Shown in pieces: positions 1-64,000 of a stretch of 64,000 nucleotides of DNA. Position numbers and translations under genes: made by a program. Source of the DNA: Scyliorhinus canicula (lineage: Eukaryota); the NCBI RefSeq assembly GCF_902713615.1, contig NC_052170.1, positions 4,340,001-4,404,000 on the forward strand, in the 5' to 3' direction. Under the pieces are notes generated by a model, which searched no databases, was not told the origin of the DNA, and worked only from the letters and a program-made list of their open reading frames with translations. The stretch's first letter is position 1. Each line of letters starts with the position of its first letter.

Positions 1-937
1 AAGCCGTTCCATTAAAAAGTCAACATTAAAATGTTCCTGCTCATCCCACAGGTTACACAGAAATAGGCCATTCAGCCCATCTGGCTCACTTTCACACCAG
101 CCATCTCCCACCCCCTACTTGGTGTCTCACTCCATCCGCCCCTCTATTCCTTGCTCCAGCTTCTCTCCCAATGCATCCGTGCTATCTGCCTCCAACTCCT
201 TCCCGAGGCAGCAAGTTCCGCATTCTAGCCTTGGACCGAGAGCACCGTGGCACAGTGGTTAGCACTGCTGCCTCACAGCACTGAGGACCCAGATTCGACC
301 TGGGCCCAGATTCTGTGTCTGCTTGGGTCTCACCCCCACAACCCAAAAGATGCGTACAGTCGGTGGATTGACCATGCTAAATTGCTTCTTACTTGAAAAA
401 AAAATTGGGTACTTTATATTTTTAAAAAGTTTGGTGGGGTGCATTTTGTTGGCAAAATCTGGTGTAGTCACACCCAGCATTTCCAAATAGAGAGATTTCC
501 CTAGCATTCACTCCCTACATTATAGATAGGGTTTTAAAGCTTTACTCCAGTGTCACATTGAAGAGAAGGTGACCAAGAAATAACTGCTGGTGGTGTAAGC
601 TTTATATTGTTAACTGTATACATGTCCATATGTGTTTGTGCTGAAAAGGCAGCAGGTCCATTCAGCAAACTCAACCCTCCCTACCAATCAAACCCTCCCT
701 ACCAATCAAACCCTCCCTACCAATCAAACTCAGTTGGGTCGACTCCAGGTTATTTAGTTCCCTAAACGAAAGCAATGATCCCAAATTTCAACTTCAAGAA
801 TAAAAAAAATCACCCACTACCTGCTCACATTAGTATGAGTGGCATTTCCTCCCCGATTCTGCCCACACTTGATAAGCAAATAAAAAGACAGATAAGCAAA
901 TAAAAAGACAGTTCCGAGAGTGAACTCCAGAAAAGTG

Positions 938-947
938 TTTATTTATT
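938..947 (-). terminator. Polyadenylation signals (overlapping AATAAA x2) of the SSX2IP-like gene
   Basis: tttatttatt on + reads as two AATAAA on minus, ~520 nt after the predicted stop. Confidence 0.55.
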
Positions 948-1459
948 TCATACATGTCAACATCTACGGAATCTCAAGCATCAAGAGACATACAACCATC
1001 TGCAAATCTCCTTCAGTATACATTACACAATGTCTATTCACCCAGGAATTTACTTAAAAAGCCCATTTGTGCCATTACACAGGACAATTTGTCAAATGGG
1101 CTGGAACAAGTGGCTACAAGCCTTTCCAATTGCTCTATTCTGGGTCCTAAATAGGTAACATTCAAGTCTCTGGGTATCTTCTCTATAAAACATAACAGCA
1201 ATATGTAACTGGGTGGCAAAGCAATAACATTTGAAGAAAATGATATGCTTCAACAGCAAACAAAAATCTCACCCAATTTCAGTATTGAGGCAAGAGCAGT
1301 GTACAGGAAACAAACCAGGTTTAAATTTTCCCTTCAATTTACTTAATCTACAGCTGTAAAAACATGATTTCCTGAGCGAGTGCAGAATAAACTAATAAAT
1401 TACTCATTATCAAAAAGGTCCAGGTCATTCCACAAAGTGCAACGGGTGTAACATGGCCA

Positions 1460-4400
1460 TTAGATTGGCGTGCACAAGTGTCCATAGCACAAAGAATCAC
1501 TGGAGTCATTCACAAACAGAGGTGTACGGATCCACTTAGGGCCATTCCTGGTTTGGGTTGCTGAATCTTGCTGGTGGGGAGGGCTCTCTCTTACGCTGCA
1601 ACATCTTTTGTGTCGCACAGTGGTGGCAGACCTGAAGCTGGAACAAACACCAGGCTCAGAATTCTATAACAGACCCAGCAAACACCCAATGTACCAGTCA
1701 CCCTTGCTAACATATCATCCCCCCCCCCCCGTCCCACTCACCCCCATCTCCAGATATACACCGAAAGTTATTAAAAAGTTTCTTCCCCTATCCCAGCCAC
1801 CTGCCAGACTAAGAAAGAGTTTGGGGTTGGCTTGAATGATAAATGCAGGTGCTGTACTGGAGAACCCAGGTGTGTAGTCAGCAGTATTACATTAGTCATC
1901 AAAGTTCACTTCCCAACTGATTAACACAATGGAGCTGTGCCCAAACATACCAATCTAACGGTGCGAGGAGAGATTAATGTGACTCTCTTAGGAGAGAGGA
2001 TTTTTAAAACATTAAAAATGACTTCTGCAGAGAAAGAAAACAAACATCTTTATGAAAGATGTCAAATTCATTGTTGGGGGGCAGAACTGAGAGAGACCAG
2101 AGTATGTACTTCATTTTCATACCAAGCCCCACCACATCCCCTCCCAACTCACACCACTGGCACTTGATAAAGTCTTCAGCACAAGGTCCAATTTTAAAAA
2201 GGACCCTTCTGGACAAGGTTAGAGAATTTACAACACTGCAATTCACCTCTGTTCTGGAATAATCCCCAACACCTCATACAATTCACAGGTTGTAGGCAAA
2301 GAGTGTCTCCGGAGGTTGGTGCATTTAGTCGGTGGGTTTGGAGTGTGCATCAGAGCACAGTGAGAATGCATGGACAACACGCCCATCTTTCGATTGGTTA
2401 GACGCGGAGATCTGTTTTCCTGGTCTAGAGAAATAAAGCAAATTGAGAGAGTAAAGTCTTACAGGGGAACAATAAAATAAGAAATCTCCCAGAGGAGATG
2501 ATTAACCCACGTTTGGTTTCAGAGTGGCCTGCTCACTTTCCCATCTGACGTATATGGAACTTTCTTCAAATAAAAGTGGGTTAAATGCTTCGAGATGTTG
2601 GAGAAGTGCCTAAACCGTTAGAGTCCTAGATTAGTGAAAGAGACTTTATCTCCAACGTGCACTGTTCAATGGCCAAGAATTGATGGCAAAAGCAGCAGGC
2701 CCAGTTGATTGCCAATCCCATAGAATCCCTACAGGAGGAGGCCATTCAGCCCATCAAGTCTCCACTCTACCGAGTCCACTCCCCACCCTATCCCTGTAAA
2801 CCCACCTAACCTGCACATCTTTGGACTGTGGTGGGAAACCCACACAGAGGAGAATGAGCAAACGCCACACCCAGACAGTCACCCAAGGCTGGTATCAAAC
2901 CCAGGTTCCTGGCACTGTGAGGCAGCAGTGCTCATCTGTGTGTAACCGTGGCAGCCCGAGACAGCATTCCCTCCAATGTTACTGTTCGGAGGGAACCACA
3001 CCCAATCCTGCTCAGCAACTGTGACAGGTTGGCCAGCAACTAGTCATATCAAACCCAGAACCAATATAAAGGGTGCAACAGGGCCACTGAGGGTTGGAGA
3101 CTGACAAGAGATATAATAGAAAGGAATGGCCCCTTTAAGAGACATCACCCTTTAAGAAGGTAGTTAGAAAACACAGTAAAAACTCCCAAATAATAGTGAA
3201 CCAGTGGTTTCTCAGCAATCTCAATTCGGCGAAATATAGAAGAAAATTACTGGGAGCAAAGGGTGTCCGCGGTTTCCACTTGGGTTTTGCCTTCTGATCC
3301 CGAAATGGAGTCAGGTTCAAGAACTGTTCCTTCAGGTGTAGTGCACGCTCCTCCTCAAACAATTTTCTCTAAACCAACAAGACAAGAGAGAAGCAATTTG
3401 CAGCAGGTGGCATTCAGGGGATTCCTGGCTCCACAATCCTAATTAACACGAGGTTCCTTTAAATGTCCAGCCCCCCCCCCCCCCCCCCCCCCCCTCCCCT
3501 CCTACTCACCTCCTGACCCAGTCGAATTGCTGCCTCGGTGAAATTTTGCCTCTCTGCCTCAAAGTTCTTTTTCTGCTCCTCAAACAGTTGCCGCTCTTTA
3601 CAAAACAATTCTCCCTCTTCCAGAAAATCAAAACCGCAGCCAAGATCTTCTTTCTGAATAGCCAGCTGGTCCTGGAATAGAAAAAGCAGAAGGCAGCAGC
3701 TAAGATAGAAACTGCGTTATTTCATTATGCACCCACGGCTTCTAGAGATACCTATTAAACTGCAAAACATCAGGACTGCCTAAGCACTCTGCTGAGGTAT
3801 TTCATCTCAGAATAGATGTTGCAGGATTTAATGCTCTGGTCAAGATCAGATCTTGCCCAATCCCTGCAAGTGCACAAGAGACTTGCCACTTCTTGCCCCT
3901 CACTCCAGTGTCTCCCTTCATTTTGTACAGGGTAAATGTGGCTGCAGACCAATCTTGTTCTTAGTGCTAGAGGCGAACAGGAGTGTCCCTGCACCCAGTA
4001 CTTAGAGAAGTCTAAATGACAACCAATGCTGCCCTTTGAACTTTAGACATGGGAGCTAAATGCCCTACGGGATCTCAGACTCGAATCAGCCATGGCCAAT
4101 GGAGGATGAAAACTGGGGCAGAAGAGGGCGACTTACAATAAACACATTGCTGCCTGCTAGAACATAGAATGAATAGGGAAGGAGGGAGAATGAATAGGGA
4201 AGGAGGGAGAAGGATGGCACAGAAAGACACCCACCAGTTTACAGTGACACAATCACTCATGATGTGAAGCAAAGAAACACAAAAGGAGAAGTTTCCGTTG
4301 AAGTAGTCAACCATGGCTTTGCCCAGGAGCACGTACCTCGAGAAGCTCCTGCTGCGCACTCATAATTTTCTTACTCTCTTCAAGTTCCAGCTTCAACTTG

Positions 4401-7400
4401 GCTATTTCCTTATCGTGGTCAGTTATACTGACAACGTGCTCATCCTTCTGAACCACCGGAGACTTCCTCATAGCTAGAGGGAAATACAGTGGATTTATTT
4501 GGCCTGAGTGTTACACTCGGTCACAAAAGACAGACCATCGTTGATCATTTGTGTTTATTCATTATTGGGCCATAAAAGAGGGCACGGTTTGAAAATAAGC
4601 ATCTCCTGTTTAAGGCGGAGATAAAGGAGCAATTTTGAGGGTCGTTAGTCGGTGGAACTCTCTTCCCCAGAGAGCAGCGGAGGCTGTGGGTCATTGAATA
4701 TATTCAGGACGGAGTTAATAGATCTTTGATCTACAAGGGAGTTAAGGGTGATGGAGGACAGGCAGGATTGAGGCCACAATATGATCAGCCATGATCATAC
4801 TGATTGGCAGAGCAGGTAGCCAACATTCACTGTCCATCCCAAGCTGCCCTGGAGAAGGTGGTAGTGGGCCTAGCTGCAGAAGTTTGATTCGATTAAGTGG
4901 CCACTCTAGTGGAAGAGTCAGCCATGTTGTTGTGGCCTGAGGCGATGTGGGTGATGTAATAAAGCAGTCACCCCCACCAATTTAGCAGCCAAAGGATGCT
5001 CTGGTTCAGCTTAGCTATCCAGCTTACTGATGCCAAAGAGCTTCGTCTCAGACCAATCGGATAGACACTCGAAATACTGCTGTCAGGAGCTGGAGAATAG
5101 AATGGAATGGATTTCTCTACAGAGGGAGAATGGGCCGAATGGTTTTCTGTGCCATAATGGCTGATAGGTGTTGAAGTGGAGTACAGTAGTCGGGCAGAAT
5201 CCTGGAACCATTTAAGGAGCCAGTGGTTGCTGTGATATGGGAATGGTTCAGAGGCAATAGGAATTTTCTTGGACGAGTGGGCCAGGATGGATTCATCATC
5301 CTTCCCCCATAGCTTCTTGTTAGAGTGACACTGACAGCACTGCTCACCAACCAGTGGGCACAATCTGAAGTAGTTACAAACACAGTCCACTGGTTTATAA
5401 ATGAGGATGGAGCCGCACACTACACTTGGAAAGTCGTTTTGAGATTACCTTGGTTCATGAGCTTAAAATGCCGTTAGCACCCGTTACACAATACTAATTC
5501 TTAAAAAGGACTTTATTTTTCAAATTGGCACATCAGAGTTTCTAGTGCAGCTGCCACAATGAGATAGGTGTCATTTACTTCACCTGTAACTGCTAGTTTT
5601 GCCATGTAATCCTTTAAGGAGTTCCACTGCTTTTCAACACACTCCGTCAGATTCCCTCTGGATGTATCTAGGGAATCATCGATGATGGTTACTTCCTCCT
5701 ATTTCAAAATGTCAGCACAGGATTTTAGCACTTTTAGAATGTTTGTTAAGCCAGTTATAACGACATTGACTTCGAACCACTCACCACCTGATGCAAAAGC
5801 CAGGTGTACAAATTTCTTTACCATGTGGTTGTGTGGGGTATGGCAAGGTCACTAGTCTACCTGGTCAGGCCCGTCTCTTTCATTCAGCCTCTCTCCAGCT
5901 GCCTCCAACTGGAGCAAATCATTGCAAACAAAAAAAACTGACTGCTAGTGTGAGAACACGGGGCTGTAGGCAAGGGAGTTGACGCAACGGGGGCTGTATG
6001 CAAGGGAGTTGACGCAACGGGGGCTGTGTGCAAGGGAGTTGACGGGGGCTGTGTGCAAGGGAGTTGACGCGCTGAGTGAGTAGAGCTCTTGCGAGTAGAC
6101 AAAACAGAATCTACATCCCAGCAACGGTGCAAACAACCTTCATCCGTTTCAAAGACTACCAATACTTGTAGGCTTTTTAGAACTGAGGTACTCGAGAGAG
6201 GAGAAAAAGAGAATGAACACTGATCAATCTTGCATTAGAACTGTTCAGATGAAAGGTGACAACCTGAGATATTAACTCCATTTTCCTTCCTGACTGCTTA
6301 GTGCCAGTATTTTGTTTTTTCTTCAGCATCTCTTCACTATTTTGTTTGAATTCAGTGTCCACCTGCAGCACACCCAATGCACGTCAGACAATTAACTATT
6401 TGAGGGTTGAATCGCTATAGCTACGTAGCCGCCAATTTCCCCACAAGGTGATCAATGGTAAATTCACATTTAGGTGTTGCTGGTTAAAGAACATTGGCCG
6501 GGAAAAACCAGCTCTTCAAAATATAGTGCCCTACAATTCCCTACATTCACCCGAGCTGACCACCATGCCCTCCGTTTAATATGAAATGAAAATTGCTTAT
6601 CACGAGTAGGCTTCAATGAAGTTACAGAAAGCCCCTAGTCGTCACATTCCGGCGCCTGTTTGGGGAGGTCGGTACGGGAATATCTCAAGAAGGCAACTCC
6701 TATGACAGTGCAGCACTCTCTTAGTCCTGCATTAAAGTGTGAATCTGAGATTCCCATTTCCACAGCAGCACAAGAGGCTACTTTCAGTCCAACCATTAAC
6801 AATCCAACCAATTAGGACAGTGAACATCTGGCCAGCTGTATGGTGCAGGGGGAGGTTGCAGTGTGAGAATGCTGGAGACCCACTTTGGACTCAGGATAAC
6901 AGCACAAGACTATATAATCAAATGATGATTAATTGCTCATACTTACTGCAAGTGTCTGACAAGATTTGGCTCTGCCCAGTTTGGGGTGTGGACTGAGAAA
7001 TTCACTCATCTCACTCTTCATTTGGTTCAAAACCCTCGTCAGCTCCGCATTATCCGACACCAGCTCCTGAATTTGAGCCTCATACTTCACGACAAGCACT
7101 TTGTACATTTCCTCTTCCCTCCTGCAGCACAGAGTAGACACGGTGCATTGAAAAAAAGCAAACATTGGGCCTCAAGCCATCCAGAGAAGAGACTTTATTA
7201 GCCTATCCTGCCATCGTCATCAGTCATGCCATCATTAACCAGGTCAAAGTTAGAATCACACCCTTATGTTTTAGCCTTCTAGTTCAGGTTAGAAACTCTG
7301 CAGCAAGAAATACATTCAACTCTCACAGAACATAAATACCAATCATTAAAGCAAAAGATGACTCCAAGTGTAAGCAGGCAACATATTCGACACAGCTTCT

Positions 7401-10400
7401 AGATTCAAAGGAAGAACAGCCAATATGACTCTACCACACAATGCAGTTTATATAGGAGGGGAGTACTGTAGCTCAGGGAGGTCTTGTGGTCTGTGGGTAG
7501 CCTCCCTAACTCTGGGCTCCAGGTTCAAGTCATTACTTCAGGACTTGATGGCCACGGAAGGTTTTCATAACTTGTTCAGACAAGTGGGTTACCAGCCTGT
7601 AAATCCTCCCAACAAGCCTGATGGCAGGTGATCAGAGTGGGAGAGTTTCCTGGTCAGCTGTACTGCAGAAGACAAGCATAATCATGGACCAATATAATGA
7701 AAGTCCATGGTTACCAATGCCCTCATGGAGTATGGTATCTGGAGGGGGTGTGTAGCTTAGAGCAAGAGGAAAATGGTTTAAACACTGTTCAGTTCAGGTC
7801 CAGGTGGGAGTTACACCAAACGCCAAGCCTTCTGGGCGAAGATGGGGGATTGAAAGCTGAATTGAAAGATTGAAAGCTGAACCTGACGCTCAGGCCTCAG
7901 AGCAAGGAAGAAGGCATTGGCAGAAATATTGGCCAGCTGTCCACTCTCTTAGAACATTGCAAAACATGTTAGGAAAGAATATGCAAAGTATGCCATTTTA
8001 TTTAAATGCTGTCAAGATTCCTGGCACACAAGGATCATCACTTCACATGTGGCAGGACAGAGTTGAAATGTGACCAGTAACTCATATTCTGGCTGCTTTG
8101 AAATGATGTATCTGGCTCCCCCAGAAACAGAATGACTCGAACCACCTACGTTACCTCCCGAGCAGTCCGCTCTACACGTTCATCAACATGACAAGAAATT
8201 AACCTGCCCCAGCTTCAAATCCACCAATCCCCATTGTAAATTCATAAACATAAAGTATTTAGTCTCCTGAATCTGAATAAATAGAGTCCTTAACAATTCA
8301 AACTCTCTTTTCTATCCCATGGCTCCACTCCGAAATGCTAACAATCTACTCATGCAGAGACTGCCTCACAACATGGCATGGAAATCACTGCCAATTACTC
8401 AAGGTGTGCAGTTCAGAATGCAGGATTTAATAGTGCTTTCGATTTGACAAGAGCACGAGTCAGATAATCCTACCTCAATTCAGACTTGCTGGTTCTCCAG
8501 AAGGAGCGTTTTCCATCAGATCGTCCGATGGGGTTCAGGATATCTAAAGCTGTAAAAACGGAGTAAGGAAGATTTAATAGATCACATTTATTTATTTATT
8601 TAATATAAAAGTGTTGTCAATTGGCAGGTCTCTCACCGACGCCCTATAGAAACCCTGCCTCTTTCATCCCCTGTTGCTCTTTCCTGATTATTTGTTACAC
8701 ATGTATCTCCTTCTCAGTCCTCAGACACGGTTTTAGACAAGCTTCCCACTCTGTCCTTGTTCTGGTGTTGCTGTCCAGGTTTGGTTCCTCCTCAGGAGTA
8801 CAGTTCCACTGCCTATAGCAGGTTTCTTGGCCCAATATGGTATCCCCATAATAATTGGTGGATGGCAAAATCAAAACAGTATCCAACATGCATAATAAAC
8901 AGCGTCTCCATATTGAGGTGATGGCACAAAGCCCTTTAGAATGGCTGACGTACAGGGCTAAAACTTCTACAAAAAACTGAAATCGACCCAGATTCCTTCC
9001 CTCGCTCTCTTCCTGGCCTGCTGATTGTTCCCAGCATTTACTGATTTTACTTCCGATTTCCAGCATGCTCAAAAGAAATTCAAAACCAAATCCAAAATTA
9101 GTTGGTTGGTGTCCCATGACTTGCCTTCAATTGATGCTCACAGCAATGGCATGTGATGCACATCATGCAGGCTCAGGATAAGCAGGGCCTGTGTGAGCAC
9201 GCACCCTCGATTGGAATTCTCCCCCCCCCCCCCCCCCCCCCACCCCCCACCCCCCCAACCCCAATAAATAGTCAAATAGTTACCAATTCTTTTGTCCTTT
9301 TTGTCAGTCAGGTGGTGATGAATCTTCTCCTTCAGTTTATTCAGTTCCTGTTCCTTCCTCTTCAGCTCATGGAGATACTGAGCTGCCCGACTTGCTATGA
9401 TACTCTGTAACTTCACCACCTGGATGAGAGATGGCAGCAGTCAGTAACACACAATACCACTTCTGGTGGTGCCAGGGCCCCAAGTTCCAAATGCCCTCCC
9501 CAATTTTGTTTTTGATTAAAGTGATGAGGCCCAGCATTTGTTGCCCATTCCTCATTACCCTCGAGAAGGTGGTGGCGAGTTGTCTTCTTGAATCGCTGCA
9601 GGCCATCAGGTGCAGGTACACCCACCGTGCTGTTAGGGAGGGAGTTCCAGGATTTTGACCCAGTGACAGTGAAGAATATATTTCCAAGTCAGGGTGGTGA
9701 ATGATTTGGAGGAGAACCTCCAGGTGGTGTGGTTCCCGGGTATCTGCTGCCCTTGTCCTTCTAGATGGGAGAGGTTGTGTGAGCCTTGTTGAGTGCATCT
9801 TGTAGATGGTACACATGGCTGCCACCGTGCATCAGAGGTGGAGGGAGTGAATGTCGGTGGAAGGGGAGCCAATCAAGCAGGCTGCTTTTTCCTGGATGGT
9901 GTTGAGCTTCGAGTGTTATTGGAGGCATCTACGCAAGAGGTTGTTGGAGGCATCCACGCAAGAGGAGTGTTCTCCATCACACTCCTGACTTGTGCTTTGT
10001 TGGACAGGCTTTGTGGACTCAGGAGGCGAATTACTTGCCCCAAGGTTTCCAGCCTCTGACCCGCCCTTGTAGCCACAGTATTCATATAGCTAGTCCAGTT
10101 CAGTTTCTGGTCAATGGTCACCCCCAGGGGAATGCCAAGATGGTTAGATTCTCTGTTGTTGGAGATGGTCACTGCCTAATCCCCTCCACTTCATTCCTTT
10201 AAGAACCTCCTAAAACCGGCTTCTTAGACTAAGCTTTTGTCAGTGGTCCTAATGTCTGGTTATATGGCACTGTAGCATCCATACAGCCTTCGTGCTCTCT
10301 CTGTCCTCACTATGTAAGGCCAGCTATCAGCATGGACCCAAGCCTTGCTGCTGTTGTGTGGTGTATTGTTATTCAGCAACTTTGTATGAAGGTGGTTTCT

Positions 10401-13400
10401 GGAGACAGTATAATGTCAATCATTCCAGCACAGCAACTACATACTGGTAATCTCTCCCAGCCACACTCCATTTCAACATTGGTTACTCTGCACTCCTGCC
10501 AACAAGTAAACCATCAAAAATTCCACCTTCACTGAACTCTGGGCAGCAGGAGTTAGGGACTAGAGAGAATGGGTTAGATCAAAGGTCACAATTAACACCC
10601 TGACAGTAAATCTTACCTCCTCCATGTGGTTCTTTAGCTGATTATTCAAACTCCGGATGCTATTCTGCCTTTGCTGTTCTTTTGTTTGTGAAGCAGCAAT
10701 CTCTTGCTCCAACGCCGTTACCTCTTCCTATGTGGAAAGCACATTCTAGTGCAACTGTAAGCCTACTGGTCAGAGTGATTGAATCTTCCTTCCCATTGCA
10801 GGAGCTCTTCATCTAGCCAGAAGATTGGTTGCCATGGATCCCCACCTCAGTCCCACCCCACACCCCAGTCTGCCCCCACCGTTATTCATCAACTATTTTC
10901 TCATGTGCTGCTTCCCTCTACGTTTTCTGTCGATAATTGGCTGTTCCCCCCCTCCATCTGCTCAAATGTGATCAAAATATTATACCCTTTCTTCTTTCTT
11001 TAATGTCATGCATTAACTTACTCTTTCCTCCAACCTTCTTCATTAATCTGCCTGTCTGTGAAACATCCTCTTGCATGTGGAACCTGCATGTCATATCCGC
11101 GGGGACTAGAGGCAACATGTGCCTGACGCAGCACCCTTCAATAAATTAATGGGCCAGATTCCTGTTCTAAAGAAAACTTCTGCCACCTTGGGAGTCCTCT
11201 GTAAAAATGGCCCACTCAATAAAAAGTAAAAAAAAGAGGGGAGAGAGATACGGTTCAGCTAGATCCCCCATAACACAAAAACTAAAACCCATCTCCACTT
11301 GGATAGAGGAGCACAGCAGAACTGATGCACCCCAGACCCCTTTCCGGTTGCTCGGAAAGGGTAGAAACGGTCATATCCCGATTACAATTACCCAGCAACA
11401 TCCTCATTTAATAAGCGTTAAATTTGCCAAAAATGTTTACTTTTACTACAGGTCTCAGGTTCAGGATAACTCACCTGTAGTTTTAACTGGCTGCTTTTCA
11501 AACCATCCTGCTCGTTGAAGGATTTTAATCGCTCCCTTTCTAGCCCACTCACTTTAGCCACATTCTTCCAATGGAGCTGCAGCAGGCTGTACACGCAGTT
11601 TATTAGAGTTACCACGTTACAGCTCGAAGCTGGCTTCTCCTCAAAACTATCACCGTCAAACAATGGAGGGAGTCCCAATGCGTTCAGCTCCTGGAACATT
11701 TGATAAAGAGTCAACCCTATTTGATTATCAGCTCCTTAAACTGAGGAATGGTTAAAATCCTTGACCACTTAGTCACTTCTTTGACAACATGCCAGACTGA
11801 CGGTTAACAGAAAGGAGACGGTGTACAAATAACCAATATTAACATACCCAGGTAGCCTCACTTGAAGCTTACAGCCTGGACCTAAACCATGGAGCTCCTA
11901 ATAGGAAGTGGAATGCACAGCACAGAAACAGGCCATTGAGCCCAACCAGTGCTCCATTCCAGATCATACAAAAAGGTTAGAACATTATGACATTGTAAAT
12001 TAAATTAGACACTCAAGACTCATGCTGGTACACACTCGAGGCAGTGCATGAGCACAGTAATGGCAGAGAGGTTACTTTTTAGCATCAAGTATAAATGCTG
12101 CGTTGGGATAGCCCACATGTTAACATGGAGTAGGGAGATAGTGCACTCAACGGCTGCTTGTGAGAATGAACCGCGAGCTGAAAACTCGGACTCTTACCCT
12201 TTAGCATTGGGAGTAGCAGCTGGTCTGGATTAGCAGGGTGAATAGGAAGGCATTGAAACAGGAAAGAGCGCAAGGGGAAAGTCAGAATGGCACAAGAGCT
12301 ACAAGTCTCAGCTTCAGCACTGTTATTCCTTCCCTGCCCCCACCCCAGGATAAATGAGCATACTGTTCCAGTTTTTATGGAACTTCTGTTAACTGTATTG
12401 CACTCCCTACATTGCAAGTGCCACGTGGAGATAAACAATTCCTGAGGTTCTTGATGACAGAGTGGGCAGCACGATGTAGTGCACAAAAACTGCAAGCGAC
12501 TTATCTCGCTACTCTTTAGATGCTTTCATTTGTTTAGCACTGCTGCCTACCCAGCCCCAGGTCACTGGCTGTGTGGGTTTCACCGCCACAACCAAAGAAA
12601 TGGGCAGGTTAGGTGGATTGGACATGCAAAATTGCTCCTTAATTGGGAAAAAAAATAACTGGGTACTCCAAGTTTATTTTTAAAAAAAAAGATACTTTCA
12701 ATTGGACGGATCTGGGAACCTTCTCAAATTCCCTGGTGAGGAGCACATGTTCAATTTTAATCATTCCAGGTGCCAATGAAGTTATCAAAGGGGAACTGAT
12801 GCAATAAACGAAGTATGAACCGCAACCAACTGATCAGATTTCACAAAGATTAAAGCAAATTACTGCAGAGGCAGGAATAGGGAACAAAAACAGAAAATGC
12901 TGTACAATCTCAGCAAGTCTAACAGCAGCTGTGGAGAGAAAAGGGAGCGAACGTTTTGAGTCTGGGTGACTTTGACTTTACTGTTTTTGGATCAGATGTC
13001 ACTACTTGAACAGCACCAACAGATTCTTAACAGAGATTCCACTTGACATTCTGTGCAAAACTGGAAATGTCAAATTGAGGGGGGTGGGGGGATTGAAAGA
13101 CAGGAATGTATTTAATTGCTGGGTGGAATGTTCTGAGTGGTTTGCTTAGAGTCTGTGGGATCCAGGATCAGACTAGTAGCTTCTTTGACTATAAACAGCA
13201 ATGCCACACGAGTCCAGAGACCGCAACACCTGAATTTACAGATTTGGTCAATACTAAAGCAGCGATTCACTTTAGCCTACCTTGTTTAGGTACGATATGC
13301 ACTCCTCGGCATTGTCGCCCCAGCAGAAAACATCTGGGTTGAAAAGGATGGGGAGTGATAGCACTGGGGAGCAGTGCAGAGTTATGGTGTTGGCAGGGGA

Positions 13401-13968
13401 GAACAGTGAAGCAGACGGAGAAACACACCGCACAATGAAACTCGTATCTGTGGAGAAATTGATTTCAAAGGCGGTCAGTTAGGGCAACGTTCCTCAAGCA
13501 AGAGGGCAGAGCAGCATCAGCTATCTTCCCCAGAGGGCCCAGGCATATTTCTTGACTGAAGTTACAATAATACTGAAGCAAAGCAAGGAGCCAGGACTGC
13601 AGGTTTGGTGATGCACAAGTTAACCAGCCGGTAATCAGCCAAGACAGGATGCAATATTCAATCCTTCATTCTGAAGCCCTGGTAGTTATGCTTGGGACAG
13701 ATCTTGCTGCCCTATCTTTATCTATCGATCAGGGGAATGTTGCTGGGGCCACTGCTGCTTTAAGAACAGAAGCTCAAGAATGACTGGCAGATCAACAATC
13801 ATTTGTGGGACCTTGCCATGTGCCAATTGGCCACGGTGTTTCCTACATTATTGTACAGCACTTTTGGGACATCCTGTGGTCATGGGAGACACTTTATAAA
13901 ATGAAAGTTTTTCTTTTTACACACTATGGATTGGACAGAAGCTCACCTGGCGTCCTCCAGTCAGCCAT
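1460..13968 (-). CDS. SSX2IP/ADIP-like (afadin- and alpha-actinin-binding) coiled-coil protein, 13 coding exons, ~596 aa; divergent, probably a paralog
   Basis: Coding exons (minus, all GT-AG, phases consistent): 13968-13947 (MADWRTP), 13447-13281 (..VFCWGDNAEECISYLNK), 11690-11475 (ELNALGLPPLF..), 10727-10617, 9419-9284 (VVKLQSIIASRAAQYLHELKRKEQELNKLKEK), 8549-8474 (LDILNPIGRSDGKRSFWRTSKSE), 7121-6947 (EEEMYKVL..NAELTRVLNQMKSEM), 5698-5584, 4473-4337, 3671-3510 (QKKNFEAERQNFTEAAIRLGQE), 3368-3251 (RKLFEEERALHLKEQFLNLTPF), 2424-2247, 1637(or 1631)-1460 (TAA). Motifs align colinearly with remembered human SSX2IP (MGDW.., KLQNIIASRATQY, FTEAAIRLGLERKAFEEER). The last two exons are less certain. 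Confidence 0.9.
5960..6070. repeat. ~29-bp tandem repeat x4
   Basis: GGGGCTGT(A/G)TGCAAGGGAGTTGACGCAAC units. Confidence 0.85.
9510..10175 (-). mobile_element. CR1-group LINE 3' fragment
   Basis: Frameshifted ORF2 C-terminus (LGVTIDQKLNWTSYMNTVATRAGQRL, KAQVRSVME, AAMCTIYKMH, GLQRFKKTTRHHLL). Related pieces at 20360-20560, 39160-39600 and 45420-45780. Confidence 0.75.
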
Positions 13969-15546
13969 CTCTCCAATTGGGAATCCAACTTTCAACACAA
14001 AGAAAATATAAATTATTACACAATTATTATGGTGAGGGCTGGAGGAAGATAAGCAAAGGAGACAAGATGGTGTTTGAGGAAGTTTAATAAAAAAATAACA
14101 TCTTCACAAATTCTACCATCTCTCTCATACCACTCTCAAACTCTGGTATGGCAGGATAGTGTGGAGCTGCCCCCACCCACCATTCACAAAGGGAAATTGG
14201 AACACCACATTAAAAGATATGGACAGGAGCAGACGCAACAGTAGTGATTGCCTAGGTGTCAGGAGGTATATATAGTCTCAAACTTCCCACCACAGCCCTG
14301 GGGAGCAAAACAATAATCACACCAACATTAGCACCTAAACCTTTAGCTTCCTGCAGCTTTCTACCTCATTACTGCTACATGTGCTGGGTCACTCTGCTAC
14401 CTCCCATGAAAAATATTGAGCCAGCATTGATCAGTGTTCTGCATTAAAACCTGGTAACAGAAGTACAAATGCATTTGAAGCACCTCAGATACATATCAGT
14501 GTTTTTTGTTTTGTTTTTTAAAATAGGAGGCTTTGTGCCTTTATCACCTTTTCAGACATTGCATTCCAGACCTGGGTGATTAGAAAACATTCCTCAACTC
14601 CCCTAGAATTTTTCCACCAATTATTTAAAAAGAGATATTATCTTCTCCCAAAAGAAAAATCCTTCCTATCCCCTCAATGTCAGTCATGTCAGATAAATAA
14701 CAGAAAATGCAGGAGAAACTAAAATGCAGGAGAAACTAAGCAAGTCTGGCAGCATCCCTGGAGAGAAAAACAGAGTTAACATTTCAAATTCATATGACTC
14801 TTCAAATAAATCTACACTCAGCTTTTGTTCCAAACCAAAGAACATTGCATATTTTAGAAGAGGCCATTTGGCCCACCAAACCTGCACTCATCCACATTCC
14901 TTATTTAGACCGACTACTCATTGTACAAGAAATCTGTATCACTCCATTCCCCAACCATTTATGTGTCTATTAAGATACATCTTCAACATTATCATGCCTG
15001 CCTTCACCACCTCCATTAAAAACATGTTCCAGGCACCCACCACCTTCTGCATGAAAAATATTCCCTCTCAACTTGTACCTGTGACCCCTTGCAATTAACC
15101 AGCCTATACAATCCTTCCTAACCCTGGGAATGCTTCAGCTCTGGCAATATCCTTAGGTTAGGAGTAGCCTGTGAATCATTAACCTGACCACATCCGTCTT
15201 GTGTGTCAGCCAAAACTGGGCACAGTGGCTAGCACTGCTGCCTCACAGCACCAAGGGCCCAGGTTCAATCCCAGCCCCAGGTCACTCACTGTCTGTGTGG
15301 AGTTTGCAAATTCTCTGTGTGAGTCTCACCCCCACACAACCCAAAAGTTGTGCAGGTTAGGTGGATGGGCCATGATCAATGCACAAGGTTAGGGCAGGGG
15401 AGTGGGCAGGGCGCTCATTGGGAGGGTCAGCATAGACTCGATGGGCCAAACAGCCTCCCTTCTACAGGGTGCGGTCATGCTGACTCAGGGAGAGGGCCTG
15501 CTGGGAAGGAGGGACCTCTAACCGGCTCTGGGACCTCTCTCCGGAG

Positions 15547-15790
15547 ACTCACCACCCAGTGTCCCCAAGCCCACACAGACACCCATTCCCCATTTAAATC
15601 CCCCTCCATAACAACCACCCCGCCCCACCGGCGACACCCATTGGACCGCGCCCTTTACCACCCCGCCAATCCGCAGCCGCCCTGAGGAACCAGCTGACCA
15701 ATCGGAGCAGTACGCACGCGCACGCCTCAAAGTGCATCCTGGGAGTTGTAGTTCTCCCGTCTTCTGCTTTGACACGCCGCTCAATGCTGC
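15547..15790 (-). promoter_or_regulatory. CpG-rich promoter and non-coding first exon of the SSX2IP-like gene
   Basis: Donor GTGAGT at 15552-15547. CCAAT boxes (~15640, 15667, 15698), GC box ccgcccc (~15620), NRF1-like cgcacgcgcacgc (~15713-15725) and a ZNF143/THAP11-type ACTACAACTCCCAGGATGC on minus at 15752-15734. Confidence 0.75.
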
Positions 15791-17049
15791 CCCTTGTGGC
15801 AGGAGGTCCAATTAGCACAGAGACAGCAGAGTTACACCTGTCAGCACCTTTTAATGCATCCCAAAACAGCTCAGCAGCCAGTGCAGCATTGAGTAAGAAG
15901 TGGAGTACCCTCCCCCCCACACTCAATTCATTTTTTTCTTCCCTTCTGTTAATCTGACTTTAATTCACCCTCATTCCCCTTTGTTCAGAACTCACTCATC
16001 CCTGTCAGCTTCTTAATGAATCTTAAACACCTTCATTACATCCACCCACTAATCTTCTATACACAATCCAAGGTTAATCTAGGCAATTTATGGGTGGTTA
16101 GTGCTTAGTACTACTGCCTCACAGCACCAGGGTCCCAGCCTTGGGTCACTGTCTGTGCGGAGTCTGCACATTCTCCCTGTGTCTGCGTGGGTTTCCTCCG
16201 GGCGCTCCGGTTTCCTCCCACAAGTCCCGAAAGACGTGCTGTTAGGTGAATTGGACATTCTAAATTCTCCCTCTGTGTACCCGAACAGACTCCGGAATGG
16301 GCTGTTATAGGGGCTGTTTAGCACAGGGCTAAATCGCTGGCTTTGAAAGCAGACCAAGGCAGGCCAGCAGCACGGTTCGATTCCCGTAACAGCCTCCCCG
16401 AACAGGCGCCGGAATGTGGCGACTAGGGGCTTTTCACAGTAACTTCATTTGAAGCCTACTCGTGACAATAAGCGATTTTCATTTCATTTTCATGTGGCAA
16501 CTAAGGGGATTTTCACAGTAACTTCATTGCAGTGTTAATGTAAGCCTACTTGTGACAATAATAAAGATTATTATTGAATGGCCCCCTTCTGCACTACAAG
16601 GGAGTCTATGAAACATGGCCTCAATGTAAACCTTTTACCTCTGGCATAATTCCAGTAACTGTGCTACACCCCTCCAGAGAATCCTCACAGTGCAAAAGGA
16701 GGCCATTCAGCCCATCAAGTATGCACCTACCCACCGAAAGAACACCCCACCTCGGTTTCTCCCCCCTGCCCGCCCCTGCAATCCCTACCTAACCCTCACA
16801 TCTTTGGGCATAAAGCAGCAATTTAGCATGGCCAATTCCCCTAACCTGCACACCTTTGGACTCCTCCTGGGCCAATATGTCCTTCGCGAGGTTCAGTACT
16901 CAGAATTGAACACTGGGGCTGCAGTACTTCGGGCTGACCCTTATGTATAATCCCAGGATCTGAATCTCAGCAGGTTTTACAGCTAGGCTGCTGGAACCAG
17001 GTCAATGCCCATCTTCAGGGCTTGTGTGTTCACATCCAGCTGGCTGGAG

Positions 17050-17245
17050 AGGAACTTGCGGATAAGAACTCTGACATCTCCGCATACTTCTGATTCTGGC
17101 ATCTTGCACATCCGAGATTTAAATCGTTCCACCATTGACGGCCGTGCCTTAAGCTGTCTGGGCTTCCAGCTCTGGAATTCCCTCTCTAAAAAACTCTCCT
17201 CCACCAGTCTACCTCCTTTGAGACATTCTTTAAAACCTACTTCTC
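17050..17245 (+). mobile_element. L2-type LINE 3' fragment
   Basis: SDSGILHI..STIDGRALSCLGFQLWNSL resembles an L2 ORF2 C-terminus. Similar decayed piece at ~58680-58990. Confidence 0.55.
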
Positions 17246-18249
17246 CGAGAAATCGAAAAGCAGAACACTGTGGACGCTGGAAATCTGAAACAAAAACGGA
17301 AAATTCTGAAAACACCCAGAAAAAAAAAATTGATCATTCTGACAAATCTCATAATTTACTTGTCGATATGCGAGTAACAAAGTTTGCGAAGTAAATTGCT
17401 GCGGATGCTGGAATCTGAAACAGAAAATACTGGGCGATCTCAGCAGGTCTGACAGCCTCTGTGGAGAGCGGAGGGAGCTAACTTTTCGAGTCAGGGTGAC
17501 TCGTTTAGTCATAAAGATTTTAACTATGAAGCTGCTCTAGGAGGAAATTTGAAGATGTTGGGAGAATGTTTTTCTGTGGTTTCAGGAAAGCTCTGTAAGT
17601 TGGTGTGGGACTGTGTTGTGGTGAGAGGGGAAAACGAGATTTTACACGAGAAATGAGGGTGGCACAGTGGTTAGCACTGCTGCCTCACAGCATCAGGGAC
17701 CCCGAGTTCGAATCCGGCCTCGGTTAACTGTGTGGAGTTTACACGTTCTCCCCGTGTCTGCGTGGGTTTCCTCCCGCAGTTCAAAGATATGCAGCTTAGG
17801 TGGATTGGCACATGATCAATGTGCGGGTGAGAGGGATGGGGTGGTGGAGTTGACCCAGGTAGAGTGCTCTTTCGGAGGGTTGGTGCATAGGCCAAATGGC
17901 CTCCTTTTGCATTGTAGAGATTCTGCAGAAGCTCGGCAGAATCTGCGTAGAGAAGCAGAGTGAAGGTTTTCCAGCATTTCGGGAGCAATCATTTGGTCAT
18001 CTGTTCCAACACGATATCGCCTTATGGGTGCTGATGAGTGCTTCTGTGAAGCACTGTGGACTGTTTAACTATGTAAAAGGTACTTTATAAATAATGGCGG
18101 TTATTCATTCCACATTCCCTAGTTTAAGTGCACAAAGACAATTGGAGTTTTCCTACAGTATTGACCGCATTCTGAGTAGACATGAGCCCTGGCCTGTGAT
18201 GCTTTGTGCAACCCTCGTGTTCAGTAGACAGCGTTACCAAAGGGAATCC

Positions 18250-18530
18250 TACATTTATATAACGCCTTTCATGATGTCCCCAAGCACATTACAGCCAATG
18301 AGGTACTTGTTCAAAGTGTGGGTCACTGTTGTAATACCGGATACATGACAGCCACTGTGTGCACAGCACGTTCCCACCAAACAGCAATGTGGTAGTGACC
18401 TGAAAATCTGTTTGTTTGACGGATCAATATTGGCCAGGACGCTGGGGAGAACGCTTCTCGAATAGTAACTGTGGGAACTTCCACAGCCATCTGAGGGGCC
18501 TGACAGAGCGGAGCCTCTGTTTAATACTTT
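18250..18530 (-). mobile_element. Deu-domain (AmnSINE/SacSINE-like) SINE remnant
   Basis: Contains CAGCCAATGAGGTACTT..CAAACAGCAATG..AATATTGGCCAGGAC, characteristic of the Deu core read antisense. Other remnants at about 6420-6740, 13790-13910, 21590-21810, 23750-24965, 40180-40260 and 46480-46605. Confidence 0.6.
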
Positions 18531-18596
18531 AACCTAAAGTAAAGCAGCACCACAAGGTTTGACAAGTTGTCAGTTATAAATGTTTAATACAAATAC

Positions 18597-18602
18597 TTTA
18601 TT
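18597..18602 (-). terminator. CLPP polyadenylation signal
   Basis: tttatt on + (AATAAA on minus) ~75 nt after the stop codon. Confidence 0.65.
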
Positions 18603-18677
18603 GGCTTGATGCTGAAACTGCAATCCGACAAAATGTGGAAGGATTGGGCTGAAGGTCACTCAGGTGGACCGAACAGT

Positions 18678-28599
<9,922 letters not shown>

Positions 28600-28606
<7 letters not shown>

Positions 28607-28900
28607 CTTGTTTGCCCCGACCTCCGACCCGGAAGTGCACGCTAACCGGAAGCGACCGTGCCATGGCAACGCGGCCTGACCCCGAGCCGAGCCGGGGGCG
28701 GCCTGGGGAAAGTGACCGGGAGAGAGGAGAGGACAGGAGAGGAGAGGGAAGGGAGAGCGGCTAAACTCCAGCCGCTTCCGCCAGGCTGTCATCAACAACA
28801 ACCTCGGCAACCATTACAGTTACTCCGGCTGTTCCCGCCCGCCGCCGGAGAGAGGCCTGTGTTTGGCCGACCAGCGAGTAGCGCGGAGTTTGCAGCAGCC
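28600..28900. promoter_or_regulatory. CLPP CpG-rich promoter with tandem ETS/GABP sites and an RFX X-box
   Basis: CCGGAAGT 28629-28636, CCGGAAG 28646-28652, X-box-like CGTGCCATGGCAAC 28657-28670. The start context CAAGATGCTGC resembles the TISU element. Confidence 0.75.
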
Positions 28901-31900
28901 CCAGACACTGAGAGACCCCAGACACTGAGATACTCCAGACACTGAGATACTCCAGACACTGAGATACCCCAGACACTGAGATACTCCAGACACTGAGATA
29001 TTCCAGACACTGAGATACTCCAGACACTGAGATACTCCAGACACTGAGATACCCCAGACACTGAGAGACCCCAGACACTGAGATACTCCAGACACTGAGA
29101 TACCCCAGACACTGAGATACCCCAGACACTGAGATACTCCAGACACTGAGATACTCCAGACACTGAGATACCCCAGACACTGAGATACCCCAGACACTGA
29201 GATACTCCAGACACCCAGACACTGAGATACTCCAGCCACAGAGATACTCCAGACACTGAGATACTCCAGACACTGAGATACTCCAGACACTGAGATACCC
29301 CAGACACTGAGATACCCCAGACACTCAGATACCCCAGACACTGAGATACTCCAGACACCCAGCCACTGAGATACTCCAGCCACAGAGATACTCCAGACAC
29401 TGAGACACTCCAGACACTGAGATACTCCAGACACTGAGATACTTCTGACACTGAGATACTCCAGACACAGAGATACTCCAGACACTGAGACACTCCAGAC
29501 ACTGAGATACTCCAGACACTGAGATACTCCAGACACTGAGATACCCCAGACACTGAGATACTCCAGACACTGAGATATTCCAGACACTGAGATACTCCAG
29601 ACACTGAGATACTCCAGACACTGAGATACTCCAGACACTGAGATACTCCAGACACTGAGATACTCCAGACACTGAGACACTCCAGACACTGAGATACCCC
29701 AGACACTGAGATACTCCAGACACTGAGACACTCCAGACACTGAAATACTCTAGACACTGAGATACTCCAGACACTGAGATACTCCAGACACTGAGATACT
29801 CCAGACACTGAGATACTCCAGACACTGAGATATTCCAGACCCTGAGATACTCCAGACACTGAGATACTCCAGACACTGAGATACTCCAGACACTGAGATA
29901 CTCCAGACACTGAGACACTCCAGACACTGAGATACCCCAGACACTGAGATACTCCAGACACTGAGACACTCCAGACACTGAAATACTCTAGACACTGAGA
30001 TACTCCAGACACTGAGATACTCCAGACACTGAGATACTCCAGACACTGAGACACCCAGACACTGAGATACCCAGACACTGAGATACTCCAGACACTGAGA
30101 CACTCCAGACACTGAGATACCCCAGACACTGAGATACTCCAGACACTCCAGACACTGAGATACTCCAGACACTAAGATACCCCAGACACTGAGATACTCC
30201 AGACACTGAGATACTCCAGACACTGAGACACTCCAGACACTGAAATACTCCAGACACTGAGATACTCCAGACACTGAGATACTCCAGACACTGAGACACT
30301 CCAGACACTGAGACACCCAGACACTGCGATACTCCAGACACTGAGACACTCCAGACACTGAGATACTCCAGACACTGAGATACTCCAGACACCCAGACAC
30401 TGAGATACTCCAGACACTGAGACACTCCAGACACTGAGATACTCCAGACACTGAGATACTCCAGACACTGAGACACTCCAGACACTGAGACACTCCAGAC
30501 ACTGAGATATCCCAGACACCCCAGACACTGAGATACTCCAGACACTGAGATACTCCAGACACTGAGATAATCCAGAAACTGAGATACTCCAGACACTGAG
30601 ATACTCCAGACACTGAGATACCCCCGACACTGAGATACTCCAGACACTGAGATACTCCAGACACTGAGATACTCCAGACACTGAGATACTACAGACACTG
30701 AGATACTCCAGACACTGAGATACCCCAGAGACTGAGATACCCCAGACACTGAGATACTCCAGACACTGAGATACTCCAGACACTGAGATACTCCAGACAC
30801 TGAGATACCCCAGACATTGAGATACCCCAGACACTGAGATACTCCAGACTCTCAGACACTGAGATACCCCAGACACTAAGACACCCCAGACACTGAGACA
30901 CCCCAGACACTGTAATACTCCAGACACTGAGATACCCCAGACACTGAGATACCCCAGACACTGAGATACTCCAGACACTGAGATACTCCAGACACTGAGA
31001 TACTCCAGACACTGAGATACTCCAGACACTGAGATACCCCAGACATTGAGATACCCCAGACACTGAGATACTCCAGACTCTCAGACACTGAGATATCCCA
31101 GACACTGTAATACTCCAGACACTGAGATACCCCAGACACTGAGATACCCCAGACACTGTAATACTCCAGACACTGAGATACCCCAGACACTGAGATACCC
31201 CAGACACTGAGATACTCCAGACACTGAGATACTCCAGACACTGAGATACTCCAGACTCTCAGACACTGAGATACTCCAGACACTGAAATACTCCAGACAC
31301 TGAGATATCCCAGGTCTGAGATACCCCAGACACTGAGACACCCCAGACACTGTAATACTCCAGACACTGAGATACCCCAGACACTGAGATACTCCAGACA
31401 CTGAGAGACCCCAGACACTGAGATACTCCAGACACTGAGATACTCCAGACACTGAGATACTCCAGACACTGAGATAATCCAGAAACTGAGATACTCCAGA
31501 CACTGAGATACTCCAGACACTGAGATACTCCAGACACTGAGATACTCCAGACACTCAGATATCCCAGACACTGAGATACCCCAGACACTGAGATACTCCA
31601 GACACTGAGACACCCAGACACTCCAGACACTGAGATAACCCCAGACACTGAGATACTCCAGACACTGAGACAACCCAGACACTGAGATAATCCAGACACT
31701 GAGATACTCCAGACACTGAAATACTCTAGACACTGAGATACTCCAGACACTGAGATACCCCAGACACTGAGATACTCCAGACACTGAGATACTCCAGACT
31801 CCCAGACACTGAGATACCCCAGACACTGAGATAATCCAGACACTGAGATAATCCAGACACTGAGATACTCCAGACACTGAGATACTCCAAACACTGAGAC

Positions 31901-33630
31901 ACCCCAGACACTGAGACACTCCAGACACTGAGACACTCCAGACACTGAGATACTCCAGACACCCAGACACTGAGATACTCCAGACACTGAGACACTGCAG
32001 ACACTGAGACACTCCAGACACTGAGATACTCCAGACACCCAGACACGGAGATACTCCAGACACCCAGACACTGAGATACCCCAGACACTGAGATACTCCA
32101 GACACTGAGATACCCAGACACTGAGATACTCCAGACACTGAGATATCCCAGACACTGAGATACTCCAGACACTGAGATACCCCAGACACTGAGATACTCC
32201 AGACACTGAGACACCCAGACACTCCAGACACTGAGATACTCCAGACACTGAGACACCCAGACACTCCAGACACTGAGACACCCCAGACACTGAGATAACC
32301 CCAGACACTGAGATACTCCAGACACTGAGACACCCTGACACTGAGACACCCCAGACACTGAGACACCCCTGACACTGAGACACCCCAGGCACTGAGACAC
32401 TCCAGACACTGAGATACTCCAGACACTGAGATACCCCAGACACTGAGACACCCAGACACTGAGATACTCCAGACACTGAGACACTCCAGACACTGAGATA
32501 CTCCAGACACTGAGATAATCCAGAAACTGAGATACTCCAGACTCTCAGACACTGAGATACTCCAGACACTGAGATACCCCAGGCACTGAGACACTCCAGA
32601 CACTGAGATACTCCAGACACTGAGATAATCCAGAAACTGAGATACTCCAGACTCTCAGACACTGAGATACTCCAGACACTGAGATACCCCAGGCACTGAG
32701 ACACTCCAGACACTGAGACACTCCAGACACTGAGATACCCCAGACACTGAGACACTCCAGACACTGAGATACCCCAGACACTGAGATACCCCAGACACTG
32801 AGATACCCCAGACACTGAGATACTCCAGACACTGAGATACTCCAGACACTGAGATACCCCAGACACTGAGATACTCCAGACACTGAGATACTCCAGACAC
32901 TGAGATACTCCAGACACTGAGACACTCCAGACACTGAGATACTCCAGACACTGAGATAATCCAGAAACTGAGATACTCCAGACTCTCAGACACTGAGATA
33001 CTCCAGACACTGAGATACCCCAGGCACTGAGACACTCCAGACACTGAGACACTCCAGACACTGAGATACTCCAGACACTGAGATAATCCAGAAACTGAGA
33101 TACCCCAGACACTGAGATACCCCAGACACTGAGATACCCCAGACACTGAGATACTCCAGACACTGAGATACCCCAGACACTGAGATAATCCAGACACTGA
33201 GATACTCCAGACACTGAGATACCCCAGAAACTGAGATACCCCAGACACTGAGATACTCCAGACACTGAGGTATCCCAAACACCCCAGACACTGAGATACT
33301 CCAGACACTGAGATACTCCAGACACTGAGATAATCCAGAAACTGAGATACTCCAGACACTGAGATACTCCAGACACTGAGATACCCCAGACACTGAGATA
33401 CCCCAGACACTGAGGTATCCCAGACACCCCAGACACTGAGATACTCCAGACACTGAGATACTCCAGACACTGAGATAATCCAGAAACTGAGATACTCCAG
33501 ACACTGAGATACTCCAGACACTGAGATACCCCAGACACTGAGATACTCCAGACACTGAGATACTCCAGACACCCAGACACTGAGATACTCCAGACACCCA
33601 GACACTGAGATACTACAGACACTGAGATAC
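28900..33630. repeat. 17-bp tandem satellite (GACACTGAGATACTCCA)n, left arm, ~4.7 kb
   Basis: Hundreds of near-identical 17-nt units with variants (CCCC/CTCC, GATAATCCAGAAACT, shortened units). It is the source of the SGVSQCLEYLSVWSISV pseudo-ORFs. Confidence 0.98.
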
Positions 33631-36600
33631 AGTGCCTTGATCACGGAGGCCGAGGTCGTATTGGGGCAGGGGACAGAAAAAGGGAAGCGGGAGAATTTGT
33701 CGATAACGGTGAGGAAATAGATGTTGCGGTTGGTGGACGGGAGGGGCCCTTTGAAGCTCACGCTTAGTCGCTCAAAGGGCCCAGAGGCCTTCATCAGGCG
33801 GGCCTTGTCTGCTCGATAGAATTGCGGTTTGCATTCCGCACAGATCTGGCATGCCTTAGTCATGGCCTTGACCTCCCCTGTGGAGTAGGGTAGCTTGCAG
33901 GACTTGATGAAGTGGGCAAGCCGGTGGCAGAGGTCATCGTGGATGGATCTCAGGCGGTCCAATTGCGCGTTGGCGCACGTGCCGCGAGACAGGGCATCTG
34001 GGGACTCGTTGAGCTTACCCGGGCGATATTTAATATCGTACGTATAGGTGGAGAGCTCTATCCTCCACCTCAGAATTTTGTCGTTCTTTATTTTGCCCCG
34101 TTGTGCGTTATCGAACATAAAGGCGACCGGCCGTTGGTCGGTGATGAGGGTGAACCTCCTACCAGCTAGGTAGTGCCTCCAGTGTCGCACGGCCTCCACA
34201 ATGGCTTTTGCCTCCTTCTCGACTGCAGAGTGTCGAATTTCCGAGGCGTTGAGGGTTCGGGAGAAGAACGCTACTGGTCTGCCCACTTGGTTGAGGGTAG
34301 CAGCCAGGGCGACGTCTGATGCGTCGCTTTCTACTTGGAAGGGAATGGCTTCGTCCACCGCGTGCATGACGGCCTTGATGATGCCGGCCTTGATACGGTC
34401 GAAAGCCGACTGGGCCTCATCCGTCAGGGGAAAAACCGTGGTCTTAATGAGTGGCCGGGCTTTGTCCGCATATCTGGGGACCCACTGGGCGTAATAGGAG
34501 AAAAGCCCCAAGCACCGTTTGAATGCCTTGAGGCTACGGGGAAGGGGGAGTTCCTTAAGGGGACACATGCGGTCGGGGTCCGGGCCTAGGACCCCGTTTT
34601 CCGCGACGTAGCCGAGGATGGCGAGCCGGGTTGTGTGGAACACGCATTTCTCTTTCTTGTACGTGAGGTTGAGGGCCCGGGCAGTCTGGAGGAACTTCCT
34701 CAGGTTTGCGTCATGGTCCTGATGGTCATGGCCGCAGATGGTGACGTTGTCCAAGTACGGGAAGGTAGCCCATAAGCCGTACTGGTCCACCATTTGATCC
34801 ATCGCCCTCGGGAAAGCGGAGACTCTGTAACACCAAAGGGGACCCTGAGGAAGTGAAACAGCCGACTGGCTGCTTCAAAAGCCGTGTAGGGGCGGTCCTC
34901 TGAGCGGATATGGAGTTGATGGTAGGCCGATTTTAGGTCAACCGTGGAGAATACCCGATATGGGCGATGGAGTGACCACTTCAGCTATGCGGGGAAGTGG
35001 GTAAGCATCGAGTTGTGTAAAGCAGTTTATGGTCTGGCTATAATCCACTACCATTCGTTGCTTTTCCCCGGAGCGGACTACCAATACTTGAGCCATCCAA
35101 GGGCTGTTGCTGGCCTCTATGACCCCCTCTTTTAGTAGCCGCTGAACCTCTGACTTGATAAAAGTCATGTCTTGGGTACTGTACCGGCAACTCTTGGTGG
35201 CGATGGGCTTACAGTCGGGCGTGAGGTTCGCGAAGAGGCGGGGTGGCGCAACTTTGAGTGTCGCCAGGCTGCAGACAGTGAGTGGGGGCAGGGGTCCGCC
35301 GAACTTCAGTGTCAGGCTCCGGTGGCTGCACTGAAAGTCCAGACCGAGCAGCAGGGGGGGGGGCGCAGAGTTGAGGGAGGATGTAAAGTTTAAAATTGTA
35401 TTTAGCGCCTTGAATTGTGAGGTCAGCGACACAATACCCCGTGATTTGTACCGAATGGGACCCTGAGGCAAGGGCGATAGTTTGGGAGGCGGGATGGGTG
35501 CGCAGGGAGCAGTGCCTTACCGTGTCTGGGTGGATAAAGCTCTCCGTGCTCCCGGAGTCGAACAGGCAGGGAGTGTCATGGCCGTTGATTCGCACCCGCA
35601 TCATTGAGGTTCGCAGGTGCTTCGGCCGCGATTGATCGAGTGTGATCGCTCCTAGTTGCGGGCTGTTAGAGTCGAACTCACAAAATGGCCGCCCGGAGTC
35701 ACAAGATGGCCGCCGCCGCCGGTCGAACTTGTCGGGTTTCGAAGATGGCCGCCGCCAAGATGGCCGCTCCCATGACTCGCACGAGGTCGATGACGCGTCG
35801 GAAGTGGGCGTGCCCGGCCGCAGCGCGGCCACGTTGCGGGGTCTGTGAGACCAGGAGCTTGATTTCTGGGCCTGATGAGGATTTTGTTTGTGGCTTTTGG
35901 GCCCAGCCAGGCAGACTTTCGTAAAGTGCCCTTTCTTCCCGCAGTTGTTGCAGATCGCGGATCGGGCCGGGCAATGCTGACGTGGCTGCTGGCCTTGCCC
36001 ACAGAAATAATATGGGGAACCCCCGGAGTGAGTAGATCGTCACGTGGCACAGGCCTGTAGCGTGGCCAAGTCTGGAGGGGATAGAGAGGGGTTCGCAAGG
36101 TCCGCGGAGTACGTACGGAGGTTACGGTGGCCCTTTCGAGAGAAGAGGCGAGCGTTACCGTGCCCTGGAGATCCTTTGCCCCGTCTTCTAGGAGTCGCTG
36201 CCGGATGTACAAGGACCTGATACCAGACACAAGGTCGTCGCAAATATGTAAGTTCGTGTGGTCTTCTGCCGTCACTGCTTTGTGATCGTAGTTCCTCGCG
36301 AGCGCGGTGAGTCTTTCCACAAACTCGTCCAGCGTTTCCCCGGAACGCTGGCTGCAGGTTGAGAGCAAATGTCTGGCATGTACCTCGTTAGTAGGTTTTA
36401 TGAAGCGTTTCTTCAATATTTCCACGGCCGCCTCATAGCTCGTAGCAGTTTCGATCACGGCAGAGAGTCGGTGGCCCACCCAGCTTGCGAGTGCTGTCGA
36501 CATCAGTCGTTGAGGAGTCCAGATAGTCCTCAAAACACCGGAGCCAATGTTTAAACATTTCCGGGGCTTCCGGCGACCGAGCGTCCAGGTTGAGTTTCTC

Positions 36601-37010
36601 CGGGTTTAGAGCGCTGTCCATCTTGATGTGTCTGTAGATTAAATTGAGGCACTCTCAATTACGATGCCAGAGCGAGGTCGGTAATCAAAGGCTTTAATCA
36701 AGGGGCTGTTTAGCTCACAGGGCTAATCACTGGCTTTGAAAGCAGACCAAGGCAAGTCAGCAGCACGGTTCGATTCCCGTAACAGCCTCCCCGAACAGGC
36801 GCTGGAATGTGGCGACTAGGGGCTTTTCACAGTAACTTCATTTGAAGCCTACGCGTGACAATAAGCGATTTTCATTTCATTAATATACAGAGAACAGGAC
36901 AGCATTTGAGAGAAGTGTGCTCGCCACATGGAGCCTTATCCTATATACTGTTTCCTGGGGGCGTAGCCAGAGGCGGAGTCCCCCAGGGTTCCAAGCCTCT
37001 TAATAATCCA
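33630..37010 (-). mobile_element. Ty3/Gypsy LTR retrotransposon, decayed and 3'-truncated (5' LTR, gag, PR, RT, RNase H, partial IN)
   Basis: Short LTR ~37010-36645 (TATA ~36945, ATTAAA, ends CA). gag ATG at 36621 with a Cys/His knuckle (CNNCGKKGHFTKVC, ~35950). Protease LFDSGST, RT (RMVVDYS..DAYPLP, FPYLDNVT), RNase H (VESDASD, HSAVEKE, TDQ), integrase (HDDLCH..CQICAEC, FKGPLP, VIDKFSRFP) cut off at ~33630. Several frameshifts; no 3' LTR. Confidence 0.95.
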
Positions 37011-37384
37011 GACACTGAGATACTCCAGACACTGAGATACTCCAGACACTGAGATACTCCAGACACTGAGATACTCCAGACACCCAGACACTGAGATACT
37101 CCAGACACCCAGACACTGAGATACCCAAGAAACTGAGATACTCCAGACACTGAGATACTCCAGACACCCCGACACTGAGATACTCCAGACACTGAGATAC
37201 TCCAGAACTGAGATACTCCAGACACTGAGATACCCCAGACACTGAGATACTCCAGACACTGAGATACCCAAGAAACTGAGATACTCCAGACACTGAGATA
37301 CTCCAGACACCCCGACACTGAGATACTCCAGACACTGAGATACTCCAGAACTGAGATACCCCAGACACTGAGATACCCCAGACA
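37005..37384. repeat. 17-bp tandem satellite, right arm
   Basis: Same unit and orientation resume on the far side of the Gypsy element. Confidence 0.97.
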
Positions 37385-37514
37385 GTCCACACCTCCAGAT
37401 GCACCACTGGCTCCTCTTTGTTTCACTAATGTGATTATCCGTTGCCTGAGGTCAGACGTCAGCCAGCTGGCAGGTGTAGGAATGTAGTGTGGGTCAGTGC
37501 AAAAGCAAACCAAG

Positions 37515-37975
37515 GGGCAGGCAGCCACAGCAGCAGGGCAGGGGCACAGTCAGCTCAGGGCAGGGGCAGAGCCAGGGCAAGGGCAGAGCCAGGGCAGGGG
37601 CAGCCCCAGCTCAGGGCGGGGCAGAACCAGGACATGGGCAGTGCCAGCTCAGGGCAGGGGCAGAGCCAAGGCTGGGCAGAGCCAGGGCAGTGACAGCGCC
37701 AGGGCGGGACAGATCCAGGATATGGGCAATGCCAGCTCAGGGCAGGGGCATAATCAGGGCTGGGCAGGGGCCGAGCCAGCTTAGAGCAGTGCCAGTTTAG
37801 GGCAGGGCAGTGCCAGCTGAGGGCAGGGGCGGAGCCAGCTAGGGGCAGAGCCAGGTCTGGGCAGGGGCAGAGCCAGGGCTGGGCAGGGGCAAAGCCAGGG
37901 TAGGGGCAGTGCCAACTCAGGGTAGGGGCACAGCCAGCTCAGGGTAGCGGCAGAGCAAGCTCAGGGCAGGGGCAC
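37515..37975. repeat. G-rich degenerate minisatellite (GGGCAGGGGCAGAGCCA[GCTCA])n
   Basis: Directly visible tandem units. Confidence 0.88.
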
Positions 37976-38114
37976 CGCTCAACAGCTGCACATCTGCAAT
38001 TACAAACAGAAGGTGCTGCTGGAAAAACCCAGCAGGTCGACAATGTCCACGGAGCGAGAAGCAGAGTTGGCGTTTCAGGATCACAGGTGTGCTGCCAGAC
38101 CTGCACAGAAGTCT

Positions 38115-38630
38115 TCAATTCAGCCCCTCGAGCCTGCTCTGCCATCCAATCAGATGCCCATATCCCTTTAACCTGTTTTTAAAAAAATCAGAACTATATC
38201 CATCTCCGTCTTGAAACCATTTAACGACTCAGATTCCACCGCACTATGGGGCAGCGAGTTCCACAGATTCACCACCCTCTGCGAGAAGTAGTTCCTCCTC
38301 ATCTCAGTTTTAAATTTACTGCCTCTGAACCTTTCACTGTGACTTCTCGTTCTAGATTGCTCCACAAGGGGAAACATTTGATCTATGTTTACTTTATCAA
38401 TCCCAATTAATATTTTATACACCTCGATCAGTTCCCCTCTCATCCTTCTAAACTCCAGCAAGTATAAGCCAAACTGTTTAATCTCTCCTCATACGTCAAG
38501 CCTTTCATTTACGGAATCAATCTGGTAAGCCTCCTCTGATCTGCCTCCAATGTCACCACATCCTTCCTCAAATAAGGAGACCACAACTGGACACAATACT
38601 CCAGATGTGGTCTCACCGACATCCTATACG
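38115..38630 (-). mobile_element. CR1/HER1-like LINE 3' fragment
   Basis: VRPHLEYCVQLWSPYLRKDVVTLEADQRRLTRLIP and LEFRRMRGELIEVYKIL..FSQRVVNLWNSLP. Confidence 0.85.
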
Positions 38631-39607
38631 ATGTTAGTGGTAGGTAGACCTCCTTGAACTTGACTTTTCTTCTCTCTAATGTGGGCCAATCTGATGGTAC
38701 CAGGCCGTCCCACAGGGTCACCAAACCAAATATTGTCGCAGCAAGTGCCCCAGGTCACTGTGCACATGGGATTGACTGAGCAAAAATAGAAAGACGCAAA
38801 ATAAACATCAACCCGCAGCTAAAACAAGAATGCAGGATGTTATTGTCGGTGTCTACAAGACAATCTATACCATGGGGTGGTGCCCACCGATTGCAGAAGG
38901 CATCACACATTCCAGTGAGCACCGCATGTTTCCTTAAAACTGAAACCCGAACCTTCTCTACCCATAAAGGTTCTCCACATGAAACATCAGCTTTCAATGC
39001 AGACATTCGAGGCTTTGCTGAATATTTTCACTCATAGCTAATGATCCCGATGATGCATTATTTTATCAGGAGTCCTCTTCAAACAGTATTAATTCAGCTA
39101 TTCATCACTGTACCATTCTGATGGATGAGTTAAGTTGGTCCAATTGGCTTTCATCATTCATAAGTTTTCTTCATTCATGGGGATGTGTGTGTTAAGAAGC
39201 TCGACTGGGATTTATTACCCGCGCCTAGTTGCGCCGTCAGAAGATGGTGGTGGGTCGTCCTCCATGCTGTCATCCAGGTGGTGGATGTATTCGCAAACCT
39301 GTGCTCAGGTAGAAAAGGGTCGTGGCTTGGAGGGGATCTTGAAGATGACGCTGTTCTCCTCGGCACCTGCTGTCCTTGTCCTTGTTCTTCTACAGGCTGG
39401 AGTTGATGCTGTGAAAACTGCTGTTGATTGGTACACAGCATCGCAATTTTTATTGTCTGTTTTTGAGATGTGGGAAAAGGTTAGGCAACATTCATTGGCC
39501 ACATGGTCTGAGGGTTTTGGGAATCAACCCTGTAGCGTGACCAACACCAGATAGTGGTGACAGCTTCCGTGAAGGGCGTTTGTGAGCCACTTGGGTTTCT
39601 GTCAGCT

Positions 39608-39905
39608 TATAATAATAATCTTTATCGTCACAAGTAGGCTTACATTAACACTGCAATGAAGTTACTGTGAAACGCCCCTAGTCGCCACATTCCGGCGCCT
39701 GTTCGGGTACACAGAGGGAGAATTCAGAATGTCCAAATTATCTAACAGCACATCTTTCGGGACTTGTGGGAGGAAACTGGAGCACCCGGAGCAATCCCAC
39801 GCAGACACAGGGAGAACGTGCAGACTCGGCACATTCACCCAAGCCGGGAATGGAACGTCGGACCTTGGCGCTATGAAGCAACAGTGCTAACCACTGTGCT
39901 ACCAT
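39608..39905 (-). mobile_element. HE1/V-type SINE with a third tail type (..GGAATGTGGCGACTAGG..GTGACRATAAAGATTATT)
   Basis: Same head and core, different tail. Sister copies at about 16097-16574 (with a nested second SINE) and 18940-19178. Confidence 0.8.
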
Positions 39906-40468
39906 GCATGGTCACCCTCTGTTACCAGTCCATAAATTATAAGTGTTTGTTGAATTAATTTTCCATTATAGGATTCCAATTTACAACCTCTGGGTGGCTA
40001 GTCCAGGGCCACCAAATTACCATTGTACTCTCGCTTATCCCATCACACATGGGACATTTAATCCCCAAAACAATAGTGGCTGCAAGTGGACCAATTTCGC
40101 CCCTGTACAACCTTTCTTCTGATTGCTCAACACAGTTTTTGTGTCAGTATGAAATGCAACCTCACACAGAACAAAAGAGAAAGACCTGTATTTATCAAGC
40201 ACCTTTCCAATCTCTGACGTCCCAAGGTGTCTTACAGCCAATGAGGTACTTTTGAAGTGTTTTTCGCTTTAACAAAAATGGAATCGCTGAATGGTACTAA
40301 TGAAGCAAAGTAAATAATAGTGCCAGTGAACTGAACGGTTATACTTAACTATATCTGTATGCTCTGGGAGGAACCTAACCATGGGAAAGGACTAATTGGC
40401 CATCTGGGTGTGGACTTGTACTTTGTTAACTTTACTTTGGGGTGTTTTTTTTTGTGCTTCTCTGAAAC

Positions 40469-45171
<4,703 letters not shown>

Positions 45172-47682
45172 ACTCATCACCAGGCATCATACAGCTGTCC
45201 AGTAAATGGTAAGAAAATGTTAATACTTTAGCCTGTACCATTTATATATAATATTTTTACCAACATGAACTGGTTGGCCAAGGTGGCCTATCTCTCTATA
45301 ACATATGTCTTATTCCCTGACTAGAGAGCCTGGCCGTGCACAAGCTTCTTATTGATTCTGTGAGCTGTGTAATTCTCCACTTCACTCCCGAGTTTGCTTG
45401 TTTTTACTTGGTTATGGGATGTGAACCTCGCTGGCTGGGCCAGCATCTTTTACCCATCCTTAATCACACTTTTAAAAAATTAATTTAGAGTACCCAATTC
45501 ATTTTTCCAATTAAGTGTCAATTTAGCGTGGCCAATCCACCTACCCTGCACATCTTTGGGTTGTGAGGGCGAAACCCACGCAGACACGGGGAGAATGTGC
45601 AAACTCCACACGGACAGTGACCCAGAACCGGGATCGAACCTGGGACCTCGGCGCCGTGAGCCAGCAGTGCTACCCACTGCGCCACCGTGCTGCCATCCTT
45701 AATTACACTTGACCAGGTGGTGAGCTGTCTTCTTGAACCGCTGCAGTCCATGTGGTCCAAGATTTTGTTGCTGGGACAGTGATGGAAGGACAGTCAGTGG
45801 GACTCTGAGCGATAGAGGTCGTGAGTTCGGAAGGTGCTGTCAGTGGACCCTTAATGAGTTGCTGCAGTAATCGAGGCGTAATGAGGCAAGGACACAGATT
45901 TCGCTCACAGACCAGCCATGGTGTCACTGAATGGCTGTACAGGTTCAAGGGGCTGAATGGCCTCCTCCCATTCCTGAATGTCCTGGAAACTCAGCACATT
46001 AAAAACAAAAAATCATAGAATCCCTCCAGCGCAGAAGGAAGCCATTTAGCCCATCGAGTCTGCACCAACCCCCTCAAAGAGCCCCCTACCTTGGCCCACT
46101 CCCGCACCCGTAACCCTGCCTAACCTGCCCATCTTTGGGTGGTGGGGGAGAAACCCACGCAGACATGGGCAGAATGTGCAAACTCCATGCGGACAGTGAC
46201 CCAGGGCCGGGATCAAACCTGGGACCTTGGCGTCATGAGGCAGCAGTGCTAACCACTGCACCACCATGCTGCCCCTGAAACATTAATTCTGTCGATTTAC
46301 AGACATAGCCTGATCTGCTGAGCATCCACAGCATTTTCTGTTTACGTATTACAAGAGTATATTATCTGCTCTTTATCACTGTACCTGAACAGGCACCGGA
46401 ATGTGGTGACTAAGGGCTTTTCACAGTAACTTCATTGCAGTGCTAATGAGAGCCTATTTGTGGCAATAAAGATTATTATTATTATTGTGGGAGCTTTCTG
46501 TGCACAAACTGACTGCCGTGTTCCCTGCGTTACAACAACGACTGCACTTCACAAATACTTTGAGTCATCCTAAGATTGTGGAAAGCGCTCCATAAATGCA
46601 AGTTCCTTCTGGTCGAGGTGATGAATGCTCACAGCTTGCGAGCGGAGCACTTCTGTCAGCGATCCCACCCTCAGCACTCCCTGGGTCAGATGTAGCACCG
46701 GCTGCCGAGGCCTGTGTCTCCCTCCGTTCTTTTCTAATTGGCCGAATGCATTGGACACCCAACATGCTGTGCCGTTGAACAATAGGAGGCACCTGTGATG
46801 GGTTGGATTTAGTCGTAAATTGCGGGGTATATTTTCGGGAGGGGGATTGCCTAAGGGGAGAGGGTGGGGAGCATAGCAAAGCCAGGAAGAGGTTCCCCCG
46901 AGATGTTGGGCACCATTTTGACATTAAACAGCGGACAGCTTTCTATGCCGAGTGAAATGTTTAAACGCCCTGGTTGGTACCTTTTCTCTTTCTGTTCCCC
47001 GAAGCAGCTGGTAATCGCTGCAGGAGGAGAGGCGGTGAAGCAAAATAAAATTCTAAAGTTGCCTTTGTTTGGTTTCCTTTAGGCTGGTGTTTGAATTTAT
47101 TGGGGTACTGTGTCATCTCTGGATGCTCCCAATAAATAAAAGTCCTGAACCTCACTCAAGACGATTCCGAACACTCCATTACTGCCACCTGCAATAACGG
47201 AACAGAAAACACTTTCATCTGTAACAGGAACTGCTGTGGAAAGAATATTTCGAGAGTGGTGTTTGGGGCAATGTGTGATTTACATAAACTGGTCGGAGAA
47301 TGATTCACTGCACTTTTTTTTTTTTAGTATCGAATACAATAAACCAACAACAGAAAAGACTTTGGAAATTACAAAAGTGAAAGTGGGCACCTGCTCTCGA
47401 AACAGTCGACAGATTTACCACTCAAATGCTGAGCTGTTGCACTCGTGACCTCTGTTTCTGAAGTCTGTTAGCCAAGCCACGCCAAATTTCTTGCAACATT
47501 TAGCGTTGGGAGACGTTGCAACATTTACAAAAGTTTCTACTCTTCTTCAAATCCCGAGCACAAGGAAAGCGATCATTTCACCTAATGACAAAGGATCAAA
47601 GAACCCCTCCAAGCGGCTCCCTGGAAACCGAGTGATCCCGCCAATTCCACAAGCGTGGAGGAAAATAACAGGCGCCTAAAGG

Positions 47683-47912
47683 AAAAGCAAAATCCAGCGG
47701 ATGCTGGAGATCTGACATAAAAGCAAAGTGCTGGTGAAGCTCAGTGGGCCGGGCAGTGTCAGTGAAAAGATGAAACAGAGTCAACGTTTCAAGTCCAAAA
47801 TGACTCTTTTAGAAGAGTCGTTGTAGCCAACCCGAAGCATTGACCCTGTACTTCTCCCCACATACGCTGCCTGACAGGATGAGTTTCTAAAGCACTTTCT
47901 GTTCTTGCTTCA
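47683..47912. repeat. Palindromic dispersed repeat (possibly Penelope pLTR-derived)
   Basis: Two imperfect inverted arms around TGACTCTT/AAGAGTC. Second palindromic copy at 21411-21580; single arms at about 12851-12975, 14695-14805, 17255-17505, 37990-38100 and 52950-53045. Confidence 0.55.
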
Positions 47913-50900
47913 GAAGGCTAAAACACGTACGGCTTGTATTGAGTTTGCTGGGTTAAGGCCTGCTCTCGAGACCCAGTCGCTCCCTGTTTAGGAAAGGTGT
48001 AAAGGGTTATTTTCCTGTGCAGTTTCGGAAACCCCCTGCAAAAATTGAAATTGTGGATGATTTGTGCCCCTGTGCATTGCTGATATCACCTTAATGTTTG
48101 ATTGTACTGAGATACCAAAGGTAAATTTCATAGAATTGTTCAAAGGAGGCCATTCAGCCCATCGTGTCTGTCAGCTGTTTGAAAGAATGATCTAACTAGT
48201 CCCACTCCCATAGCCTTCAAATGTTTCCATCTCCAGTATTAATCCAGATCCCTTTGAAAGTTAGTATTGAGCCTGTTTCCAACGCCCTTTCACGCAGCCT
48301 GTTCCCAATCATCATAATTCACTGCATTAAGAGATTCCATACCTCGCCTCTAGCCCTTTTGCCAATTACTTCAAATCTGTGACCTCTGGTTAGTGGCCCT
48401 CCTAACAGTGTGGACGTTTTTCTTTGCTGTGTTTTAAGATTTGTCGCTTGATAAATAAACCGCATGTGCCAAATGATGGTGAGCATACAAGAACTTATAT
48501 GCTTTAGATACACCTTCCACAGTCCTGCCAAAAGATTTCGCTGTCGCCAGTGCAAAGGTCCTCCCTTTACAGCCTCCCTGTTTATTTTGTGTTGGGTAAT
48601 TGGAAACATTACGTTGAAATCACAAGACACTCAACTGCTCGAAGCTGGGGTTTGTGCTCCGCCTGAGCCACCTCTGACCCCTTCTCATCTATCGGCATAT
48701 TCTCTCGCTACAATTCATCACAGCCATTCCATGCAGTCCTTTGGGACTCTGGCAGCCCTCAGGTGTTTGCCCAGGTCACCGTTCTTCCTGTGTCAGCCCT
48801 GACAGTGAATACCAGCAGAGTATTGAATAGTGGCAGCCCGGTTCCACTGCTGGTCAGCTACTGCACATCACACCACAGTCCTGTTTCAGATTATTAATTC
48901 CCTTCTTTTTTAAAATAAATTTAGAGTACCCAATTCATTTTTTCCCCAATTAAGGGGCAATTTAGCGTGGCCAATCCACCTGCCCTGCACATCTTTGGGT
49001 TGTGGGGGCGAAATCCACGCAAACAAGGGGAGAATGCGCAAACTCCACACGGACAGTGACCCAGAGCCGGGATCGAACCTGGGACCTTGGTGCCGTGAGC
49101 CGGGATCGACCCTGGGACCTCGGCGCCGTGAGGCAGCAGTGCTAACCCACTGCACCACCCTTAATTCCCTTCTTTTAATGGCTATAGTTGTTAAGATAAA
49201 GTTTTGTGACACACGTAGATGTTTTCTAGGGAAGTGGAGTTGGGGATTTCATTACCCAACCCGAATGGATGGAATTTGAACATGCACAAGTGATGACTTG
49301 TCCCCATTGAGGAGTATTGGCTGCTCGCCCTGAGATGTAAACATCAGCATCCTTGCAACAAGAAAGCATTCGAGATCTGTCACAAGCTATCCTGTTACCT
49401 ACCGGTACTCTCACTGTAAACTGTGCTCAGAGTTTTGATGGCACAGTAACTGGATTCCCTGAGACCACACTGTCTCAACGATGAGAACTTCCAACTTCAC
49501 ACCGATAAACCTATACAATCCCGGAGTGAGAAATCCACAAGAGTGTGATATTCATTTAGGAGTAAAACCTGTTCCTGAATTTTGGGTAGGATAGAGGAAC
49601 CCATTACCATCTAAGCTAGTTTCCCTTAGTGTGAAATTCCCTAATATAGTGCAAAGCAACCGTACATACATCTACAGGAAAGGGCCCACTGATGTAATCC
49701 TGTCCAATCTGAGAGAACACCATCACTGGGATAACACCGTTCTGGAGAGGGTTGCCAATTCAGGGGCAGTATAGTCCTGGAGGTGCCTAACACTTCACTT
49801 GTATCAATATAACTTACTGTTGTTGACTGCCCTTCCCTGATTAAAGCAATTCCATTTCCAATATTCTTATCGCTAATAAACGTATTCAGTAAAAAAAAAC
49901 CTTTGTAAACATGCCTTTGATTTTTCTCTTGGGTTGCTCCCACTATTACCCTGGAGATGGAACATTTCTCCAGGACAATCAGGAGGATTGAAACCCTCAA
50001 TGTACCGCCATCCTTCACTTTGGTGTGCCTTCATGTTTCTTCCACGGGATTGCTGGAGCTGGACTGTGAGGCATTCCACCCTGTGTTAAGTTTTTGTCCT
50101 ATTCAACACTGTGCATTGTAGCTATCGGTAGAACAGCCTTTGCAAGTGCACTTTGTGAAAATAGATTGAAAATACTGTTTAGACTGAAAATCTCCATTAT
50201 CGATGTACAAATTCTGTTGAGTACAGCTGGCTTGTGTGTATTAGACATGGCCTTGGCAAGTCAATTCCTGTACATTACTGAGGAAACCAGCCAATGAGTC
50301 CGTTTGTGGCTCAGTGATCCCTGGCCCATGCAGTTGTTAATGATTTAATATCAGCCTTTCTTTTCTATGTTTCTAATCTGAACTTCCCAGTCATCTCCTT
50401 CGCAAATTTGCAATTCAGGCGATTCAGTGGCTACTCTGAAACCGACACGAGGAAGGACGGTGGGTTGTGGTGTGGGACATCTAACCCACGGGTTTCATTC
50501 TGAGCGACAGCAAAGCCGAGATCAGGCGACGGAGATCTCACGATTCCAACAGGCTACTCCGTGAGACAGGGGCCGGCAGTGCTGTTCAGCCCCTTTAGCC
50601 TGTCCTGCCATTCAGTTAAATCTCAGGCGTCCAGTAACCTTTACCACCCGATCAAAAAAAAAAATCCACTTCTGTTTTAGTACTTTCAGTTGATCTCCAG
50701 CCTCAACAGCGTTTGGGGGGAAATGAGCTCCAGATTTCCATCCCCTGCCTTCCCAAGGTATCTGTTTAAGAGCAGCCACCATGACGGTCTCCAAATTAAG
50801 AGACTATTGGTGCTGGGGAGCACCAGGCTTGATTGTGTCACAGCTGACAGACATGGTCGACATGCAAAATTACAGGACAGTGATCTTGCACTTTCCTCGT

Positions 50901-50945
50901 GCAACACACAGGTTACAGGGAGCAAACGTCAGAAAACTAGTTTGA

Positions 50946-51172
50946 GGGCAGCACGGTGGCACAGTGGTCAGCATTGCTGCCTACGGCGCTGAGGACCCGG
51001 GTTCGAATCCCGGCCCTGGGTCACTGTCCGTGTGGAGTTTGCACATTCTCCCCGTGTCTGCGTGGGTTTCGCCCCCACAACCCAAAAGATGTGCAGGATA
51101 GGTGGATTGGCCACGCTAAATTGCCCCTTAATTGGAAAAAATAATTGGGTACTCTAAATTTAAAAAAAAAAA
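50946..51172 (+). mobile_element. HE1/V-type tRNA-derived SINE, short poly(A)-tailed form with 15-bp TSD
   Basis: GGGCAGCACGGTGGCACAGTGG (A box), GGTTCGAATCC (B box), V-domain core, A tail and TSD AGAAAACTAGTTTGA. Sister copies at about 241-426, 12533-12690, 19875-20103, 26146-26372, 45471-45693, 48907-49160 and 54402-54621. Confidence 0.9.
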
Positions 51173-51554
51173 AGAAAACTAGTTTGAATAAAATACTCTG
51201 TGTATAGTGTATAACGTCCTAAACATCAGTCACACAGCTGATGAATACACCCGAACACAGTGATGTAATTTATAATCTTCAGCTTGCTACCTGCATTTTC
51301 TAAAATAAAATTTACATATATGTATAATTGCTAGATTACGCATTGAAATTTCTCTGTTCCATTATTCAGCTGGTAAATGCACTCATTTACAGCATTCTGA
51401 GATGTTCTTCATCACCAAGAATGAAATTTACTTCAATTTAGACGGTGCCATGATTGTCACTGAAGCTTCACAAGTTCCTTTACACAATTACTTTATTTTA
51501 AATCAGTGACGTACGTGGGCAGATATTGCTTTAAACTACTCAGTATTATATTCC

Positions 51555-51875
51555 CACGGTAGCATTGTGGATAGCACAATCGCTTCACAGCTCCAGGGTC
51601 CCAGGTTCGATACCGGCTTGGGTCACTGTCTGTGCGGAGTCTGCACATCCTCTCCGTGTGTGCGTGGGTTTCCTCCCACAGTCCAAAGATGTGCAGGTTG
51701 GGTGGATTGGCCATGATAAATTGCCCTTAGTGTCCAAAATTACCCTTAGTGTTGGGTGGGGTTACTGGGTTGTGGGGATAGGGTGGAGGTGTGGCCTTGG
51801 GTGGGGTGCTCTTTCCAGGAGCCGGTGCAGACTCGATGGGCCGAATGGCCTCCTTCTGCACTGTAAATTCTATGA
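51555..51875 (+). mobile_element. HE1/V-type SINE, long form with CR1/HER1-like tail
   Basis: Same head and core, tail GATGGGCCGAATGGCCTCCTTCTGCACTGTAAATTCTATG. Sister copies at about 2720-2930, 15218-15467, 17658-17922, 46012-46275, 57645-58198 and 59453-59772. Confidence 0.88.
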
Positions 51876-52490
51876 AATACAAAAACCCTCGGAACAGAAT
51901 TAATTTGTTCGGTAATTCAAGGAAGTAATTGTAACTCGATATCTATGCTTCTGCTGGTCCAACATGCCAATGGGCAGGAACTCTAATTCGGATTGTGTTC
52001 AGTCTATAAACTGAACAGAGACATTTGCTCACCGGTATGTGTAAAATTGTTTTTGGCGAGCAGAACTTAACTGGTGCCCATCTCCTGGTTGAATGGGTCT
52101 TGATCACTGATGGGGGGGGGGGGGGGGGGGGGGGGGTTCACTGAACAGTGAATGCCCTCACGTTGTGCTCGGATTTTATAGCTCATACAGGAGTTACTGC
52201 TTTTGAAGTTGTTTTCAGCTTTGCTTCCGCACACCAACCATGTCCAACTTTGTGACCGGGGAGGTGAACAAGTCCAGCACCATAACCCATTCTCACAACT
52301 CCATCGATGCGGTGAAATGTGCCAAGCGTGACCTGGGGATGATTTAGCCCCAAGGGCCCCCTCCACCCAGCCCCTCCCGTGGGAAAGCCCTTTCCGACCC
52401 CCCCCCCCCCCCCCCCCCCCCCCACCATGTAGGTGACAATAGAAACACAGCATAGGGGAACAGCACTGTGTAACACTCTACATCATTCCT

Positions 52491-52696
52491 TTTTTAAAAA
52501 TTACTTTTTCTGTGTACAAAGCCAGGGCTCAGAGTGTGGGTCAGGGGTGAACCCCTAATCCAGTTCCCTGCCTGCTCCAAAAACCAATTCAAATTCAAAA
52601 TGAATCCAATTCATGGTCCCCACCAGCGACAGACCAGGTCTGAGCCAAAAGGCAGAGCAGATACACTTGATCTCGGCCAAAAGGCTGAGAAGCTAT
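52491..52696 (-). mobile_element. U2-snRNA-derived short retroposon, copy 2, full length with 17-bp TSD
   Basis: Minus strand begins ATAGCTTCTCAGCCTTTTGGCCGAGATCAAGTGT at the U2 +1 position and ends in an A-rich tail. Flanked by CACTCTACATCATTCCT at 52474-52490 and 52697-52713. Confidence 0.85.
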
Positions 52697-54868
52697 CACT
52701 CTACATCATTCCTGTGCCCAGACCACCGTCTGTTAAATCCGTTTTACCTGCACCGTAAGCAGGACTGGACTATCAGCTTGTTTCTTGTACCACAAACTGT
52801 AAAAATGTACTTTAATAATTAAAGATTAACCAGGGAGTCAATTATTGTGTTGCTTGTTCATGTTACTCTAACCCAGTTGCATTTTTCCTAGATATATTTC
52901 TAAACAACTGTTTTGTTTCGTACACAGAGAGTGGGAATGTTGCCTCATTCCTGGACTCCTTTCTCTCTGCAGATTCTGTCAGACCTGTTGTGATTGTCCA
53001 CTATGTTCTGTTTCAGATCCCTGCCCCCGCAGTAATTTGATTTTACCTGGACTTTCTCTGCTGCTTTTTAAACTCAGTCTGAACAGATACACAGACGTGC
53101 CGATTGTACTGCCCTGACATCCCATCTAAAAGGCCACATTCCGGCGCCTGTTCGGGGAGGCTGGTACGGGAATCGAACCGTGCTGCTGGCCTGCTTTAAA
53201 ACCCAGCGATTTAGCCAAGTGAGCTAAACAAGTGAGCTAGACCAGAACTAGCCGCTGCTGATGCCCTAAATCTCCAGCTGGTCGGACCATTTAATGGTGG
53301 GTCCATTTGTTGCAATCAGAATGGTGGTGTTGCGTCTCAAATTTGTTTGCGTGCTCACCATGCTGGTTTGTGAGGCATTGCTATCAAATCCAAGCTCACC
53401 TGTTTTCCAGTGAGGTATTAAAGTAAGTCAGTCCCCCAGGGAAGAATTAGGCAGACTGCTCCTGCCTCTCAGCACTCCTCCATGTACTCTCCCTTCAGAG
53501 GCGAGATGGTGCGGCACATATTTCAGGATTTAGACGTGGAGAAGATATTTCCACTTGCAGGAGAGACCAGACCATGCCATGTAAGATCATCACTAATAAT
53601 CCAATAAGGATTCAGGAGAAACTTTGTTGGACGGATAATGGTGAGAATATGGAACTCTGCCACAGACGGTAGTTGAGGTGAATAAGGGGAAGCCGGTAAG
53701 CACACAAGGTAGAAAGGAAGAGGATATATTGATAGGTTGAGGTGAAGATGGGTGGGAGGAGGCTCGTCTGAACGTAAACAGCACGAAGCAGCCATCACGT
53801 AGATTTGTTGCGACACCAACAATTAGCACATGATGTTTTCAATTAGGGCAGTGTGGATGTTCACTGTTAAAAGCTCCAAAACAACACCAAGCCACACAAA
53901 GCGTCTCTCCATATTTTATTGAAATTCACAGGAAGGAACACATTCATACCCAATAACAGCATTAACACGGAATACAGTTTCACCGCTCAGTACCTGCGAT
54001 TCTGTCCAAGCTGAGAATTACCGCAGGATTCATTTCACTGAGGGGGAATGTTCACCTCGCTGTGCAGAGTCTGCATGGCCTGCAGTGACAGATACTGTCC
54101 CTGGTCAGATTTAACGAAGGAATGTAACCAGCTCTTTACACCTTCAAACTAGACCCTAAATAGTGTTAAATATGACATAAACTACAGTTTAAAAAAAGAT
54201 CAACACTCTTCAGTCAAGTGGCCTGGAGTCTCTCAAAGACATTCACATAACACAAACTAACAAAGTCCTAAATTAGATGCTGAGGTAATGCAGATACCAA
54301 AACTTTGGTATGGGGGCGGGGGCTGGCAGTAGTTGAGATATTTGTCACCCTCAAAAAAAAGGAAAAAATTCAATATCTTGCACACACTTGGAAGATTCTT
54401 TTTTTTAAAATTTAGAGTACCCAATTCATTTTTCCAATTAAGGGGCAATTTAACATGTTCAATCCACCTACCCTGCACATCTTTGGGTTGTGGGGGCGAA
54501 ACCCATGCAGACAAGGGGAGAATGTGCAAACTCCACACGGACAGTGACCCAGAGGCAGGATTGAACCTGGGACCTCGGTGCCGTGAGGCAGCAGGGCTAA
54601 CCCACCGCGCCACCGTGCCGCCTTGGAAGATTCTTTTTTAAACTTTCACAAAGTTCTATTTTTTTTTTAAACCGCAAAGGACCTGGCCTTATTGCTCGGC
54701 CCGAGAAGGAATGATTGAGAAAATAAAACTGAACAAAGAGGTAGCTGCTTTAAAAAATATAAACTTTTAAACCATCAATGCTAATTGCGGCTGACTTTGA
54801 AACTCGGATCTTCATTCTTCCCTTTTTAAAAAGATTGTTGGTGAAATGGACGACAGCAATAGTCACTG

Positions 54869-57800
54869 CTACAGAACAATCCACATGCTACGCCCACTGT
54901 CCGCCAGGCGCTTCAGCGAGCGACCTAGAGAAAAGCCAACATTTATATTAAATCACCATGGTCATAGAGTCATACCATACACAGGAGGCACTTTGGCCCA
55001 CGAGTCTACACTGACAAAACTACACTAAATCCACACTCATCCTATATTCCAGCACTTGTCCCATACACATATTTTTTAAAGGACGTGAGGTATCCCGCCT
55101 CTGCTCCCCTCCCAGGCAGTGGGACCCAGACTCCCATCACCCTCTGGGTGAAAAAATATTTCCTCTAAACCTCCTGCCCCTCATCATAAAATTATGCCCC
55201 ATTCAACTAAGGTGAACAACTGCTTTCTATCCACCCTCTCCATCCCCTTTATAATTTTACACACCTCAATCAGGTTCCCCCTCAGCCTTTTCTATTCTAA
55301 AGAATCAAACCTGAGCCTATCCAGCCTCTCCTCATAGCTCAAATGCTTGTTCCCAGACAACATCCTAGTGAATTGCCGCTGCACCATCTCCAGTGCATCC
55401 TTCCTATAGTGAGGCGACTAGACCTGCAACAGGAGTCCGGCTGTGACCATAACTAAAGTTTTGTACAGCTCCAACATAACCTCCCCGCTCTTATAATCAA
55501 TGCCGTGACTGAGAACGGCAAGTGTGTCCCATATGCCTCGACTACCATATTAACCTGTCCTGACACCTTCAGGGATCTGTGGACAAGCACCCTCTGTTCC
55601 TCCTAGTGTCCTGCCATTCATTGATGCTTCCCTTGTCTTGTTCCTAAGTGCATCACTTTTCAGGGTTGAATCCCATCTGCCACCAATCTGATCCACCCGT
55701 CTACATCTTGCTGCAATCCCGGATTGCTTCTTCCTCATTATTAACCAACCTTCCAATCTTCACGCCATTCCAAACTTAATAATCAGCCCCCCCACATTCT
55801 CAACCATATCAACACACAAACAGCCTTCTACCACCACCCCCTGTCTCCTATCAATAAGCCAGTTTTGAATCCAACTTGCCACGTTGCCCTGGATCCCATG
55901 TGCTTTTACCTTCTTTATCAGTCTCCTATCCTGTTCAACTTGGTTCTAAGGCTGGGATTTCAATACAGAACCTGTCAAATCAAACCTGAAACAATGAGGC
56001 ACGCATTTGCTCACTGACAGCCAGCGAGATTGAAAAACCAGCACAAACAGAATGGTTATGTAATCATTAAGCTTCTGGAAGTGGGTTAACACAGGCCTCT
56101 AACATTCCGAAGTGCCACACGGTCATCCGTCCACAATCCCCGTCCGCTCTGTGGTGCTCGTCTATTGAAGACAGTGAGCATGACACGAATGCAGAAACCT
56201 GAGAAACGTCGGGTGGGGGGCTACTCAAATTCCGCACGTTGCTCGCCAGCTTTCTGCCCAAGGCCAATAACTGAATAAATCTCGTTTATGGGGAGCTGGC
56301 TGAGGAATATCACAATCGAGTGCAGCACAGAGTGACAGAGCTTGGGCGATTTCCCACAGAGGGCTCCTGGTTTCCTGGTGCCACTAGCAGCAGTTACAAG
56401 TGTAGACCAGGTTCTTGTTCAAGGGAGGAGTAAAATGAAAGATACAGGCCCAGGGTTTTCAATTTTAGCTGCAGCTCCCTCACTCCTACGAGAACAGAAG
56501 GTGTTGTAGCACAGTGGGCAGCATCCCCATCTCTGGACCAGAAGCTACGGGTTCAAGTCCAACGCCAGTACTTGTTGGCCACAGAAGGAGCGAGCATAAC
56601 ACGGATCAACGGGATGATTATCAGCTCGGGAATCTTTCCACCAATTCCCCAAAGGGAAAATGGTGTGTGTGGGAAAAGGCTGAGAAAAAAACTCCTACCA
56701 GCACTCCCTCAACTCCTTTGATTTGTCGAATCAGAGAGTGAGGGACAGCATTGCACGTCACATCAGCCAATATCCCACAGGCAGGCAAACTGTGAATCGA
56801 ACTGGCCTCGAGATCTCTGGGACCATGTGTCCAGTGGGTGACACGGGAGAAGGCAGGCTCCAAATGGCCCGAGGTTAGATCGCACGCACCACTGTGCCAC
56901 AATACGTTTACGTGCAGGCTAGGGCCAGTACACCCTCAGGAATTAACGCGCACCTTTATGCAGGGCTTCATTCGTCATCCTGTTGACGTTGCGGAAGGTA
57001 CTTTCAGGAACCAGCCACCTCATTGCAATATCAACACAGCTTTTACGGAAGGTACTCCAAACGCTGCCACTGTAATGGAGGATTTGAGAGAGAGAGAGAG
57101 AGGAACATTAGCCTATTTTCCATTCCTCGTGCAAGATGTTCATGGGACAAACGCACCACTGGACTTACCTTGTTTGTCCCTGTACAGCGGTTAAGTCACC
57201 AACTCCCACAGTTGCAAAGATACCAGTATTTAGGTTCCACGTGCCCTTCAAACATGTATGATAGGTCCTAGGTCTGAAAAATCAATAATAAAGTTAAATA
57301 GTACTTCAGTCTCACACCACAGCTTACTAACACTGGCAGGTTGGTTATCGGGAGCCATGCTCACATCATTAAAGAAGTAGGTGGGCCATTTAGGACTGTG
57401 TGAAGGATAAATTTCTTCACTCAGATGGTGGCGAACAGGTGAATTCTCTACCACAGAACACTGCGGAGGTCGTCACTGAATATATTTATGAAAGAAATAC
57501 ATTTCTAGACACTAGAAGGGGTCAAGAGGCAATGGGGAGAGGATGGGAGTATGGTACTGAGTTAGAGGATCAATCAGTCACACAATGGTGAAGCAAGCTC
57601 GATGGGCTGAACGGCCTACTTCTCTTAGTTGCTATGTTTAGAGACATAGAACATACAGTGCAGAAGGAGGCCATTTGGCCCATCGAGTCTGCACTGACCC
57701 ACTACAGCCCTCACTTCCACCCTATCCCCGTAACCCACGAAGAATCCAGCACGAGTCTTCAGGATACAAAGAAATAACATTTATTTACAATATACAACAA

Positions 57801-60800
57801 CAGCAGCAACTTCCCTTGCAGCTAACTCCTCTCTCTCTGCTGGTTCCAAACTGGCCAGCTTTATTTATGCAGGGAGTCTGCTAATGATTTCTCCGCCCCC
57901 CTCACTGGGGAAGCTCATACTCCCAAAGGATTGTGGGATTGTCATTAGTTCCCAGCCAATGGTAAGCAGGCAGGTTATAACACCCTCCTATCCTTTTTGG
58001 ACACTAAGGGTAATTTATTATGTCCAATCCACCTAACCTGCACATCTCTGGACTGTGGGGGAAACCGGAGCACCCAGAGGAAACGCAGACACAGGAAGAA
58101 CATGCAGACTCTGCATAGACAGTGACCCAGCGGGGAATCGAACCTGGGACCCTGGCGCTGTGAAGCCACAGTGCTAACCACTGTGCTACCGTGCAGCCCT
58201 GGACCTATTGTAGAGTTCTGGAACTCAGTCGCTAATAGGCTGGTGGAATCAGATTGAATAACAACTTTCATAAAGGCAATTGGAGATATGCATCCTCAAA
58301 GGGGACCAAATGACAGGGTTATGGGGAAAGAGCAGAGAGGCAGAACTAATTGGATAGCTCCTTCAAAGAGCCAGCACAGGCAGGATAGGCCAAGTGGCCT
58401 CTTTCTGTGCTGTAAGATTATACTCAATATTCTTTTGAGGCCCAGAGAATGTTTCTGTGGGACTTTCCTTCACTGACGAAATGGAAGCAGTACAGATTGC
58501 ATGGTCTGTGAAAATAGGTCCAAGGGGTCAAATGATCTATTTTTCACTACAGAACTCTCACAGTTCAGAGCCATCAGGTGATTAAATAAATCACAGCATC
58601 TCCATCTATTCTCATTCGCAGAAATAGCTGCGATTTTGCGCAGAAGGTGGGGATTTTCAAACCCGGACTAAACGCGCAGCCTCCTGCCCGGAACCTCCTC
58701 CAATCCAAAACTCTCGAGCTCTCTGCACGCCTCAAGTTCCGGCCTCTTGCCCAACCCCGAATGTTATCACCCCACACCATTGTGGCTGTGCCTTCAGCTG
58801 CCTGGGCCCCACCATCTGAAATCTCTAAACCTCTCCATCTGCGCCCAGACTCTCCTTTAAAATCTACCTCTGATCAAGTTTCAGTCGCCTATTCGAAATC
58901 TTCCATTTGGCTTGGCGTCAAATTTTGTTTGAGGAAGCTTCTGTGATATGTACTCGGGTGTTTTATGGTGTGAAAGGTATTTTGTGAAAGCTGGTTGTGT
59001 TTCCTGCAGTCTGTAGTATTGTGGCAGAGTTTACAATCCGTATGGAGTTCCTATGGTAAACATGTCTGAACTTGAACAATTCCCAACTCTTCCGTTCTTT
59101 GCAGTTTTAACTCATTTTTGTGACTCAGTATTGATCATGTGGAGTAGCTGCAGGGAGCACATCGCAACAAGGCAGCATAAAGGGTAGGGGGGTTATGATG
59201 GGGCTGTATAAAATGCTGGTTAGGCCCCAGCTGGAGTACTGTGTGCAGTTCTGGTCACCACATTATAGGAAGGATGTGATTGCACGAGAAAGGGTGGAGA
59301 TTAACCAGGATGTCGCCTGGGCTGGAGTCTTTCAGCTACAGAGAGAGGCTGGTTATGCTGGGATTGTTTTCCTTACAGCAGAGAAGGCCGAAAGGGGACC
59401 TGATTGAGGTGTACAAAATTATGAGGGACATATATAGGGTGAATAGGAAGAAACACAGTGGTTAGCACTGCTGCCTCACAGCTCCAGGGTCCCGGGTTCA
59501 ATTCTGGCCTCGGGTGACTGTCTGTGCGGAGTCTGCACGTCCTCCCCGTGTGTGCGTGGGTTTCCCCTGGGTGCTCCGGTTTCCTCCCACAGTCCAAAGA
59601 TGTGGTTAGGTGCACTGGCCATGGTAAATGCCCTTAGCGTCCAAAAAGGTTAGGTGGGGTTACTGGGTCTCGGGGATAGGGTGGAGGTGTACGCTTGAGT
59701 AGGGTGCTCTTTCCAAGGACCGGTGCAGACCTGATGGGCTGAATGGCCTCCTTCTGCATTGTAAATTCTATGATACTAGTAGAGATCAAGAACCAGGGGT
59801 CATAGGGGCGGGAGGTTTAGAGGGGATTTGAGGACAAACTTTTCCACCCAGAGGGCGGTGGGAGTCTGGAACTTGCTGCCTGAAAGGGTGGTGGAGGCGG
59901 GAACCCTCACAACATTTAAGAAGCATTTAGATGAGTATACAAGGCTACGAACCAAGTGCTGAAAAATGGGATTAGAATAGATAAGTGCTCGATTGTTGGC
60001 ACAGACACAAAGTGTCACCTCCTGTGCTGTAAAGCTCTATGAATAGTGATAGAGGGAAACAGTATTTGTCTACTCATATACACACACACACGGGTGTACA
60101 TACACATGTGCACACACACGGGTGTACACATACACGGATGTGTACACACGCACACACACAAATATACACATTGTTCCACAACCCCAGTTACACATTTGAG
60201 CGAATAGGCTAAAACATGAGTGACAAAGTGTTTTAAACCCTAGACATGCTTAAAAATGTCTCGGCAAAAGAGGGCAGAATATTTGTGCTCATCAGGGTGT
60301 TTGTACTGGGACACAGAACAATTTCCCATCCCAGCATCAAGAATTCTTGTTACCCCACCTAACCTTTTGGACGCTAAGGGGCAATTTAGCGTGGCCAATC
60401 CACCTAACCATCACATCTTTGGACTGTGGGAGGAACCCGGAGCACCCGGAGGAAACCCACTCAGACACGGGGAGAAAGTGCAAACTGTATGCAATCACCC
60501 GAGGCAGGAATTGAACCTGGGTCCCTGGAGCTGTGAGGCAGCAGTGCTAACCACTGTGCCACCGATGCCAAACTGAGATTTTACCATTGACCACAAACTG
60601 AACTGGGTGGGTTCAGTTCAGTTTGTGGTCAATGGTAACTCCCAGGATGTTTGACAGTGGAGGATTCAGCGATGGTAATGAGATTGAAGGTCATGGGGTA
60701 ATGGTTAGATTCTCTCTTGCTCTACGCCTAGAGGCAAGAACCTCTATCAAATGGACTTAAACTTACCAAATTCATTTCACATTGTATCCCGAGAAGCAAC

Positions 60801-62241
60801 AAGATCAAGAAAACTTACATCTCATCAGTGTGTGCTGGATCTAGATCCTGAAGCTGAAAGGTCAGTGTGCCAACCTACCCATGAAGTCCCTGAATGGAGC
60901 AAATGCCATTATTTGCCAGAGTAGTGAAATGTGTAACTCAGATCAACCTAGTCTACACCATTTCACAGCAGAAGCATTCAGGCTCTGAAGGTTGTTTTTC
61001 CCTTACCTTATTTGTCCTTCTTCATCTGAAGGGTATGCCAAGAGCAGCAGTCCTATGTTCATGATGACATGATTGGTTATCGGGCATACCTTGAAACAGA
61101 AAGAGATCATTATTGACAGTCCCGAAAGCAGAAATGAACTGCACTAAAAGCACAAACTTATAACCAACTTTTCTCACAGGCTTTTGAACAGAAGGTGCCC
61201 AAGGAACAATTGGATACAGAGAATGTGTTAAAAGAGGGTCATGGGTGGCGAGTAGCCAGTCAGTTAGGCCTCGAGATCTCCTGTCCACTCCTAAAAAAAA
61301 AGCTTGCATTCTTTTCTCGAGCACCTGAAGTACCTGGAAATAAATCAGCAGAAACCAGCCACTCACCTCCCATATTGTGGGAGAAAACTGGATGTCATTC
61401 TTGACCACACTCAGACTACTGTTTATGGACAGTTTCAGAGTGGACCAGCAGTGACCCTGCTTGCTGGCCCCTCAGCTGGTCACACGCGCTGAGAGTGGTG
61501 CAGGGAAGCAGCTGGTCACACGCTGGTCATAGGCTAAAACATGAGTGACAAAGTGTTTCAAACCCTAGACATGAGAGTGGTGCAGGGAAGCAGCTGGTCA
61601 CACGCGCTGAGAGTGGTGCAGGGAGGGAAGCAGCTGGTCACACGCGCTCAGAGTGGTGCAGGGAAGAAACCACTGTTTCAAACAAAACAATGAAACTGGA
61701 ACTTGGACAGAAACTTCATTCTAATCATTTCAAACATCTGCTGTAACGGAATGGGGCCTCTAACCAGTGACGCTGCGATCCTCAAAATCCCTCCATCTCA
61801 AATTTACCCAACTTCAGTTTCAGAGAACTGATTTCTCGTCTGGAGACTAATTTATTTTACTGACAATAACTGTGTCCAGCCTCTCATTTCCTCCTCACTG
61901 GGGGTGAATCAAAGCGGCACAGACTGTATCCAGCCTCTCATTTCCTCCTCACTGGGGGTGAATCAAAGCGGCACAGACCGAAGGCCCGCATGATGGGGTC
62001 AATCTACAGTGCTATGACATGAAGAATCACTGTGAAACCGTGTCCTGTCTGTCACTCATCCCACACCAGGGGCTGTCCAAAACACTTTGCCTTCCTGTCT
62101 AAATCCACTCACCTCTAGGATTACAATATCATAGTCACTGAAGGAACAGTATCGCTTCGACCAGGATGCGTCGTTCCGTATGACCTCATTGATGACATAT
62201 TCAAAGTCGAGTGTCAGCTGCTCCACAGTGAGGTACTTGCC
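54869..62241 (-). CDS. DCAF15: DDB1- and CUL4-associated factor 15, last five coding exons (5' part lies beyond the window)
   Basis: Exons 62241-62113 ([43 protein letters not shown]), 61089-61007 ([27 protein letters not shown]), 57273-57169 ([35 protein letters not shown]), 57069-56954 ([34 protein letters not shown]), 54924-54869 ([18 protein letters not shown]). Phases match and the sequence matches the human DCAF15 C-terminus. AATAAA on minus at 53920-53915. Confidence 0.95.
54960..55930 (-). mobile_element. CR1-like LINE fragment in the last DCAF15 intron
   Basis: Recognisable decayed CR1 ORF2/3'UTR on the minus strand. Confidence 0.65.
57738..57982 (-). mobile_element. Probable solo LTR inserted in an HE1-type SINE
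   Basis: Minus strand starts TGTTATAAC, has a TATA-like box and AATAAA, and cleanly interrupts a SINE tail. The terminal CA is not evident. Confidence 0.55.
59150..60040 (+). mobile_element. CR1-like LINE 3' fragment interrupted by an HE1-type SINE (59453-59772)
   Basis: [25 protein letters not shown] and [22 protein letters not shown]. The LINE sequence resumes after the SINE. Confidence 0.8.
61869..61978. repeat. 54-bp tandem duplication
   Basis: ACTGTRTCCAGCCTCTCATTTCCTCCTCACTGGGGGTGAATCAAAGCGGCACAG x2. Confidence 0.9.
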
Positions 62242-63207
62242 CTGGAAATTCACAGTGCAGGAAGTGGGTTGCAGGGAGGCAGAGAAAGACCAGGCACAAG
62301 GTTAAGATTATTTTCCCTCGTGGGAAACGTATCGCAGTGAAAGTATTTAAACCCATCCTCTCCATCTATCTCAGCACAGCAGCCTCGATTGCGCAAGCGG
62401 TTCAGGACACTGGGTACCAGGGCACATGTATGCCAAACGGTGTCAGCTGGAGCTCAGTGGGCAGCCTTCTCACCCCAGTCGGAAAGTTGTGGCGTCAAGT
62501 CTTAGTCAAAAATCCAGGCTGACAATCCCAGTGCAGCATTGACGGAGTGTTAAATACCTATTATCCATTACACACTATACAACTATGCATCGCCATTACT
62601 GGAAATGGAATACAAGGTGCGCAATGTCAGAATGAACATATTTCCCCAATAAATATTCGTGCCAGAGTTCCAATGTAATATTGCGCACAAGTGACCCTCA
62701 GGTTAAATCACCACACACAAACAACGCTCCTTTTAAGGTGCACATGTGATGGCAGTGCATCAACCTGAAACGGACCATGCCGTGCAACAAGCTGGAGTCA
62801 CACAGCAAACAGAAGTCAGGCAAGAGGGAACACTTCCTCGGAGCGCTTGAGAAATATCCCAATCCGCAGCACCTCGATCGACGCAAATTGCAAGATTAAA
62901 AAAAAACAAATCTGGACATTCGAAGATCTAAATGAAAGAGAGAGAATGCTGGAACTCCTGGGGTTGGTCAGTGTTTCTAAAGAGGAAATGCAGCCTGCTT
63001 TGAGCTCGGAGACTCGAGCAGCAACTGGCTCTGAATAAATAGGTCTTATCCACACATCGAAAGAAATCAGCTCTTAGAGGGCACAGTAGCCTATGGTCCT
63101 CTGGGACTGTGGGTCATTAACATTTTTATTTGCTAGGCTTTAAACACAAGCTCAACACATCCCAGTCTGCCCCCAGCTAATTTACAAAGAGAAGAAATGT
63201 AACGTGG

Positions 63208-63375
63208 AGCTCACTGGGCTAAATCGCTGGTTTTTAAAGCAGACCAAGCAGGCCAGCAGCACGGTTCGATTCCCGTACCAGCCTCCCCGGACAGGCGCCG
63301 GAATGTGGTGACTAGGGGCTTTTCACGGTAACTTCATTGAAGCCTACTCGTGACAATAAGCGATTTTCATTTCAT
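63208..63375 (+). mobile_element. Young ~180-bp tRNA-derived SINE (GGGGCTGGTTTAGCTCACTGGGCTAAATCG..GTGACAATAAGCGATTTTCA)
   Basis: Near-identical copies at about 16310-16491, 21967-22153(-), 22677-22857, 36702-36879 (inside the Gypsy LTR) and 43548-43720, with fragments at 6585-6680(-), 26866-26961 and 53136-53228(-). Confidence 0.85.
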
Positions 63376-63471
63376 AACACTTTAAATCAGTAACCAGGGG
63401 ATGGAGTTTCAAACTCTATATTTACAATGAGGTATTGTTGCTAGTTAGAATGTGGTTACTTCAGAGAGCTT

Positions 63472-63693
63472 GGGGACCAGTTTAGCTCAGTCAGCTGGAC
63501 AGCTGGTTTGTGATGCAGAGCGAGGACAGCAGCACGGGTTCAATCCCCGTACCGGCTGAGGTTATTCATGAAGGCCCCACCTTCTCAACCTTGCCCCTCG
63601 CCTAAGGTGTGGTGACCCTCGGGTAAAACCGCCGCTCTCTGTCAAAAGGGAAAAGCAGCCAGTGGTCATCTGGGACTATGGAGACTTTATTTA
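63472..63693 (+). mobile_element. Older tRNA-derived SINE
   Basis: A box TTAGCTCAGTCAG and B box GGTTCAATCCCC with a distinct body. The head also occurs at 26375-26465(-) and body fragments at ~62691 and ~63070. Confidence 0.65.
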
Positions 63694-64000
63694 CGAGATG
63701 AACAAAAGAAATGCTCCATACCTAAACCATCACTCGGATTATTCTTACCAACATCTCTGATAATCTGCAAATACCAGTACTTCACTGGCAGACAATGCAG
63801 TCTGGCAGTCTGGAAACAAATGAGCAAGAATGAAATCTAGAAACTTCCACTGCTGGGCTCTTTTCACATTTCAAAATTGTATATCCCACTGTTACAATCA
63901 CAGTGACAATGTGGCAGGTTGCTACACAGTGCAACCAACGAATCCTCGGGAATAACAGGTCTGTCCCCATCTCAGTCGGCAAGTTGGTTAGGTTACCTGA

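What the first reader, a model, noticed from the sequence alone, without database searches (positions are those of the whole stretch)
52474..52713. A U2-snRNA-headed retroposon family (SINEU-like) in a shark: two independent copies, one with a perfect 17-bp TSD
Seen: a 206-bp minus-strand element starts at the U2 +1 position (ATAGCTTCTCAGCCTTTTGGCCGAGATCAAGTGT), ends in an A-rich tail and is flanked by identical 17-mers (52474-52490, 52697-52713). A second copy at 23033-23232(+) shares features absent from canonical U2: CTGGTCTGTC..GTGGGGACCATGAA.TGGA.TCA.TTTGAATTT.AATTGGTTTTTGGAGCA.GCA.GGA.CTGGATTA..GGTT..CCCCT..GGCTTTG. In both, the branch-point pairing GTAGTA is altered and the Sm site reads GTTTTTG instead of ATTTTTG. 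Established: ordinary U2 retropseudogenes decay independently from canonical U2, and U1/U2-derived SINEs (SINEU) are known from crocodilians. Inference: shared derived states mean a common non-canonical master RNA, and two copies in 64 kb suggest high copy number. It is either a U2-derived SINE with no internal Pol III promoter or a heavily retroposed variant snRNA. The long TSD and A tail point to L1/Tx1-type machinery. I cannot confirm that it is undescribed.
Basis: partly seen in the sequence, partly recalled or inferred. Interest (0 to 1): 0.85.

Follow-up and report, generated by a model that had tools for sequence, protein, structure and literature searches.

The report
Shark U2-snRNA-derived SINE family copies
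Both stretches are retroposed copies of an abundant short repeat that descends from the U2 spliceosomal RNA, a kind of mobile element published so far only from crocodilians, and this scan has already met the same family elsewhere in this genome.

Summary
Copy 1 (52491-52696, minus strand) is a 206-bp element. It starts at U2 position +1, ends in an A-rich tail and is flanked by an exact 17-bp target-site duplication. It just passes Rfam's U2 threshold (47.6 bits against 46). Copy 2 starts at 23033 (plus strand) and is longer than reported. A 323-bp LINE 3' fragment with its own 7-bp duplication splits it at 23232/23233, and its tail resumes at 23563-23595.

Contigs of a DNA run of the same organism, laid on either copy, pile up on the ~85-bp core. 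Summed depth there is about 9,000-21,000 against about 3 on copy 1's unique flanks, which suggests thousands of copies. Their majority letters turn both copies into nearly the same sequence. The lost branch-point box, the GTTTTTG Sm-like site and a specific 3' tail are therefore family traits, not private decay.

Copy 2 sits at the same locus in two other species labels (about 99% and about 90% alike), so it is old. Copy 1 belongs to a subfamily with a near-canonical U2 5' end.

The best reading is a U2-derived, promoter-less SINEU-like retroposon moved by L1/Tx1-type machinery. The source promoter and the partner LINE are not shown. I found no paper describing it in sharks. Repbase and Dfam could not be checked. 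The scan found this family before on other DNA of this genome.

The parts
52697..52713 (-). Upstream copy of the 17-bp target-site duplication of copy 1 (AGGAATGATGTAGAGTG on the element's strand).
   Evidence: Exact match to 52474-52490. The flanks have single-copy depth in the DNA run.
52654..52696 (-). Copy 1 head, matching U2 positions 1-46 in near-canonical form. The GUA at model positions 36-38, half of the branch-point box, is missing.
   Evidence: In the Rfam U2 alignment 39 of 44 aligned positions match the consensus, and every mismatch in the first 35 lies at a weakly conserved (lower-case) position.
52638..52654 (-). A second stem-loop-I-like module (TGCCTTTTGGCTCAGAC) inside copy 1. 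This is the old family 5' end, onto which the near-canonical head appears to have been added.
   Evidence: 13 of 17 letters match stem-loop I of copy 1 and of copy 2. One contig of another species shows the same GCCTTTTGGCTCA/GATCTGG junction. Depth here is about 100-300, against about 3 in the flanks.
52517..52637 (-). Copy 1 body, descended from U2. It holds a stem-loop-IIb-like hairpin (ATGAATTGGATTCAT), the Sm-like site GGTTTTTGG (52577-52585), a stem-loop-III-like hairpin (GGGGTTCACCCC) and a degenerate 3' part ending in GGCTTTG.
   Evidence: Rfam alignment. The core 52552-52635 carries a summed contig depth of 4,800-21,500 in the DNA run. The hairpins appear in the predicted fold.
52491..52516 (-). 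Copy 1 family-specific A/T-rich tail (TACACAGAAAAAGTAATTTTTAAAAA).
   Evidence: Other copies end in ACTCAGATAAAGTATTTTTTAAAA (loose ends). That motif matches here with 2 mismatches, against 0 expected by chance. Depth of 60-340 shows the tail is shared.
52474..52490 (-). Downstream copy of the 17-bp target-site duplication of copy 1.
23033..23232 (+). Copy 2, 5' part. It holds a U2-like head with a 12-nt duplication (AAGATCAGG...), a stem-loop-IIa-like stretch and the core, and runs up to GGCTTTG.
   Evidence: Rfam U2 28.2 bits. It is close to the family majority, needing 7 majority changes over positions 23079-23153. Contigs of two other species labels span the 5' flank and the element (records 17 and 25).
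23233..23555 (+). Nested 5'-truncated 3' end of a much more abundant LINE family. It is not part of the U2-like element. It is flanked by the 7-bp duplication GGCTTTG (23226-23232 and 23556-23562).
   Evidence: Depth steps up from about 2,000-4,000 to 60,000-150,000 at about 23228. An open frame ends ...[35 protein letters not shown]. The insert ends in TGTGACAATAAACTAATCAATCA.
23563..23595 (+). Copy 2 tail, resuming after the nested insertion (AAAGGAATCAAATATTTTTTTTAAAAA...).
   Evidence: The profile built from both copies matches 23555-23594 with E 2e-4. It resembles the tail of copy 1 and of other copies.

Best explanation
Both stretches are independent retroposed copies of one abundant, non-autonomous retroposon family that descends from nearly the whole U2 snRNA. 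The family keeps the U2 5' end from +1, stem-loop I, remnants of stem-loops IIa/IIb, an Sm-like site and stem-loop III. The branch-point box is destroyed. Stem-loop IV is degenerate and runs into a family-specific tail (...GGCTTTGTAACTCAGATAAAGTATTTTTTAAAA).

Shown here: the family state of these features, an abundance in the thousands, at least two or three 5' subfamilies, retroposition of copy 1 (exact 17-bp duplication, A-rich end, unique flanks), and the old age of copy 2.

Inferred:
- The source RNA is made from one or a few master loci that keep an external snRNA-type Pol II promoter. Copies begin exactly at U2 +1, and the element has no known internal promoter.
- A LINE of the L1/Tx1 type, which primes on A-rich 3' ends, copies that RNA into new sites.
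- The near-canonical head of copy 1's subfamily was re-acquired from genuine U2. The route could be template switching at the 5' end of reverse transcription, or recombination at the master locus. Kojima proposed the same for crocodilian SINEU-1.
For: Descent from U2: the Rfam matches start at model position 1 for both copies.

Family and abundance:
- In the DNA run X18, 518 contigs lie on the stretch around copy 1. Summed depth is 16,080-21,470 over 52552-52614 against 2.6-3.5 on the flanks.
- Summed depth is 9,246-17,655 over 23102-23185 of copy 2.
- Majority letters make the two copies converge.
- Fewer than 10% of reads differ at the G of the Sm-like site, since no row is listed for 52585.

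Shared tail: loose ends of other copies, the motif test, and copy 2's tail behind the nested insert.

The 5' region of other copies is also U2-like:
- Loose ends read TTGTCAGCTTGGATCTGGTATGTCTCTCTT and TAAGATGAGCGTGAGGTCAGGTGTAATGCC.
- The longest contigs run from about element position 24 to about 156 (records 1, 2, 9, 18).

Retroposition: the exact 17-bp duplication. The flanks of the two copies are unrelated.

Age of copy 2: the orthologous contig in organism C has 3 differences over 288 nt. The one in organism D has 28 differences and 16 gap positions over 420 nt, and it includes the start of the nested LINE.

Same machinery acting nearby: a tRNA-derived SINE at 54405-54621 has an exact 18-bp, A-rich-starting duplication and a ...CTAAATTTTAA end.

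No dedicated poly(A)+ transcript: in two oligo-dT RNA runs the flanks are read on one strand only, so the libraries are stranded. The core is read about equally on both strands (31 against 33, and 65 against 86).

Precedent: SINEU-3 of crocodilians consists of the U2 5' 32 bp, a middle 83 bp and about 40 non-U2 bp, with a poly(A) tail and about 1,600 copies (PMC4494074).
Against: - Summed contig depth is only a rough proxy for copy number, as the tool itself warns.
- Depth over the heads is far lower than over the core: 27-1,190 on copy 2 and 2-90 on copy 1. My data therefore show only tens to hundreds of copies with a comparable 5' region.
- The drop may come from short contigs and a more variable head. 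It may also mean that many copies are 5'-truncated or belong to a longer element.
- No master locus, promoter or discrete transcript was seen, and no partner LINE was identified. The window holds no LINE reverse-transcriptase frame of 130 aa or more.
- Copy 2 has no detectable target-site duplication.
- The organism's canonical U2 was not recovered, so the comparison rests on the Rfam consensus.
- The RNA fold of copy 1 is not more stable than shuffles (z -1.6).
Confidence: 0.8

Rival explanations
1. The abundant core is mainly the 3' module of an autonomous Tx1-clade (Keno-like, U2-gene-targeting) LINE. The short U2-headed elements are then its internally deleted, non-autonomous derivatives. 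They would be transcribed from the U2 promoter of an occupied U2 gene, not from a free-standing SINE derived from U2 RNA.
For: - Depth over the core is 10-100 times that over the heads, as expected for 5'-truncated LINE copies.
- Keno (Tx1 clade) inserts into U2 genes of fish and frogs, and the downstream U2 sequence starts at nt 39 (PMC4494074, PMC4640811).
- The only break in copy 1's otherwise near-canonical head is at model positions 36-38, next to that site.
- Crocodilian Tx1 families share U1/U2-derived 5' ends with SINEU (PMC4758252).
- Unchecked notes of this scan report a U2 module at the 3' end of a Tx1-like LINE and a U2 fragment heading a Tx1 LINE in this genome.
Against: - Every well-supported 5' continuation of the core in the contigs is U2-like, not coding sequence.
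- The longest contigs cover the U2-like 5' region.
- Loss of one GUA from GUAGUA is a simple slippage event.
- The depth drop can be explained by short contigs and a variable head.
- This reading is partly compatible with the best explanation. It differs on the origin and on the transcription route.
Confidence: 0.15
2. The two copies are ordinary, independently decayed retropseudogenes of the species' U2 snRNA, or of a minor variant U2 gene, and there is no amplifying family.
For: U2 retropseudogenes with poly(A) tracts and target-site duplications are known from mammals (PMC4494074, Discussion).
Against: - Thousands-fold excess depth on the non-canonical core.
- The majority letters of other copies equal the shared derived states.
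- The copies share a non-U2 tail.
- The family is also abundant in another species label.
Confidence: 0.03
3. They are functional variant U2 snRNA genes.
For: Copy 1 passes the Rfam U2 gathering score by 1.6 bits and keeps stem-loop I, an Sm-like site and a stem-loop-III-like hairpin.
Against: - The branch-point recognition box GUAGUA, invariant in functional U2 by established knowledge, is lost in both copies and in the family majority.
- Stem-loop IV is degenerate.
- Copy 1 is flanked by a target-site duplication directly at +1, so it brought no promoter with it.
- The upstream flanks of the two copies are unrelated.
Confidence: 0.02

Closest known systems
SINEU-3 of crocodilians (Kojima 2015, PMC4494074)
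   Same: It is a short, promoter-less retroposon made almost entirely of U2 snRNA sequence. It has the U2 5' end, a middle U2 part and about 40 bp of non-U2 3' sequence with an A tail. Copy number is in the thousands, and it carries internal oligo-T runs that argue against Pol III. The inner, older 5' end of copy 1's subfamily also looks like a U2 with an internal deletion of about 44 nt, much like SINEU-3's deletion of about 50 bp.
   Different: It occurs in a different vertebrate class. The main subfamily keeps the stem-loop-IIa region and has a 12-nt duplication in place of the deletion. Neither copy here sits in a Mariner element, and copy 1's flanks and copy 2's 5' flank are single-copy. 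Sequence homology beyond the common U2 ancestry could not be tested because no SINEU consensus is available in the tools.
SINEU-1/SINEU-2 of crocodilians (same paper)
   Same: Fresh U1/U2 5' sequence was added repeatedly onto the 5' end of an existing element. Copy 1's near-canonical U2 1-46 sits in front of an older stem-loop-I module in the same way.
   Different: Those families have non-snRNA bodies (SINEU-1) or a U1+U2 fusion (SINEU-2). The body here is U2-derived throughout.
Mammalian U2/U6 retropseudogenes and snRNA-L1 chimeras (Van Arsdell 1981; Buzdin 2002; Garcia-Perez 2007, as cited in PMC4494074)
   Same: LINE machinery copies an snRNA, and the copies carry target-site duplications and A tracts.
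   Different: Those are independent one-off copies of the functional snRNA. Here thousands of copies share derived states, a tail and subfamilies, so they come from dedicated source genes.
Keno and Utopia, U2-gene-targeting LINEs (PMC4640811; PMC4494074)
   Same: They show an intimate association of Tx1-type or other LINEs with U2 sequence. They offer a route by which U2 5' ends and U2 promoters can become attached to retrotransposon RNA.
   Different: They are autonomous, protein-coding and site-specific. The elements here are 200-260 bp, non-coding and inserted in unique DNA.

Membership tests
SINEU (snRNA-headed SINEs, Kojima 2015) | The 5' region derives from U1 or U2 snRNA. | tested here: met
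   Rfam U2 matches start at model position 1 for both copies (47.6 and 28.2 bits).
SINEU (snRNA-headed SINEs, Kojima 2015) | A short (<500 bp), non-coding retroposon with a 3' A tail and signs of LINE-mediated insertion. | tested here: met
   Copy 1 is 206 bp with an A-rich end and an exact 17-bp duplication. Copy 2 is about 233 bp once the nested insert is removed.
SINEU (snRNA-headed SINEs, Kojima 2015) | A high-copy family with a shared structure, not a sum of independent retrocopies. | tested here: met
   Core depth is about 5,000-7,000 times flank depth in a DNA run. There are 518 contigs, shared majority states, a shared tail, and subfamily-specific 5' arrangements seen in other copies.
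SINEU (snRNA-headed SINEs, Kojima 2015) | No internal Pol III promoter, and internal oligo-T runs. | tested here: inconclusive
   T4 (CCTTTTGG) and T5 (GGTTTTTGG) runs are present. Absence of promoter activity cannot be tested in silico. The promoter scan offered here is bacterial.
SINEU (snRNA-headed SINEs, Kojima 2015) | [quoted passage not shown] | tested here: not met
   The target preference is not met. Copy 1's flanks and copy 2's 5' flank are single-copy DNA. The partner LINE is not identified. This feature belongs to the crocodilian families, not to the class.
SINEU (snRNA-headed SINEs, Kojima 2015) | Sequence homology to the Repbase SINEU-1/2/3 consensus beyond the U2 part. | not testable with these tools
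   No Repbase or Dfam library is available, and no supplementary file is held for PMC4494074.
Functional U2 snRNA gene (Rfam RF00004) | An intact branch-point recognition sequence GUAGUA and a canonical Sm site. | tested here: not met
   Model positions 36-38 are deleted in copy 1. Copy 2 has four substitutions there. The family majority reads GTAATG or GCAATG. The Sm-like site starts with G in place of A.
Functional U2 snRNA gene (Rfam RF00004) | A score at or above the curated gathering score. | tested here: inconclusive
   Copy 1 scores 47.6 against 46. Copy 2 scores 28.2 against 46.

The most novel reading that the evidence does not exclude
The family is the non-autonomous partner of a Keno-like Tx1 LINE that lives in U2 genes. 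Its source copies sit behind genuine U2 promoters, which solves the long-standing puzzle of how promoter-less snRNA-derived SINEs are transcribed. Its RNA keeps the U2 5' end and an Sm-like site because it rides the snRNA export and Sm-assembly route into the cytoplasm. There it meets the LINE's reverse transcriptase. Repeated re-acquisition of a canonical U2 head, as in copy 1's subfamily, would then be selected for, not accidental.
Probability: 0.2. Interest if true: 0.75.

Novelty: new member of a known kind. Interest (0 to 1): 0.5.

Why it matters
snRNA-derived SINEs are the one SINE class with no known way of being transcribed. They have been published from a single reptile lineage, where most families are old and no transcript was found.

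A second family in cartilaginous fish would show that the class is not a crocodilian oddity. This one has thousands of copies, several subfamilies and at least one copy with an undecayed target-site duplication. It would give a system in which source loci, promoters, transcripts and the partner LINE can be looked for directly.

For genome annotation it also matters in practice. These copies can be mis-called as U2 snRNA genes, since copy 1 passes Rfam's threshold.

Tried and rejected
- More copies in the window: blastn with word size 7 and an nhmmer profile of both copies found only the two.
- More copies elsewhere: exact scans for two conserved core patterns in metagenome contigs, and for one of them in viral contigs, found nothing. 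Abundance therefore rests on the two read-laying runs.
- Target-site duplication of copy 2: none within 12 nt of the ends, allowing mismatches. I take this as decay of an old insertion.
- Template-switch chimera of U2-like RNA with the adjacent LINE fragment at 23233: rejected. The LINE piece is flanked by a 7-bp duplication of GGCTTTG, and the U2-like tail resumes behind it.
- Pol III transcription ending at the T run before the final A's, as in polyadenylated 'T+' SINEs: considered because both the U2-like tail and the nearby tRNA-SINE end in T4-8 followed by A's. For the U2-like element it is unlikely, because T4 and T5 runs lie inside the body.
- RNA structure as evidence: the fold of copy 1 is not significantly more stable than shuffles (z -1.6). 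With two copies no covariation test is meaningful.
- Partner LINE in the window: no reverse-transcriptase frame of a LINE among ORFs of 130 aa or more. The only one belongs to a Ty3/gypsy element.
- A master-gene promoter upstream of copy 2: by eye nothing resembles the vertebrate proximal sequence element as I remember it. This is a recollection, not a test.
- Literature: searches for SINEU with shark, for U2-derived SINE, for snRNA-derived SINEs and for SINEU as a whole word gave no report outside crocodilians.
It is repeated in other notes of the scan, and I did not verify it.
Full report
WHAT IS THERE

Copy 1. On the minus strand, 52491-52696 is a 206-bp element.
- It begins ATAGCTTCTCAGCCTTTTGGCCGAGATCAAGTGTA and ends ...GGCTTTGTACACAGAAAAAGTAATTTTTAAAAA.
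- The 17-mers at 52474-52490 and 52697-52713 that flank it are identical.
- Outside the window's tandem arrays, only three exact direct-repeat pairs of 17 nt or more lie 100-400 bp apart. One of the other two also flanks a SINE. The repeat is therefore a target-site duplication and not chance.
- Rfam's U2 model matches 52502-52696 from model position 1 to 192 at 47.6 bits (gathering score 46, E 2.3e-6).

Copy 2. On the plus strand it starts at 23033 with ATCGCTTTTTAGCC and scores 28.2 bits against U2 (E 0.099).
- The two copies are 84% identical over a 100-bp core and 72% over 206 aligned columns.
- No third copy is in the window.

CORRECTION TO COPY 2

- At 23233 a different repeat starts. 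Summed contig depth jumps from about 2,000-4,000 to 60,000-150,000.
- An open frame there ends ...[35 protein letters not shown]. About 200 bp of untranslated sequence follow, ending TGTGACAATAAACTAATCAATCA at 23555.
- This 323-bp, 5'-truncated LINE 3' end is flanked by GGCTTTG on both sides (23226-23232 and 23556-23562).
- Behind it the U2-like element resumes with AAAGGAATCAAATATTTTTTTTAAAAA (23563-23595). This resembles the tail of copy 1, and the two-copy profile matches it (E 2e-4).
- Copy 2 is therefore a full element split by a later insertion. I found no target-site duplication for it.

A FAMILY, NOT TWO PSEUDOGENES

I laid contigs of public runs of the same organism (names are coded) on each copy at 80% likeness or more.

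The stretch around copy 1 in DNA run X18:
- The unique flanks have depth 2.6-3.5.
- 52552-52614 has a summed depth of 16,080-21,470.
- 518 distinct contigs were laid.

Copy 2:
- The core 23102-23185 has a summed depth of 9,246-17,655.

The tool warns that summed depth is not a copy number. As a rough proxy, the ratio of about 5,000-7,000 says 'thousands'.

The scan's own notes give a loose cross-check. They hold 30 'U2 snRNA' findings among 1,305 annotated windows of this genome. These notes are unchecked leads.

Applying to each copy the letters that the majority of contigs carry makes the two sequences converge on one core:
...TCTGGTATG(TC)TCTCTTGTGGGGACCATGAATTGGATTCAATTTGAATTTGAATTGGTTTTTGGAGCA(G/A)GCAAGGAGCTGGATTA(GG/AA)GGTTTGCCCC...

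- The first base of the Sm-like site stays G in more than 90% of the depth, since no variant row is listed at 52585.
- The branch-point box reads GTAATG or GCAATG in other copies (loose ends; majority).

Loose ends also give the rest of the family sequence:
- 5' of the core: TTGTCAGCTTGGATCTGG, like U2 stem-loop IIa and as in copy 2. Further upstream: TAAGATGAGCGTGAGGTCAGGTGTAATGCC.
- 3' of the core: TGTCCACACTCTGAGCTCTGGCTTTGTAACT, then ACTCAGATAAAGTATTTTTTAAAA.
- That last motif, taken from other copies, hits copy 1's tail with 2 mismatches. No hit is expected by chance.

The family therefore has a defined tail that canonical U2 lacks. Independent pseudogenes would not share one.

SUBFAMILIES AND COPY 1'S HEAD

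Copy 2 represents the main type. It has a diverged head, a 12-nt duplication of AAGATCAGG, and the stem-loop-IIa region.

A second type lacks 14 nt (TGTTCTTGTCAGCT). It is seen in 15 contigs.

Copy 1 is a third type:
- Its first 46 U2 positions are near-canonical. 39 of 44 aligned positions equal the Rfam consensus, and no strongly conserved position in the first 35 is changed.
- A second stem-loop-I module follows (TGCCTTTTGGCTCAGAC). It matches stem-loop I at 13 of 17 positions.
- That module joins the core directly, as if about 44 nt between two GATC motifs had been lost.
- The junction GCCTTTTGGCTCA/GATCTGG is seen in a contig of another species label. Depth of about 100-300 over 52636-52656 shows that copy 1's arrangement is shared by other copies.

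The simplest reading is that an older, internally deleted element received a fresh U2 5' end. Kojima described this process for crocodilian SINEU-1 and ascribed it to template switching. This step is inferred.

One coincidence deserves follow-up. The only gap in that fresh head is at model positions 36-38. The U2-targeting LINEs Keno and Utopia leave downstream U2 sequence starting at nt 39 (PMC4640811). Loss of one GUA from GUAGUA by slippage is the trivial alternative.

AGE

Copy 2:
- A 290-nt contig of organism C covers 22923-23210, that is flank plus element, with 3 differences.
- A 446-nt contig of organism D covers 22850-23269 with 28 differences and 16 gap positions. It reaches into the nested LINE.
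- Both the U2-like insertion and the LINE insertion therefore predate the split of these species labels.
- The family core is also abundant in organism D's run.

Copy 1 has an undecayed duplication and differs from the family majority at about 10 of 110 core positions. Its presence in other species could not be tested.

HOW IT LIKELY WORKS

Shown: copy 1 arose by target-primed reverse transcription into unique DNA (17-bp duplication, A-rich 3' end, single-copy flanks).

A tRNA-derived SINE 1.7 kb away (54405-54621, minus strand) has an exact 18-bp duplication that starts with an A run, and an end ...CTAAATTTTAA. This shows the same style of insertion. It hints at a common L1/Tx1-type driver and perhaps a common 3' signal (T run, then A's).

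Inferred: the element carries no promoter.
- U2 genes depend on upstream Pol II elements (established knowledge; PMC4494074, Discussion).
- T4 and T5 runs inside the body would stop Pol III.
- Copies start at U2 +1, which points to initiation set by an external snRNA-type promoter at one or a few source loci.

In two stranded oligo-dT RNA runs the flanks are read on one strand only. The core is read about equally on both strands (31 against 33, and 65 against 86 reads). Poly(A)+ RNA thus shows only passenger transcription. A non-polyadenylated source RNA would not be seen there.

RIVALS

The main rival is that the core is chiefly the 3' module of a Keno-like Tx1 LINE, and the short elements are its deletion derivatives.
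- It is suggested by the 10-100-fold lower depth over the heads and by unchecked notes of this scan.
- Against it, all well-supported 5' continuations in my data are U2-like, and the longest contigs cover the U2-like 5' region.
- I give it 0.15. It overlaps with the main reading.

Independent pseudogenes (0.03) and functional variant U2 genes (0.02) are contradicted by the family data and by the lost branch-point box.

COMPARISON AND NOVELTY

The closest known thing is SINEU, and within it SINEU-3 (U2 5' 32 bp + middle 83 bp + about 40 non-U2 bp + A tail, about 1,600 copies).
- The class features that could be tested are met: a U2-derived 5' end, a short non-coding element with an A tail, and a high-copy family with shared structure.
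- The crocodilian target preference for a Mariner element is not seen here.
- Sequence homology to the Repbase consensus could not be tested.
- Kojima stated that no SINEU was detected outside crocodilians.
- No paper in the held library links SINEU or a U2-derived SINE with cartilaginous fish.

Automatic repeat libraries may already hold the family under another name.

This scan has already met the family on other pieces of this genome. One earlier follow-up (s1-210594) reached the same verdict.

I rate it a new member of a known kind, with moderate interest.

Noticed in passing
window 54387-54639: A tRNA-derived SINE (54405-54621, minus strand) is flanked by an exact 18-bp target-site duplication (CTTGGAAGATTCTTTTTT). 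The duplication starts with an A run on the element's strand. The element ends ...GGGTACTCTAAATTTTAA. This is an L1/Tx1-style insertion, unlike the LINE-tail-dependent SINE at 22678-22850. Its end resembles the tail of the U2-like family.
   Followed up: partly
window 23233-23555: A 5'-truncated 3' end of an extremely abundant LINE family, with summed contig depth of 60,000-150,000 in the DNA run. Its frame ends ...[35 protein letters not shown], and its 3' terminus is TGTGACAATAAACTAATCAATCA. The insertion is shared with another species label.
   Followed up: partly
window 22678-22850: A tRNA-derived SINE (ARAGORN calls a tRNA-Tyr-like head at 22678-22765). Its 3' end, CTTGTGACAATAAGCGATTATTATT, shares TGTGACAATAA with the LINE fragment at 23233-23555. 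This looks like a classic SINE/LINE pair with a shared tail.
   Followed up: no
window 28901-33630 and 37003-37384: A 17-bp satellite (CCAGACACTGAGATACT, about 287 copies) produces long spurious ORFs and weak mir-986 hits. It overlaps the 3' part of a Ty3/gypsy pol frame (RT-RNaseH-integrase, 32655-34802, minus strand). The matching gag frame is at 35652-36533 (minus strand).
   Followed up: no
window 52400-52434: A run of about 35 G on the element's strand lies about 60 bp downstream of copy 1. Contigs and reads break there.
   Followed up: no
window 42975-43558: A tandem array of 16-bp units (ATACAGGGGCTGGTTT / AGCTCACTGGGCTGGTTT) appears to be built from the 5' end of the tRNA-derived SINE head (GGGGCTGGTTTAGC...).
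   Followed up: no
window 61473-61623: An exact 33-nt direct repeat with 118-bp spacing. It was not examined.
   Followed up: no
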